Assembly (NCBI GenBank): GCA_963741955.1
Contig: CAVUKB010000007.1
Coordinates: 448,001 to 512,000 of the forward strand
Origin: an uncultured Acidobacteriota bacterium
GTDB lineage: Bacteria > Acidobacteriota > Thermoanaerobaculia > Gp7-AA8
DNA: 64,000 bases
Reading direction: 5' to 3'
Each line of letters begins with the position of its first letter. Within the stretch, counting starts at the first letter, position 1. The notes beneath the pieces were generated by a model that did no database searches, was not told the DNA's origin, and worked only from the letters and a program-made list of their open reading frames with translations. Both the position numbers and the translations under genes were made by a program. Of this stretch, positions 1-64,000 are shown piece after piece.

Positions 1-1133
1 ATCGGCTGGCGGAGTTGCCATCTCCCCAGCTGCAGGGTGACGTCGAGCCGTTCCGCGGGGAGTGCGGGAAGGGTCTGGGCTCCGGTGTGCGCCTCGACTC
101 GCCTCACTTCCCCTCGATCGGAAGCGCGACGGATCACGAACCGGGCATCTTCGGGAATCGAACCGTCGGGGACCAGGATCGAGACCCGGGCGGAGGGGAG
201 AGCCCGGCCGGTTGTGCGAAGCGTCGTCACCCGGCCGGGACGGAGTCGCAGCTCGCGGTCGGGGATGAACATCGAATCCGATGCGACGTGCATCGTCGCG
301 ATGCCGGGGGTGACGCCGTACCAGATCGCGATGGTGCGCTCGAATCCGTCGATGAGGACATCCGGCTCGCGCGAGCCGTCGTTCTCTCTCAGGCGCATGG
401 TCACTCCGCCGGCGCTGGAGCGGCGTGCGGCGGGAGGTTTTTCGACCACCACGAGAACGTCCGCGGTGTCGTGCGGCGGGTCGGGCCAGACGCGGGCCGT
501 GGCTCCCTCGCCGAGATCGATCGGCCGCGAGATCGCGAGCGCGTCCCCCCGGGAATCGAACCGGCCGACGACGATTCTTCCCGCGGGCATCCTCGCCGGA
601 TCGTGAATGTGCTCCGCGGCAATCCGTCGTTCGAAGATCCTCCCGCGGCCGCCTATCCGGTGGTTGCCGTCGACACTCACGAGGCGGATGCTCTCGCCTG
701 CGGCGGGAGTGTGCTCCGGCGGAATGGAGACCTGACCCGCACGGACCAGGATGTCGAAGACGGCCGTTCCGCGCCCCTCGAACGGAACGTCGGTGAAGAA
801 CAGGACCGAAGGCATCGCACTGATCCGTCCGTTCCCCTCGAGCCAGTACGTGTAGTTTCCCTCAGCCGGCCGGAACCATCGTCCGCAGGGAGCGGTGGTC
901 TCGCGATCCGATGCGCCGCGGGGGACGAGGTGGACGCGGCAGCCCTCGGCCGGGAGGAGCGCCGCGTCTCCGAGCGTTTCCACCGGGCCGCGGGTGGGCC
1001 AGAAGAGGATCGCCCGCCGGCCGTCGATCTGCCCGGTGGACGGATCGGGCGGGCGGATCGCTCCCGCGGCGAGCGGCGCGGCGACGAGGAGCGTCGCGAG
1101 GAGCGTCAGAAGATGCTTTGTGTCGTGCAGCAT
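1..1133 (-). CDS. Secreted hypothetical protein, 3' end outside the window
   Basis: Open minus-strand frame from ATG 1133 to the window edge (not in the ORF track because no stop is reached): MLHDTKHLLTLLATLLVAAPLAAGAIRPPDP..., with a signal-peptide-like N-terminus. Confidence 0.7.
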   Translation of the reverse strand, partial: MLHDTKHLLTLLATLLVAAPLAAGAIRPPDPSTGQIDGRRAILFWPTRGPVETLGDAALLPAEGCRVHLVPRGASDRETTAPCGRWFRPAEGNYTYWLEGNGRISAMPSVLFFTDVPFEGRGTAVFDILVRAGQVSIPPEHTPAAGESIRLVSVDGNHRIGGRGRIFERRIAAEHIHDPARMPAGRIVVGRFDSRGDALAISRPIDLGEGATARVWPDPPHDTADVLVVVEKPPAARRSSAGGVTMRLRENDGSREPDVLIDGFERTIAIWYGVTPGIATMHVASDSMFIPDRELRLRPGRVTTLRTTGRALPSARVSILVPDGSIPEDARFVIRRASDRGEVRRVEAHTGAQTLPALPAERLDVTLQLGRWQLRQP

Positions 1134-1243
1134 TCGACGTTGTCCATGCTTCCGCATCCGTCAATCAACTGAACGCACGCCCTCTCGGGTTCGGAGGGAA
1201 TATTCGGCGTACAGTAGCCCTCGTACCACCCGATCACGAAGAG

Positions 1244-2639
1244 CGTATCGCGCCAAACTAAATCTGACCGAAGGGAGAATCGTCGCGCCAAAAAGAATCT
1301 GACCGGGGCATCCTCTGCGGGGGAGGGTGCGATGAAGGCGAAAGATCGACACGAACAGGCACGGCGACTCTCGGAACGATACCGGAAGGCAGGGCGGAAG
1401 GAGAAAGCGATGATCCTCGACGCGTTCTGCATGGCAGCGGGGCTGAACCGCAAGTATGCGATCTCATTGCTCCGCAACCGCCTGAGAAGAACGGCCGGAG
1501 GCGGGGACGACCTGGACGGAAGAAGAAGTATTCGGCCGCGGTGATCGACGTGCTCGAGGGCATCTGGGAAGCGGCCGATTATCCATGGTCGGTGAGGCTC
1601 AAATCGATGCTCCGGTTGTGGCTGCCGTACGTGAAGAATCTATCCTCAGAGGTCGAGCAGGCCGTGCTCGAGATCAGCCCACGATCGATCGACCGCTACC
1701 TGCGGGAGCGGCGGACGGCGGATCGGCGGAAGCTCTACGGTCGAACCAAGCCCGGCACGCTTCTCAAGCATCACATCCCGATCCGCACCGATCGGTGGGA
1801 TGTCCGGGATCCCGGCTGGTGTGAGATCGATCTGGTGTCGCACTCCGGGCCGTGTGCCGATGGCGAGTTCGCCCACTCACTGAACTTCACCGACATCCAC
1901 TCGACTGGACGAGACCCGGGCGGTTCTGAGTAAAGCCCAGACCGGTATCGTCGCGGCGATCGACTGCATCCGGGTTGCGCTGCCCTTCCGTCTTCTCGGA
2001 ATAGACTCTGACAACGGCAGTGAGTTCATCAACGGTCATCTCTATCGGTACTGCCTCCGCACAAGGTTCAGTTCACCCGGGGACGGCCGTACAAGAAAGA
2101 CGACAACGCGCACATCGAGCAGAAGAACTGGACCCACGTGCGACGGCTCGTAGGCTGGGAGCGGATCGATACCCGTGCGGCCGTGGACGCGTTGAACGAT
2201 CTCTATGCGAAGGAGTGGCGGCTGATGATGAACCTGTTTCAGCCCTCGGTGAAGCTCATCCGGAAGGAACGAATCGGCTCTCGTACACGGCGCGTCTACG
2301 ATGCGCCCCGCACGCCCCTCGATCGCCTCCTCGCCGACAATCCGCGTTCTCCCGAGCTCGCCCGTCTCGCTGCGCTCCGTGCGGCGCTCAACCCCTTCGA
2401 ACTATCCGACATCATCGAACGAAAGCTCGCCCGCGTTCACCACCTCAACGGAAAAAGCTCGACGCGAGCACGCTCTCTGAACCGTCGCACCCTCTCCTCG
2501 ACCTCCCCCTCGAGGGGGAGGACGCCACCACCCCGAGGTCCACCGATGCCAGCGTCTAAGAAGCCAAACCAACGACCCCCTTCGGTCAGATCCAATCTGA
2601 GCGACGATCCCCCCTAAAGTCAGATTTTATTGACGGACA
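1244..2639 (+). mobile_element. Degraded insertion sequence with an rve/DDE (ISNCY-like) transposase
   Basis: Imperfect terminal inverted repeats, each with two ATCTGAC boxes (left 1244-1305; right 2578-2639 ending ...GACGGACA); encloses a transposase remnant; the left end recurs at 25570. Confidence 0.8.
1332..2617 (+). pseudogene. DDE-type integrase/transposase, multiply frameshifted
   Basis: Pieces in different frames: KKEKAMILDAFC-like HTH start, TKPGTLLKHHIPIRT, WCEIDLVSHSG, GIDSDNGSEF, RPYKKDDNAHIEQKNWTHVRR; frameshifts near 1480, 1905 and 2060. Confidence 0.85.
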
Positions 2640-2970
2640 GGTACAGTGCGTGTTGCACACCATCCCGTCCTGGGTGAAGGGTCGGCAACTGCCGCTCAAT
2701 GGATTTGAAGTCGCCATCCCCAGGAGCACCGCCATTCCAATCCACCTCTGAACCGATCCCATTAGATTCTCGTTCGCTGTCGTTGTCCATCGACGTGCTC
2801 TCCGATTGACACGCAAAACCACCTCGTTGAGTGACCGGAGAGCGGTTTAAAGGTCTCTATCATTAGAGTACCGCGAGAAGGGCCTTTCGGTACCCCCTGG
2901 CCGGAAAAAGGTGGCTCCAGCGAGGCGAGGGCGAGGAAGTCGCGTCGAAGGACGACGGGCTCGAGTGTCT

Positions 2971-3229
2971 ATAGAAGTTCGGGGTCATAGAAGTTCGGGG
3001 TCACACCTAAAAAAAGAATAAATTCGGCCGACGAGGCGACGTGTTTCTCGGCCAGGAAGATCGGTGGCTTCGGGCCAGGAAGATCGGGGCCAGGCCTTCG
3101 ATTCTCGCTTACAGGTGTAAGCGACTCGATGGTCTGTAGCTAGCGACACGGTGACTTTGACTCTGAACGGAGAAAGCGGTGTGAGCGCGTCGCTTCTCGG
3201 ATAATTCGTAAGATGCTCGATCGAATGCG
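2971..3229 (+). repeat. Composite intergenic repeat, copy 1 (GGGGTCAnACCTAAAAAAGAAnAATTCGGC + GAAGATCGGGGCCAGGCCTTCGATTCTCG + ~120-bp tail)
   Basis: Modules recur at 4120-4144, 7631-7658, 7938-8092 and 9683-9869, all in the same orientation. Confidence 0.85.
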
Positions 3230-3280
3230 GCGTAGTCATTGCTCCGGGGGTGCCGGCACATGCATCCCGTGGATTCCAGG

Positions 3281-3294
3281 ACACCGATCGGTGT
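3281..3294. promoter_or_regulatory. Palindromic operator candidate upstream of hicA
   Basis: Perfect palindrome ACACCGATCGGTGT just before the hicA start; HicB-HTH autoregulation is typical of this family. Confidence 0.5.
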
Positions 3295-3305
3295 ACGCTA
3301 TGCAG

Positions 3306-3485
3306 GTGAAGCGCCGGGAGCTGGAGCGGGAACTGTCGGAATGTGGCTGGGGGCTCCTTCGCAGCGGCGGACGACACGACCTGTGGACCGATGGAGAACG
3401 GGAAGAGGCGGTTCCCCGCCACCGGGAGATCAACGAGAGGCTGGCTCGCGCGATTCTGCGCCGCGCCTGTGGAAAGAAGACATGA
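3306..3485 (+). CDS. hicA: HicA family mRNA interferase toxin
   Basis: (M)KRRELERELSECGWGLLRSGGRHDLW...AVPRHREINERLARAIL; G-x-H and PRH motifs; alternative start ATG 3300. Confidence 0.85.
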   Translation: MKRRELERELSECGWGLLRSGGRHDLWTDGEREEAVPRHREINERLARAILRRACGKKT

Positions 3486-3898
3486 GATTCGAAGGAAGAC
3501 TCATCCGTGACGGAAAGTGGTGGCTCGCGGAGATCCCACTGCTCGACGCCATGACGCAGGGACGGAGCCGGAAAGAGGCTCTTCTGATGATCGGCGACTG
3601 GATCGAGACCATGGTCGATCGGAAGGGGTTCCGCGCGAACGTCTTTCCGCGGGGAAAGATGGAGTTCGAGGTTGCGGGAAGTGACACGGCTGCGATGACG
3701 GCCCTTCTGCTGCGCCGCCGGCGCGAAGCGAGCGGCCAGTCCCTTCGCGACATCGCGTCGCGCCTCGGCGCCTCATCGAGGAACGCGTACGCGCGCTACG
3801 AGCGCGGCGACGCGGTTCCGACCATCGAGAAACTCGACGCTTTGCTGAAGGCCACCTCACCGAACGGCGACTTCGTGATCCGGGAATCGGGGAGCTGA
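3482..3898 (+). CDS. hicB: HicB family antitoxin with C-terminal XRE HTH
   Basis: KWWLAEIPLLDAMTQGRSRKEAL HicB domain; SLRDIASRLG...YARYERG HTH; ATGA overlap with hicA. Confidence 0.85.
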   Translation: MRFEGRLIRDGKWWLAEIPLLDAMTQGRSRKEALLMIGDWIETMVDRKGFRANVFPRGKMEFEVAGSDTAAMTALLLRRRREASGQSLRDIASRLGASSRNAYARYERGDAVPTIEKLDALLKATSPNGDFVIRESGS

Positions 3899-4620
3899 TC
3901 CGGAGACGTCTCCGAAGGGCGTTCGATCGGGTCGTGCCGTTCGAGCTTCGATCGAGTTTCCCGTGGATTTCCAGAGGCAGAGGAAGTGCGCAGCGGACGC
4001 TCTGTCTCTGGACGGAACGGACGATCCGCGGGGGACGAACAAGGGCTGTGATCAACGCCAGGATGGGTTTCAGCAAATCCGTGACACACGGCCCGAGGAA
4101 GAGGGCCAGCCGCCCGGGAAAGAGGGCCAGGCCTTCGCTTCTCGGTCGATGCCCATAACATCCTGCGCGGAGACGGCTTCTCCGCGAATGGCAATCGTGC
4201 CATTCCTCGAGGGAGGCCGCTGAGACCCGGGTGAAGCTGATCGCCGGTGGAGTCCGGCGCGTGCGCCGCGTCGATCCCTGGGGGCGAAGTTCCGTGCGCA
4301 CGGCAAGTCCGGAGGTTTCGGTTCCTCGTAGAATTCAGATTCGGCGGCGGAGTTCGGCGGCGAAGCTCGGTGGCGGGATCGGTTCGTCGGGTCCATGGCG
4401 ACACGATCGACAGGATCCATGCGTCCGAGAAGCGGAGAAGGTTCCCTGGCCCCCCATGCCCGATCGCAGGACTTGCGTACCCGGAAACACGCGCAGCCGT
4501 TCGCGCACTTCGCGCTCCGCGTGAGCAGCCGTGACATGGAACGGAGTCGCACCGGCGGACTCCCGCCGGGGACTGAACCGGAACGGCTGAGTAGGGTAAC
4601 ATCGACGGATCGAGAACCAC

Positions 4621-7605
4621 ATGGCCCTCCCTTTCGAAGTGAATTCCGGATCGCGTCGGATGCGCCGCCACGGGCGCGCTGCCACGCGCGCTCGCGTCGC
4701 CAGGTTCGCAGTCGCTCTGCTCTTCGTCGTTCTCCCCTCGGCGGTTCTTTCGCAGACGACCAACCGTCACGACCCTGCCCAGGCCCTCACGCAGTACAAG
4801 ATCGACCTCTGGCAGACAGAGCAGGGGCTCCCGCTCAACACGGTTCAGTCGCTGTTGCAGACGAGCGACGGCTACCTCTGGGTCGGCACCGGCGGCGGGC
4901 TCGCGCGATTCGACGGCGTCCGCTTCACCACCTTCGAAACGGCGCAGGTTCCGGAGCTCTCGACGCAGGGCATCTTCGGCCTGATGGAAGACGCGCAGCG
5001 GAACCTCTGGATCGGCGTTTCGGGCGCGGCGTTCATCCGCCGCAACGGCCGCTTCGAGCGCGCCTTCGGCCGCGAGGTGACGAACGGCCGGCGCGTCTGG
5101 TCGTTCGCGCAGGCGAAGGACGGCGCGATCTGGGCGGCGACCGAGAATGGCCTCATCCGGTGGAAGAGCGGCGTCGCGAGACTCTACGGAAGGCGGGACG
5201 GCCTTCCCACGCTGCGCCTGCGATCGATCGCGATCGATCGCGACGGAACGATCTGGCTCGCGACCGCGGACGAGGGGCTCGTGTCGTTCGACGGCGCGCG
5301 TTTCACGTCCCTGAACCCCACGAACGGGTTTCCGAATCGCGCCGTGCGCGCGGTCCTTGCCGATCCCGAGGGAGGGGTCTGGGCCGCGACGGCAGGCTCC
5401 GGTCTCGCCCGCGTGCAGCGGGGTCAGGTCTCTGTGTGGGGAGTGGACGACGGGCTTCCCACGGATCAGTTGACGTCGCTCTCACGCGACGCCAACGGCT
5501 CCCTCTGGATCGGCACGTGGGGCGCGGGACTCTGTCGGTTCCGCGACGGGAAGTTCTCGTCGATCTCCACTCCTAACGGCCTCGCCGGCAGCCAGCTGTG
5601 GTGCGTCTATGCCGACCACGAGGGAAACATCTGGGTCGGGACCTGGGTCGGTGGTCTCAACCGGCTTCGGGATCGTGAGTTCCTCGTCCTCGGCACGCCC
5701 GAGGGTCTCTCGCACGACAACGTCCGTGCGGTCATCCACGCGCGCGACGGTGCCGCGTGGGTGACGACCGGCGGCGGCGGCGTGAACAGAATCACCAGTG
5801 CCGGCATCACGGTCATCCGGCAGTCCGACGGGCTCCCGAGCGACGAGGCCTCGACGATCATGGAGGACCGCGACGGCGCGATCTGGGTCGGCACCTACAC
5901 AGCCGGTCTGGCGCGACTGAAGGACGGCCGCATCGAAACGTTCGGGCTCGATGAGGGAGTTCCCAACGTCGACGTCCGCGAGATCTATCAGGACCGTTCC
6001 GGAACGATCTGGGCGGGCACGATGTCGGGACTCGCGACGTTCAACGGGAAGGGGTTCACCGCGGTCCGCGCCCCGGGCGCGCCTCCCGAAGGAGCGTCGG
6101 TCATTCTCGAGGACCGTTCCGGGACGCTCTGGTTCGGTACGAACGACGGCCTGGCGCGGTATCGCGACGGCAGGTTCGAGACGCTGAGGCGCGCCGACGG
6201 CCTTCTCTCGAACTGGATCATGTCGCTGTACGAGGATGCGGACGGCGCACTCTGGATCGGCACGAACGGCGAAGGCCTGAATCGTCTGAAGAACGGCCGT
6301 CTCTGTTCGGTCCGCGCCGCGGATGGTCTGTGGGATCCCCTGGTCCAGGTCATCCTCGAGGACCACTTCGGTAATTTCTGGATCACGTGCAACCGCGGCT
6401 TCTACCGCGTGAGACGAAAGGACCTCGACGCGTTCTGCGACGGGCAGATCACGAAAGTCACCTCCGTCGGCTACGGTCCGGGAGACGCGCTTCGCAGCAC
6501 GACGTTTGCCGGCGGGCTTCAGCCGGCCGGCGCAATCGATTCCGAGGGGCATCTCTGGCTCCCGTCGTTCAGCGGACTCGTTCTCGTCGACCCCGCCGAT
6601 CTCCCCGGCTCGGGAGAACCGCCCTCGGTGATTCTGGAACAGGTGCTCGTCAACGGCGTCGAACGTCCCCTCGACGGCCCGATCGTTCTTCCGCCCGGTT
6701 CCGCGCCGTTGTCGATCACCTACACCAGCACGACGCTTCGCGTCGCGGACCGCGTCCGCTTCCGCTACAGGATGGAAGGGAGTGGAGTCGGATGGGTCGA
6801 CGCGGGGCGCAACCGCGAAGCGTTCTTTCCGACTCTCCCGCACGGCCGTTATCTGTTTCGCGTCGCCGCATCCATCGACGGCGTCCACTGGCGCGAGATC
6901 GCGACGCCGCTGAACGTCACCGTCAAGCCGCACGTCTACGAAACGCCGTGGTTCCTCGCGCTCGCGATTCTCGCGCTCGTCGGACTCGTGGTCGGCGTGA
7001 TGAAGTGGCGGACGCGCAGTCTCCGGCGGCAGAAGGCCGAGATGGAGCGGCTGGTCCAGGAGAAGACCGAGGAGCTGCGGCGCGTGAACGAGCACCTTTC
7101 GGAGTTGTCGTTCGTCGATCCGCTCACCGGGCTCGCGAACCGCAGGCGCTTCGACGAGGCGCTGGAGCAGGAATGGCAGCGCGCGCGCAGATTCGGAACT
7201 CCGGTGTCGGTCGTCGTCGCGGACGTCGATCTGTTCAAGCCTTTCAACGACACGCTCGGCCATCCCGAGGGGGACAAATGTCTCGCCGCGGTGGGAGACG
7301 TGCTGCTGCACACGAGCAGGCGCGCCGGTGATCTGGTGGCACGTTACGGCGGCGAGGAGTTCATCGTGCTCGTGCCGGGAGTCGACAAGGAATCGGTGGT
7401 GACGTTCGCGGAGGCGCTTCGCGCTGCATGCGAGGCGCGCGCGATTCCGCATCCTGCATCCGATGTCGCGCCGATCGTCACCATCAGCCTCGGCGTCGCG
7501 ACGAAAGTTCCTGCCGACGGGGTTACCGCGCGCGGGCTCGTCGCCGAGGCCGACGCGGCGCTGTACCGCGCGAAGCGCGAGGGGCGGAACCGGGTGTGTA
7601 GTTAG
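4621..7605 (+). CDS. Diguanylate cyclase with Reg_prop beta-propeller and Y_Y_Y sensor domains
   Basis: Many D-x-x-G-x-(L/I)-W-(V/I)-G-T repeats, FRYRMEG/GRYLFRV Y_Y_Y region, a TM helix, DPLTGLANRR, and an RAGD I-site before GGEEF; start may be ATG 4660. Confidence 0.93.
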   Translation: MALPFEVNSGSRRMRRHGRAATRARVARFAVALLFVVLPSAVLSQTTNRHDPAQALTQYKIDLWQTEQGLPLNTVQSLLQTSDGYLWVGTGGGLARFDGVRFTTFETAQVPELSTQGIFGLMEDAQRNLWIGVSGAAFIRRNGRFERAFGREVTNGRRVWSFAQAKDGAIWAATENGLIRWKSGVARLYGRRDGLPTLRLRSIAIDRDGTIWLATADEGLVSFDGARFTSLNPTNGFPNRAVRAVLADPEGGVWAATAGSGLARVQRGQVSVWGVDDGLPTDQLTSLSRDANGSLWIGTWGAGLCRFRDGKFSSISTPNGLAGSQLWCVYADHEGNIWVGTWVGGLNRLRDREFLVLGTPEGLSHDNVRAVIHARDGAAWVTTGGGGVNRITSAGITVIRQSDGLPSDEASTIMEDRDGAIWVGTYTAGLARLKDGRIETFGLDEGVPNVDVREIYQDRSGTIWAGTMSGLATFNGKGFTAVRAPGAPPEGASVILEDRSGTLWFGTNDGLARYRDGRFETLRRADGLLSNWIMSLYEDADGALWIGTNGEGLNRLKNGRLCSVRAADGLWDPLVQVILEDHFGNFWITCNRGFYRVRRKDLDAFCDGQITKVTSVGYGPGDALRSTTFAGGLQPAGAIDSEGHLWLPSFSGLVLVDPADLPGSGEPPSVILEQVLVNGVERPLDGPIVLPPGSAPLSITYTSTTLRVADRVRFRYRMEGSGVGWVDAGRNREAFFPTLPHGRYLFRVAASIDGVHWREIATPLNVTVKPHVYETPWFLALAILALVGLVVGVMKWRTRSLRRQKAEMERLVQEKTEELRRVNEHLSELSFVDPLTGLANRRRFDEALEQEWQRARRFGTPVSVVVADVDLFKPFNDTLGHPEGDKCLAAVGDVLLHTSRRAGDLVARYGGEEFIVLVPGVDKESVVTFAEALRAACEARAIPHPASDVAPIVTISLGVATKVPADGVTARGLVAEADAALYRAKREGRNRVCS

Positions 7606-7937
7606 GGTGTTCAGCGCGGGTAGAGCCTCGGGCCAGACCTAAAAAAGAAAAATTCGGCACGACAGTTGGAGGGGGCGCCGGACCGGACGAGTCCGTGAGC
7701 GATTCGACGTCTGCCGAGCGTTGCGCTCCGATCGAAACGGCACCATTCCCGTCACAAAACGCTCCGCTCCGGCCCGAAATGCGCGAATCAGAGCGATGGG
7801 CGTCAGACCCGTGGAGTATTCGTAACGCCTCGCCGTACCCCGTCCCGACTCCGAAGGCCACGGCAGAGACGGGGGGTCGTTACGAGAGAAGCTCGGCGGG
7901 AAGGACGGCGAGTCCGGGGTTGGCGATCGCCTTCGGG

Positions 7938-8092
7938 AGAAGTTCGGGGTCAAACCTAAAAAAGAAAAATTCGGCCGACGAGGCGACGTGTTTCTTGGAA
8001 CAAGATCGGGGCCAGGCCTTCGATTCTCGGTTGTAGGCCGGAACAAGATCGGGGTCAGGTCTTCGATTCTCGCTTGTACGTGTAAGCGACTC
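7938..8092 (+). repeat. Composite intergenic repeat, copy with two GATCGGGGYCAGGYCTTCGATTCTCG units
   Basis: Near identity to 2990-3127. Confidence 0.85.
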
Positions 8093-8658
8093 CACATCCG
8101 CCTCCGTGCCTTCGCACGAGCAGCAAACGAGGCGGAGAAGTCAAAGTCGCGACAGACAGTTGGAGGAGAGAGCCGAGAGGCGAAGCCCTGACCCCAAAGT
8201 TCCCTGCTCCCGCGACCTGGACCGGGGCCGAACTTTCAAGCACCCCCGCCCTCGATCACGCGACGCACGTCCAGCTCGCACTACTCGCACTACTCGCCCG
8301 AATCATCCGTGCTCCCAAAGTTTGGTAACTCATTCCCACGAAGCAACGCCCCTTCCCTCTCGCGCCGCGCCCAGTGCCGCAGGCACCTCAACCCGCGCGA
8401 AAACCCCTCTGACGTCAGGGCTGCCGGCAGATGGTCGAATTCCTTCGGTCGACGCCTTCGGCGCGGGTCCGAAGGACCGGTAGAGTATTTATCGAGTGTC
8501 GCTCTTCTACGCATTCAACGCGTGACGAACCTCTCAGAAACGCGTATACTCGGCCTTGCATGACGACGGAGGCATTGCGCCTCCACCAACCCGTTCACGA
8601 CGGGTGGTTTCTTCCGCAGCATGCGGCATGCGCCTTCACCTGACTGGAGGAAACAGTG

Positions 8659-9255
8659 ATGAACGAAGATTCGACCCTCGTCTCTCCCACCCCTTCCGAG
8701 CTCTCTGACCATTCCGTCCCCGACCCCTCCTCCGTCCCCTACTATCTCGGGGAGTACATCCGCGAGTGCCGCGAGCGGAAAGGGATCCGGTTCGGAGACA
8801 TCGCGCGGGCGATCGGTGTCCCCGCCACGGGCCGCGGCTGCCGCAACCTCGTCTCACTGGAGCGGCAACAGCTGAACAGGAAGCTCCTCGAGCGCGTCGC
8901 ACCGGTGATCGATCTCGATCTCGAACACGCCGCGAAGTTGATTCAGCGGTACAACGAGGAGACGAGAGCGGCCCGCGAGCGATGGCTCGACGCCGTCGTC
9001 CCCTGGACGCTTCACATCAAAGTCATGCCCGGCTTCTGGGTCGCTCGACCGATCGAGCCGGGAACGACCCTCGACGCAGCGAAGCGCGTAGCCGCCGCCG
9101 AGAGCCTTCGGATTCCGGGCAGTGTCGTGGTGCTCGAGATCTCGCGCCGGCTGAAGCTCGTCGTCCACAAAGGCGAGCATGTGAACACGCTGACCACCGG
9201 AGAGACGCCGCATATGAAGGTCGGTGGCACCTCGTTCGTGGTTCGGACGGAGTGA
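8659..9255 (+). CDS. XRE-type HTH domain protein with an uncharacterised C-terminal domain
   Basis: GGAGG RBS; LGEYIRECRERKGIRFGDIARAIG...LVSLER HTH pattern. Confidence 0.7.
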   Translation: MNEDSTLVSPTPSELSDHSVPDPSSVPYYLGEYIRECRERKGIRFGDIARAIGVPATGRGCRNLVSLERQQLNRKLLERVAPVIDLDLEHAAKLIQRYNEETRAARERWLDAVVPWTLHIKVMPGFWVARPIEPGTTLDAAKRVAAAESLRIPGSVVVLEISRRLKLVVHKGEHVNTLTTGETPHMKVGGTSFVVRTE

Positions 9256-9305
9256 CCGTACGTCTCCGCGCTTCCATCGATCGCAAATGGACGAAAGGAG
9301 ATCCG

Positions 9306-9608
9306 ATGACCGAACCCGTCGACGAGTTCGTACTTCTCTCGAGTTGTCATTGCTGCCGGACGTCATGGCGCAGCTTCAGCAGCTTTCTCGCAGAATTCGA
9401 AACATACGTTCCTCCTCCATACGACCGGCTGACGGAGCCGCTCAATTTCATCTGGCAGATCCCGATCGAGGTGGACGACCCTGAGCTCGAGATCTCCGAG
9501 GTGACGGACGTCATCGTTCTGGCAGTGGAACAGCGTCTCGCGGACTTCACGGAAGAGAACAACGTCCTTTCGCTCGCGGGCGTGATCCGTTCGGGAGCGG
9601 ACCACTGA
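9306..9608 (+). CDS. Small acidic hypothetical protein
   Basis: AAAGGAG RBS before ATG 9306; MTEPVDEFVLLSSCHCCRTSW... Confidence 0.55.
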   Translation: MTEPVDEFVLLSSCHCCRTSWRSFSSFLAEFETYVPPPYDRLTEPLNFIWQIPIEVDDPELEISEVTDVIVLAVEQRLADFTEENNVLSLAGVIRSGADH

Positions 9609-9682
9609 GAGGACCGCTCGTGTGGAAAGACGTCAAACTGCGCCCGGACCAGATTTGAATGATCGAAACATCCCGCACAGCG

Positions 9683-9869
9683 GGAAGATCGGGGCCAGGC
9701 CTTCGATTCTCCGTCCGGAAGATCGGGGCCAGGCCTTCGATTCTCGGTTGCAGGTCTAAGCGACTCTATGGTCAGTCGTTAGCGACACGGTGACTTTGAC
9801 TCTGAACGGAGAGAGCGGGGTGAGGCGCGTCGCTTCTCGGTTGATTCGTCAGATGCTCGATCGAATGCG
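9683..9869 (+). repeat. Composite intergenic repeat, copy with two B units plus the ~120-bp tail
   Basis: Aligns with 3078-3229 (GCGACACGGTGACTTTGACTCTGAACGGAGA...GATGCTCGATCGAATGCG). Confidence 0.85.
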
Positions 9870-10266
9870 AAGTAGTGGGCAGGTGTTCATGGAGATCGGA
9901 ACGGATTCGGCCTCCGTCGCGTGGCGAAACCTGGACCGGGCGTTCGTCGAGACCCGTCGAGCGGCCCGGCGGTCACGCCGCGTGCAGAACATTCGAACAT
10001 TCTGCTGCGCGCTGGCTTCGGCATCGCGGGCACGCCTCGCGGCCGCCTCGATTTTCGAGAAGGGCAGCAGGAGATCGCTTGCGGTCCGCGAACCCCCGGG
10101 TTCCGGCGCGGAGCGCCTCCACCCGGGGCAACTGTCTGTCGTGCCTACGGCACTTCGGGTGATGCGAGTGAAAGCGGGTGGCGCTTCGCGGGAGGGACAT
10201 CCGAAGTTCTGGAGCACGGATGGTCCCGAGCGACGATCCCTAAGCGAGCGGGCGAGGATGAATCGG

Positions 10267-10622
10267 TTACGTTCGATCCTGGTCGGGTCCTGCGATCCGT
10301 TCAAGCAGCGCGGCGACCTCGGTGCGCTGCGGCGGCAAGTCGTTCTCGACCACGGTCGAGACGATCTCGAGATCGATCCCGAAATAGTCATGGACGAGGA
10401 TATGTCGTGTGCCAATGATGTCTTTCATCGGATCTCCGGCGCGAGTTCCCTGATGGACTCAGGAACTCGACTTGCCGCCTCGCCGATCAGCTGGAGGTGA
10501 CGCACGATCCAGCTCTGAATCAGCTCGTCTTCGTCGAACACCGTCCGTCCTCGCGCGGCATACCGTTCGATGCGCTCGATTGCCTCGAGGATGTCCCGGA
10601 GTCGTTCAGCCGGATCCCTCAA
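10267..10622 (-). pseudogene. hepT: HepT/DUF86 HEPN RNase toxin, frameshifted
   Basis: (L)[18 protein letters not shown]...LQLIGEAASRVP...PEI then a stop at 10425; continues in another frame as KDIIGTRHILVHDYFGIDLEIV (R-x4-H motif). Confidence 0.8.
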
Positions 10623-10915
10623 ACCGGGACCGCCTCGGCCAGAATACGTTGGCGGATCCGCGGCCGGAGACCTCGCTCGGTGACCACGTCCACACGGCAT
10701 CCGAGAATCTCCTGCAGCTCGATCGAAAGGCCGCCGAGATCAAAGAGTGAGCGCCCGGCTTCCATCTCGACGAGCAGATCGATGTCGCTCTCCGCGTCGG
10801 CATCTCCTCGCGCGACCGAACCAAACACGCGGACATTTCTTGCGCCATGGCTCCGCGCGGCGCGAAGAATGCGGTCCCTGTTCTCTCGGAGCAGCTCCTC
10901 ATGCGTGCGGTTCAT
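10619..10915 (-). CDS. mntA: Minimal nucleotidyltransferase (MNT) antitoxin
   Basis: [23 protein letters not shown] (GS-x10-DxD); [11 protein letters not shown]. Confidence 0.9.
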
Positions 10916-10989
10916 CGACTGATTCTAACCCGTTGTGCGGGTGACTGAGTCCCTCCAGGCGCGGTCATACCCGGCCAGAACGCCGGCCA

Positions 10990-11598
10990 CTACCTCGAGC
11001 CGAAGAGGGGAAGCTGGCTCGCGGCGCTCTCCTCGTCGCCGTTCTCCTCGATCTCGACCTTCCGGCCGCCGAGCCGGGTGGTGACGGCGCGTTCGGCGAC
11101 GGCGATCCAGCGCTTTCGTGGGAGGCCCTCGAGATCGAGGTGGTCGATCTTCCAGTCCGCAAGAAGCAGCCGGACCCGGCGGTCGATCGCGGTCTGGAAG
11201 TCGGGGTCGACGTCACGCACGCCGTCGGTCTGGGTCGGGCCGCGGCCTGCAGGGACGCGCAGCAGGAGGTCGTAGCTCTGAATCCAGTCGCGAACCAGAC
11301 GCGCGGCCATCGGCTGCTCGCCGGCCGCATGGACGAGGTACGCGTAGTTGTCGATCACCGCCCGGTCGCAGACCACGACCTGGTGCCGTGCCACCATTTC
11401 CAGCTCCCGGGCGATCTGGGAGTGGAGGATCCAGAGCTGGGCGAGGAGGTTCGTCTCCTGGTTGATCGGAAGGGGACAGCCGCGGGCGACCTCCTTGACG
11501 ATCTCGCAGTCGAGGCTCTGCTTCTTGAGCCGCGCTGCCAGCTCGTAGCAGAGCGTCGTCTTGCCGACGCCGTGGGTTCCGATGAAGGCGACCTTCAT
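10990..11598 (-). CDS. AAA_28 / NadR-like P-loop nucleotide kinase family protein
   Basis: MKVAFIGTHGVGKTTL Walker A; EVAR; CDRAVIDNYAY. Confidence 0.8.
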   Translation of the reverse strand: MKVAFIGTHGVGKTTLCYELAARLKKQSLDCEIVKEVARGCPLPINQETNLLAQLWILHSQIARELEMVARHQVVVCDRAVIDNYAYLVHAAGEQPMAARLVRDWIQSYDLLLRVPAGRGPTQTDGVRDVDPDFQTAIDRRVRLLLADWKIDHLDLEGLPRKRWIAVAERAVTTRLGGRKVEIEENGDEESAASQLPLFGSR

Positions 11599-11733
11599 GC
11601 CGGGCGAGCGTAGCAGACCGCGGGCTCGAGGTCGAAGTGCGGAGTCCACCCACCGGGGGACCGGGTTGATCATGAACCTGTCCGGATCGCGACGCGCGTG
11701 ATCCGATGACGGAGCTGTACAATCGTGATGGCG

Positions 11734-11912
11734 ATGAAAACCCATCGGGACGTCGAACAGAGAAGTCTCCGTATGGCGCGGGAGATCGTGAAACGGATCG
11801 ATGCCGACCCGGCAAGAGCGGGTCTCGCGCATGCGCGGGAAGTGTGCCGGCGTTGGGTCGCCCGGGGGAATGTGCCGGCTCGCGAGTGGCTCCAGATTCT
11901 GGAACATCCAAT
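11734..11912 (+). pseudogene. Truncated small protein resembling antitoxin-like partners of nucleotidyltransferase toxins
   Basis: MKTHRDVEQRSLRMAREIVKRIDADP...AREVCRRW...EWLQILEHP, then abrupt loss of coding character before a repeat end at 11973. Confidence 0.4.
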
Positions 11913-11972
11913 GCCTTCGTCGCCGAAGCGGGGTGCGCCTTGCATCCAGGCTGCTCTCCGCCTCCTCGCGAC

Positions 11973-11997
11973 GAGATGGTGTGAGAAATGCGGGCTA
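11973..11997 (-). repeat. Dispersed terminal-type repeat TAGCCCGCATTTCTCACACCATCTC
   Basis: Related longer copies at 30836-30876 and 38088-38128. Confidence 0.65.
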
Positions 11998-12105
11998 ACA
12001 ACTCGTGATCGGATTTCGGGTCCGGAGGTGGCGGTCTGAAGGCCGCGACCCCCGGCTACAGTCAGGCACGTCTCGGGCGCGCTGCGGATTCGGTTTCGGA
12101 GCCCC

Positions 12106-12396
12106 TCATGCGGCTGATTGAAGGTTTTCTCGAATGATTCGTGGATGGCGCGCTGCAATCCGAAGGAGCGCCACAGCCGGGCCTTCCGGATGGCGGCGCC
12201 CCTGCTCCCAGTTGCGGAGAGTGTGGACGCTGATTCCCATCGCGCGCGCGAAATCGACCTGAGTCAATCCGACGAATCGCCGAAGCGCCACGATGTCGGC
12301 GCCCGATTCGAAGCGTCCGTGAGCCAGCCGCTTCCGCACGCTGGCCGGAATGCTCCGCGCGAAGTCTTTCTCGTCGAGCTCCCGATTCTCATTCAT
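12106..12396 (-). CDS. XRE HTH antitoxin (HigA/YiaG-like) partnered with BrnT
   Basis: ALRRFVGLTQVDFARAMGISVHTLRNWEQGRRHPEGPAVALL; overlaps the brnT stop. Confidence 0.85.
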   Translation of the reverse strand: MNENRELDEKDFARSIPASVRKRLAHGRFESGADIVALRRFVGLTQVDFARAMGISVHTLRNWEQGRRHPEGPAVALLRIAARHPRIIRENLQSAA

Positions 12397-12682
12397 CACG
12401 TTTCTCCATCGCCTGATCGAAAAGTCTCTTCTCACGATTCGTCGCGAGCCGGGCACTGATGATTCGAATGATCTCCTCTTCGATCTCGGTCCACACTACG
12501 ACGATCACGCCAAGCTCGATCGGGCCGATGGCGATGAATCGATCTTCCGTCACCGAGTGCTCCTCGTCGAACATCTCCAGGTATTCGACACCGGACGTGA
12601 ACAGATGCTGTGCCTCTTCAAACGAGACGCCGTGCTTGTTTTGATTCGTCCGGTTCTTCGCCTCGTCCCAGAGAATCTCCAC
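12389..12682 (-). CDS. brnT: BrnT family ribonuclease toxin
   Basis: WDEAKNRTNQNKHGVSFEEA...EDRFIAIG...IRIISARLAT. Confidence 0.9.
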   Translation of the reverse strand: MEILWDEAKNRTNQNKHGVSFEEAQHLFTSGVEYLEMFDEEHSVTEDRFIAIGPIELGVIVVVWTEIEEEIIRIISARLATNREKRLFDQAMEKRDE

Positions 12683-12726
12683 CTGCGAATTCTAAGCCAT
12701 TGGCGGAGTCGAACGAAATCGGATCT

Positions 12727-13080
12727 GCAGAAGATCTCCGGCACCGCTGCCGCGGTGCCCACAGTTCGCGATGAGCTCTTCGCTTCCGGGGGTGCCGGCC
12801 TGACGGCCGAAACCTTCGGCTGCAATCAGGCACGCTTCCGGCGTGCGACTTTCGCGACGGCGCTCCGGGGCGGGAGCGTCATCGGGCGCGAAGAGAGCGA
12901 TTCGTTCGAGAGCGGTTCTTCTTGGGCCGACCCGGTGTTCTCTGATCCAGCCGGCTCCGGATCGCGGTCCGGCAGGTCTGTGAACGTGTGGCCCACCACC
13001 TTCCGATCACCGAACCGATGATCGCGCCTGCCGCGAATTCGATGCCGTGTCTGAGGAATCCGAAGTTGAAGTCGCGGCTC
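12727..13080 (-). pseudogene. Diverged, internally deleted duplicate of the 3' end of the PAP2 gene and its downstream flank
   Basis: 12727-13041 matches 14769-15081, and 13041-13080 matches 15237-15276. Confidence 0.8.
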
Positions 13081-13081
13081 C

Positions 13082-13156
13082 GAGGCCAAATTCGTTCGGA
13101 TTCGAGGTGCGTAGCGGTGGCCACTCGCCGAAAATCCGGACGGGTCTGGACCGCTG
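13082..13156 (-). repeat. Internal fragment of the 159-bp MITE-like element
   Basis: Reverse complement of the MITE core (CAGCGGTCCAGACCCGTCCGGATTTTCGGCGAG...CCGAACGAATTTGGCCTC). Confidence 0.75.
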
Positions 13157-13192
13157 ACTCTGGTGAGACGAATCACAGCGCAGGCAACGCTC

Positions 13193-13229
13193 TTGCACTC
13201 ATACGGATTAGGAGAGTATTGTCTCCGTA
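13193..13229 (+). promoter_or_regulatory. Sigma70-like promoter with overlapping inverted repeat, upstream of the xre-RES pair
   Basis: TTGCAC-N18-TATTGT; TACGGA...TCCGTA inverted repeat; GGAGG RBS follows. Confidence 0.5.
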
Positions 13230-13243
13230 CACGGAGGACCTCG

Positions 13244-13681
13244 ATGCCGTCCAGTACAGAGTATCCCGCGACGCGGTACGCCCCCTCGCCCCTCATCGAT
13301 CTCTCCTCGCGTGCCGAGCGGGAACGGCTGAGCAGCTCCGCGATCCGCGGGTTCTTCAACATCGTCGAGCGCTGGGGCGTGCGTGACGAGGACGCGCGCG
13401 CCCTCCTCGGCGGGATCTCGAATGGCCCCTACTATGAGCTGAAGAAGAACCCCGACCGCGTGCTCGACGCCGACCGGTTGCTCCGTATCTCCTACCTCGT
13501 CGGCATCTTCAAGGCGCTCAATATCCTCTATTCGAGAAAGCTCGCCGACGCGTGGATCACCCTTCCGAACAGCAACCGCATCTTCGGCGGCCAGACGCCG
13601 CTCGAAACCATGATGAAAGGCGGCCTGCCGGCGATGCAGACGGTTCGCCGCCTCCTCGACGCGCGCCGGGGCGGGCGGTGA
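13244..13681 (+). CDS. Xre/MbcA/ParS-type antitoxin
   Basis: RISYLVGIFKALNILY...AWITLPNSNRIFGGQTPL...VRRLLDARRG. Confidence 0.88.
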   Translation: MPSSTEYPATRYAPSPLIDLSSRAERERLSSSAIRGFFNIVERWGVRDEDARALLGGISNGPYYELKKNPDRVLDADRLLRISYLVGIFKALNILYSRKLADAWITLPNSNRIFGGQTPLETMMKGGLPAMQTVRRLLDARRGGR

Positions 13682-14361
13682 AGCTGCCGGAGCGCCGCCT
13701 GATCAGGCGGAACAATACGCACCGGCTGATCCCCTCACACTACACCGACCGCGGCGAGAGCGTTCTCGCGGAGATCGCGGACGATGACGCGCATCTTCAC
13801 GACCTCTTCGACCTCGACCACGCCAGGAACGAACGGCTCCTCGCCGAGAACGATCTCCTCCCCGGCATCGGCAGCCACGAGCTGGTGTTCGGAGTCCCCT
13901 GCTTCCGCATCATCAACGCGGCGTTCTCTCACGCGCATCCGCTCGGCAGTCGCTTCAACGCTCCCGACCGCGGCGCCTGGTACGCATCGTTCGATCTGGC
14001 GACCGCCCACGCCGAGGTGGCGTACCACAAATGGATCGAACTGGCGGAGATCGGCTGGAGCGAGGAGGAGATGACGTTCGACGATTACCTCGCGGATTTC
14101 AGCGCGGAGTTCCACGACATCCGCGGAGACGAGCGTTTCCGCGACGCGCTGGCGCTCGACAGCTACCTGTTCTCGCAGCGGCTCGCCCAGGAGCTCCTCG
14201 ACGCGGGATCCCTCGGCATCGTCTACCCCGCGGTGCGGCGAAGCAAGGGAACCTGCCTCGCCTGTTTCCGCCCACCGCTGGTGATGAACGTGAGGAAGGG
14301 AGCGACGTACCGCTACCGTTGGCGCGGACGGCCGGAACCGTCGGTGTCGGTGGTGCGGTGA
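13678..14361 (+). CDS. RES domain toxin (NAD+ phosphorylase family)
   Basis: THRLIPS, GSRFNAPDRGAWYAS, TAHAEVAYH, SYLFSQRLA...GIVYPAVR; GTGA overlap with the antitoxin. Confidence 0.88.
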   Translation: MKLPERRLIRRNNTHRLIPSHYTDRGESVLAEIADDDAHLHDLFDLDHARNERLLAENDLLPGIGSHELVFGVPCFRIINAAFSHAHPLGSRFNAPDRGAWYASFDLATAHAEVAYHKWIELAEIGWSEEEMTFDDYLADFSAEFHDIRGDERFRDALALDSYLFSQRLAQELLDAGSLGIVYPAVRRSKGTCLACFRPPLVMNVRKGATYRYRWRGRPEPSVSVVR

Positions 14362-14456
14362 GGGGGCGGCGTTTTCTCGCGTCTCTGCGTTCAGTGGCTG
14401 AAGGTCCGGATTTGCGCGAGAGGCACGGGGCGAGTGGGTGGCGGCGTCGAATTCTC

Positions 14457-14537
14457 TTTTTCGGGGTTGCCCCTCACCCTGACCCTCTCCCCGAACGCGA
14501 ATCTCGGCTGAAGACATGACCCCGGACGGGGAGAGGC
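14457..14537 (+). repeat. REP-like hairpin (CCCTCACCCTGACCCTCTCCCCG...CGGGGAGAGG)
   Basis: Second copy at 15785-15865 shares TTTTCGGGGTT...CTGAAGACATGACCCC. Confidence 0.7.
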
Positions 14538-14632
14538 GAGTCGTCGCGAGGGTGGCGAGTCGCGGCTGCGGATTCGGCGGCTGGAGTTGTCATTCAGACC
14601 GTCGTCGAGCCGGAGGTATACTGTCCCCTTCC

Positions 14633-14772
14633 ATGACTCAGGTGCTCCGCACGGGCGATCTCCTCTCCCGCTTCCGGATCGTTGCGCCGATCGGGAGCGG
14701 CGGATGGGGCAGGTCCACAAGGCGATGGACGATTCGCTGGAGCGTCCGGTCGCGCTCGAGATCCTCCCGCAG
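14633..14772 (+). pseudogene. N-terminal fragment of a Hanks-type Ser/Thr kinase
   Basis: MTQVLRTGDLLSRFRIVAPIGSGG/MGQVHKAMDDSLERPVALEILP: GxGGMG loop with a frameshift, VALK lysine replaced by Glu, truncated. Confidence 0.7.
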
Positions 14773-14918
14773 AAGATCTCCGGCACCGCTGCCGCGGTGC
14801 ACACAGTTTTACGATCGGGCTCGGGCCCGGGGGTGGCGGCCTGACGGCCGCAACCTCCGGCTACAATCAGGCACACCTCCGTCGTGCGACTTTCGCGACG
14901 ACGCTCCGGGCGGGAGCG

Positions 14919-15686
14919 TCATCCGGCGCGAAGCGAGCGATCCGTTCGAGAGCGGTTCTCGTCGGCCGACCCGGCGTTCTCTGATCCAGCCGGCTCCGGA
15001 CCGCGGTCCGGCACGTTTGCGAACGTGTGGCCCACCACCCTTCCGATCACCGAACCAATGATCGCGCCTGCCGCGAATTCGGAGAACCAGTGGATGCTGA
15101 CCGAGACCGCGAGGCCGACATAGAACGCATACAAGAGCGCGGCGGCTTTGAGCGGTCTGTTCTTTGGGACCAGCGTGATCAGAGCGACCGCCATCGCGAA
15201 CGCGATCGTCGCGTGCGAGGAGGGCCAACCCCAGAAGATGCCGTGTCTGAGGAATCCGAAGTTGAAGTCACGGCTCGTGTCCGTGAGTGCGCCGCCGAAC
15301 GGTGGCTGCATGCGGCCGGTGAAGGCCTTGTACGCCGAGCTGACGAGGCTCCCGATGAGTGCCGCCTGGCCCAGCGTATACGCGAGCTTCTTCGAAGCGT
15401 CGCTCGTCCGAACGTAGCCGATCAGCAGCATTCCGACCGGAACCAGGAGTGGAATGAACGCGCCGAGGATGACCGCGGGGAAGATCAGCAGACGGGGAAT
15501 CCCGCGCGTGTTGACGAAGTACCACCAGTCGAACCCGGAAAGGACGAGAGCGGCGGTGAGCGCGATCGCCACGACGTGCCAGAGAGTGTTCCATCCCAGA
15601 AAGGCGTTCGCGACGTCTCGCGGAATCGTACGGAGGAACATCCTGAGATACCGGGGACGCTCGATGTCGTTACGTCTCTCGTCCAT
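14919..15686 (-). CDS. PAP2 family phosphatase, membrane protein
   Basis: KAFTGRMQP, WPSSH and IHWFSE motifs; several TM segments. Confidence 0.85.
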   Translation of the reverse strand: MDERRNDIERPRYLRMFLRTIPRDVANAFLGWNTLWHVVAIALTAALVLSGFDWWYFVNTRGIPRLLIFPAVILGAFIPLLVPVGMLLIGYVRTSDASKKLAYTLGQAALIGSLVSSAYKAFTGRMQPPFGGALTDTSRDFNFGFLRHGIFWGWPSSHATIAFAMAVALITLVPKNRPLKAAALLYAFYVGLAVSVSIHWFSEFAAGAIIGSVIGRVVGHTFANVPDRGPEPAGSENAGSADENRSRTDRSLRAG

Positions 15687-16077
15687 TTCGAAGATTCCTC
15701 TCGCGTGATATCCGTTGGGATTCGAATTTCCGATCCTGCTCGGCGCACGATACACGGCTCGTCCGGACCTCTTTCGCAATCAATTTTCGGGGTTACCCTC
15801 ACCTTCTCCTCTCCCCGAATCGCGGACCGTGACTGAAGACATGACCCCAAACGGGAAGAGGTGAGGCAGGATGAGAGGGAGTGAGTACCGGCCTGGACGG
15901 CTCGGGATTCTGCTCGCTGCTTTGTGAACTCTGCTGCGAAACTCCGGCGCGCCTTCGGGGTGCGAGGAATGATCGCGCTCCTCTCTTTTCGGTGGTGCCT
16001 GAATTCCGTACGCTGAACGCTGCATTCCGCATTCCGCATTCCGCGATCGTCGCCCGTGCGTCCGCGGTTCCTTTCCC

Positions 16078-16401
16078 TCAGCTCTCGCCGCCGACCTTCG
16101 TGCGCTTCGCCGGTCCCGTCGCGTTCCAGCGGGTTCCGAGCCAGTGGCCGGCGGCGAACACCACGACGTCGACGACGGAGTTCGGGATCGATTCCGGTCC
16201 CGAGACGTTGAAGAGCGCTTGTCCCCATCCTCGGCGCTGCGCGAATTGCTCGATGATCTCGTATCCAACCGAGAGCGTCATCGCGGTTCGGAAGCGAATG
16301 TCCACCAGCCCCATGGCGAGACCGGAGGTGAGGTGGATGAGCGTCCAGGGGTCGATCGCCGCTTGGTTCTGTTCCGCCTTTCGTCGCGCAACGAGTTTCA
16401 T
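16078..16401 (-). CDS. Small hypothetical membrane-associated protein
   Basis: DPWTLIHLTSG...GYEIIEQ...ESIPNSVVDV pattern; AAGGACGGGA upstream. Confidence 0.65.
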   Translation of the reverse strand: MKLVARRKAEQNQAAIDPWTLIHLTSGLAMGLVDIRFRTAMTLSVGYEIIEQFAQRRGWGQALFNVSGPESIPNSVVDVVVFAAGHWLGTRWNATGPAKRTKVGGES

Positions 16402-16544
16402 CGCTTCCCGTCCTTCGTCATCGAACGTTGCCGTTGAGAGTTCCCTGCAAAGAGCACAGCAAGCTTCACTCCGTCGTGGAATCCCGCCCGGGAACAATCG
16501 GCTTTCGGAGCCCAGAAGCCAGAAGCTTCAGGGATCCCCAGTCA

Positions 16545-17831
16545 CTACCTCGTCAGGCGCTCGATGAAGATCGCGGTCCGTTTGATCAGGATCGGAAGCG
16601 ATGCGAGATCCACTGTTTCGTCCGGTGTATGCGAGCCGTCGCCGCGCGCGCCGATCCCGTCGATCGAGTCGACGTACGGAGCGACGAACGAGACGTCTCC
16701 CGCGCCACGCTCGCCCGGATCGAGCGCCGGAACGGTGCCGAACCCGAGGTCCTGACTCGCGCGGTCGAGAACTTTCAGGAGAGCGTAGTTGCCGTCGGTC
16801 GGCGACATCGCAGGATATTCATCGTGGAAGTTGATGGTCGCCGAAGTGAGCGGGAGATGCTGCGCGACGATGGAGCGCATCGTCTCCTTGGCGGCGTCGC
16901 GCTGATCGTTGGAGAGGAAGCGGAGATCGCCGGTGACGATCACGCTGCGTGCGACGACGTTGGTCTTTCCGGAAGCCGTTCCGCGGTGCGAGTCTTCGTC
17001 GAACGTCACGTCCGTGCCGCCGTTGATCACACTCGGATTGAACGTGAGGTACTTCTCTTCGTGCAGCTTGACGTAGAACGCGTCGAGAATCCGGGCCGCC
17101 TCGAAGACGGCGCCTGCGCCGGTGTTCGGGTCGAAGATCCCGGCGGAGTGCGCCTGGGTGCCGGTGACGTCGAGGCGCCAGGTCGTCACGCCGCGGCGTG
17201 CCACGGTTGCGGTGTCGCCGACGCTCGCCTCGAATCCGAGCGCCGCGTTCGAGCGTTTCGCCGCGTCGATCATGTCGCGGCGGCTGGTGCTGACCGGATC
17301 GCCGGCGTCTTCTTCGTCTCCGGAGAAGAAGACGATGATGCGCCGGTTCTTCAGTGCTCCCGCATCGTGCAGCGCGTGGAGCGCGGCAAGAATGATCGCA
17401 TTCCCTCCCTTCATGTCGACCGAACCGTTCCCATGGCCGGTCTCGCCGGTCACCGACCATCCGGCGCCTTCGAGGACCGTGTCGAGGTGACCGATGAGGA
17501 GAAGCCGCTTTCCCTTCGATCCGTCGATCTCGCCGACCAGATGTCCGGCGCGATTCATCGCGTCAGGCATCGGGATCCACTTCGTGGTGAATCCGAGTTT
17601 CTGGAGCTCTTTCGCGTAATAGTCCGCCATCGCGTGGACGCCCTTCAGATCCTGAGTGGCGCTCGGGATGTCGACCGACTGCTGCAGGAGCGTGAGCGTC
17701 TCCGGCATCTGCTGGTCGACGAGCGAGACGATCCGTTTCTCCCGACGGTCGAGACCTGCGGCGACGAGAGGGGGCGAGGTGAGTGCGAACGCGAGGCATG
17801 CAGCGACGAGGAGGGCGAGGCGTCTCTTCAT
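16545..17831 (-). CDS. Secreted M20/M25/M40 metallopeptidase (glutamate carboxypeptidase-like)
   Basis: Signal peptide; LLIGHLDTV, DMKGG, GDEE, GSHTPDE metal ligands. Confidence 0.9.
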   Translation of the reverse strand: MKRRLALLVAACLAFALTSPPLVAAGLDRREKRIVSLVDQQMPETLTLLQQSVDIPSATQDLKGVHAMADYYAKELQKLGFTTKWIPMPDAMNRAGHLVGEIDGSKGKRLLLIGHLDTVLEGAGWSVTGETGHGNGSVDMKGGNAIILAALHALHDAGALKNRRIIVFFSGDEEDAGDPVSTSRRDMIDAAKRSNAALGFEASVGDTATVARRGVTTWRLDVTGTQAHSAGIFDPNTGAGAVFEAARILDAFYVKLHEEKYLTFNPSVINGGTDVTFDEDSHRGTASGKTNVVARSVIVTGDLRFLSNDQRDAAKETMRSIVAQHLPLTSATINFHDEYPAMSPTDGNYALLKVLDRASQDLGFGTVPALDPGERGAGDVSFVAPYVDSIDGIGARGDGSHTPDETVDLASLPILIKRTAIFIERLTR

Positions 17832-18306
17832 GTGCGAATCGTAGCAGTTCCGCCGCCGGTGATGGGATGTCGATCGCAGGTCGGAGATGGCAATGCCCGG
17901 TGCACGAATGTCGAGATCGGACGAAGGGTCACGTCGCGTGACGTTTCCTGCACCCCTGGGTGCCTCTTCCGAAGTCCGGACGTCGCGAACCTCCCGCACG
18001 CCTTCGGCGCGCTTTTCGCTTGCGACTCGGATTGGGTCAGGTGAAGGAACGAGGCGTGTTGTCTGACTTGCGACTCGGATTGGGTATCGATCGGGGTGGC
18101 TCCCTCCCGCACGCCTTCGGCATTCCGTCCGGCATGCCTCTTCTTTGCGGGTTACCTCCGATTGTCTAAACTCGAGGTACGCATTCGGCGTGAGATCGGA
18201 GACCGAGACGATGAATGCCGAATGCGGAAGAGAGATCCGGATCTGGAGCGTGAAAATCGACATCGGGAGTTGAGAAGACGATGCGACCCGGCATCGCGGA
18301 GCGTAT

Positions 18307-19020
18307 ATGAGTCAGAAACGAGAGTCGGCGGCGTGTCAGATCTGCGGAACGGCAAAGCACGGCATGCTGCGAAGAGCGATGATCGTGCGCCCTGCCATCG
18401 CGGATCTCATTCGCGAGGAGAAGGGGTCGTTCGACGAACGGGGATGGATCTGTCTCGACGATCTCGACCGCCTGCAGGCGCGCTACGTCCACTCCCTCGT
18501 TGAAAGTGAAGAGGGAGAGCTGACCGCGCTGGATCTCGAAGTTCTCCGCAGCCTCGAGGAGCAGGAGATTCTCAGTCGGAACCCGGACGCCGTGTTCGAC
18601 GCGAAACTCTCTTTCGGCGATCGCCTTTCGGATCGCATCGCGGACTTCGGCGGCAGCTGGACCTTCATCATCATCTTCGCGATCCTTCTCTTCTCCTGGA
18701 TGCTGATCAACTCCGCGCTCCTGGTCGTCCATCCCTTCGACCCCTATCCGTTCATCCTTCTCAACCTGGTTCTCTCCACCCTCGCGGCGATCCAGGCGCC
18801 GGTGATCATGATGAGCCAGAACCGGCAGGAGGCGCGGGACCGCGAGCGCGCGGTGCACGACTATCAGGTGAACCTCAAGGCGGAGCTCGAGATCCGCCAG
18901 CTGCATCAGAAGATCGACCACCTTCTCTCGCATCAGTGGGAGCGGCTGGTGGAGATCCAGGAGATCCAGATGGAGCTGATGGAGGAGATGCGGAAGCCGA
19001 AGGGAAGCGGGACGAAGTAG
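18307..19020 (+). CDS. DUF1003 membrane protein
   Basis: FGGSWTFII, FDPYPFILLNLVLS, APVIMMSQNRQ, DYQVNLKAELEI. Confidence 0.9.
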   Translation: MSQKRESAACQICGTAKHGMLRRAMIVRPAIADLIREEKGSFDERGWICLDDLDRLQARYVHSLVESEEGELTALDLEVLRSLEEQEILSRNPDAVFDAKLSFGDRLSDRIADFGGSWTFIIIFAILLFSWMLINSALLVVHPFDPYPFILLNLVLSTLAAIQAPVIMMSQNRQEARDRERAVHDYQVNLKAELEIRQLHQKIDHLLSHQWERLVEIQEIQMELMEEMRKPKGSGTK

Positions 19021-19124
19021 TTGCCCGGTCGGTCTGCTCCGAAGATGTCCCGCGTTTACGCATCCCTGCTGCGTCCATCCGGAATTCGAATCTTCTTCCC
19101 CGCATTTTCCCCACTCGGATTCTC

Positions 19125-19736
19125 ATGTCCCAGACGCTCTTCCTCCTCTCTCCGGCGAATCTCCGGGGCGTTCGCGCGAAACAGCTCCTCTCCCCGCGGG
19201 CCGAGTTCTCCGCCGCGCGCGCCTATCGCTCGCCGGATGGTGTTCCGATCGAAGACGCGTTCTCGTTCATGAGTGCTCTCTATTTCCGCGGCAAGGTCGC
19301 GTATGCACGACGGTTCGCGTCGGTGCTCGACGAGGGGGCGAGCGGCGCGTTCGTGATCGCTCCCGGATTCGGCCTCGTGCCGCTGGGATGGCGCCTCACG
19401 CCCGAGCGGGTGAAGAGACTTCGCCGGATTCCGGTGGACCCGAGGCGTCCTGCCTACCGGAAGCCGCTCAATGACGCGGCGAAGCTTCTCGCGGAGCGTC
19501 TTCCGTCCGACGCGAAGGTGGTCCTCCTCGGCAGCGTCGCCACCGGAAAGTACGTCGACATTCTCTGGCCTCTCTTCGGGGATCGCTTCCGCTTCCCCCG
19601 CGCGTTCGCCGGAATCGGCGACATGAGCCGCGGAGCGTTGATGCTCCGCGCGGCGGCGTCGGGGGAGGAGCTCGAATACGTGCCGCTCGACGCGCAACGG
19701 TCGAAAGCGAGAGGCGCGAGGCTAGCTAGAGGCTAA
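19125..19736 (+). CDS. Conserved hypothetical protein
   Basis: Globular ORF with motifs FLLSPAN, FSFMSALYFRGK, VVLLGSVATGKY, GDMSRG. Confidence 0.7.
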   Translation: MSQTLFLLSPANLRGVRAKQLLSPRAEFSAARAYRSPDGVPIEDAFSFMSALYFRGKVAYARRFASVLDEGASGAFVIAPGFGLVPLGWRLTPERVKRLRRIPVDPRRPAYRKPLNDAAKLLAERLPSDAKVVLLGSVATGKYVDILWPLFGDRFRFPRAFAGIGDMSRGALMLRAAASGEELEYVPLDAQRSKARGARLARG

Positions 19737-19739
19737 AAG

Positions 19740-20078
19740 CGCGAGGCTCGAGGCTCGAGGCTAGAGAAGAGACGAGAGACGAGAGACGAGAGACGGGAGG
19801 CGAGAGAGAGGCGAGAGGCGAGAGGCGAGAGACGAGAGACGAGAGGCGAGAGGTGAGAGACGGGAGACGGGAGACGGGAGACGGGAGGCTAGAGAAGAGA
19901 CGAGAGACGAGAGGCGAGAGACGAGAGACGAGAGGCGAGAGACGAGAGACGGGAGGCTAGAGAAGAGACGAGAGACGAGAGGCGAGAGGCGAGAGGCGAG
20001 AGACGGGAGACGAGAGACGAGAGACGGGAGACGAGAGGCGAGAGACGAGAGACGAGAGGCGAGAGGCGAGAGACGAGA
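19740..20078. repeat. Heptanucleotide tandem repeat (GAGACGA/GAGGCGA/GAGACGG)n
   Basis: About 340 bp of purine-skewed 7-mers between convergent genes. Confidence 0.95.
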
Positions 20079-20162
20079 AACTGGAGGCTGGACGCTCGGG
20101 TAAATCGGTGTCTGGTTCGACCGAGCCCCGAGTCCCGAGTCCCGAGCCCCGAGCCTCGCGCT

Positions 20163-21797
20163 TCATCGCCAGTCGTCTTTCTTCTTCACCAGCTGATCGA
20201 TCGTCAGCATCCGCTCGCTCCCGTCGGTCTCACAGCGGAAGAGCGCGTGGTACCACCCCTTCATGGCGACCGGCCGGTACAGGAGTCCTCCGATCGCGAG
20301 GCATTGTCCGGAGACGAGCTTGAGAAAGACCTCCTCGTACGCGGAACGGGTGAGTCTGCGGTCGGGGAAAGGAATCGTCCGCTGAACGCTGCGACGTTCT
20401 CCTCGCGCTCGGCGCTGCGGCTCCGACAGCTGGCGTCCGGTTCTCGCCCTCCGATCCACATACCGTCCGGAGGAGGTGAGCAGCGACGAGCGTGCGGTGG
20501 TGCGTCGCGAGACGGGACGCGATGCATTCGACGCGGGCCGGGAAGGCGGCCGCCGTTTCGGGCGCGATCGAGAAGGCCGGGCCACCGGATCCGGGGTCCG
20601 CTCTGTGATCTCGTCGTCGTTCCGTTGTTTCTGGTCCGGTGTCGGATGCGTATGCGAGCGAAGCATCACGCTCGCGCGCTCCCGCTCGCGGCCGGCGACG
20701 TACTGGTCGAACGGAGGCTCCTTCCAGAGAGTCTTCCGCTCCGAAGCGAACGTTCGCGCCGCGACCGATCCGGTGAGCTCCGGGATTACGTGACCCCATC
20801 GGCAGAGGCGCCCGACGTCGTCGTACGCGAGCGGCCGGTCCTCGAGCTCGAGAAGGGATGGAGTTGATCCTCTCAATACCGAGAAGAGGAGACGGAAACT
20901 GAATGCGTCGGCATGTTTGCGGATCGCGGCAGCAAACGGAGTCACCGTCGCACACGCGAGCTCCCGGAGCGTCACCATCCGTCCGTCGTCGGTTCGCCAG
21001 CGGTCGTGATCGATGTCCGACGTGTAGGGACTCTTCGGATAGTGGAAGTCTTTGGTGAGCCATCCCTTGCGCGTGGTGTGTTTTCCGGGGATGACGCCGT
21101 CGAAGCGTGGAATGCCGTGCCACTCCAGTTCATCGAGGGTATACGACCGCCACGACATCACTTCGCGAACCATTCCGACCACACACGTCGCGGCGGCGAT
21201 CATCAGCAGCGGCTCGGGTGTGAAGTCTGCGGTGACCTCGATGCGGTTTCCTCGTGGCCGGACCCCGATGCCGGTGGAGCGGCGGTTGGTGGCGAGAATC
21301 ATCAATGGAGCCGGAAGGATGTAGGCGAGAAGGAGTGCGAGAGTGCGGACGTTGCGCTCCCGGTTCTGTTCCGCTCGCGGGACGTCGAACGAGACGTTGT
21401 AGTGCGCGCTGTATGCCTTCAGCCGGATCTCGTGATCGTTCCGGCGTCCCCAACCCGTCAATGCGTCGCGGACGAACGCGATCTGTTCCCACAGCGACCG
21501 GACCACGCGCGCGCTGCAGCCGGGAGCGATCTCGACCAGCGGGGTGACGACTTCGATGACCCCGCGGTCGAAGTAGACCGCTCCTCCGGTCGGCAGCTGG
21601 TACGACGAACGGGTCCGCTCGAGCAGAGGATCGGTGATGAACGCGGTCGGATGGCCCCAGTACGCACGCGGGTCGATCTCCTCGCCATCGAGAAAAACGT
21701 TGAACTCGGCTTCCATGCCGATCGCCGGGTGCTCGAGCCACTGCCTTCGCGAGGCTCGTTCCGACTCGAGATCGAATTTCGTTTCGAGGGGCATCAC
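20163..21797 (-). CDS. PafA/Dop-like (glutamine synthetase-fold carboxylate-amine) ligase family protein
   Basis: IGMEAEF ~ PafA GIETEF; RSSYQLPTGGAVYFDRGVIEVVTP ~ [32 protein letters not shown] ~ YGCHENY; NRIEVTAD ~ RRLHVIVGD. Confidence 0.7.
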   Translation of the reverse strand: MMPLETKFDLESERASRRQWLEHPAIGMEAEFNVFLDGEEIDPRAYWGHPTAFITDPLLERTRSSYQLPTGGAVYFDRGVIEVVTPLVEIAPGCSARVVRSLWEQIAFVRDALTGWGRRNDHEIRLKAYSAHYNVSFDVPRAEQNRERNVRTLALLLAYILPAPLMILATNRRSTGIGVRPRGNRIEVTADFTPEPLLMIAAATCVVGMVREVMSWRSYTLDELEWHGIPRFDGVIPGKHTTRKGWLTKDFHYPKSPYTSDIDHDRWRTDDGRMVTLRELACATVTPFAAAIRKHADAFSFRLLFSVLRGSTPSLLELEDRPLAYDDVGRLCRWGHVIPELTGSVAARTFASERKTLWKEPPFDQYVAGRERERASVMLRSHTHPTPDQKQRNDDEITERTPDPVARPSRSRPKRRPPSRPASNASRPVSRRTTARSSLLTSSGRYVDRRARTGRQLSEPQRRARGERRSVQRTIPFPDRRLTRSAYEEVFLKLVSGQCLAIGGLLYRPVAMKGWYHALFRCETDGSERMLTIDQLVKKKDDWR

Positions 21798-22017
21798 GAA
21801 TTCCGGGTACGGCGAATTGTGTTCGATTCAGAATGAAACGGGCCCGGCCACCGGGGGGGACGAGACAACGAGTCGCTCGGGATTCAGGCCGGACGTCTCT
21901 CGAGGTGGAAAGCAAACGCTGCGCCGGATCCGAGCGGCAGATACCGCTAGCCCCAATGGCCCGAACTTCGGGGAGGGATCCTTCGCTGCCCAGCACGCTG
22001 CGCCGGATCCCGGCTGA

Positions 22018-22045
22018 GCTACGGACGTTTCTACCGCGCAGACTC
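22018..22045 (+). repeat. Isolated right arm of the 159-bp MITE-like element
   Basis: GCTACGGACGTTTCTACCGCGCAGACTC identical to 54429-54456 arm sequence. Confidence 0.75.
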
Positions 22046-22094
22046 CTGAGGGAAGACGATGGGGAAATCCGGGCTGGCCTCCGGGCCAGTCGGC

Positions 22095-22862
22095 TCAGTC
22101 GGCGCCCGCCTCGTCACCGACCACGGGCTCGTCGGTCTCTCCGGGATCGCTCTCTCCCGGATCCGTCTCTCGCCGGTCCGGTTCCGAACGGCCCCGCCTC
22201 CGGTCTCCTCTCCGCCTCTCCTCGAACGCGAATCGCGGCTGCTGCTGTTGAACCTCCATCCGGTCCTCGCTCATCTCACGCGGGATCAGGAGGATGTAGC
22301 CGAGGTCGACATGGATGTGGTCGTCGGAGGTTCCCGGCTCGTGGCCGTACGGCATGACCCACAGCTCGTCCGAGATCTCGGAAAAGATCTTCCGGAAGCG
22401 CTCGATGGAAGACTCGTCCTGGAGAATGGTGGTTCCTACCCGGTAGATGTCCGCCGCGGTTCCCCACATGTGCGGCGTGCCGAGGTGTGCGAGCTGGTGT
22501 GCGGGCGAGCGGTACCCGCCGTTGACCGCGACGTGAACGGACATCCCCGCGGCGTCTCTCATCCGCTGCAGATACGAGGCGAGGAGGCGGGTGACACATG
22601 GAACGAATCGTGGCCATGCCTGAAGGCGAGGGCTCTCCTTGATGTCGACCAGGAGGAGCTCGCTCAAGCGGAAGTTCGGGGCGAGATCGACGTCGAGTGC
22701 TTCTTCCTTCGACTCGACCTCGTAGAAGTACCTCGGGAGACGATGGCGCCGTCCATTCTTGTCCCGGATCATCTCCCCGGGACGGAGAATCGACCGGAGC
22801 TCATCGTCCAGGTCGAACGCATCGACGACCTTAAGGCCCGATTCCTCCGGAATTTCACTCAT
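22095..22862 (-). CDS. Peptidase M15-type (D-Ala-D-Ala carboxypeptidase family) Zn metallohydrolase, no signal peptide
   Basis: NFRLSEL, NGGYRSPAH, PHMWGTAAD (H-x6-D), HIHVD; Arg-rich then acidic tail. Confidence 0.8.
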   Translation of the reverse strand: MSEIPEESGLKVVDAFDLDDELRSILRPGEMIRDKNGRRHRLPRYFYEVESKEEALDVDLAPNFRLSELLLVDIKESPRLQAWPRFVPCVTRLLASYLQRMRDAAGMSVHVAVNGGYRSPAHQLAHLGTPHMWGTAADIYRVGTTILQDESSIERFRKIFSEISDELWVMPYGHEPGTSDDHIHVDLGYILLIPREMSEDRMEVQQQQPRFAFEERRRGDRRRGRSEPDRRETDPGESDPGETDEPVVGDEAGAD

Positions 22863-23727
22863 TCCGCATCCCCGCCAACGCGGAGTAGATGTCGCGGGAA
22901 ATGTCGGCGACCGCTCCGCTGCGGCCGACTTCCGAAGGGAAGCTGGTCAGGACCACGAGCACGTAGGGCTTCCGCGCCTCGGGATAGACGATGCCCGCGT
23001 CGTGGTGCACGGTGGAGATGTTGCCGGTCTTGTGGGCCACGCGCGCGGCTTCCGGAAGTCCGGCGGGGATTCCGCTCCGATAGCGCTGATCGTGGAGAAT
23101 CTCGAGCATCGCATGCGAGGCCTCTTGCGAAAATGCGCGCCCCTCTTCGATGGTTCGCAGGAGCTGGAGCAGCCCGCCGGCAGTCACCTCATTGTTCAGT
23201 CCGGCGTCGAACGCCGCCTGGTCCTCGACCCCACGGAGAACTCTCATCCCGTGGATCTCGAGCTCGTCGAGCGCCAGCCGGATGGTGGAGATGCCGACCA
23301 CGTCGATCAGGAGATTCGTCGCCAGATTACTGGAGGTGGTGATCATGTGGTACGCGAGATCCCGCACCGACATCGTCTTGCCGATGTTCCCGAAGACCTC
23401 CGGGTCGGAGTCGGGAGAGTAGTCGAGCATGAACGGCTTCTGGTCGACGATGCTGTGAAAGCGGTTGCGGACGTGGACGGGATCGTCGAGAGAAAGCTCG
23501 CCGTGCTCGACCTGACGGAAGACGCCGAGAAGCACCGCCAGTTTCATCGTCGACGCGGCATGGAACCAGGAGTCGGCGCCGTATCCCCAATGGATCGTCG
23601 TCTCGTAATCGTAGAAAGCGATGCCGAGACCGTTCAGACGATGACGCTCTTTCGCTTCGAGCACGCTCGCATAGAGAGACAGCTCGCAGTTCGCGATCGA
23701 AGTCCCGTTCGCCTTCACCTCACTCAT
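22855..23727 (-). CDS. Class A beta-lactamase-fold serine hydrolase, no signal peptide
   Basis: AASTMK (SxxK), SSN (SDN-like), HKTG. Confidence 0.88.
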   Translation of the reverse strand: MSEVKANGTSIANCELSLYASVLEAKERHRLNGLGIAFYDYETTIHWGYGADSWFHAASTMKLAVLLGVFRQVEHGELSLDDPVHVRNRFHSIVDQKPFMLDYSPDSDPEVFGNIGKTMSVRDLAYHMITTSSNLATNLLIDVVGISTIRLALDELEIHGMRVLRGVEDQAAFDAGLNNEVTAGGLLQLLRTIEEGRAFSQEASHAMLEILHDQRYRSGIPAGLPEAARVAHKTGNISTVHHDAGIVYPEARKPYVLVVLTSFPSEVGRSGAVADISRDIYSALAGMRNE

Positions 23728-23734
23728 CGCTCGT

Positions 23735-24508
23735 TCAGTCCCCGGAGACCAGCAGTACCATTTTCCACGAACCGTTCCGTTTTTCGAAAGCGGCGCGATA
23801 GCCGACCGGCTGCCTTACGTATCTGTCCCGGACGAAACCATTCGCACCGTCGGGGATCCCGATTCCGATCCATTCCTTTCCGTCGGTCGCGGTCGGGGTG
23901 CCGTTGACGATCCTGACGATGTTGTGATCGAGGGTCGCGACGATCTTCGACTGGGGATCTGCGGCGTTGAACAGCGGCACACCGCCCTCGGTGATCACTC
24001 CGTACTGAAATCCATCGTACGCCGGAGGGAAGGTCTTGAACCAGTACGGAGCCCAGAAACGTCGCCGGCCGTCAGGGGTCTGTTCGAAAACTCCACCGTG
24101 GGTGATCACGTCCTGGAGCACGCTCCAGAGCGGACTTGCGGGCGTGGACGGGTTCCATCGCTGGCGGAACATCTCCAGTCCGTGGTCGCGAGGCCCGAAT
24201 CCGAGCCGGATGTCGGATGCGAGGAACGACTCGAGCTGGTGTGCATCGTGGCGCATCACCGTGGCGAGGAGGTCGCGCCGGTAGTCCATGAACGTGGGAT
24301 CCGACGGTGCCTGGTCGACCGGCGGGAGCTGCGGACCTTCCGCGCGGGGGATGGTCGAGTGTGAGGACTGCTGGTTGGTGCTCCCCTCGTCGATTGCGAT
24401 CTCGGGAGATCCGGGCGCCGGCTGAGACGTGCCGTCCGGAGAGCGGAGCTCGTTACTGCAGCCGAGGAGGGTGACGGCCAGTGCGCAGAGAAGCGCGGCG
24501 GAACGCAT
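23735..24508 (-). CDS. Lipoprotein with a probable C-terminal SH3-like domain
   Basis: Lipobox LLGC; KEWIGIGIPDGANGFVRDRYV; ends WKMVLLVSGD. Confidence 0.7.
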   Translation of the reverse strand: MRSAALLCALAVTLLGCSNELRSPDGTSQPAPGSPEIAIDEGSTNQQSSHSTIPRAEGPQLPPVDQAPSDPTFMDYRRDLLATVMRHDAHQLESFLASDIRLGFGPRDHGLEMFRQRWNPSTPASPLWSVLQDVITHGGVFEQTPDGRRRFWAPYWFKTFPPAYDGFQYGVITEGGVPLFNAADPQSKIVATLDHNIVRIVNGTPTATDGKEWIGIGIPDGANGFVRDRYVRQPVGYRAAFEKRNGSWKMVLLVSGD

Positions 24509-24702
24509 GTCACGACCCTCTCGTCGCGAGGAGGCCCGCGGCGAAGTCGGACCGGTACCGTGATGCGCGAGCGATCCGGCCGCGTGGAGAGCTCCTCTTC
24601 CGAAGGCGAGTGGACGGGAAAGCGATCTCTGAGTACATCGGTCTGCCATCCCGAGTGCAAGTTGCGGGCCCCGGAGCGGTCGAGGAGCGAGGCGGAACGG
24701 AA

Positions 24703-25488
24703 TCAACGTTTCCAGTCGTTCAGCGACCAGTCGTAGTCGTCGAATGCGAGCTCGATCCGCGACCCGGTGAGCGTCGCCCGTTCCGCCGGCGGCAGGTAGC
24801 GGGCGACGAAGTTTCCTCTTCCCGGGCCCCACTTCTCGAAATCGTCCGCGAACCAGTTCATGATTTTCGTGACGTGCAACACGACGTGATCGCCGCTCCG
24901 TTCGATCCGCGCGCCATTCGGTCCGTTCAGAAACGCCCGGGCCTGATCGTCCAGCTGTTCGTTCACCCGCGCTCCGACGTACGCCTCGGTGCGGATCGGA
25001 GGGCACGAGCGTGCCGCGCAGTTGATCGCAAAATGGATCCGCGGATCGTGAAAGCCTTCCCGGATCTTCTGGTTCTCGATCGTGTCGAGGGATATGGCGC
25101 CGTCGCCGAACGGGACGAACGGCTTCTTGAAGACGTTGAGTCGCACGAAAAGATCCGTGGAGAGATCCCGGATCGAACGGATCGGATAATGATCGACCAC
25201 GATTCCGACCACTGACGTGTTGTAGAGATTGATCCAGTACGCCAGCTGCTCGTCGTGGTCGAGCGCGGCGACGTCGACCTTCGCCAGTTCCTGCCGGAGG
25301 GCGCGGAGCGTCGCCGCGTCATGTGCGGCGATCCCCGCGTAATCCATGCCGTGCGCGGGGTCGTAGTACTTCGTGAGGATTCTGTTCCACGCGGAGTAGT
25401 CGGGCTCCGCGGCCATCGCCGACGAAGCTCCGATCAGGAGCGAAAGCGACAGAAACACGACGACCACAATTCGAGTTCTCGAGTGCAT
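24703..25488 (-). CDS. DUF547 domain secreted protein
   Basis: LAYWINLYN, DPRIHFAINCAARSCPP, KIMNWFADDF, YDWSLN. Confidence 0.9.
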   Translation of the reverse strand: MHSRTRIVVVVFLSLSLLIGASSAMAAEPDYSAWNRILTKYYDPAHGMDYAGIAAHDAATLRALRQELAKVDVAALDHDEQLAYWINLYNTSVVGIVVDHYPIRSIRDLSTDLFVRLNVFKKPFVPFGDGAISLDTIENQKIREGFHDPRIHFAINCAARSCPPIRTEAYVGARVNEQLDDQARAFLNGPNGARIERSGDHVVLHVTKIMNWFADDFEKWGPGRGNFVARYLPPAERATLTGSRIELAFDDYDWSLNDWKR

Positions 25489-25569
25489 CAGAAAGGCTCC
25501 TTCGCTGCCGGTGATCAGGACGTCTCTGTGCATTCGATTGTCTCACGGCGGTCTGGTGACGGCGACCCT

Positions 25570-25685
25570 GCGTATCGCGCCAAACTAAATCTGACCGAAG
25601 GGTGGATCGTCGCGCCAAAAAGAATCTGACCGGCGCATCCTCTGTGGGGGAGGGTGCGATGAAGGCGGAGGGTCGACACGAGCAG
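25570..25685 (+). mobile_element. Orphan left end of the same IS family as 1244-2639
   Basis: Near-identical to 1243-1358, including the first codons of the transposase (ATG AAG GCG...). Confidence 0.85.
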
Positions 25686-26852
25686 TCAACGGCCGATCTC
25701 GTCGAGATAGCGGCCGATCCGCTCGATGCCCTCTCCGGCGCTCTGTGGATCGGTCGCGAACGAGATGCGGAGAAAGCCTTCTCCGCGTTTGCCGAATGCG
25801 ACGCCGGGCACCGTCAGGACTGCCGCCTCGGTCGCGACGGCGTGTGCGAATCCGGCGCTGTCGCACGTCGGGACCGGGACGAAGAGATAGAACGCGGCGG
25901 GCGGAGCTTCGACTTCTGCTCCGATGTAGCGCCGGGCAGCGAACACCGCAGCCTCGCGCTGTTGGGCGAATCGGGAGCGGAGTGACTCCAGCCATTGTCC
26001 GCGCCATTCGTCGCTCTCGAGAACGATCGTCGCCAGTGCCTGTGAGAACGTGGAGGCGCAGGTCGCGATGTATTGATGCGCGCGAATGATGGTGTGCATC
26101 CGCGGCTCGCGCGCGATCGCCCATCCGAGACGCAACCCGGTCATCGAGTACGCCTTCGACATTCCGTCGACGACCACGACATTCTCTCCCATCCCGATCA
26201 TCGACGGAGGAGCGGCGCCGTAGTGGATCTCGCGATAGACCTCGTCCGACACCACGACCACTCCCCGTTCCGCGGCCATGGCGGCGATCGCCCGAAGGGT
26301 CGGAGCGGCGAGAACGCCGCCGGTCGGATTGGAGGGGGAGTTGACCACGATCAATTTCGTGCGGGACGAGAGGAGCGGAGCGAGCGCCGCGACGTCGAGA
26401 GTCCACCTCTCCGGATCGAGCGGATACGGCACCGGTACGCCGCCTGCGAGCCGCGCAAGGGTCGGATAGGCGACGAATCCCGGATCGGGGACCAGCACTT
26501 CGTCACCCGGATCGACGAACGACTGAAAGACGGAGTACAGCGCTTCCTCCGTCCCGGCGGTGATGCAGATCTCGGATCTCGGATCGTAGGAGGGGGCGAA
26601 GTGTGAAGACACGAGCTGGCGCAACGCGGGATCACCCGCGTTCGCCGAGTAGTGCCACGACGCTTCGCCGGCAGCGCGACGGGCCATGTCGCGGAAAGTC
26701 TCATCCGGCTCGATGTTCGGCTCGCCGATTCCGAGATTGATCGAGAACGGGGTCGCGAGCGCGTTGATCTGCCGGATCAGAGAGATCTCGATGCCGTCGA
26801 ACCGCGATGCGGTGCGGATGCCGCTCGCTTTCCCGCGTTTCGAGTGCGTCAC
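25686..26852 (-). CDS. PLP-dependent aminotransferase class I/II (probable N-succinyl-DAP aminotransferase by context)
   Basis: NLGIGEP, NSPSNPTG, SDEVY, SKAYSMTGLRLG; last gene of the dap operon. Confidence 0.88.
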   Translation of the reverse strand: MTHSKRGKASGIRTASRFDGIEISLIRQINALATPFSINLGIGEPNIEPDETFRDMARRAAGEASWHYSANAGDPALRQLVSSHFAPSYDPRSEICITAGTEEALYSVFQSFVDPGDEVLVPDPGFVAYPTLARLAGGVPVPYPLDPERWTLDVAALAPLLSSRTKLIVVNSPSNPTGGVLAAPTLRAIAAMAAERGVVVVSDEVYREIHYGAAPPSMIGMGENVVVVDGMSKAYSMTGLRLGWAIAREPRMHTIIRAHQYIATCASTFSQALATIVLESDEWRGQWLESLRSRFAQQREAAVFAARRYIGAEVEAPPAAFYLFVPVPTCDSAGFAHAVATEAAVLTVPGVAFGKRGEGFLRISFATDPQSAGEGIERIGRYLDEIGR

Positions 26853-26864
26853 GCCCCGCTCCGT

Positions 26865-27695
26865 TCAGCGCAATGCTGCTTCGAGCGCCGTCGCCGCATC
26901 CGTCTTGTCGTCACGGTACTTCACGATCACCGGGCTCGCGATGTGGAGCTGATGCTCCTCGGCGAATTTTCCCTTCAGCGGACGCGATCCGGGAATCACC
27001 ACCGCGCCGTACGGGATCTCGAGCGGCCGTTCCTCGGTCTTGCGGTAAATCTGGCCGCGCACCGCGTCGTACACCGGAGTGGAGCCGGTGATCACCACAC
27101 CCGCTCCGATCACCGCCTTCGAGCGGACGATGGTTCCTTCGTAAATGCCGCTGTTTCCTCCGACAACCACGTCGTCTTCGACGATCACCGGAAGATTTCC
27201 GACCGGCTCGAGGACTCCGCCGATCTGCGCTCCCGCGCTCAGGTGGACCCGCTTGCCGATCTGTGCGCACGAGCCGACCAGCGCATGCGAGTCGATCATC
27301 GTTTCCTCGTCGACGTACGCACCGACGTTCACGTACGCCGGAGGCATCATCACGACGCCCGGGGCGACGAAGGCTCCTCGACGGACCGCGGTGCCGCCGG
27401 GGACGATCCGGATGTTCTCGTCTTTCCGGAAACGGCGCGCCGGAATGGTGTCTTTGTCGATGAATGAGAGAGATCCGGAGGCGAACTCGGCGAGTACACC
27501 GATTCGGAACGCGTTGAGGATCCCCTCCTTGACCCAGCTCTGTGCCTTCCAGACACCCATGTCGTCCCGCTCGGCGGCGCGGACGTTTCCCTTTTCGAGC
27601 TCGGTGAGAAAGAGTCCGATGATCCGGACCGCTTCCCCACGGTTCGCGGCCGTGTCGATGGAGGCCATCCGGTGTTCGATGGAGTCAACCAGCAT
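26865..27695 (-). CDS. dapD: Tetrahydrodipicolinate N-succinyltransferase
   Basis: [47 protein letters not shown]. Confidence 0.95.
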
Positions 27696-27696
27696 G

Positions 27697-28626
27697 TCAT
27701 GCTCCCCTGGAGGCCGGAAGAAGTTCGCATTGGGCGAGGATCTCCCGCAGCCGTGTACGGTTCGCGTCGCTCATCGGAGCGAGCGGCGCGCGGAGAAGAT
27801 CGTTCTCGATGAGATTCATCATCTTCATCGCAGTCTTCACCGGCCCCGGATTGGATTCGATGAAATTTCCTTCCATCAGCGGAAGGATACGCTCGTGGAC
27901 GTCGCGCGCCTTCCTGAAATCTCCCGAGAGTGCCGCGGAGACCATCTGCTTCATCAGTCCTGGAATCTCGTTCGCGGCCACGGAGATCACTCCATCCGCT
28001 CCGAGAGCGATCATCGGAAGAGTCCACGAGTCCTCGCCGCTGACTACGAGAAAGCCGGGATCGCGTTCACGCAGGATGGTCATGATCTGATCGAGATTTG
28101 CGGACGCCTCCTTCACTCCGATCACATTCGGGATCTCTCTCGCGATGCGGAGCGTAGTCGCCGCGGTCATGTTCGTTCCGGTGCGGCCGGGGACGTTGTA
28201 GAGGATCATCGGGAAGCCGGTCTTCACTTTCTCCAGCGCCTCGGCTTGTGCGGAGAAGTGCCGGAGGAGTCCGTCGGGCGTCGGCTTGTTGTAGTACGGA
28301 GTGATGGTGAGGATGCCGTCCGCCCCGCGGTCAAGGGAGGCGATGGCGAAGTCGACCGCTTTGGTGGTGGAGTTGCTGCCGGCGCCTGCGAGAACGGGAA
28401 CGCGCCCGTTCGCCCGCTTCACGACGATCTCGATCACCCGAAGATGCTCGTCGTGCGAGAGCGCAGGGTTCTCGCCGGTGGTTCCACAGGGGACGAGAAA
28501 ATCCGTTCCCTGATCCACGTGCCAGTCGACCAGCCTTGCGAGAGCGGCCTCGTCGATCGACTCGTCGTCCTTGAACGGCGTGACGATCGCCACGCCGACT
28601 CCGCGGAATCTCTCGTCCTTCTCCAT
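27697..28626 (-). CDS. dapA: 4-hydroxy-tetrahydrodipicolinate synthase
   Basis: [40 protein letters not shown]. Confidence 0.96.
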
Positions 28627-28674
28627 CAGATCGTTCCTCCCGATTGCGGATGCGGTCGGGTTGCCGGCCCGGGG

Positions 28675-29352
28675 TCAGAGTCCCAGCAGTTCCTCGAGGG
28701 TGAAGAAGCCGCGCCGGCCCACCAGCCGTTCCGCGGCAACCACGGCGCCTCGTGCAAAGCCGGTGCGTCCGCGAGCCCGGTGTGTGATTTCTATCAGATC
28801 GTCGGCGGAATCGAAAAAGAGGGTGTGCAGGCCGAATTCGTTTCCGACCCGCGAGGAGGCGATCGGAGGTGCGAAGGCGCTGCCGCTCCCCATGGTGACC
28901 TCCTGCGCGATCCGCTTCGCGGTGCCGCTCGGCGCATCCTGCTTCTGCGCATGGTGGCGCTCCTCGATCCCGGCCGCATAGCCTTCGAACCGGGAGAGGA
29001 TTACTGCGGCGTGGCGGGCGAGCGCGAAGACCGCGAGCGCACCGAGTGAAAAGTTCGCGGAGTGGACGACCCCGATGCTCTTCTCCAGGCAGAGACGGCG
29101 AACCTCTTCCAGTTCTCCGTCCCAGCCGGTGGTACCGACGACGAGGTTCACTCCCGCGATGCACGCGGTTTCGGCGACCGCGTTGATCGCGTTCGCATGC
29201 GAGAAGTCGATGATCACATCGGCGTCGCCGAGCGCGTTGGGGTCGGGGGGGTGGGTCTGATGGAACTTTGCTACGATCGAGTGTCCCCGCTCTCCTGCCA
29301 CCGCTTCGATCGCCTTTCCCATCCTGCCGTATCCGTTCAGCGCGATCTTCAT
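28675..29352 (-). CDS. dapB: 4-hydroxy-tetrahydrodipicolinate reductase
   Basis: GYGRMG, VVGTTG, ANFSLG, ERHHAQKQDAPSGTA, FARGA. Confidence 0.95.
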   Translation of the reverse strand: MKIALNGYGRMGKAIEAVAGERGHSIVAKFHQTHPPDPNALGDADVIIDFSHANAINAVAETACIAGVNLVVGTTGWDGELEEVRRLCLEKSIGVVHSANFSLGALAVFALARHAAVILSRFEGYAAGIEERHHAQKQDAPSGTAKRIAQEVTMGSGSAFAPPIASSRVGNEFGLHTLFFDSADDLIEITHRARGRTGFARGAVVAAERLVGRRGFFTLEELLGL

Positions 29353-30725
29353 ACCGCCTCCAGCACCGGCGCTTCGAAGAGCGCCCGGTGGACTTGATGC
29401 ATCGCGCGGTCCGCATCGCTCTCCGGAAGAACGATGCTGAGATTGAGCCCCGAGCTGCCGAGCGAGATCATCTTCAGGTGAGCGCCTGCCAGGGCGCGGA
29501 GAGCGGTCGGAAGCGTGACACCGTCCGTCACAAGATCCCGGCCGACGATCGCGAGGATGGTCTGGTCTTCTTCGATTCGAAGCCGGGCGAATTCCTCCAG
29601 GGCACGAACCAGCTCTTCAATCCGCTCGCCGCGGTCGATCGTCAGAGAGACTGAAACCTCGGAAGTGGTGATCAGGTCGACCGGAACCTGCCACTGCTCG
29701 AAGACCCGAAAGATCCGGGCGAGGAAACCGTGCGCGCCGAGCATCCTGCTCGAGGTCAGCTCGACGACGGTGATCCCCTTCTTCATTGCGATGGCGCGGG
29801 CGCCGCGGTGCTCCTGGTCGCCCTCCCACGTGATCAGCGTTCCGGGGCTGGAAGGGTTGTGGGTATTCAGCACCCGGATCGGAATCTTCCGCTCGACCGC
29901 CGGCGCGATGGTTTTCGGATGGAGAACCTTCGCACCGAAATACGCGAGCTCGGCGGCCTCGACGTAGGAGATCCGGTCGATGATCTTTGCGGCCGGAATC
30001 ACCCGTGGATCCGCAGTCATCATGCCGTCGACGTCGGTCCAGATCTGAATCTCGTCCGCGCCGGTCGCCGCCCCGACGATCGCAGCGCTGTAATCGCTTC
30101 CGCCGCGGCCGAGGGTCGTGGTCGCACCGCGGACGGACCGCCCGATGAAACCTCCCATCACCGGGATGTGCTTCCGCTGCACCTCGGAGAGAAGGCTCTG
30201 CTGCGCCGCGGCGGTGGTTTCGGCCATCAGGGGCTCGGCGTCTCCGAAGCGCTCGTCCGTGACTACGACCTCCTCCGAGTCGACGTGAATGCCGGCCAGG
30301 GTCCTGAGGCGCATGGTGTAGGAAAAGAGAACGGACGAAAGCTTCTCGCCGATGGCGACGATCTTGTCGTTCGCGCGCGGGGTCACTTCTCCGACCAGCG
30401 CGATGCCGCGGAGAATGTCGAGGATCTGGTCGGTGTGACGGCGGATCTGCGCGCGGAACGATTCCAGATAATCCGATTTCTGACCGATGAGCTCGAGTCC
30501 GATGTTCTCGTGCCGGTCGCGGACGGCTTCGACCAGCGCCGGCAGCTCGTCCACCCGTCCCGCTGCGGCAACGCGGGTCGCTTCCACCAGGTGATTGGTG
30601 ATGCCGGCGAGAGCGGAAACGATGACGATCGGGTCGCGATCACGTGCGGCCGCGACGATGTCGATCGCCTGCCGCATGTGGAGCGCATCGCCGACGGACG
30701 TGCCTCCGAATTTGATCACGATCAT
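29349..30725 (-). CDS. lysC: Aspartate kinase (lysine-sensitive type III-like)
   Basis: KFGGTSVG, TTLGRGGSDYSA, WTDVDG, FGAKVLHP, ACT domains. Confidence 0.95.
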   Translation of the reverse strand: MIVIKFGGTSVGDALHMRQAIDIVAAARDRDPIVIVSALAGITNHLVEATRVAAAGRVDELPALVEAVRDRHENIGLELIGQKSDYLESFRAQIRRHTDQILDILRGIALVGEVTPRANDKIVAIGEKLSSVLFSYTMRLRTLAGIHVDSEEVVVTDERFGDAEPLMAETTAAAQQSLLSEVQRKHIPVMGGFIGRSVRGATTTLGRGGSDYSAAIVGAATGADEIQIWTDVDGMMTADPRVIPAAKIIDRISYVEAAELAYFGAKVLHPKTIAPAVERKIPIRVLNTHNPSSPGTLITWEGDQEHRGARAIAMKKGITVVELTSSRMLGAHGFLARIFRVFEQWQVPVDLITTSEVSVSLTIDRGERIEELVRALEEFARLRIEEDQTILAIVGRDLVTDGVTLPTALRALAGAHLKMISLGSSGLNLSIVLPESDADRAMHQVHRALFEAPVLEAV

Positions 30726-30835
30726 GGGGCGGTATCCTCGCACGTGTGGCCGGCGCTGAAAAGCGCGACCGTTCAAGAGCTCGTTTGCAGATTCCGGGCC
30801 GCGGCGAGAGAGCTTCGCGTCCGGAACTGCCGGGC

Positions 30836-30876
30836 GAGCCCGCGTTTCCCACACCATCTCTGCTGCGGAGCCGGAT
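30836..30876 (+). repeat. Dispersed terminal-type repeat (GCCCGCGTTTCCCACACCATCTCTGCTGCGGAGCCGGAT) between asd and lysC
   Basis: Matches 38088-38128 and, in part, the reverse complement of 11973-11997. Confidence 0.7.
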
Positions 30877-30920
30877 CATGGTCGCCCTTGCGCTGCGAGG
30901 GCCGACTTGCGTGCGCGAGC

Positions 30921-32051
30921 TTACGGCAGCATGCCGCGGGCCTGCAGGAGCTCCGCGTTGAGAATCGCCGCGCCGGCGGCGCCACGGATGGTGTTGTGCA
31001 CCAGCGCCACCATTCTCGCGTCGAGGATCGGGCAGGGACGAAGTCTCCCGATCGAGACCGCCATCCCCTTTTCCCGGTCGCGGTCGAGGCGCGGCTGGGG
31101 CCGGTCCTCGTCCGTCAGATAGTGGATCGGATGCTCCGGGGCGGAAGGAAGCCCGAGGCGCTGCGGCTCCCCGGCGAACGACTCGATCGCGAGGCGCACG
31201 TCTTCGAGGAGCTTTTCGAGCCGGAAGGTGCGGAGCAGATCTTCCCGATTGCGGAACGCGAACGAGATGCAGATCAGATGACCGTCGATCACCGGGACGC
31301 GGTTGGTCTGGGCGGAAATGGTCATCTCCGCGTCGAAGAAGCGGCCGGTCGCCCAGCGGCCGAGGATTTTCCGCGGCTCTGTCTCGACCTTGTCCTCCTC
31401 GCCGGAGATGGAGGGGATCACGTTGTCGAGGATCGCATACGACGCGACGCCCGAGTACCCCGCGCCGGAGATCGCCTGCATCGTCGTCGCGTGAAGCAGC
31501 GAGATCCCGTGCTGCCGCTCGATCGGTGCGATGGCGAGAGCCAGGCCGACCGTCGAACAGTTCGGATTGGTCACGATGTAGCCCTGACCCCCGCGGCGCT
31601 TCTTCTGCACCTCGATCGCGTCGAGATGCTCCGGATTGATCTCCGGGATGAGGAGCGGGACGTCCGGATCCATCCGGTGATTCTTCGAATTGGAGACGAC
31701 CGCACATCCGCGGCCGGCGTAGAGATCCTCCGCTTCACCGGCGACCGACGAATCGAGAGCCGAGAAGACGAGTGTCGATTCGAGCTCCGCTCCGAGTGGC
31801 ATGACCCGCAAGGCCGCGGCCGATTCAGGCAACGGCGTGTCGAGACGCCACGACGCGGCGTCGCCGTATTCGCGCTCGGCGCTCCTTTCGGAAGCGACCA
31901 GCTCGTGAATCCGGAACCAGGGGTGCTTCTCCAGCAGCTGGATGAATCGCTGTCCGACCGATCCGGTCGCGCCGAGAACGGCGACCGGGATCCGTCCCGC
32001 CGCTGGCGCCGCGGAGCGGCTCTCTTCAGTCACTGGATCTGCTGTTTCCAT
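30921..32051 (-). CDS. asd: Aspartate-semialdehyde dehydrogenase (archaeal/eukaryal-like type)
   Basis: VLGATGSVGQRF, PLLIPEINPEH, NPNCST, QAISGAG, HNTIRGAAG. Confidence 0.95.
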   Translation of the reverse strand: METADPVTEESRSAAPAAGRIPVAVLGATGSVGQRFIQLLEKHPWFRIHELVASERSAEREYGDAASWRLDTPLPESAAALRVMPLGAELESTLVFSALDSSVAGEAEDLYAGRGCAVVSNSKNHRMDPDVPLLIPEINPEHLDAIEVQKKRRGGQGYIVTNPNCSTVGLALAIAPIERQHGISLLHATTMQAISGAGYSGVASYAILDNVIPSISGEEDKVETEPRKILGRWATGRFFDAEMTISAQTNRVPVIDGHLICISFAFRNREDLLRTFRLEKLLEDVRLAIESFAGEPQRLGLPSAPEHPIHYLTDEDRPQPRLDRDREKGMAVSIGRLRPCPILDARMVALVHNTIRGAAGAAILNAELLQARGMLP

Positions 32052-32093
32052 CACTCCACCCGGTGCAAGATTCGTGTCGTTCGCGGTTGCCAG

Positions 32094-32252
32094 GAGTCTG
32101 CGCGGTAGGAACGTCCGTAGCGAGAAAACGGATCAGCGGTCCAAATCCGTCCGGATTTTCGGCGAGTAGCCACCGCTACGCACCTCAAATCCGAACGAAT
32201 TTGGCCTCGCCGCTCCGCTTTCTCGCTACGGACGTTCCTACCGCGCAGACTC
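32094..32252. mobile_element. 159-bp MITE-like element, copy 1
   Basis: About 40-bp terminal inverted repeats (GAGTCTGCGCGGTAG...); flanked by a CCAG direct repeat; second full copy at 54298-54456. Confidence 0.85.
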
Positions 32253-32263
32253 CCAGGCGCAGG

Positions 32264-33229
32264 TTACTCCACTTCGAGATAGTGCACGCTGAAGAGAGAG
32301 TCGGGATCGGTCCAGACGGAACGGGGAGTGAATCCCGTCTCGGTGGCCAGTTCGCGGAATTCGTCCACCGAGTACTTGTACGAGCTTTCGGTGTGAATCG
32401 TCTCTCCGGCGGTGAATCCGATCCTCTCGCCTCCGACCGAGACGATCTGGTCGGTCGTGCTGACCAGATGCATCTCGATCCTTCCCGCGCGCTCGTCGTA
32501 GAAGGCCCGATGCGTGAAGCGCTCCAGGTCGAAGCTGCCGTGAAGCTTCCGGTTGATGTGACGGAGGACGTTGAGATTGAACGCTGCCGTGACGCCGCGG
32601 GAGTCGTTGTACGCGTCGTGGAGAATGGCGCGGTCCTTCTTCAGGTCGACCCCGATCAGCATGCCGTCCCCAGGCTCGAGCTCGTCGATCAGGGTGGCGA
32701 AGAAGATCTGCACTTCCTTCGGCTCGAGGTTCCCCACCGTCGAGCCGGGGAAGAAGACGATTCTTTTCGCACCGGTCGCCGCGGGGATGTCGAACGGCCG
32801 CGTGTAATCGGCGCAGACCGCAACCACCTCGATCGACGGGTAGGCGGCCTTGATCTCTCCCGCCGATTCCGCGAGCAGATCCTTCGAGATGTCGACCGGG
32901 ACGTACTTCGCGCCTCCGTCGATCCGGTCGAGGAGGATCCGCACTTTGGTGCTGTTCCCGCTTCCGAGCTCGACGATCGTCGGCCGCTCGCCCATCAGCT
33001 CCACCATCTCGCCGGCGTGGCCCTCGAGAATCGCGATCTCGGTGCGGGTCGGGTAGTACTCCGGGAGCCGGGTGATCTCTTCGAACAGACGTGACCCTTC
33101 TTCATCGTAGAAGAACTTCGGCGGAAGACTCTTCTGGGGGCGGCGAAGCCCGGAGAGAACTTCGTGCCGCATACTTTCCACGTGAGGATGGAGATCGATC
33201 AGAGTGACGGTGCGAGTCGCCGTTCGCAT
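32264..33229 (-). CDS. egtD: L-histidine N(alpha)-methyltransferase
   Basis: KSLPPKFFYDEEGSRLFEEITRLPEYYPTRTE, ELGSG, FFPGSTVGN, AYND, IHTESSYKY. Confidence 0.95.
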   Translation of the reverse strand: MRTATRTVTLIDLHPHVESMRHEVLSGLRRPQKSLPPKFFYDEEGSRLFEEITRLPEYYPTRTEIAILEGHAGEMVELMGERPTIVELGSGNSTKVRILLDRIDGGAKYVPVDISKDLLAESAGEIKAAYPSIEVVAVCADYTRPFDIPAATGAKRIVFFPGSTVGNLEPKEVQIFFATLIDELEPGDGMLIGVDLKKDRAILHDAYNDSRGVTAAFNLNVLRHINRKLHGSFDLERFTHRAFYDERAGRIEMHLVSTTDQIVSVGGERIGFTAGETIHTESSYKYSVDEFRELATETGFTPRSVWTDPDSLFSVHYLEVE

Positions 33230-33426
33230 CCGGAGGCCTCCTCAAATCCGAGTTGGTTGCGAATCGTAACATGCACGTTAGCAGCCAGGAGCGTTGTGGC
33301 GTCGGGGCGGCGGAAGCCCATGAGGTGCGGACCCTCAGTTTCGCCGCGTGAATCGTGTCGAAGGGGAGAAAGACGGAACCTGTGGAGACGCGCGGAGCGT
33401 CGGGGGCGGGCGCGGATCATGGTGAC

Positions 33427-34398
33427 GATGCGCTTCGCTTCTGCCGAAGGGCGGGTCTCATTGCGAGCAAACACGATGATCGCGGCAGATCGGAGGATCT
33501 GCGCCCCCCTTCGCAGCGGCCTCGCGGTTCCGCCTCTGGGAGAGTGAGAATGCGCTTCGCTCTTGCCGAAGGCATGGTCTCATTGCGAGCCAACACGATG
33601 ATCGCGGCAGATCGGAGGATCTGAGCGTCCCTTCGCAGCGGCTTCGCGGTTCCGCCTCTGCGAGAGTGAGGATGCGCTTCGCTTCTGCCGAAGGCATCGT
33701 CTCATTGCGAGCCAACACGATGATCGCGGCAGATCGGAGGATCTGCACCCCCCTTCGCAGCGGCTTCGCGGTTCCGCCTCTGCGAGAGTGAGGATGCGCT
33801 TCGCTTCTGCCGAAGGCATGGTCTCATTGCGAGCCAACACGATGATCGCGGCAGATCGGAGGATCTGAGCGTCCCTTCGCAGCGGCTTCGCGGTTCCGCC
33901 TCTGCGAGAGTGAGGATGCGCTTCGCTTCTGCCGAAGGCATGGTCTCATTGCGAGCAAACACGATGATCGCGGCAGATCGGAGGATCTGAGCGTCCCTTC
34001 GCAGCGGCTTCGCGGGTTCCGCCTCTGCGAGAGTGAGGATGCGCTTCGCTTCTGTCGAAGGGCGGGTCTCATTGCGAGCAAACACGATGATCGCGGCAGA
34101 TCGGAGGATCTGCGCCCCCCTTCGCAGCGGCCTCGCGGTTCCGCCTATGCGAGAGTGAGGATGCGCTTCGCTTCTGCCGAAGGCATGGTCTCATTGCGAG
34201 CAAACACGATGATCGCGGCAGATCGGAGGATCTGCACCCCCTCTTCGCAGCGGCTTCGCGGTTCCGCCTCTGCGAGAGTGAGGATGCGCTTCGCTTCTGC
34301 CGAAGGGCGGGTCTCATTGCGAGCAAACACGATGATCGCGGCAGATCGGAGGATCTGCACCCCCCTTCGCAGCGGCTTCGCGGTTCCGCCTTTTGCGA
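33427..34398. repeat. Tandem array of eight 122-123-bp structured units
   Basis: Unit starts at 33427, 33549, 33671, 33793, 33915, 34038, 34160, 34283; internal hairpins such as CAGATC-GGAG-GATCTG. Confidence 0.95.
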
Positions 34399-34429
34399 GC
34401 GTGGCGCAATGGAACGAGAATGGTGGCGC

Positions 34430-35176
34430 ATGAACGCGATCGAGATGAGGCAGGTCTCCGTAGAGAACAGCGCCGGAGCGCCGATACTCGACCGGATCGA
34501 TCTCGTCGTCGGTCGCGGCGAATCGGTCGCTCTCGTCGGCCGGAGCGGCGCGGGGAAGACCACTGCGCTCCGCCTGATCAACGGCCTCGTTCGTCCGGCT
34601 CGAGGTGAAGTCGTGGTCGGGGGATCGAATCTGGAAGAGAGTGATCTGGTCCGGCTCCGTCGTGGAATCGGCTACGTGATCCAGGGCGTCGGGCTCTTCC
34701 CGCATCGCAGCGTCTACGACAACGTCGCCACCGTCCCGCGGCTTCTGCGGTGGGACGAGGAGCGCACCCGCGCGGCGGCAAGACGTCTTCTCGACGAGCT
34801 GGAGCTCCCGTTCGACGCGTACGCAGGGAGGTTCCCGAGGAGTCTCTCCGGGGGGGAGCAGCAGAGGGTGGGGATCGCCCGTGCGCTCGCCGGCGATCCG
34901 CCGATTCTCCTCTGTGACGAGCCGTTCGGCGCCCTCGATCCGATCGTGCGCCGGCAGCTGCAGAAGGCGTTCGTTCATCTCCGCGACGTCTCGCAGCGGA
35001 CCATCGTCTTCGTGACGCATGATCTCGCAGAGGCGTTGTTCGTCGCGAAGAGGGTGGTGCTGTTCGACGGCGGGAGAGTGGTCGCCGATCTCCCGGCGGA
35101 AGAGTTCGTCCGCTCGGAGGAGAGCCGAGTCCGCGAATTCGTCGAAGCATCGCGCTCGCCGGTGGAGATCTCGTGA
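34430..35176 (+). CDS. Osmoprotectant/quaternary amine ABC transporter ATP-binding subunit
   Basis: GRSGAGKTT, IGYVIQGVGLFPH, LSGGEQQRV, DEPFGALDP. Confidence 0.92.
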   Translation: MNAIEMRQVSVENSAGAPILDRIDLVVGRGESVALVGRSGAGKTTALRLINGLVRPARGEVVVGGSNLEESDLVRLRRGIGYVIQGVGLFPHRSVYDNVATVPRLLRWDEERTRAAARRLLDELELPFDAYAGRFPRSLSGGEQQRVGIARALAGDPPILLCDEPFGALDPIVRRQLQKAFVHLRDVSQRTIVFVTHDLAEALFVAKRVVLFDGGRVVADLPAEEFVRSEESRVREFVEASRSPVEIS

Positions 35177-35856
35177 GGGCGTTTCTCTCAACCTACGGTG
35201 CGGAGATGGCGCGACTCACGCTCCAGCACGTCGTGATCGTTCTGGTTGCGGTGCTCGTGGCGACCGTGGCGGGCGTCCCCGCCGGGATCTGGGCGACACG
35301 CAACCGGATTGCGGGGCGGGTGATCCTCCGTTTCGCCGATCTGATGCAGACCATCCCGTCGCTCGCGATGTTCGGTTTCCTGATCCCGCTCCCCCTGATC
35401 GGAGGGATCGGAACCCGGACCGCGATCGTGGCGCTCGTTCTCTATTCTCTTCTGCCGATCGTGCGCAACACGGCGATCGGTATCCAGCAGGTCGATCCGG
35501 TGGTCCGCGAAGCCGGCGTCGCGATGGGGATGACCGACGGACAGATCCTCCGGCAGCTCGAGCTTCCGCTCGCGACGCCGACGCTCGTCGCCGGTCTCCG
35601 GATCGCGACGGTGATCGCGGTCGGTGTCGCGACGATCGCGGCAGCGATCGGCGGAGGAGGGCTCGGCGTACTGATCTTCCGCGGGGTGGCGATGGTCGAC
35701 ACGCCCCTCATCCTCGCCGGAGCGCTTCCCGCCGCGCTCCTCGCGTTCGTCGCGGACCTCGGGTTTTCGGCCCTCGAGCGGATGCTCGCGCGAAGGAGGG
35801 GAGAATCAGGCGATGGGGTTAGACTTGGCAGGTCGGAAAATCTGGTCAAAACGTGA
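35173..35856 (+). CDS. Osmoprotectant ABC transporter permease
   Basis: QTIPSLAMFG, YSLLPIVRNT, EAGVAMGM, IGGGGLG. Confidence 0.92.
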   Translation: MRAFLSTYGAEMARLTLQHVVIVLVAVLVATVAGVPAGIWATRNRIAGRVILRFADLMQTIPSLAMFGFLIPLPLIGGIGTRTAIVALVLYSLLPIVRNTAIGIQQVDPVVREAGVAMGMTDGQILRQLELPLATPTLVAGLRIATVIAVGVATIAAAIGGGGLGVLIFRGVAMVDTPLILAGALPAALLAFVADLGFSALERMLARRRGESGDGVRLGRSENLVKT

Positions 35857-35876
35857 TCTATAAAAGAGTTTGATTA

Positions 35877-36758
35877 ATGAAGCGACTTATCGTAGTTACT
35901 TTAGTGGCTGTTTTTCTCGCTTCTTGCGGTCGACCCGAGCGACCCGCCATCGTAGTCGGCTCGAAGAACTTCACCGAGTCGGTGATCCTGGGGCAACTCG
36001 TCGCGGAGAAGCTCGCTGCCGCCGGATGCCGCGTCGAGCGCCGCTTGAATCTCGGTGGCACGTTCGTCGCCGACACCGCGATCCGCTCCGGAGAGATCGA
36101 CGCGTACGTCGAGTACTCCGGAACTGCGCTGACCGCGATCCTCCATCAGCCGATTCCGGCGGACCGCGACCGGGTCGACGCGATCGTGGGTGAGGCCTAC
36201 CGGACCGCGGGTCTCCACTGGGGACCGGGGCTCGGCTTCAACAACACGTTCGCCATGATCGTGAGGAAAGACGACGCGGATTCGCTCGGGCTGCACACCA
36301 TCGCCGATCTGGCGAAAGTGTCGGATCGGTTCCAGCCGGGATTCGGATACGAGTTCGTGGAGCGGCCCGACGGCTGGCGAGGGTTGCTGAAGGCGTACGA
36401 TCTGCAGTTCACGAAGACGCCGCTGACGATGGATCTCGGACTCACCTACCGCGCGCTCTCGGCGGGGAAGGTGGACCTGATCGCGGGGAACTCGACCGAC
36501 GGGCTGATCGTGCCGATGCACCTGTACGTCCTCGAAGACACGCTCCATTTCTTTCCGCCGTATCACGCTGCGATCGTCAGTCGCGAGGCGATCGAGAAGA
36601 AGTGTCCCGGGGCGCGGGCGGCGCTCGATGCACTCGGCGGGAAGATCGACGACGAGGCGATGCGGACCATGAATTACGAAGTGGACGGCGAGCGGCGGAC
36701 CCCGCGGATCGTGGCGAGGGAGTTTCTCGCAGGGATTCATCAGGGGTCGGATATCTGA
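35877..36758 (+). CDS. Glycine betaine/OsmF-type ABC substrate-binding lipoprotein
   Basis: Lipobox LASC; GSKNFTES, VEYSGT, FNNTFA, STDG, FFPPY. Confidence 0.92.
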   Translation: MKRLIVVTLVAVFLASCGRPERPAIVVGSKNFTESVILGQLVAEKLAAAGCRVERRLNLGGTFVADTAIRSGEIDAYVEYSGTALTAILHQPIPADRDRVDAIVGEAYRTAGLHWGPGLGFNNTFAMIVRKDDADSLGLHTIADLAKVSDRFQPGFGYEFVERPDGWRGLLKAYDLQFTKTPLTMDLGLTYRALSAGKVDLIAGNSTDGLIVPMHLYVLEDTLHFFPPYHAAIVSREAIEKKCPGARAALDALGGKIDDEAMRTMNYEVDGERRTPRIVAREFLAGIHQGSDI

Positions 36759-36848
36759 TTGCGAAGCGTCGCGAGGATCGTTTCTGAGGGGGATCTTTTC
36801 TGAAAGGGAGGGTCCGCGGGGATCGATCCCGTCTTCAGGAGGAGGGTG

Positions 36849-38090
36849 ATGGGATTCCGGGGTCAGGAGGATCGCCTCTGGAGCGTGGAGGAGGCGCAGG
36901 CGCGCGTCCTCCGGGAGTCGCTCCCGTTGGAAGACGAGACCATACCTCTGGGAGAAGCGACGGGTCGCGTGCTCGCGGAAGATGTCGTCGCGCCGCGGGA
37001 CGTTCCGTACGCCGCGAATTCCGGGATGGATGGATATGCGGTCCGCTCCGCGGATACCGCTGCTGCGTCGGACGCCCGCCCCGTCGCTCTCGACGTGATC
37101 GAAGACGTGCCGGCGGGAAAGCTCGCCACCGAGCGCGTGCGGCGGCGCACCGCGATCCGGATCATGACCGGAGCTCTTCTCCCGGAAGGCGCGGACGCGG
37201 TGGTGCAGGTGGAGCGGACCGACGCCGGGCCGGAAACCGTGCGCATCTTCTCTGCCGTGGACGCGGGGGCGAACGTTCGTCCGCGCGGCGAGGACATGCG
37301 CGAAGGGGAGATCGTGGTCGGGCGTGGAACGGTACTGCACGCCGGCGAGATCGCGGTCATCGCCGCGTGCCAGAAGAGCGAGGTCTCCGTCTCGCGCCGT
37401 CCCCGCGTCGCGATTCTCGCCACGGGGGACGAAGTGATCGGTATCGACGACCACTTCGAGCCGGGGAAAGTGATCGACTCGAATGCGTGGGGGCTCGCGG
37501 CCCTGGTGCAGGAGTGCGGCGGCGAGCCGCGGGTGATGCCGGTCGTCCCGGATCGGAAAGACGCGACCGTCGCGGCTTTCGAGAATGCCCGCGAATGTGA
37601 CGTGATCCTCTCGACCGGAGGTGTGTCGGCCGGCGCATACGATCTCGTGGAGGACGCGCTCGAAGAACTGGGGGCGGAGATCGTCTTTCGCGGGGTGGCG
37701 ATGAAGCCGGGGAAGCCGATCGTCTTCGCACGGCTCGGCGGCCACGCTTTCTTCGGCCTTCCGGGAAATCCGGTCTCGTGCATGACCGGATTCGTTCTGT
37801 TCGTTGCTCCGCTTCTGAGAAAAGCTCTCGGAATCGCGGGTGATCCGCGGCCGCCGGCGATGCGCGCACGCCTCGAGGGGGAGCTCCGTTCGAAGGGAGA
37901 TCGAACCACGTTCTTCCGCGTCCGGGTCGAGAGTCGCGACGGAGAGCTCGTCGCGACGCCGATGAAGGCGCAGGGGTCGGGGGTGTCGACGTCCATGGTC
38001 GGCGCGAACGGTTTCGCGGTCCTCGGGATCGGCGAAGAGTCTCGTCGGCGTGGGGATGACGTCTCCGTGCTTCTGCTGCGGGTTCTTTAG
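36849..38090 (+). CDS. moeA: Molybdopterin molybdotransferase
   Basis: GRVLAEDV, SGMDGYAV, IMTGA, TGDE, STGGVSAG, MKPGKP, GLPGNPVS. Confidence 0.95.
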   Translation: MGFRGQEDRLWSVEEAQARVLRESLPLEDETIPLGEATGRVLAEDVVAPRDVPYAANSGMDGYAVRSADTAAASDARPVALDVIEDVPAGKLATERVRRRTAIRIMTGALLPEGADAVVQVERTDAGPETVRIFSAVDAGANVRPRGEDMREGEIVVGRGTVLHAGEIAVIAACQKSEVSVSRRPRVAILATGDEVIGIDDHFEPGKVIDSNAWGLAALVQECGGEPRVMPVVPDRKDATVAAFENARECDVILSTGGVSAGAYDLVEDALEELGAEIVFRGVAMKPGKPIVFARLGGHAFFGLPGNPVSCMTGFVLFVAPLLRKALGIAGDPRPPAMRARLEGELRSKGDRTTFFRVRVESRDGELVATPMKAQGSGVSTSMVGANGFAVLGIGEESRRRGDDVSVLLLRVL

Positions 38091-38128
38091 CGCGCATTTC
38101 TCACACCATCTCTGCTGCGGAGCCGGAT
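38088..38128 (+). repeat. Dispersed terminal-type repeat overlapping the moeA stop codon
   Basis: TAGCGCGCATTTCTCACACCATCTCTGCTGCGGAGCCGGAT. Confidence 0.7.
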
Positions 38129-38215
38129 AGCGGCGAGGGGCCCTTGATCTCCGAATGATCTGCGCGCTCGCCGCGCCGCAGAGACGGGCTTTGTGGTGGG
38201 TTGCCGGAGCACGGG

Positions 38216-38495
38216 CGGTGCGACCGTCTCGGTGGAGTGGTGCGACCGTCTCGGTCGCAGGCGGCGGGATACGGTGAGTTCTGTATCGATGTGAGGGAGA
38301 GGGGAAGGAGCCGCTCGCTGCGCTCGCGGTTGCGACCGAGAAACATTGCGACCGAGACGGTCGCACCACGCAGCGACCGAGACGGTCGCACCACCCGCAG
38401 GAGGGGATGGTTGCACCACGCGGCGACCGAGACGGTCGCACCACCCGCAGGAGGGGATGGTTGCACCACGCGGCGACCGAGACGGTCGCACCACA
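38216..38495. repeat. REP cluster (GCGACCGAGACGGTCGCACCAC), in both orientations
   Basis: Palindromic units with a CCAC/GTGG foot; two inverted copies, then several direct copies; directly upstream of a RAYT remnant. Confidence 0.85.
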
Positions 38496-38571
38496 CGGGG
38501 GGGATGGTCGGGGATTCTACGAGGAGTAGAGACTCTTGTGTGACGCCGGAAGGCCGAGGTAGCCTCGAGTC

Positions 38572-39140
38572 ATGCTGGTGCGCTATGTGTACGACGATCT
38601 TCGCGTCACGTGTCACGGGAGGCTGCCTCCCTACGACGCGCGTCTCGGTCTCTATTTCATCACCGCGCGGCTCGCGGATTCCCTCCCGCGTCACGTCGAA
38701 GAACGTCTGAACGCGAAGCGAACGGAGATGTTGCGCAGCGCGGACAGAACCGATCCCGACGCAAACATTGCGATCAATCGCCGGATTCGATTTCTGGCGG
38801 AGAAGGAGCTCGACCGCGGTGCCGGATCCTGTTATCTCCGGCGGGACGACGTCGCTGCCCTCGTTCTGAGCGCCCTCCGCTTTTTCGATGAGATCCGGTA
38901 CCGGCTTCTCGTCTGGTCGATCATGCCCAGCCATTTCCACGTGATCCTCAGGCTCCTCGGCGATTCACGACTCGCCGCCGTTCTTCAGTCGCTGCAATCG
39001 TATTCATCACACGAGATCGGTCGACTCCCCGGTTGCTCCGAGTTTCGATGGCAAAAGGGGTGCTACGACAGCGTGATGCGGGACTCGCGCGGCAGCTCGA
39101 GCGCGCAGCGCGCTACGTCCCCGACAATCCGGCGAAAGCC
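38572..39140 (+). pseudogene. REP-associated tyrosine transposase (RAYT/TnpA-REP), degraded
   Basis: YFITARLADSLP, WSIMPSHFH (HUH), WQKGCYD, then a frameshift to RAARYVPDNPAKA. Confidence 0.8.
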
Positions 39141-39275
39141 GCATCGCCAGTTCGCGCTGGACCGGCTGCAACGAATCCGCTCTCGCGGCCGAGCTTTCCG
39201 GTTGGGCCTCTCCAGTCCCGGCGCGGCTGGCGTCGAAGTGAACGCGCGCAGACTCGGGATAGAATCGGGAGCGCC

Positions 39276-39596
39276 ATGACGAAGAAATCGCTGCTGATCT
39301 CACTTCTGATTCTCGTCGCCGCCACCATCGTCGCCTGCAACCGCGAGCAGAAACCGCCGGAGAACGAGAAGACGTATCCGATGGTCGGTGTGATCGTCGG
39401 CCGGACACCCCAGAGCAATGAACTGATCATCCAGCACGAGAAGATCGAGGGCCTGATGGAGGGGATGACCATGCCCTTCCGGGTCGAAGGTGCGGACGTG
39501 AAGGACCTCCCGCCCGACGGGAGCAAAATTCACGCGACGCTCCACAAGACCGATCGGGCGATCTGGGTCTCGGATGTTCAGAAAGTGCAGAAGTGA
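39276..39596 (+). CDS. CusF-like copper-binding lipoprotein
   Basis: Lipobox IVAC; IQHEKIEGLMEGMTMPF. Confidence 0.8.
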   Translation: MTKKSLLISLLILVAATIVACNREQKPPENEKTYPMVGVIVGRTPQSNELIIQHEKIEGLMEGMTMPFRVEGADVKDLPPDGSKIHATLHKTDRAIWVSDVQKVQK

Positions 39597-39747
39597 CCCT
39601 CACCCCGCCCAATCGCGGAAGGCGGAAATCGGACACGTCGCCGTGAGCCGAGACAATTCGGACTCGAGGGTCCGAGTTTCCCGGCACCATCGGCGTCGGA
39701 CGGCCCGAACGGGGTCACTCTGTTGAGCCCCGCCGTCGGGCGGGAGT

Positions 39748-40419
39748 TCAGTTCCTCTGGCCCCGCCGGTTCACGATCGACATGAATTCCTGACGGGTAC
39801 GCTCGTCACTGAGGAACGCTCCGCGGAGGACGTTCGTCTCCATGAACGACGATTCCTGCTCCACCCCGCGCATCACCATGCAGAGGTGGGTTCCCCCCAT
39901 CCAGACCGCCAGGCCTCGCGGCTCGAGAATCTTCTCGATCGTGTCGGCCACGTCGTGTGCGAGATGTTCCTGGCTCTGGAGCTTCCGCATGTGCACCTCG
40001 ACGATTCGCGGAATCTTCGAGGCTCCGATGATCACTTTCTCGGGAATGTAGCCGACGATGAAATGACCGAAGAAGGGGAGGATGTGGTGCGCGCAGAGTG
40101 TCTTGTACGTGCCCCCGATGACGACCAGGTTCTGGCAGTTGTGGTCGGCGACCGTGCAGGCCTGACGGAACAGGGTCGTGAGGCGCCCCACGTCCGTGAA
40201 GTCATACCCGCTGGTCATGTTCACCAGTGAGGTGGCCCACCTTCGTGGCGTGTCGCGGAGATTCTCGTTCTCCAGATCGACGTGAAGCAGCCGCAGGACC
40301 TCTCGAAGATGCCGCTCGAGCTCGACGCTGTCGACGCTCGGCCTCGGACCGACCAGCAGGCCCCGGTCGTCCACCACCGCTTCGATTTCCTTCTGGATGA
40401 TCTCTCCCGATTTTCCCAT
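39748..40419 (-). CDS. folE: GTP cyclohydrolase I
   Basis: DTPRR, LCAHHILPFFG, GASKIPR, LQSQE, HLCMVMRGV. Confidence 0.92.
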   Translation of the reverse strand: MGKSGEIIQKEIEAVVDDRGLLVGPRPSVDSVELERHLREVLRLLHVDLENENLRDTPRRWATSLVNMTSGYDFTDVGRLTTLFRQACTVADHNCQNLVVIGGTYKTLCAHHILPFFGHFIVGYIPEKVIIGASKIPRIVEVHMRKLQSQEHLAHDVADTIEKILEPRGLAVWMGGTHLCMVMRGVEQESSFMETNVLRGAFLSDERTRQEFMSIVNRRGQRN

Positions 40420-40506
40420 CGGATCTCCTTCGCCTTCCGGTCACTTCAATACATATTCGATTCCGGAGAGACAAATCCAGTTGCAGCAGCGATTTTGCAT
40501 TTCGTA

Positions 40507-40536
40507 TTGACAACTGAATGAGCGTTCATTCAGAAT
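40507..40536 (+). promoter_or_regulatory. Promoter with palindromic operator upstream of the acyl-CoA dehydrogenase
   Basis: TTGACA at 40507, palindrome TGAATGA-GCGT-TCATTCA at 40515-40532, CAGAAT at 40531. Confidence 0.65.
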
Positions 40537-40681
40537 GGAGGATCAACGCCGCGTATGGAGCGCACTCTCAGGCCGGGTTCGAGGTGCATCCGTCCGACGA
40601 CGCACTTTCTGTTCGGGCCGGGACGGTGAGGAGGCGATCGGCATCGCGATCGCAGGATTCACCGCGGCAAAGGAGTCGATC

Positions 40682-42577
40682 ATGGCAGAAGTCAGAACCA
40701 AGGGCGCAGAAGAGGCGATGGATGTCGCCGAGTCGAGCCGGCAGACCGAATGGGAGAAGCCTTCGTTCGTCGGCGATCTCTTCATCGGGAAGTTCAATCT
40801 CGATCTGATTCATCCCTATCCCGAGCAGTCGGCGGCCGATGAAGCGGAGGCGAAGGACTACCTCGACCGGCTCGAGCGCTTCCTCTCCGAGCATGTGGAC
40901 GCCGAGGAGATCGACCGTACGGGAGAGTACCCGCAGTCGGTCCGGGACGGATTCACGAAGCTCGGCGCCTGGGGGATGAAGATCCCGAAAGAGTACGGCG
41001 GCCTCGGATTCAGCTCGACCAACTACATGAAGGCGATCAGTCTGGTCTCCACCTGGTGCGGATCGTCGGTGGCGTGGCTCTCGGCCCATCAGTCGATCGG
41101 AGTGCCGCAGCCATTGAAGCTTTTCGGTACCGAGGAGCAGAAGAAGAAGTGGCTGCCGCGCTGCGCGAAGGGCGCCGTGTCGGCCTTCGCTCTGACGGAG
41201 CCGGACGTCGGTTCGGATCCCGCGAAGATGAAGACCACTGCGGTGAAGTCGCCGGATGGAAAGGGATGGATCATCAACGGCGAAAAGCTCTGGTGCACGA
41301 ATGGGACGGCTGCCGAAGTCATCCTGGTGATGGCGCAGACGCCGCCGAAGATCGTCAAGGGAAAAGAGAAGAAGCAGATTACGGCATTCGTCGTCGAGGC
41401 GAGTTCACCAGGGTTCGAAGTGGTCCACCGCTGCCATTTCATGGGGTTGCACGGCATCAGCAATGCGCTTCTCCGCTTCAAGGACGTGTATGTCCCGAAC
41501 GAGAATCTCATCTGGGGAGAGGGGCTGGGGCTCAAGCTCGCGCTGATCACGCTCAACACCGGACGTCTGACCATTCCGGCGGGCTGCGCGGCGGCGGGGC
41601 GGAAGTCGCTGGAGATCGTGCGCGATTGGGCGAACGAGCGGGTCCAGTGGGGGATGCCGATCGGACGTCACGACGCGATCGCGCAGAAGATCGCCTGGAT
41701 GTCGTCGCACACGTTCGCGATGGAAGCGATCGTCTGGCTCACCTCGGGATTGACGGACCGTGGTGACGTCGATCTGAGGCTCGAGGCGGCGATGGCGAAG
41801 CTCTTCAACTCCGAGATCTCCTGGCAGATCGTGGACGATCTGATGCAGATCCGGGGCGGTCGCGGATACGAGACCGCCGGTTCGCTCAAGGCGCGAGGCG
41901 AGAAGCCTTACCCGGTGGAGCGGATCATGCGCGACATGCGCATCAACAGGATCTTCGAAGGGACCAGCGAGATCCAGCACCTCTTCATCGCACGTGAAGC
42001 GGTCGACCCGCACATGAAGCGTGCAGGGGTGATTCTCCAGCCTCATGCCCCGATGGGCGAGAAGGCCACTGCCGCGGCGAAGGCCGGAGCCCACTACGCG
42101 TGGTGGTACCCGTCCCTCTTCGCCGGCTGGAGCCGTGCTCCGAAGTACGGGGAGTTCGGCCGGCTCGCGAAGCACATCGGCTACATCGACCGTACCTCGA
42201 AGCGTCTGGCGCGCAACATCTTCCACGCCATGATGCGCTATCAGGCGAAGCTCGAGCGGAAGCAGTCGGTCCTCTTCCGGATCGTCGACGTCGGAACGGA
42301 GATCTTCGCGATGTCGGCTGCCTGCAGCTATGCCGTGATGCTCAGGAAAAACGGCAACAAGAGCGCCATGAAACTCGCTGACCACTTCTGCCGCGAATCG
42401 CGTGTCCGAATCGAACAGGCGTTCGACCGCCTCTTCGACAACTTCGACGACTTCTCCTACAAGGTCGCGAAAGAAATGCTCGAAGGAGAGTACGAATGGC
42501 TGGAAGGACGTCTGGTGCACGGGATGACACCGACGCCCGAGCTGGTCGAGCAGATGGTCGCGGAGATGGAAAAGTAG
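40682..42577 (+). CDS. Acyl-CoA dehydrogenase family protein (long type)
   Basis: AAGGAG RBS; IPKEYGGLG, AFALTEPDVGSD, NGEKLWCTNG, QIRGGRGY, RIFEGTSEI. Confidence 0.93.
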   Translation: MAEVRTKGAEEAMDVAESSRQTEWEKPSFVGDLFIGKFNLDLIHPYPEQSAADEAEAKDYLDRLERFLSEHVDAEEIDRTGEYPQSVRDGFTKLGAWGMKIPKEYGGLGFSSTNYMKAISLVSTWCGSSVAWLSAHQSIGVPQPLKLFGTEEQKKKWLPRCAKGAVSAFALTEPDVGSDPAKMKTTAVKSPDGKGWIINGEKLWCTNGTAAEVILVMAQTPPKIVKGKEKKQITAFVVEASSPGFEVVHRCHFMGLHGISNALLRFKDVYVPNENLIWGEGLGLKLALITLNTGRLTIPAGCAAAGRKSLEIVRDWANERVQWGMPIGRHDAIAQKIAWMSSHTFAMEAIVWLTSGLTDRGDVDLRLEAAMAKLFNSEISWQIVDDLMQIRGGRGYETAGSLKARGEKPYPVERIMRDMRINRIFEGTSEIQHLFIAREAVDPHMKRAGVILQPHAPMGEKATAAAKAGAHYAWWYPSLFAGWSRAPKYGEFGRLAKHIGYIDRTSKRLARNIFHAMMRYQAKLERKQSVLFRIVDVGTEIFAMSAACSYAVMLRKNGNKSAMKLADHFCRESRVRIEQAFDRLFDNFDDFSYKVAKEMLEGEYEWLEGRLVHGMTPTPELVEQMVAEMEK

Positions 42578-42918
42578 AATCGCGCGATTGAACGAATCTT
42601 CTGTCGCCCGGACGGTCCTCGCGGAAGTGCGAGAGAGCCGTCCGGGCGATTTCTTCATTCGTGCGCGATTGGAATTGTGCAATGTCCGGAGAGTCGGACG
42701 ACGATTCCGGTCAGCCCGCATTTCTCACAATCGTCTCCTCAGCAGAGACGATTGTGGGAAATGCGGGTCAGGGCCTCCGTCGATCTTTCCTTGCCGGCAG
42801 CCGACGGAGGTCCGGGAAGCGACTCTCATAACCCTCGCAGAATTGGTGAACGATCGTTGAGATAATCACGGGCTGAATCGGAGGCGCGTCCGGTGACCGG
42901 ACGTCGTACACTTGAGCC

Positions 42919-44610
42919 GTGCACCGGAATTTGACTCTGGTCAGTCGCGCCGACCGTGTCGTCGCGGTCGCCCGTGTCGTGCTCGGCTTCGCTTCGCTCG
43001 CGGCGGTGTGGGTCGATCCGTCGGAGCCCGCGAAATTCACACCGTTCACTTACGGCGTGATACTCCTCTACAGTTTGTACGCCGGAGGCGTCGCCTTCTT
43101 CGCATTTCGAACGCCGAGGCAGGTGACGTTCTGGCCGATGACGAGCCACGTGATCGACGTCGCGGTCTTTTCCCTCCTGGCGTATCTCACTGAAGGCCCT
43201 ACCAGTCCCTTCTTCCTCTACTTCGTCTTCGCGCTCTTCTGCGCGACGATCCGTTTCGACGTGAGAACGACCCTTTGGACCGCGGCCGCGGCGATCATCG
43301 TCTTCGTCGGACTCGGAATGTGGGCCGCGCACGTGCTCAAGGATCCGGTGTTTTACTCCAATCGCTTCATCGTTCGAGGCGTCTATCTGGTGGTACTCGC
43401 TTCCCTGGTGGTGTACCAGGCCCGATATCAGGCGAGCATCCGGGCAGACCTCTCGGGGATCGCAGCGTGGCCGGTTGCGGCAGGGTTCAGCGAAAAGGAG
43501 GCGGTACGGGACGGACTCGCGCGGATCGCGGGGATCCTGAGATCGCCTCGGGTTGCCGCCTACTGGGAGCGGCCGGGCGAGCGCCAGCTTGCGATCGGTC
43601 GGAAAGAAGCAGGTGAGTTTCAGTGCGTCCACGCGTTCAGCGACGCTGCCGATTGTTTTGCCGATACGGCGCGCGGATGGCGGAATTTCGTCGCCGCGAC
43701 TCCCGGACCGATTCTCGTACAGCAGATGGATGGGGAGATCGTCTGGACCGACAATCACCCGCTCACCGAAGAGGCGCGTGCCACCCTATCGGCAGCGACA
43801 CTCCTCGCGACGACGTTCGTCGGAGAGACGGTGCGCGGTCGGTTGTTCGTCTGCGACCGCCGCGATCTCGCGAGCGATGACCTCGTTCTCGCCGAGATCG
43901 TGGGGGCGTTGTTCGCCCGGAATCTCGACCAGGTGCACCACGCGACTCTGGTCACCTCTTCCGCGGTGACGGAAGAACGATTCCGCCTCGGGCGCGATCT
44001 TCACGACTCACTTCTTCAATCACTCACCGGAGCGGCGCTGCAGCTTCAGTCCGTGCAGCGGATGATGATCAGAGATCCGGAGGGGGCCCAGGTGCGACTC
44101 GGCGAGGTCCAGTCGGCGCTCGCACGCGATCAGCGCGAATTGCGGGGCGTGGTCGAAGCACTCCAGTCGCCTGACGAAGCAACCCTTCCCGCACGTCTTC
44201 CGGATCGTCTGGCGGGGTTGGTGGACCGCTTTCGCGAATCGTGGGGTCTCGGTGTGGTGATGAATGTCGATCCCGCCGTGGTACTCGCTCCTGCGATCAT
44301 CCAGCACGAGATCTACGGCCTCGTGAGCGAGGCCGTCGCGAATGCGGCACGACATGCAGAAGCCAGCGCAGTGACGGTCACGGTGGCGGTGATCAGCGAT
44401 CGGATCGAGATCGGGATCGGCGACGACGGAAGAGGATTCTCCTTTCAGGGGACATATCGCCTGGTGGACCTGATCCGCATGAGGCGAGGTCCGGTCACGT
44501 TGAAAGAACGAGTCATTTCGCTCGGTGGAGACATGACTCTCGACTCGAGCGGAACCGGCGCCCGTCTCGAAATCACTCTCCCTCTGAGAAGAGATGGAGC
44601 GCGGACATGA
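42919..44610 (+). CDS. Membrane sensor histidine kinase (HisKA_3/NarX-like)
   Basis: N-terminal TM helices; ERFRLGRDLHDSLLQ; EAVANAARHA; DDGRGF. Confidence 0.9.
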   Translation: MHRNLTLVSRADRVVAVARVVLGFASLAAVWVDPSEPAKFTPFTYGVILLYSLYAGGVAFFAFRTPRQVTFWPMTSHVIDVAVFSLLAYLTEGPTSPFFLYFVFALFCATIRFDVRTTLWTAAAAIIVFVGLGMWAAHVLKDPVFYSNRFIVRGVYLVVLASLVVYQARYQASIRADLSGIAAWPVAAGFSEKEAVRDGLARIAGILRSPRVAAYWERPGERQLAIGRKEAGEFQCVHAFSDAADCFADTARGWRNFVAATPGPILVQQMDGEIVWTDNHPLTEEARATLSAATLLATTFVGETVRGRLFVCDRRDLASDDLVLAEIVGALFARNLDQVHHATLVTSSAVTEERFRLGRDLHDSLLQSLTGAALQLQSVQRMMIRDPEGAQVRLGEVQSALARDQRELRGVVEALQSPDEATLPARLPDRLAGLVDRFRESWGLGVVMNVDPAVVLAPAIIQHEIYGLVSEAVANAARHAEASAVTVTVAVISDRIEIGIGDDGRGFSFQGTYRLVDLIRMRRGPVTLKERVISLGGDMTLDSSGTGARLEITLPLRRDGART

Positions 44611-45275
44611 GCATCAGGATCGTCATCGCCGATGACCACCAGGTCGTCCTGAAAGGGCTGGTGCAGTATTTTCTGGAGGAACCGGATTTCGAGGTGGTCG
44701 CCGAATGCAGGAACGGCGAGGAAGCTCTCGAGGCGGTGCGGAGGTTCCGGCCGGACGTACTGGTGCTCGATCTGCGCATGCCGGGAAAAGACGGACTCCA
44801 GGTGCTGCGCGAGCTCCGCGAAGAGGAGAAGCGGCCCGCGACGGTTCTCCTCACCGGTAACGTCGCCGACGACGACGTCGTCGAGGCAATGCATCTCGGA
44901 GTGGCAGGAGTAGTCCTGAAAGAGATGGCGCCTGCGCTGCTCATCCAGTGCGTCAGGAAAGTGCATTCGGGCGGAACCTGGATCGAGAAGGAATCCATCT
45001 CCCGGGCCATCGAGAAGATCATGCGGAAGGAGAGCGTTCTGCAGCAGATGCATGCTCTTCTGACTCCACGGGAGCTGGAGATCGTGATCGAAGTGGCAGC
45101 GGGTGGGTCGAATCAGGAGATCGCCCGGAAGCTCTTCATCTCAGAAGGCACCGTGAAGACCCATCTGCATTCGATCTACGAAAAGCTGAATCTGAAGGGG
45201 CGGATGCAGCTTCTGCTCTTCGCCCGTGAGCAGGGCCTGGTTGCATCCTCACGCTCGGGTAGCAGCGGTTCGTGA
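44607..45275 (+). CDS. NarL/LuxR family response regulator
   Basis: IADDH, VLDLRMP, LTPRELEI...SNQEIARKLFISEGTVKTH. Confidence 0.95.
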   Translation: MSIRIVIADDHQVVLKGLVQYFLEEPDFEVVAECRNGEEALEAVRRFRPDVLVLDLRMPGKDGLQVLRELREEEKRPATVLLTGNVADDDVVEAMHLGVAGVVLKEMAPALLIQCVRKVHSGGTWIEKESISRAIEKIMRKESVLQQMHALLTPRELEIVIEVAAGGSNQEIARKLFISEGTVKTHLHSIYEKLNLKGRMQLLLFAREQGLVASSRSGSSGS

Positions 45276-45616
45276 GATCGGATTTCCGCTTTCTCTCCTG
45301 ATTTCCTCCTCTGATTCCGCCGTCAGGTCGGGATCGCAATCCTCCTGGCCACTTCCTTTGCCGGAAAAGACTCGGGTCACCTCCAGAATATATCGAAAGT
45401 ATTGGGAAGATCTATCTGCCGGTAGATGGGCCACGCTTCCACCGCATCTACACTTCCAGCATCGACTGAAGGCACCAGCAGTGAATCCGGAGTCGACGCA
45501 GCGCTGAACGATGCACTTCGTGCCTCCCCCGGTTTCAAGCCGCTGTGAGCTGGTTGGATTTGGCCCGTACCTGCAGATTGATGATGTCCGGAGTGGACAC
45601 TCAGAAGGAGAATCGA

Positions 45617-46369
45617 ATGAGCACCAACGTCAGAAAATTCGGGATCGTGATCACTCTTCTGTTGCTGGCGATCGCGCCGATGGCAATGGGAGCGAGGAAC
45701 AGCGGCGCGACCGCCGTCACCTATACCGGGCAGGGATTCATCGCCGACGGATTCGGAGGCTATGATCTCGAGACGGAGCTCTGCGGCATCGCGAACGGAG
45801 CAGACGCGGAAGGCCCTTACCTTCTGTGGGTTCTCACCGCGACCGGATCCGAACATGCGTACATCACCGGTCCCTGGGGAACCGAGGAGATGACGAAATA
45901 CGGCAACGGTACGTTCAAGTACATCAGCAACTGGTACGACCCGGACACGCTGCCCGGGAATGTGAGCGCCACCTACGACCAGCCGAAGAACGCACAGCTG
46001 ACGGTCAGCCACGGGTGCCGCCCATATACGAATGGAGCGTGGTGCTCGCCTGGATTCTGGAGAAACGCGAAGGCCGAGGCCTGGGCGCTGACAGGGTACA
46101 GCAGCTCGGACCTGTTCAACGACACCGTATACGACTATTTCTACGGCGCCACATTCTTCGCAGGCCCTACCCTCTCGACGGTGCTGAACAATGCTCCGAC
46201 GTACAGCGGCCCTCCTCTGGCGGGAACCAGCGGGTACCCGTTGAACGCATTCAACGCGACCGGGGCGTTCCTGACCAACAACATTCCAGGCTATCAGTTC
46301 GACCTCGATATGTACGTCAGCTCCTCCGAACAGTGTCCGATCGATAACCACGGCAACTTCAAGCAGTAA
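45617..46369 (+). CDS. Secreted hypothetical protein
   Basis: AAGGAG RBS; signal peptide; CSPGFWRN motif; followed by a terminator-like hairpin. Confidence 0.8.
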   Translation: MSTNVRKFGIVITLLLLAIAPMAMGARNSGATAVTYTGQGFIADGFGGYDLETELCGIANGADAEGPYLLWVLTATGSEHAYITGPWGTEEMTKYGNGTFKYISNWYDPDTLPGNVSATYDQPKNAQLTVSHGCRPYTNGAWCSPGFWRNAKAEAWALTGYSSSDLFNDTVYDYFYGATFFAGPTLSTVLNNAPTYSGPPLAGTSGYPLNAFNATGAFLTNNIPGYQFDLDMYVSSSEQCPIDNHGNFKQ

Positions 46370-46402
46370 TCGCGCAGCTCTGAACTGTCGTCTCTCTTTC
46401 GC

Positions 46403-46435
46403 GGGGCCCCGTTCGCGGGGCCCCCTCTCGTTTTT
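46403..46435 (+). terminator. Rho-independent terminator candidate
   Basis: GGGGCCCCG-TTCG-CGGGGCCCC followed by a T-run. Confidence 0.65.
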
Positions 46436-46476
46436 CCCCCCTGTCCCGTTTCGGCGTCACGGCGGCATCGACTACC

Positions 46477-47802
46477 ATGCGCCGGATGCGTGGTGCAGTC
46501 ATTCGTTCGCCGGGATTGCGCGCGTCGCGCATTCCGATGCAGCGGAACGAGCTCCTTTCCCTCCTCGGCCGTCCGGGATCGGCGGGGATCGAAGGATGGT
46601 CGGAGGAGGGGCTCTGGCGCGTCTTCCTCCCCTGGCCCCGCGAGATCGTCGAGATCCCGTGGAGGGACGCCACGTCGTGGCCCTCCGTGGTCGGAGCTCT
46701 GGATCGCGGACCGATTTCGGCTCCTTCCATCCCGGAAGAGTGTCCGTTCATCGGAGGGTGGGTCGGCTACATCTCGTATGAAGCGGCAGCGGAGCTCGAC
46801 GCTGCTGCGCCACGAGAGACGCCGCCGCCCGAGCCGCCTGCGTGGTTCGCATTCCACGATTCGGGAGTTGCGATCTCGCCTGGAGGGAGGAGCTGGTTCT
46901 TCGGTGCGGCGGACGACGAGCTTGCGCGGAACACGAGCTCCCCCGGCAGAACCATCCGGAATCTGCGATGCAGAGAATTCTCCGAGTCACTCGGACAGAG
47001 CGGATTCGAAGCTTCGGTGCAGCTGATCCGCGACCAGATCTCGAATGGCAACGTCTATCAGGTGAATCTCACGCAGCGATTCGAAGGTCTTGGGGATGTG
47101 GACGGAGCGACGCTCTACGAGGCACTGACCGCGCCGGAGCCACCCCGACGGAGCGCGCTCCTCATCGGAGACGACTGGTCCATTGCCAGCGCGTCTCCCG
47201 AGATTCTCCTCCGCTTCGATCGGCGCCGGGGAATCGCCGATTCGTGCCCGATCAAGGGGACCGTCCGGCGGAGCGGAAACGATGGGGCCGATCGCGAATG
47301 CCTTCTCTCCAGCGCGAAAGATGCAGCCGAGCATCTGATGATCGTCGACCTGGTCCGGAACGACCTGGGGCGCATCGCGCGTCCCGGAAGAGTCACCGTT
47401 CCGGAGTTCCGTTCTCTCCTGAGGCTCGAGCACGTGTTTCATCTCGAGTCCGTAGTCCGCGCCAGCGGGCTTCGCGACGTTCCTCTCGCCGAGATCCTCC
47501 GGGCGCTCCTTCCCGCCGGATCGATCACCGGCGCACCGAAGCGGGCCGCGATCGACCTGATCCGGAGAATCGAACCGGTTCCGCGCGGCGTCTACACCGG
47601 CGCGATCGGGTTCGTCGATCTCCGGGGTCGCACGGAGCTGAGCGTCGCGATCCGAACCGCGGTGACGTCGAAGGACCACGTCCGATACCATGCGGGTGGT
47701 GGAATCGTGTGGGACTCCGACCCCGCCTCGGAATACAGGGAAGCGGAGGCCAAGTCCGTGGCGTTTCTCCGCTTTCTCGGAAAAGAGAGGTGTGAGAGGT
47801 GA
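46477..47802 (+). CDS. pabB: Aminodeoxychorismate synthase component I / anthranilate synthase I family
   Basis: YQVNL, SASPE, PIKGT, AEHLMIVDLVRNDLG, GSITGAPK, GVYTGAIG; start may be 46537. Confidence 0.85.
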   Translation: MRRMRGAVIRSPGLRASRIPMQRNELLSLLGRPGSAGIEGWSEEGLWRVFLPWPREIVEIPWRDATSWPSVVGALDRGPISAPSIPEECPFIGGWVGYISYEAAAELDAAAPRETPPPEPPAWFAFHDSGVAISPGGRSWFFGAADDELARNTSSPGRTIRNLRCREFSESLGQSGFEASVQLIRDQISNGNVYQVNLTQRFEGLGDVDGATLYEALTAPEPPRRSALLIGDDWSIASASPEILLRFDRRRGIADSCPIKGTVRRSGNDGADRECLLSSAKDAAEHLMIVDLVRNDLGRIARPGRVTVPEFRSLLRLEHVFHLESVVRASGLRDVPLAEILRALLPAGSITGAPKRAAIDLIRRIEPVPRGVYTGAIGFVDLRGRTELSVAIRTAVTSKDHVRYHAGGGIVWDSDPASEYREAEAKSVAFLRFLGKERCER

Positions 47803-48617
47803 AGCAGCTGGTTCTCGCGCCGGATGCGCCGGCGGTCCAATATGGCGCAGGACTCTTCGAGACCATTCTCGTGGTGCGCGGTCTTCCTCTTCTCCTCGGC
47901 GCGCATCTGGATCGCCTGACGGCCGCGATCCGCGAGCTCGAGCTCCCGCCGGTCTCACTCTCGGAGATGGTGGAGGCGATCGAACCCGCCCTGGTCTCGA
48001 TCGGCGCTGCGCCGGAGGCAGTGCTCAGGATTGCGTACCTCGCGATCGACCGCGATCTCGACGAGCGTGCGTCGTGGAGGCTGGTCACCTCTTATGGGCC
48101 GGTGGCTCCGGAGATTCTCGCCCGGCGCAGATACGGGCGGGTTGTGCTGCTCGATCCGTCCTTCCGCCGCGGCCTCGCGCATCTGAAGACCACATCCTAT
48201 TTTCCCGCCGTGATCGCTCTCCGGAAAGCGAGAGCGGCCGGAGCGGATGAAGGTCTCTTCACCGATGCGCGCGGCCGGATCCTGGAAGGGACGACGACGA
48301 ATGTCTTCGCGATCGATGGCGAGGCTCTGATCACTCCTCCTGCGGGGTCAGGTCTCCTGAATGGAGTGACCCGGCAGTGGACCATCGATTGTGCCCGGCG
48401 TCTGGGCATCCGGATCCGAGAGCGCTCACTCTCCGGTGACGATCTTCTGGGCGGCTCGTTTCTCACCGGGAGTCTCACCCGGCTGGTTCCGATCCGCAGG
48501 GTCGACGGCGAAAAGAGCAATCCACCGGGAAAGATCTTCGACCTGATCCGGCGGATCTTCGATCGCGAGGTCGTGGAAGGAGAGTCCGGCGAGTTGCCGG
48601 ACTCCGCGTCAGACTGA
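47799..48617 (+). CDS. pabC: Aminotransferase class IV (4-amino-4-deoxychorismate lyase-like)
   Basis: YGAGLFET, HLDRL, HLKTTSY, EGTTTNVF, LNGVTR; coupled to pabB. Confidence 0.8.
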   Translation: MKQLVLAPDAPAVQYGAGLFETILVVRGLPLLLGAHLDRLTAAIRELELPPVSLSEMVEAIEPALVSIGAAPEAVLRIAYLAIDRDLDERASWRLVTSYGPVAPEILARRRYGRVVLLDPSFRRGLAHLKTTSYFPAVIALRKARAAGADEGLFTDARGRILEGTTTNVFAIDGEALITPPAGSGLLNGVTRQWTIDCARRLGIRIRERSLSGDDLLGGSFLTGSLTRLVPIRRVDGEKSNPPGKIFDLIRRIFDREVVEGESGELPDSASD

Positions 48618-49430
48618 AGCGGGCGTTTCTTCGGTCGTGATGGTGTGCGCGAGATCCGCGGGGTCGACGGGCGACTTCGGCTCACCTGCAGCCGGTTTTC
48701 TCCCGGTGACGATCCGGAATGGAGGAAACATGCGGAAGAGGAGGCGCGTGCGGGCGACGTCGATCCAGCCGAGACTCTCCAGCAGCCGGGTGTAGTCGCG
48801 GGTATGGGCGATGTCGAGAAGCACCAGCCGGCCGCCCGGTTTCAGAACGCGCGCGATCTCACGAATTGCTTCGTCACGTCCGGAGAGGTCCGGAATGTTG
48901 TGGATTGCGAGGCTGGAGAGGACCAGATCCGCCGAGCCGTCGATGAACGGAAGGCTGCGCATGTCGGCGGTGGTCAGGTCGATCCGTTCGGAAGTGGCTT
49001 CGGCGTGCGCGTTGGAGCGGACGGCAGAAGGAGAATTGCCGGACTGATCGCGGCTCTGCCAGAGATCGACTCCGATCGCTCGGCCGCCGAGAATGTGTCG
49101 CGCCGCTCCGACCAGGAGAAGCCCCCGTCCGCAGCCGACGTCGAGGACGATCTCATCGCCTAGCAGCTCCAGCGAGTCGATCAGGCGCTCACGCTCCCGC
49201 AGCTTTCCGATCCGGCTGCTGAGCACCATCAGGAAAGCGGAGAAGAGCATCGATGCACCTGGATAGAACGTCCATCCGAAAATTACGGCGCCGGCGACCG
49301 GATGGAGCGGCAGGACGACGTGATGTGCGACGGCCGCGATGACCACTCCCGCGAGTCCGCACAATGCGAGATTCCGCACCACGGGCGGAGCGTCGACGCC
49401 GTAGTCGGCGCGGATGTCGGATCGAATCAT
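48609..49430 (-). CDS. Class I SAM-dependent methyltransferase with N-terminal TM segments
   Basis: YGVDAP, VLDVGCGRG, SSLAIHN, RVLKPGG. Confidence 0.88.
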   Translation of the reverse strand: MIRSDIRADYGVDAPPVVRNLALCGLAGVVIAAVAHHVVLPLHPVAGAVIFGWTFYPGASMLFSAFLMVLSSRIGKLRERERLIDSLELLGDEIVLDVGCGRGLLLVGAARHILGGRAIGVDLWQSRDQSGNSPSAVRSNAHAEATSERIDLTTADMRSLPFIDGSADLVLSSLAIHNIPDLSGRDEAIREIARVLKPGGRLVLLDIAHTRDYTRLLESLGWIDVARTRLLFRMFPPFRIVTGRKPAAGEPKSPVDPADLAHTITTEETPASV

Positions 49431-49502
49431 CGGCCGAACTGATTATCGCGGATCTCGAGGCCGCTGTCTCGCCGCAGCCGGCTGGTCGCAGCAACGGCTG
49501 AG

Positions 49503-51248
<1,746 letters not shown>

Positions 51249-51271
51249 TCACAATTGAGAGGAGGCAGTCC

Positions 51272-51868
51272 ATGAAGCGAAGCTTCGTTCCGGGAATTGT
51301 TCTGTTCCTGTCCCTTGCGGGAGCGCTCCACGCCGCGTCGGGGATCGATCAGGAGCAGGTCACGGTGGACCTCTCGGTCGGCGGTGTCGCAGTCGGAGGA
51401 GGGAGTGCCGAGAAGCTCGCCCAGGTGTTCACCGCGGCGACGACGGGATGTCTGACTCACGTGACGATTCCGATCGGGTGCGATCCTTCGGAGACGTTGG
51501 TGGTGGAGATCCAGGCGACGACGGCGGGAGTACCCAACGGTACCGTCCTCGCGAGCGAGACGCTGCCGGGCTCTCTGTTTCCTTCGATCTCGCCGAGCTC
51601 GCTTCAGGGAGGATTCCGGATCATCGGATTTACACGTCCTGCGCCGGTGACTGCGGGAACCGAATACGCAATCGTCCTCCTCGGTGGTCCTGCGGGCTGC
51701 GGGGTCTTCCAGGGGCCGGCGGGCGATCCCTATGCCGGCGGGCACGGCTGGTTCGACGCCCGGCCGAATCCTCCGGGCTGGATCCAGTTCTTCTCGGGGC
51801 GGGACGACCTGCCGTTCCAGACCTTCGTCGAGACGGGAATCCGAGGCAAGTGTAAGAAGTGCAGATGA
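51272..51868 (+). CDS. Secreted hypothetical protein (beta-sandwich-like)
   Basis: AGGAGG RBS; signal peptide ALHA; DQEQ...AQVFT...AGTEYAIVL...DLPFQTFV. Confidence 0.8.
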   Translation: MKRSFVPGIVLFLSLAGALHAASGIDQEQVTVDLSVGGVAVGGGSAEKLAQVFTAATTGCLTHVTIPIGCDPSETLVVEIQATTAGVPNGTVLASETLPGSLFPSISPSSLQGGFRIIGFTRPAPVTAGTEYAIVLLGGPAGCGVFQGPAGDPYAGGHGWFDARPNPPGWIQFFSGRDDLPFQTFVETGIRGKCKKCR

Positions 51869-51934
51869 GCACGGAACGATGAAATCGGGAGCGGTCAGCC
51901 CTTGCCTGACCGCTCCCGTTTCAGGCGGCGGGAA

Positions 51935-52732
51935 TCAGCGTCGTTGGTTCAGAAGCCATTTCCACAGATCCGCGTTGCCGTACGCCGGGTCCCACGCGTT
52001 GTGGCCGGTGCCCGGAAGCTCCGTGTAACGGACATCCGCGCCGGCCGCCTTCAGCGCCGCGTCCATGTGGCGCGCCTCCTCGACCGGAATGACCGGATCG
52101 TCCGCACCGTGGAAGATCCAGGTGGGGATCTCGCGAATTCTCGCCGCGACGAGCGCGTACGGATCGGTCGAGCCGGCTGTCGCGGGAAGTTGCACCACGG
52201 TGCTCGCGCTCGAGTGTCCGAGGATCCCTCCGCAGATCGGGACGAGCGCGGCGAAGCGGTCGGGATGTTCGTACGCGAGCGCGTATGCGCCGTAGCCGCC
52301 GATGGAGAGGCCGGTGAGGATGACCCGGCGCGGGTCGCCGTGGAATTCGGCGATCGATCGGTCGAGAGCGGTGAGTGCCGCCTCGAGCGGCTCACCGAGC
52401 CAGCGCTCGCCCGCCGGCGCCTGCGGCATCACCACGATCATCGGGACGCGCTCGCGGTCCCACCGGATCGAGCTTCCGATCCCGACCGCAGTCTGCCTCA
52501 GCCCGTCGTTTCCGCGCTCGCCGGAGCCGTGCAGAAACAGCACGACCGGCCACTCCTTCTCCGGCGTGTATCGCGGCGGAACGTAGACGACGTACGGATA
52601 CGTCGTTCCGCCGCGAGTGACGGTGCGGTCGAGAAATCCGGTCTCCTGGTGCGAAGTCATCGTCGTCGAAGCGCAGGCCGTGAACAGGAGTGACGCCACG
52701 ACGAGCGCGAGTCTCATCATCATTCTGCGCAT
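51935..52732 (-). CDS. Alpha/beta-hydrolase (predicted peptidase/esterase) lipoprotein
   Basis: FTAC lipobox; FLHGSGERG, GLSIGG nucleophile elbow, FHGADDPV, GHNAW. Confidence 0.88.
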   Translation of the reverse strand: MRRMMMRLALVVASLLFTACASTTMTSHQETGFLDRTVTRGGTTYPYVVYVPPRYTPEKEWPVVLFLHGSGERGNDGLRQTAVGIGSSIRWDRERVPMIVVMPQAPAGERWLGEPLEAALTALDRSIAEFHGDPRRVILTGLSIGGYGAYALAYEHPDRFAALVPICGGILGHSSASTVVQLPATAGSTDPYALVAARIREIPTWIFHGADDPVIPVEEARHMDAALKAAGADVRYTELPGTGHNAWDPAYGNADLWKWLLNQRR

Positions 52733-52797
52733 CCCTGAATGTTAGCGCAGTATGTGCCCCGCCGGCCGACGCGCCATCGACGCCGATGCGGGCGTCC

Positions 52798-53565
52798 TCA
52801 TTCGCTTCGCCGGAGGAGCGTGAGTGCGAAAAGCGCCGAGGCCACGCCGATGGTGGTCGGTCCCAGCGAGAGATGCCACCACCGTGCGATGCCGAAGCCG
52901 AGAGCGACGGAGAGCATGCTCGCCGCGGAGGAAAAGATCAGGAAGCGATCGAGAGTCCTGGCGAGATTCCGGCCGGTCGCCGCGGGGACGATGATCATCG
53001 CTCCGACCAGAAGTGCTCCGAGAAACTGCAGGCCGATCAGAATGGTCAGACCGAACGCCGCCAGATAGAGAAGCTCGGTCCGGTTCACGTCGATCCCGAG
53101 CGAGCGGGCGAGGTCGGGCGAAAAGAGCTCCAGGATCAGGGAGTGACGCAGCGCGTAGATCGTTCCCGCAATCGCGACGCAGCCGGCGATTCCGAGCGTG
53201 AATCCGACCCATCCGACTTCACCGAATCCGCCGAAGAGTGCTTCGATCAGATCCTCTCTCGGAGTGAGCAGCGTTCCGACCGCCAGAGCGGCGACGAAGA
53301 TCACGCCGATGGAGGTCTCGGTCGCCAGTCCGCTCCGCCGCTCCAGCTGCTGAATCAGAACGATCCCCACTGCCAGGCTCGCGGCCGCACCGATGAGCGG
53401 GTTGATCTTCCAGAGAAACGCGAGACCCAGCCCCGGAAGCGCGAGATGGGAGATCACATCGCCGGCGAGCGTCATCCGCTTCATCAGGGCGAAGCTGCCG
53501 ACCAGACCGGCCACCAGCGCAGTGGCCAGCGCGAGAACGAGCGAAAGAGTGTCTGGAGTGCTCAT
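52798..53565 (-). CDS. Zn/Mn ABC transporter permease (ZnuB-like)
   Basis: GDVISHLALPG, LFSPDLARSLG, GALLVGAMIIVPAATG. Confidence 0.88.
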   Translation of the reverse strand: MSTPDTLSLVLALATALVAGLVGSFALMKRMTLAGDVISHLALPGLGLAFLWKINPLIGAAASLAVGIVLIQQLERRSGLATETSIGVIFVAALAVGTLLTPREDLIEALFGGFGEVGWVGFTLGIAGCVAIAGTIYALRHSLILELFSPDLARSLGIDVNRTELLYLAAFGLTILIGLQFLGALLVGAMIIVPAATGRNLARTLDRFLIFSSAASMLSVALGFGIARWWHLSLGPTTIGVASALFALTLLRRSE

Positions 53566-54254
53566 GTCCGGTGGAGGTGGTCGTGAACCATCTTTGCTCC
53601 GAAGAGCTCTTCCAGAGTCTCCGGGGTCAGGTCTTTCGGAGGGCCGAAGCAGGTTCCGGTGCGATTCAGGCAGAGGACTTTCGTCGCGTATCGATAGACG
53701 AAAGAAAGGTCGTGAGAGACGACGATCACGCTCAGTCCATGCTCGTTCTGCAGGCGGTGAAGGAGCTCGTACAGCTGCTCCTCCCCCGGTTCGTCGAGCG
53801 ACGCCGCCGGTTCGTCGAACAGAACCACCTCGGGGTCTCCGAGAAGGGCGAATGCGATCAGGGCGCGCTGGAACTGACCTCCGGAGAGCTTCCCGATCTG
53901 GGTCGAGAGGACGTTCTCGCTGAGACCGACGTGAGAGATCACGTGCTCGATCGCCGCCCGACCATTGCCGGTGATGCTCGCTTTCGAATCCAGGAGATTC
54001 CGGACGTTCAGGGGGACGCTCCGGTCCGCGTCGATCTTCTGCGGGACCCAGGCGGGCCGGCCCACGCCGCTCCAGCGGACCTCGCCGCGGTATGGAAGGA
54101 GGCCGAGAAGACACTTGAGGAGTACGGTCTTCCCCGCGCCGTTCGGTCCGATGATCGCCAGACTGTCGCTTCTCTCCATCGAGAAGCTCACGTCTTCGAG
54201 AATCGTCCGGCCGTCGAGCGAGACCGACACGTTCCGGACCTCGAGAATGGGCAT
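53562..54254 (-). CDS. Zn/Mn ABC transporter ATP-binding protein (ZnuC-like)
   Basis: GPNGAGKT, LSGGQFQR, VSHDL, VLCLN, His-rich end. Confidence 0.9.
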   Translation of the reverse strand: MPILEVRNVSVSLDGRTILEDVSFSMERSDSLAIIGPNGAGKTVLLKCLLGLLPYRGEVRWSGVGRPAWVPQKIDADRSVPLNVRNLLDSKASITGNGRAAIEHVISHVGLSENVLSTQIGKLSGGQFQRALIAFALLGDPEVVLFDEPAASLDEPGEEQLYELLHRLQNEHGLSVIVVSHDLSFVYRYATKVLCLNRTGTCFGPPKDLTPETLEELFGAKMVHDHLHRT

Positions 54255-54297
54255 GCGTCCTCCGCCGGCATTCTAGCCCGGATTATGAGCGGGCTAG

Positions 54298-54456
54298 GAG
54301 TCTGCGCGGTAGAAACGTCCGTAGCGATAAAGCGGATCAACGGTCCAAATCCGCCCGGATTTTCGGCGAGTAGCCACCGCTACGCACCTCAAATCCGAAC
54401 GAATTTAGCCTCGCTGCTCCGCTTTATCGCTACGGACGTTTCTACCGCGCAGACTC
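54298..54456. mobile_element. 159-bp MITE-like element, copy 2
   Basis: Long terminal inverted repeats; flanked by a CTAG direct repeat. Confidence 0.88.
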
Positions 54457-54620
54457 CTAGGGAGAAGAGGGAAGGGTGAAGAGAACATGTTCCGTCGATG
54501 CCTTTCCTTTTCTCGGTGCTGCCGAGCTCACTTTCGCTCACCGCTCACCGCTCACCGCTCACCACTCATTCCCTGCCGCTCCCACCTGCGGTATCCTTTT
54601 CCCTTCCGGAGGAGCGCATC

Positions 54621-55766
54621 ATGCCTGAGACGAAACACGTGACCCCGCGTCGCGGGGATGTACTGCTGCTGGTCGGTACCATGAAGGGAGCCTTCGTTCT
54701 CCGATCGAACGGGGAACGGGAGAAGTGGAGCGTCGGAGGACCGTATTTCCCGGGGAGCACGGTCTACTCGATGGCCTACGACTCGAGAGCGGGACGGAAG
54801 CGGATCTGGGCCGGGACGATGAGCTGGCATTGGGGACCGGTCCTCCAGTCGAGTGATGACTTCGGGAAAAGCTGGAGCGAGCCGGGCGAGTCGAAGGTGA
54901 AGTTCCCGAAAAAGACGGGAACGGCACTGAAGAACATCTGGCAGATCCTCCCCGGCGACGACGACGAACCCGATACGATCTACTGCGGCGTCGAGCCTGC
55001 GGCGCTTTTCGTTTCGCGCGACGCCGGAGAGAGCTGGAAGCTGGTGGAAGGTCTCTGGAACCATCCGCAGCGCGAGAAGTGGCAGCCCGGTGCGGGAGGG
55101 CTCTGTCTCCATACCATTCTTCCCGATCCCGAGAACCGGAAGAGGATGCGCATCGCAATCTCTGCGGCCGGTATGTACGTGACCGACGACGGAGGGAAGA
55201 GCTGGCGCCCCTCGAACAAAGGGGTCCGCGCCGAGTTCCTTCCCGACAAGTACCCCGAGTTCGGCCAGTGCGTGCACAAAGTCGTTCAGTCCAGGCAACA
55301 CCCGGAGAGGTTGTACCTGCAAAACCATTGGGGTCTCTACCGGAGCGACGATCGGGGAGAGAGCTGGAAGGATGTGGCGAATGGAGTGCCTTCGGATTTC
55401 GGCTTCGCGATGGCGGTCCACCCGCAGGATCCAGACCGCGCCTGGATCGTGCCGCTCGAGTCCGACGGGTTCCGCTGCACGCCGGAGGGAAAGCTGCGGG
55501 TCTACCGCACCAGCGACGGCGGAGGAAAGTGGGACGCGATGTCGCGAGGTCTCCCGCAGAAGGGAGCGTACGAGACGGTGCTGCGCGATGCGATGTCGGT
55601 CGATGCGCTCGATCCCGTCGGCGTCTACTTCGGGACACGCAGCGGCAAACTGTTCGGCTCCGCGGACGAAGGGAAAAACTGGTCGGAGATCGCGGACGGA
55701 CTCCCGCCGGTGGTCTTCGTACGAGCGGCGGAGGTCTCTTCCTCGCGGCGCGGAAAGGGGGCGTGA
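54621..55766 (+). CDS. BNR/Asp-box beta-propeller protein (sialidase/WD40-like), no signal peptide
   Basis: Repeated S-x-D-x-G-x-S-W boxes; LLVGTMKG, GQCVHK, LQNHWGLYRS, PSDFGF. Confidence 0.88.
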   Translation: MPETKHVTPRRGDVLLLVGTMKGAFVLRSNGEREKWSVGGPYFPGSTVYSMAYDSRAGRKRIWAGTMSWHWGPVLQSSDDFGKSWSEPGESKVKFPKKTGTALKNIWQILPGDDDEPDTIYCGVEPAALFVSRDAGESWKLVEGLWNHPQREKWQPGAGGLCLHTILPDPENRKRMRIAISAAGMYVTDDGGKSWRPSNKGVRAEFLPDKYPEFGQCVHKVVQSRQHPERLYLQNHWGLYRSDDRGESWKDVANGVPSDFGFAMAVHPQDPDRAWIVPLESDGFRCTPEGKLRVYRTSDGGGKWDAMSRGLPQKGAYETVLRDAMSVDALDPVGVYFGTRSGKLFGSADEGKNWSEIADGLPPVVFVRAAEVSSSRRGKGA

Positions 55767-56047
55767 TGTCGCTCCTGTTCGTTCTCCCGGGAGCGCTGCA
55801 GCCGCTCGCGGGAGAGCGCGCCGAGATCCGGCTCGACGGGAATGCCGCATCGGTCGGAGCTGCGCTTGATCTCCTCTGGTCGGAGACGCCAGCCGTTCGC
55901 GATCGGGTGGTGGACGAGCTCGGACACGTGCGGGCTCACGTGAACGTTTTCGTCGATGGAGAGAACGTCCGCGACACGGGAGGTCTCTCGACGCCGGTTC
56001 GCGACGGAGCGGAGATCCTGATCCTTGCGGCAGTGAGCGGCGGCTGA
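55766..56047 (+). CDS. MoaD/ThiS family ubiquitin-like protein
   Basis: 93 aa; HVNVFVDGENV; ends ILAAVSGG; TGATG coupling to the propeller gene. Confidence 0.9.
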   Translation: MSLLFVLPGALQPLAGERAEIRLDGNAASVGAALDLLWSETPAVRDRVVDELGHVRAHVNVFVDGENVRDTGGLSTPVRDGAEILILAAVSGG

Positions 56048-56101
56048 GGCCGGCCGTTGCGGCCGTTCGCGCCAGGAGAAGCGCGAACGGCCGCGGCCAG
56101 A

Positions 56102-59100
56102 TCACGGAACCGAGGCTACCGTCACCGGGATGCAGGTGACGTTGTTCGATTCATCGCTCTCTGCGACCGCCTCACCGGGGTCGATGCGGGCGCAGAGGTA
56201 TTGTGGTCCGATCGGTGCCTGAAGCGGAATGATGCCTCCGACGTCGCTGGAGATGGGAGCGGGGGCGGGAAGATCCACGGATGCACCAGCGCCGACATCC
56301 GGAGTCCGGCTGATGCGGCCGCCCTGAAGCAGACCGTCCTCCCCATAGGCGACTCCTTCGGGCAGCGGCAGGGTCGCGAATCCGGTGGGCATCGACGCGT
56401 CGGATGAGAGCACGAGGTCGATCATGTACCCCTCTCCGGCGGGCCTGGGGGTGCCATCATTCATGATCGTTCCCGGGGCTCCTGCGGATCCGATGTTGGA
56501 GACCACGACTTTCATCATTCCCGAGAGATCCTGGCCGGGCATCACCGTCGTGCCGGTGAGCTCGATCGCCCGTACCACCAGGTCCGGAGCGCCGCCCCCG
56601 GTGAGAAATACGCTGACGGCGTTCTCCTTGCTGGCCGAAAGGAGAATCGGCAGGTCGGGGTCGGGTGGTACGAAGAACGGGACGTGAACGCTTCCGTCAC
56701 CCATGACCAGGCCCCGCCCCACGGGCACCAGAGCGTCCTTCCCCATCTGCCACGCGGTCAGCGTGGCGCCAGGCGCGGCGTATTGGAGGTCGAGTCCCGA
56801 GTCACCGAGCAGCAGTTGGTAGGAGAGCGGAAGCACGAAGTGGTACGGATTGCCCGTCCAGATCTCCGCGGTCGGATCGCCGAACGCGTGCCACATCACC
56901 CACTCTCCCAGCAGTTCGTCGAGCCTGATCGAGCCTGCCGGCTGTGCCACGCCGTACTGCGAGAGGAGGTATATCTTGCCGTGGATCAGGATGTCGCCCA
57001 GCCGGTGCTTTGCGCTGGTGCCTCCGAAAGAAACCGTTTCGGGAAAGACCGCATCGAAGAAGCCGCGTGAGAGCGCGCTGTTCTCCCAGCTCGGGCTGTT
57101 GCGGTTGTCGCCGAGTCCGGCGACGATTCCGCCGCCGGGGAGCATCAGGAGTCGTTCCATGAACGACTCGGTCGGCGATCCGGTGTCCGTTTCGCGATCC
57201 CAGTAACCGCTCGCACAGTTGACGGAAAACATGAACGGAAGAAGCTCCCCGTTGGTCAGACTTCCGAAGTTGGCGGTGGTGAACGCGGGACTGACCCAGC
57301 CGCTCGACCCTCCGTGGTCGCGGTGAAACACGAGGAAGCGGCCGTCGTTGATCGCGTTCACCACGTCTGCGGCGGTGCCGTTCCAACCGAATCCGCTGCC
57401 GGGCGCGAGATCGGCGGGAAGGGAAGCTCCGTCGTAGTACCTGCGAGGGGTCGGATCGGTGACCGTCGCGGCGGCGTAGTCGGTGTCGGTGGTATAGATC
57501 CGGTCGACCGAATATCCGCGCGCCATCATCACGTCTCGCGCCAGCTCGGAAGTGATGACGAAGCTCCGCATGGTACGGCCGGCCTGAGTCACGTTCGTGC
57601 GGCAGCACTGGAAATACGAAGCGTTGGTCGTGCTCGTGTAGAAAGGCGCACCGCCGCCGAATCCGAGGAACGGCGGATGCGACTCGTACTGAATGGTCTT
57701 GTCCACGACCGTCTGTGCTTCCGAAGCCGTGTCGACCGGAATCCGCCCTACCGCGAACCAGGGAAGATTATTGAAAAACGTCCTGGAGTATGTGGAGTAT
57801 CCCCAGTCCGAACCGTTGGTGGAATCGCCGCTGGTGGAGTAATCGAGTTTCGCCGGAGGAACGAATTCCGAATCGCCGACGATCAGGACGTATGAAGGTC
57901 GTACGATACAGTTCTGATACCGGTTCTCGATGAAGTCGTCGATCTCTGCCGCGGTCGCCCGCGGAGTCCCGCTTCCGACCTCGTAGACGCTGGTCATGAT
58001 CCCCTTATCGCGTTTCCACTCCGCGAGATCGTCGGCGGCATCGCGGAAATCGGGATGAGTCAGGATGAGCAGTTCCTCACCGAAGCAGGGAAGCAGATGG
58101 AAGTCGATCACTTTGACGTAGCTTCCGACTGCGGGGGCATTGACGACTTCCTGGATCGAGGAAGACGACGCCGGCTCGAAGGGACTCAGGGTCTGGTTGG
58201 TGACGAACGTACCGTCACCGCCGTCGAACTGCACGTCGAACTGGATGGAGTCGAACAGAATCATCTGATCGCTCACCGGATCGTATTGCCCGGCTTCACA
58301 TTCGATCTGAGCGATGTCGAGGTCTCGAATTTCCCCGAGGAGCTTCACCGCACAGGGGCTGGGTGGGTAGAAGCCGGGGGTGGAGTAAACCTCCTCGCTT
58401 TTCACGAACGGTGGATTCATGAATGTCGAGGGAGGCGGAAGGGGTTCATTTTCGAATCGGGGGTCGGTCTGATCGACCGGCTGATTCTGATAGGGATACA
58501 GATTCAGCATGAGCTGCTCACTGGTGGACTTCTGAACGGCGGGAAGCGAGACCGCGGCGCCTCGAGGAACGCCGATGATGGCCTGCCAGGACGGGACCGC
58601 GGGAAACCCCGGGGCGCCGACGAGGTTGTCCACTCCGGGGAGCGACATCTGCGTCCAGGTCTCTCCGCCTTCCTGGACCGTCCAGAACCGCGGGGCACCG
58701 AACGCGACGCGCGCCGAGAAGTGATGGTTGTCCGACTCGAGCACTTGCAGTTCCGGAGAGCGATCGAGCGAGGAGTCGGCACAGGGAGACGGCGGCACCT
58801 CGGAGCGGACGATCTCGTCTCTCAATTGCCTGCCGCGGTTGTAGAGTTCTTCGGCGACGGCGATTGAGCGGGCGCGCCGGAGGGCCTGCGCCTGGTTCAT
58901 GGATGCCTGCAGGACGTTCGCTGCAGTGCAGACCTGGCCCCGCTCGTATGCGTCGAGAGCGTTCCGGACTCGACTGAGGAACGCGTTCTTCACTCCCTTA
59001 TTCAGCTGGTCCGCAGGAATTGCACCAATGAAGTCGAGCAGTTCATCGAATGACGCGACGATGCCCGGCTCCGGGGGATGAGTCGTGACCCTCGCCGTCG

Positions 59101-59185
59101 CGGGTGGTATCGATGCGGTGATGCACAGGATTGCAGCTAGAGCCGATGGGAAAATCCGACAGAGTGCCTTCACGATCAGTTTCAT
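56102..59185 (-). CDS. C25 (gingipain-like) cysteine peptidase with propeptide and a C-terminal CARDB-like domain
   Basis: Signal peptide; LAEWKRDKG, YVLIVGD, VGRIP, HRDHGG (His), SVNCASG (Cys), FGDP; PDLVV...ESDESNN. Confidence 0.88.
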   Translation of the reverse strand: MKLIVKALCRIFPSALAAILCITASIPPATARVTTHPPEPGIVASFDELLDFIGAIPADQLNKGVKNAFLSRVRNALDAYERGQVCTAANVLQASMNQAQALRRARSIAVAEELYNRGRQLRDEIVRSEVPPSPCADSSLDRSPELQVLESDNHHFSARVAFGAPRFWTVQEGGETWTQMSLPGVDNLVGAPGFPAVPSWQAIIGVPRGAAVSLPAVQKSTSEQLMLNLYPYQNQPVDQTDPRFENEPLPPPSTFMNPPFVKSEEVYSTPGFYPPSPCAVKLLGEIRDLDIAQIECEAGQYDPVSDQMILFDSIQFDVQFDGGDGTFVTNQTLSPFEPASSSSIQEVVNAPAVGSYVKVIDFHLLPCFGEELLILTHPDFRDAADDLAEWKRDKGIMTSVYEVGSGTPRATAAEIDDFIENRYQNCIVRPSYVLIVGDSEFVPPAKLDYSTSGDSTNGSDWGYSTYSRTFFNNLPWFAVGRIPVDTASEAQTVVDKTIQYESHPPFLGFGGGAPFYTSTTNASYFQCCRTNVTQAGRTMRSFVITSELARDVMMARGYSVDRIYTTDTDYAAATVTDPTPRRYYDGASLPADLAPGSGFGWNGTAADVVNAINDGRFLVFHRDHGGSSGWVSPAFTTANFGSLTNGELLPFMFSVNCASGYWDRETDTGSPTESFMERLLMLPGGGIVAGLGDNRNSPSWENSALSRGFFDAVFPETVSFGGTSAKHRLGDILIHGKIYLLSQYGVAQPAGSIRLDELLGEWVMWHAFGDPTAEIWTGNPYHFVLPLSYQLLLGDSGLDLQYAAPGATLTAWQMGKDALVPVGRGLVMGDGSVHVPFFVPPDPDLPILLSASKENAVSVFLTGGGAPDLVVRAIELTGTTVMPGQDLSGMMKVVVSNIGSAGAPGTIMNDGTPRPAGEGYMIDLVLSSDASMPTGFATLPLPEGVAYGEDGLLQGGRISRTPDVGAGASVDLPAPAPISSDVGGIIPLQAPIGPQYLCARIDPGEAVAESDESNNVTCIPVTVASVP

Positions 59186-59443
59186 GAGTCTTCCTCCTTC
59201 CACATAGAAAGACAGACGGACTCCTGGCGGGCTACGCCGGCCCGCTCGGAGTCGATCGAGTTGTAGGGAATGCCTCACATATTGGGTCGCGAGGCGGGAG
59301 AATGCAACCCCGCGAAGGCGCTTTCGATCGTCTATAGACACCGCGATTCAGGGTCCGCAAAGCATTACTGCCCATAGTGGAGAGAGTTAGAATGGTTCTG
59401 CTCGCATTGCGATGTTTTTCCTGGAGCGGAGTATCCTCACTCT

Positions 59444-61960
<2,517 letters not shown>

Positions 61961-61994
61961 GGGGATCGACGGTTCCTTCGCCGCCCCCGCAAGT

Positions 61995-62645
61995 CGGGAG
62001 GATCGTCGTAGCTTGCCGGAAGCAGGGCGGGGCGGGACCCCGCCCTGCATCGGGCGAGGACGCCCAACCCACATGCCCCGCCCTGCATCGGGCGAGGACG
62101 CCCAACCCACATGCCCCGCCCTGCATCGGGCGGGACGCCCAACCCACTAGGTGGGTCGGGCAAAGTGGGTCGCGCATCGTGCGCGAGGCTCGCCGGCGTC
62201 GCGCCGGCGAGCGATGGCGTCAACGGAACGCGTGTCGTTCCTCTCGCGCGGCGGTAGGTTCGAGTCTCTCTGCTCGGGAGGATCGTCGTGATTTGCCGGG
62301 AACAGGGCGGGGCGGGACCCCGGCCTGCATCGGGCGAGGACGCCCAACCCACATGCCCCGCCCTGCATCGGGCGGGACGCCCAACCCACTAGGTGGGTCG
62401 GGCAAAGTGGGTCGCGCATCGTGCGCGAGGCTCGCCGGCGTCGCGCCGGCGAGCGATGGCGTCAACGGAACGCGTGTCGTTCCTCTCGCGCGGCGGTAGG
62501 TTCGAGTCTCTCTGCTCGGGAGGATCGTCGTGATTTGCGCGGGAGCAGCGTGGCGCGGGACGCCACGCTGCATCGGGCGGGGACGCCCAACCCACTACCG
62601 CCCAACCCACTACCGCCCAACCCACTACCGCCCAACCCACTACTA
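61995..62645. repeat. Nested composite repeat: ~240-280-bp units containing REP-like GCATCGGGCGAGGACGCCCAACCCAC, ending in 15-mers (CCCAACCCACTACCG)n
   Basis: Units start near 61995, 62275 and 62517 (partial); lies between convergent genes. Confidence 0.88.
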
Positions 62646-63635
62646 TGAGCCTGGTGGCGGGCTCGTTCCGGTCGGCGGCGGCGGGACGGTCGTCGTGGTT
62701 TCCGGCGGAGGTGCGGTGGTGGTGTCGGTCGAAGTCTCGGTCGGAGCGGTCCCTGTCGTCGAAGAGGTCTCCGTCGGAGTGGTCGTCCCGGTCGTGTCCG
62801 TCGTCGACGTCGATGTCACGGTCGGTTCGCTCTCCGGTGCTTCCGCGGCCGTATCCGGCTCGCTCGTTTCGGACCCGGTCGTCGTCTCCCCCGTCGACGT
62901 CTCCTGCTGTTCTTCTTCCTGCTTCCGCGACTCGGTCAGAATCTGCTGCTCCGCGCCGTATCCCCAGCGGCTCAGTCTCGCGAGGATGATTCGTTGCCGG
63001 GCCCGAAGGCGCTTGTTCGGATCTCCCGGATCCATCACCGTCGGGTTCGGAAGCGCACCTGCGAGGAGAGCGGCTTCCGTCGCGGTGAGCTCCGAGGCGT
63101 GCTTGCCGAAGTAGTGTTCCGCGGCGGCCTCCGCACCGTAGACTCGTTCGCCGAATTCGACGACGTTGAGGTACAGCTCGAGAATTCGCTTCTTGGAGAG
63201 GTTCTTCTCCAGGCTTTTCGCGATCAGGAGCTCCTCGATCTTCCGCAGCGGGTTTTTCGACGGCGAGAGATAGAGGTTCTTCGCGAGCTGCTGGGTGATG
63301 GTCGATCCACCGTACGCGAAGCGCTTCTTCTCCCAATCCTTCCGGAGCGCCTCCTTCAATCCGTGGACGTCCACTCCTTCGTGCTCGTAGAACGAATTGT
63401 CCTCTGAGACGAGCACCGCCCGACGGAGCGCGGGAGCGATCCGCGAATACGGAACCCAGTGGTACTGGAGATCGTCGTTCTTCCCCTCCGCACGGAGCTC
63501 CGCTTTCCTCTCTTCCATGAACGCAGTGGTCTTCGGTTTCTCCCGGCGAAGCTTCGCCGTGTCGGGGAACGTCAGCCATTTCCATCCAACGAAGAGGAGG
63601 AGTGCGAGAAAAACGATCAGGAAAATTTTCTTCAT
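62643..63635 (-). CDS. mtgA: Monofunctional peptidoglycan transglycosylase with a Thr/Glu/Pro-rich tail
   Basis: SEDNSFYEHEG, GGSTITQQLAKNL, RKIEE, ILELYLN, YGAEAAA. Confidence 0.92.
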   Translation of the reverse strand: MKKIFLIVFLALLLFVGWKWLTFPDTAKLRREKPKTTAFMEERKAELRAEGKNDDLQYHWVPYSRIAPALRRAVLVSEDNSFYEHEGVDVHGLKEALRKDWEKKRFAYGGSTITQQLAKNLYLSPSKNPLRKIEELLIAKSLEKNLSKKRILELYLNVVEFGERVYGAEAAAEHYFGKHASELTATEAALLAGALPNPTVMDPGDPNKRLRARQRIILARLSRWGYGAEQQILTESRKQEEEQQETSTGETTTGSETSEPDTAAEAPESEPTVTSTSTTDTTGTTTPTETSSTTGTAPTETSTDTTTAPPPETTTTVPPPPTGTSPPPGS

Positions 63636-63826
63636 CTGCGGTCGAAGATCCGTGATTTGTGGTCGAGACTCTGGCATCTTTGGACGAAGGCCGGATGGCT
63701 CTTCTCGAGTCGCCTTACCGGCTTCGTCAGCCCTCTTCGATTCTCACTCAAAAGAGGTGCCTGCCGGATTCTCCCACGAGATCGGATGTCCGGTCCCGTA
63801 TGACGGATAATAGATCCGAGGTTCGC

Positions 63827-64000
63827 ATGCACAGATTGACCATTCCTGCACTCGTTCTGCTTCTCCTGGTTCCCGCCGGCGCGGATGCGATCGACACCGG
63901 ACCGGTTCGGGGAAGTCACGTCGCCATCACCGCCACTCCCGACATCAACGCCACGGGAGTCGATCCCGAAGCGAGACGCCTGATGCCTCGCTATCTGGCG
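63827..64000 (+). CDS. Secreted protein, N-terminal part only
   Basis: GAGG upstream; MHRLTIPALVLLLLVPAGADA signal peptide; frame open to the window end. Confidence 0.55.
   Translation, partial: MHRLTIPALVLLLLVPAGADAIDTGPVRGSHVAITATPDINATGVDPEARRLMPRYLA

Follow-up and report, generated by a model that had tools for sequence, protein, structure and literature searches.

The locus described here raises the question of what a relative of PafA and Dop might do beside two peptidases of the type that usually acts on the cell wall. The three reading frames lie on the minus strand of the window, the 64,000-nucleotide stretch of acidobacterial DNA that was analysed as a whole, where the initial annotation had placed them (Table 1). 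That annotation had proposed a ligation or tagging system, a writer plus eraser working on a protein, a muropeptide or a metabolite. Our analysis confirms the observation and supports the interpretation in part. The locus is a three-gene operon encoding two cytoplasmic cell-wall-type peptidases and an unannotated PafA/Dop relative, it occurs in thousands of soil bacteria, and its probable role is the processing of cell-wall peptides, not protein tagging.

Table 1. Position and nature of the features at the three-gene locus and upstream of it
Feature	Coordinates	Strand	Description
Gene 1 (P0003)	22855..23727	-	290 aa cytoplasmic serine hydrolase, PBP-A / class-A beta-lactamase-like fold
Gene 2 (P0002), whole ORF	22095-22862	-	LAS/M15-fold protein
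Gene 2 catalytic part, residues 1-196	22275..22862	-	LAS/M15-fold metallopeptidase-like domain
Gene 2 disordered C-terminal tail	22098..22274	-	reads PREMSEDRMEVQQQQPRFAFEERRRGDRRRG, then acidic end
Gene 2/gene 3 spacer, 297 nt	21798..22094	.	without conserved small ORF
Gene 3 (P0001), whole ORF	20163-21797	-	544 aa PafA/Dop-like protein
Gene 3 N-terminal domain, residues ~20-345	20763..21740	-	carboxylate-amine ligase (GS/GCL/PafA/Dop) fold
Gene 3 linker (basic, disordered, variable), residues ~346-474	20376..20762	-	repeated [SDE]RR motifs
Gene 3 C-terminal small beta-barrel, residues ~475-544	20166..20375	-	introduced by IPFPDRRLTRSAYE
asd, aspartate kinase, dapA, dapD, class I/II aminotransferase	25686..32054	-	DAP/lysine biosynthesis, upstream; Pfam

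The gene 3 protein carries the five PafA/Dop motifs in the order that had been reported for it: G27-M-E29-A-E31, L68-P-T-G71-G72-A-V-Y75-F-D77, E82-V-V-T85, H132-Y-N134 and R185-I-E-V-T-A-D191. As all five are invariant in an alignment of 27 family members, chance matches are excluded. These sequences (~55% identity) share ~190 invariant positions, every putative metal and phosphate ligand included, and the conserved residues comprise E29, E31, Y75, D77, E82, T85, H132, N134, R172/R173/R180/R182/R185 and E187. Since the homologues start with MP, translation probably begins at the ATG at 21794. Sequence searches of Pfam, NCBIfam and the PDB returned no match, and the PF03136 (Pup_ligase) profile did not match even at E 1. 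The AlphaFold model adopts the carboxylate-amine ligase fold, with PafA (4bjr, 1.9e-7) and Dop (7oyh, 5.3e-7) as top Foldseek matches and Dop 9cku_G (Z 17.7), the YbdK-like 1tt4 (17.4) and PafA 4bjr (17.4) as VIA matches, so that the proposed membership of the GS/GCL/PafA fold is borne out. The GS-like beta-sheet cradle in common with Dop and PafA spans 267-268 aligned residues (rmsd 3.5-3.6) and bears GhExE and G-[AG]-x-x-Y-x-D, followed by E-x-x-T, H-x-N and R-[IL]-x-V. With fetched PafA/Dop sequences, hhalign gave a single alignment with GxExE and Y-x-D-x4-E-x2-T in one register, at a probability of just 4-10%, at which sequence-level homology is not significant.

The Mg ligands of Dop are Glu8, Glu10, Tyr92, Glu99, His155 and His241, and D94 is catalytic, according to PMC8599861. 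Invariant residues of the gene 3 protein, E29, E31, Y75, E82, H132 and D77, match Glu8, Glu10, Tyr92, Glu99, His155 and D94 of that account in order; going by motif order only, His241 (R-L-H-V) would be replaced by Glu187 (R-I-E-V). Gene 3 has the Asp-to-Glu spacing (+5) and the subsequent T-P of Dop-type sequences, and shares with the PafA-type sequence L175 a distance of 44 residues from GxExE to Y-x-D, which means that the Dop-loop is absent. Dop is a hydrolase (depupylase/deamidase), and the Asp-to-Glu spacing in gene 3 is Dop-like, not PafA-like. Unlike in Dop and PafA, the segment from H-x-N to R-x-x-V is ~40 residues shorter, the C-terminal part consists of a basic linker and a small barrel, and two peptidases always accompany the protein. 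YbdK/GCS2 proteins (PF04107) are equally close in fold by Z (1tt4 17.4; GCLs 14-15) and alike in catalytic domain size, but gene 3 has no PF04107 match, hhalign against ten GCS2 sequences gave a probability of 0.4%, and the GCS2 sequences fetched read PELxxSxxEVGT and do not contain the G-G-x-x-Y-x-D of gene 3. Gene 3 represents a new family inside a known superfamily. Its linker is disordered (pLDDT <50 across residues 383-484) and varies in sequence, yet is Arg-rich throughout the family; in short forms of ~400 aa it is missing and the N-domain joins the barrel directly. The barrel is kept in all full-length members seen, and its VIA matches, at Z 5-6 to SH3/Tudor/WYL/KOW-like barrels (PafBC 6sj9 5.9, CarD 5.3), identify a generic fold only.

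Gene 1 had been described as an SxxK/SxN/KTG hydrolase, which its match to Beta-lactamase2 (PF13354, E 3.2e-50) corroborates. The motifs read STMK, SSN and KTG, and 112 of 114 homologues retain them. Among proteins of solved structure, those closest in sequence are 4ewf (1.5e-19) and Tll2115, the PBP-A of Thermosynechococcus elongatus (2j9o, 4e-17), the latter with a full-length alignment and the same SxxK, SxN and KTG motifs. In contrast to PBP-A and class A enzymes, gene 1 fails to reach the class A cut-off of NCBIfam (106 bits on the equivalog versus 200), is invariably accompanied by the M15-like and PafA/Dop-like genes, and lacks a signal peptide, as had been claimed for both peptidases: a signal-like hydrophobic stretch before SxxK was found in none of the 114 homologues (maximal 12-residue Kyte-Doolittle mean 1.77). 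Thus, the enzyme should act in the cytoplasm. According to PMC11189452, PBP-A is a DD-carboxy/endopeptidase that is highly specific for muropeptides whose D-iso-Glu is amidated (D-iGln).

The assignment of gene 2 to the M15 zinc peptidases holds by model fold and falls below threshold by profile (Peptidase_M15_3, PF08291: E 0.015, 15.8 bits, cut-off 23.2); a PDB sequence search found no match, and Foldseek none at E 0.001 or better. The best VIA match of the AF2 model (pLDDT 84.9; 53-61 in the tail) is the Streptomyces M15A Zn D-Ala-D-Ala carboxypeptidase 1lbu (Z 8.7, rmsd 2.6, 110 aligned, 26% identity), followed by the Hedgehog N-domain, Ply500, LysB4, VanX, VanXY and LdcB; the LAS peptidases other than 1lbu (VanX/VanXY, LdcB, MepK, phage L-Ala-D-Glu peptidases) reach Z 5-6.4. 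The motifs H131-x6-D138 and D181-H182-x-H184-x-D186 correspond to the H-x6-D and D/E-x-x-H of this group, H131, D181, H182, H184 and D186 are invariant in 34/34 aligned proteins, and Atlas neighbours carry the names Peptidase M15A or MepK-like. The N-terminus is acidic and no signal peptide is present; the protein is presumably cytoplasmic, like VanX. It differs from the LAS peptidases in an extra N-terminal region of ~60 residues and in an Arg-rich tail restricted to this clade, whose motif PREMSEDRMEVQQQQPRFAFEERRRGDRRRG is kept among Thermoanaerobaculia-type homologues and missing from the short-form ones. In the short-form clade, moreover, 63/67 proteins have Asn in place of the canonical Zn-ligand Asp, which questions normal metallopeptidase activity there. 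By their nearest relatives (PBP-A; 1lbu, VanX, VanXY, LdcB and L-Ala-D-Glu peptidases), both peptidase families of the trio are enzymes of peptidoglycan peptides.

The three genes belong together. The reported 8-nt overlap of the peptidase genes was recovered at 22855-22862, and trio loci often show stop/start overlaps of -8, -4 or -1 nt. The spacer before gene 3 contains merely short and antisense ORFs and gave no Rfam match; elsewhere this gap is variable (median 91.5 nt; -4 to +65 nt in short-form loci). The order hydrolase, M15 protein, ligase is adjacent and colinear in 66/71 Thermoanaerobaculia-type loci that have 1800 nt or more of upstream sequence and in 47/47 divergent metagenome loci with >1500 nt upstream. 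In G168, from a second acidobacterial class (43% identical), the trio is flanked by unrelated genes, its reading frames abutting or overlapping. Co-occurrence, which the initial annotation had left to be checked, is thus near-invariant across deep divergence, and the trio is probably one conserved, co-translated, cytoplasmic module. The finding itself came through each of the challenges set out with that annotation, on fold, co-occurrence and a Pup locus.

Upstream on the same strand, an aminotransferase is found in 45 of 52 Thermoanaerobaculia-type loci, in 42 of them together with dapD, and its gap to the trio is <250 nt in 27; the dapD of the window scores 302 bits on NF008808 (cut-off 204). 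In the L161-like subclade, Mpl is encoded downstream and convergently in 22/37 loci (L161 itself: TIGR01081, 399 bits, cut-off 388.7), and an SBP_bac_5 protein with a permease, indicative of a peptide ABC importer, upstream in 12/21; where relatives of the L161 protein are named, they belong to Gemmatimonadaceae/Gemmatimonadota. All 22 Mpl-positive loci fall into a single 65%-identity cluster, the DAP context is limited to the Thermoanaerobaculia clade, and the flanks are unrelated and variable in other lineages. Therefore, either association could be inherited synteny. Among the three substrates initially considered, these DAP, Mpl and importer contexts favour the muropeptide, while protein tagging is unsupported.

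A Pup-independent protein modification, in which the PafA-like enzyme would join a carboxylate to protein lysines and a peptidase would remove or mature it, appears improbable. The donor might be the C-terminal Glu of a protein or peptide, and the Arg-rich tail of either the M15 protein or the ligase itself is a candidate. The Foldseek ranking and the core motif in common with PafA and Dop are compatible with such a role, as are the conserved disordered Arg-rich segments of the ligase and, in this clade, of the M15 protein, and the Tudor/SH3-like barrel, a typical macromolecule-binding module. The genome, 99.1% complete, has no mpa/arc, and whole-genome searches found neither Pup_ligase (PF03136) nor Pup (PF05639) nor a 20S proteasome, the sole PF00227 match being HslV; thus, there is no canonical Pup-proteasome locus for gene 3 to serve, which likewise fits a Pup-independent system. 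However, none of the window's reading frames terminates in GGQ or GGE, as had been noted before, and the neighbourhood of the trio yielded no conserved small ORF that could encode a tag. The short-form clade wholly lacks the M15 tail and fuses the ligase N-domain straight to the barrel, with the trio still intact, and where tails exist they finish in variable residues. The partner families cut D-amino-acid peptides, not isopeptide-linked proteins. Together with the Dop-like spacing and the missing Pup_ligase profile match, this leaves the proposed tagging by writer plus eraser without support. Even less probable is a role of the Thermoanaerobaculia trio in the succinylase branch of DAP synthesis, one of the two hydrolases replacing the N-succinyl-LL-DAP desuccinylase DapE and the ligase handling the acyl or amino group. 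It would fit the position directly after dapD and the aminotransferase, and a genome with DapF in which the one DapE model searched (NF009557) reaches at best 138.7 bits (cut-off 284). Yet the trio is equally conserved far from any dap gene, ten M20-family matches, one at 16545-18263, could serve as DapE, and the pathway has no step needing an ATP-dependent amide ligase.

That gene 3, and in the short-form clade also gene 2, might be a non-catalytic binding or regulatory protein on an enzyme fold seems the most remote of these readings. The Zn-ligand substitution in short-form M15 proteins, the family member P0136, which lacks GxExE, and the failure of gene 3 profile searches to match any enzyme family would agree with it; the invariant ligand positions in genes 2 and 3, in contrast, indicate purifying selection on the active sites. 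More weight, though still rather unlikely, has a D-amino-acid or gamma-glutamyl peptide from outside peptidoglycan, for example an antibiotic or non-ribosomal peptide that is taken up and then detoxified or catabolised, or a small gamma-glutamyl metabolite made by the ligase and recycled by the hydrolases. The trio is self-contained and has unrelated, variable neighbours outside two lineages, the gene 3 family is abundant in soil metagenomes, and gamma-glutamyl-amine synthetases and Glu-Cys ligases are among its GS-fold relatives; the Atlas auto-name of one short-form cluster is 'Glutamate--cysteine ligase family protein'. Furthermore, partner-less gene 3 paralogues adjoin other peptidases (M19 dipeptidase, PepQ twice, a class-C beta-lactamase-fold protein), general dipeptidases among them. 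De novo neighbour clustering, on the other hand, revealed no recurring NRPS, ATP-grasp, exporter or regulatory gene beside the trio, the recurrent contexts being only DAP biosynthesis, Mpl, the peptide importer and DUF1697, and the closest characterised kin of both hydrolases cut peptidoglycan peptides.

We therefore tentatively prefer, at somewhat less than even confidence, a module that works on muropeptides in the cytoplasm, trimming their D-Ala ends and acting at the D-Glu position. We infer every substrate and reaction direction in this scheme from the folds, motifs, operon and contexts described above. The peptidases adjoining the partner-less gene 3 paralogues speak for it as well. The trio would target peptides with D-amino acids and gamma-linked glutamate, most likely peptidoglycan stem peptides (L-Ala-gamma-D-Glu-mDAP-D-Ala-D-Ala and trimmed or amidated forms), recycled from the own wall or imported. 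Gene 1 would remove the terminal D-Ala as a DD-carboxypeptidase, and gene 2 might cut a further bond as an LD-carboxypeptidase, L-Ala-D-Glu peptidase or D-Ala-D-Ala dipeptidase. Gene 3, with bound nucleotide, Mg and the conserved Asp, might act at D-Glu. In this peptide-linked Glu one carboxylate is free and the other is an amide, a local chemistry like that of the C-terminal Glu/Gln of Pup, and the reaction would be hydrolysis of gamma-D-Glu-mDAP or deamidation of D-iGln to D-iGlu if Dop-like, ligation if PafA-like. The barrel may hold the peptide and the Arg-rich segments bind a polyanion or partner, although such disorder and an SH3/Tudor-like barrel are unusual in a small-molecule enzyme and would fit a macromolecular substrate.

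Recycling by LdcA, MpaA, Mpl and MppA-Opp in E. coli, and by analogy VanA-VanX-VanY, combines a cytoplasmic DD/LD-peptidase, a gamma-D-Glu-DAP amide enzyme and a ligase. In one subclade the trio similarly adjoins mpl and a family-5 peptide-binding protein. All protein families differ, with a serine PBP-A-like fold in place of S66 and a GS-fold enzyme in place of M14 MpaA or an ATP-grasp ligase, and the trio activities are predicted. The window genome already has two LdcA (S66) homologues, and its mpl (406 bits) lies ~140 kb from the trio; as AnmK and MurT were not found in it, neither complete E. coli-type recycling nor amidation of D-iGlu in the bacterium's own wall is evident. The presence of Mpl nevertheless makes re-use of murein peptides possible, and the products of the trio may enter either tripeptide re-use through Mpl or the DAP/lysine pool.

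Gene 3, the PafA/Dop-like member of the minus-strand trio, encodes a new family of a known superfamily, and this family resides in a new, fixed three-gene arrangement together with a serine hydrolase (gene 1) and a LAS/M15-like protein (gene 2). The five PafA/Dop motifs that the initial annotation had read from gene 3 are all found in the proposed order, and each motif residue is invariant in an alignment of 27 family sequences sharing about 55% identity. Within this alignment, a strongly conserved N-terminal domain (approximately residues 20-345) is followed by a variable, disordered, Arg-rich linker and then by some 70 conserved C-terminal residues, which start with IPFPDRRLTRSAYE. The AlphaFold model, which comprises helices at residues 277-381 and a C-terminal barrel, has a mean pLDDT of 64.9 due to the linker, while the blocks of the N-terminal domain mostly reach 75-93. 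For the N-terminal domain, PafA (4bjr_B, E 1.9e-7) and Dop (7oyh_A, 5.3e-7) were the top two Foldseek matches, and YbdK-like proteins, gamma-glutamylmethylamide synthetase, Glu-Cys ligase and glutamine synthetases occupied the lower ranks. A structure search independent of Foldseek returned Dop (9cku_G; Z 17.7, rmsd 3.5, 267 aligned), the YbdK-like protein 1tt4_A (Z 17.4, rmsd 3.5, 252 aligned) and PafA (4bjr_A; Z 17.4), then Glu-Cys ligases (Z 12-15) and glutamine synthetases (about 10). Based on both searches, the N-terminal domain is predicted to adopt the carboxylate-amine ligase fold. In the model, gene 3 shares with PafA and Dop a GS-like N-terminal domain whose antiparallel beta-sheet forms a cradle; the fold is common to GCS2/YbdK as well, and as 1tt4_A is tied with PafA and Dop, Z-scores by themselves cannot tell PafA/Dop from GCS2 as the relative of gene 3. 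The PafA alignment of the second search covers model residues 21-518, a span that includes the disordered linker and over which the domains are packed with low confidence. For the C-terminal part, the matches were limited to small barrels of a generic kind (WYL of PafBC, Tudor, KOW and CarD; Z 5-6). A PilZ or c-di-GMP assignment, considered for the RRxxxR-like motifs in front of the barrel, was rejected because there was no PilZ match at E <=1 and [DN]xSxxG did not fit.

Profile comparisons place the protein outside the described families. Gene 3 matched neither Pup_ligase (PF03136) nor GCS2/YbdK (PF04107) at E <=1, and the profile of the 27 homologues gave only chance matches against the PDB (E 0.1 or worse), with no PafA or Dop chain among them. 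In hhalign, the family was aligned to PafA/Dop with a probability of 4.4%, or 9.9% (E 0.0032) with 50 family sequences, and to ten GCS2 sequences with a probability of 0.4% (E 0.15). The method operates near its limit here, as GCS2 and PafA/Dop, which are known relatives, score 0.6% against each other. Despite the weak probability, the sole local alignment of gene 3 with PafA/Dop has the same register as the motif match; global mode yielded a meaningless end-to-end alignment. Gene 3 is, by the profile test, a new family of the carboxylate-amine ligase superfamily outside Pup_ligase.

One Dop study names Glu8, Glu10, Tyr92, Glu99, His155 and His241 as Mg ligands and D94 as the residue activating the water (PMC8599861), and another gives the Dop sequence V93-D94-H95-A96 ... 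S101-T102-P103, with an additional Val after the Asp in PafA (PMC7947786). Residues E29, E31, Y75, D77, E82 and H132 of gene 3 are invariant and, by motif order, are the candidate counterparts of the metal ligands and the catalytic Asp of Dop. The sixth ligand appears to differ, with His241 of Dop (R-L-H-V) replaced by Glu187 (R-I-E-V), as judged from the order of the motifs. For further comparison we used members from other Acidobacteriota, five of the Dop type and one of the PafA type (20 letters around the motif). The Dop-type sequences read NGARFYVDHAHPEFSTAEC and the gene 3 counterpart TGGAVYFDRGVIEVVTPLVE. The motif G-[AG]-x-x-Y-x-D is the same in gene 3 and in both types, and its Y-x-D is absent from the ten GCS2 sequences. 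The Asp-to-Glu spacing of +5, followed by T-P, is that of Dop. GxExE and Y-x-D are 44 residues apart, as in the PafA-type sequence, and gene 3 therefore has no Dop-loop. Taken at the sequence level, the catalytic core of gene 3 appears to resemble that of Dop most.

This Dop-type core occurs without Pup or proteasome. The initial annotation saw none of the usual Pup-proteasome genes in the window, and in the whole genome (5.44 Mb, 99.1% complete) profile searches identified no Pup_ligase (PF03136), no Pup and no GCS2, while the sole PF00227 match is HslV. Within the window, no frame ends in GGQ or GGE. Among 301 sampled Acidobacteriota genomes, PF03136 is present in 15, with 0/5 from the window's family and 0/1 from its order.

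Features of the trio and its surroundings
Feature	Position	Strand	Description
RES-domain ORF	13552-14361	+	PF08808, E 2.4e-28
M20-family peptidase	16545-18263	-	572 aa
DUF1003 membrane protein	18307-19020	+	E 5.6e-43
Conserved ORF	19128-19736	+	about 200 aa; no Pfam family
Tandem repeat	19768-20078		7-nt unit AGAGACG, about 45 copies, 84% matches
Short array	20121-20155		CCGAGCC x5
Gene 3, PafA/Dop-like ligase	20163-21797	-	544 aa; no Pfam, NCBIfam or PDB sequence match
Gene 2, LAS/M15-like protein	22095-22862	-	255 aa; Peptidase_M15_3 (PF08291) sub-threshold, E 0.015
Gene 1, serine hydrolase	22855-23727	-	290 aa; Beta-lactamase2 (PF13354), E 3.2e-50
Lipoprotein-like ORF	23735-24235	-	inside ORF 23735-25006; no Pfam family

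Gene 1 exceeds the cut-off of its Pfam family by far (170.9 bits, cut-off 22). It stays below that of the NCBIfam class A equivalog (106 bits, cut-off 200) and is therefore not filed as a beta-lactamase. Its closest solved sequences are 4ewf and, next to it, PBP-A (Tll2115) of Thermosynechococcus, which is reported to be a DD-carboxypeptidase/endopeptidase highly specific for muropeptides that carry an amidated D-iso-Glu (PMC11189452). The motifs SxxK, SSN and [KH][TS]G are kept in 112 of the 114 gene 1 homologues from the fetched loci. The lack of a signal peptide, already pointed out in the initial annotation, holds throughout this set: judged by hydrophobicity, no signal-like N-terminal stretch occurs in any of the 114 proteins, and there is no space for a longer N-terminus since the ORF begins 8 nt past the upstream stop. 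The 8-nt overlap of genes 1 and 2 described there was found as well, and this is also the most frequent overlap in loci of the Thermoanaerobaculia type.

For gene 2, the score against PF08291 (15.8 bits) remains under the cut-off of 23.2, and no match was obtained against NCBIfam or PDB sequences. A model built from 34 homologues (pLDDT 84.9) likewise gave nothing at E <=0.001 in Foldseek, where hedgehog N-domains, Ply500 and 1lbu were the best rows. In the independent structure search, its best match was the Streptomyces Zn D-Ala-D-Ala carboxypeptidase 1lbu_A (Z 8.7, rmsd 2.6, 110 aligned, 26% identity), after which only LAS proteins followed down to Z of about 4, namely the hedgehog N-domain, LysB4, Ply500, VanX, VanXY, LdcB, VanY and MepA. 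The protein has the Zn motif H-x6-D ... H (H131, D138, H184), and the 34 sequences share H122, H131, D181, H182, H184 and D186 without exception. Within the window's clade, 70 of 72 proteins retain Asp138, the canonical Zn ligand. In metagenome loci of the short form, which has a ligase of about 400 residues without basic linker and a gene 2 product without Arg-rich tail, this Asp is changed to Asn in 63/67 M15-like proteins (L087-L166; e.g. L161:5263-5895). The exchange represents a clade-wide change of a metal ligand, all other candidate ligands being invariant and the active site being otherwise conserved.

That the three genes belong together was apparent from their recurrence elsewhere. 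The full gene 3 protein has at least 2636 relatives at E <=0.001 (7999 candidates scored), and its N-terminal domain matches 348 cluster representatives among 1.84 billion. Relatives are encoded in 192 stretches of species-representative genomes; all of the 80 loci kept stem from Thermoanaerobaculia or Acidobacteriota MAGs, as do the named sources among the 120 gene 3 relatives listed, whose only given name is 'hypothetical protein' and which carry no Pfam domain. Genes 1, 2 and 3 are adjacent and colinear, in this order, in 66 of the 71 Thermoanaerobaculia-type loci with at least 1800 nt upstream. The five exceptions are two loci without partners in the stretch covered (L003, L038), one with the gene 1-gene 2 pair downstream on the other strand (L016), one with the pair 6 kb upstream (L031) and one in which gene 1 has moved away by 1.2 kb (L055). 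The family is present in 8 of the 301 sampled Acidobacteriota genomes, including 5/5 of the window's family and 1/1 of its order; outside this order, it occurs in no other family of the class and in a single genome of another class (G168). There, all three genes are present, their frames abut or overlap, and they are flanked by a PQQ dehydrogenase and a molybdopterin oxidoreductase; the ligase of about 400 aa has its N-terminal domain fused directly to the barrel, and the M15 protein is tail-less.

A metagenome scan seeded with short forms revealed 557 relatives, from which 80 loci were kept, and the trio is colinear in all 47 of those with more than 1500 nt upstream. Clustered at 90% identity, the ligases of the metagenome loci form 40 groups; at 60%, they form 6. 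One of these ligases, that of L161, has at least 5398 matches at E <=1e-20 (8000 candidates scored), with named relatives in Gemmatimonadaceae, Gemmatimonadota and Longimicrobium. The 240 relatives listed for gene 3 and the L161 ligase lack Pfam domains, and any name they carry is 'hypothetical protein'. For both the ligase and the M15 protein, the Atlas neighbours include Gemmatimonadota, Acidobacteriota and Verrucomicrobiota, which we regard as a lead only. Thus, the co-occurrence on which the initial annotation had built its proposal is borne out well past the level expected from common descent of close relatives, since the trio recurs in another class and in divergent metagenome loci.

Of the five genomes from the window's family, four (G083, G040, G070, G216) encode a second, partner-less ligase-like copy of 48-58% identity (L083-L086). 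Such paralogues, including three of these four copies, adjoin genes for an M19 dipeptidase, PepQ (twice) and a class-C beta-lactamase-fold protein. A further feature of the window's clade are Arg-rich segments in two of the proteins. The M15 protein ends in PRE[IM]SEDRME-x-PQE-x-RPRFAFEERRR-x-x-RR, and in the ligase [SDE]RR repeats precede the barrel. Both segments are missing from the short forms, where ERRxxxERR repeats occur in one subclade at the C-terminus of the ligase only. A strict co-variation of the two segments was dismissed, as ERRxxxERR tails occur in some short-form ligases whose M15 partners have none. The same applies to a genome-wide targeting signal, as FxFEERR and PFPDRR are found in the genome only in these two proteins, besides unrelated chance frames.

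The neighborhood of the trio differs between lineages. In the window, asd, aspartate kinase, dapA, dapD and an aminotransferase gene precede it on the same strand. Among the 52 Thermoanaerobaculia-type loci that extend for 4500 nt or more ahead of gene 1, 45 have an aminotransferase gene upstream on this strand within 4 kb; the gap is below 250 nt in 27 of the 45, and dapD is also present in 42. For the short forms, flanking ORFs were clustered de novo and then counted in a targeted manner. This identified a convergent Mur-ligase gene downstream in 22/37 loci and an SBP_bac_5 protein with an ABC permease upstream in 12/21. The Mur ligase of L161 scores 399 bits against the Mpl equivalog TIGR01081 (cut-off 388.7) and 302.7 bits, below cut-off, against MurC; all Mpl-positive loci belong to a single, Gemmatimonadota-like cluster at 65% identity. 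A DUF1697 gene (PF08002) directly follows the ligase gene on the same strand in 37/64 short-form loci (L161:7376-7903). In that subclade, the gene may belong to the trio as a fourth component; none was seen near the window's trio. In other lineages, the flanks are variable and unrelated. The window's genome carries mpl about 140 kb from the trio, two S66 (LdcA-like) genes and DapF. Searches of this genome found no AnmK and no MurT, and due to the latter D-iGln in the cell's own wall is not evident.

Several additional features surround the locus. Just past the ligase stop lie a 7-nt tandem repeat and a second, short array. The conserved ORF beyond them is convergent to the ligase gene, and its homologues (60-69% identity) adjoin the ligase in 8/80 Thermoanaerobaculia-type loci, seven directly downstream on the same strand and one (L016) upstream on the opposite strand. 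The DUF1003 gene is located between this ORF and the M20 peptidase gene, the product of which is extended at its N-terminus by about 170-240 residues. Between aminotransferase gene and trio, a lipoprotein-like ORF begins at an internal start, MRSAALLCALAVTLLGCS, within a longer frame; tblastn with a mis-framed query matched no other locus. The RES-domain protein belongs to a group known as the toxin part of RES-Xre toxin-antitoxin pairs. An Rfam scan of 15000-34000 gave no match, and promoter and terminator scans of 19000-26000 gave counts equal to shuffle expectation.

The trio combines two putatively cytoplasmic enzymes from families that cut D-Ala ends or stem peptides with a Dop/PafA-like enzyme under strict operon linkage. 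It appears in two contexts, independent of each other and each specific to a lineage: genes of DAP synthesis in the first, and Mpl together with a peptide importer in the second. PafA and Dop act on a peptide-linked Glu or Gln bearing a free carboxylate. In muropeptides, the amine of the D-Glu is joined to L-Ala and its gamma-carboxyl to DAP, with the alpha-carboxyl free or amidated, and by analogy this D-Glu may be regarded as the nearest small-molecule counterpart of the C-terminal Glu/Gln of Pup. Based on the peptidase families, the Dop/PafA-like chemistry, the operon linkage and the two contexts, we favour, as a reading somewhat short of probable, that the trio forms a cytoplasmic muropeptide-processing module, all substrates of which we infer. 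Gene 3 would then hydrolyse or deamidate in a Dop-like manner, as favoured by the Dop spacing, or else ligate. Against such a module, the DAP and the Mpl/importer contexts are each limited to a clade, and LdcA homologues are already present in the genome. We also consider that the trio acts on another D-amino-acid or gamma-glutamyl peptide, which we hold to be rather unlikely but still of appreciable weight.

The Arg-rich segments and the barrel also speak against a muropeptide module, as they hint at a macromolecular partner. The initial annotation had proposed a writer-plus-eraser module acting on a non-Pup substrate (protein, muropeptide or small metabolite); of these options, we take protein tagging to be improbable. 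A role in replacing DapE is more improbable still. The window's genome encodes DapD and DapF, and one DapE model (NF009557) gave no match above cut-off in it; the M20-family peptidase near the trio scores below every DapE/ArgE cut-off. The replacement of the Zn ligand by Asn in the short-form M15 proteins is a further point against the muropeptide module. A non-catalytic role would be hardly credible.

A more far-reaching form of the muropeptide reading, which we judge unlikely, is that gene 3 represents the first PafA/Dop-type enzyme to act on peptidoglycan peptides instead of Pup, recognising the peptide-linked D-Glu of muropeptides in an ATP-dependent fashion. In its boldest version, gene 3 would be a ligase that joins L-Ala-D-Glu and DAP to L-Ala-gamma-D-Glu-mDAP, or that amidates D-iGlu, which would provide a route to Mpl substrates without MurD/MurE or MurT. 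Alternatively, it would cleave or deamidate the D-Glu position of the muropeptide, similarly to Dop.

To our knowledge, PafA and Dop have so far been known solely as writer and eraser of pupylation, and we know of no intermediate of known function in their descent from glutamine-synthetase-like enzymes. Among the search results from the open full-text literature, none dealt with the gene 3 family or the trio, and neither the ligase-like nor the M15-like protein is covered by a curated Pfam or NCBIfam profile. The named family members belong to Thermoanaerobaculia and Gemmatimonadota, both of which are common soil groups. Even if the muropeptide reading is wrong, the strict conservation of the trio flags a pathway worth assaying. 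If it is true, the trio would constitute new enzymology of peptidoglycan recycling or scavenging in phyla in which this pathway is unexplored, and would offer an ancestor-like activity for the pupylation enzymes that is open to testing. Should gene 3 indeed act on peptidoglycan peptides, its family would mark the metabolic stock that gave rise to the pupylation enzymes.
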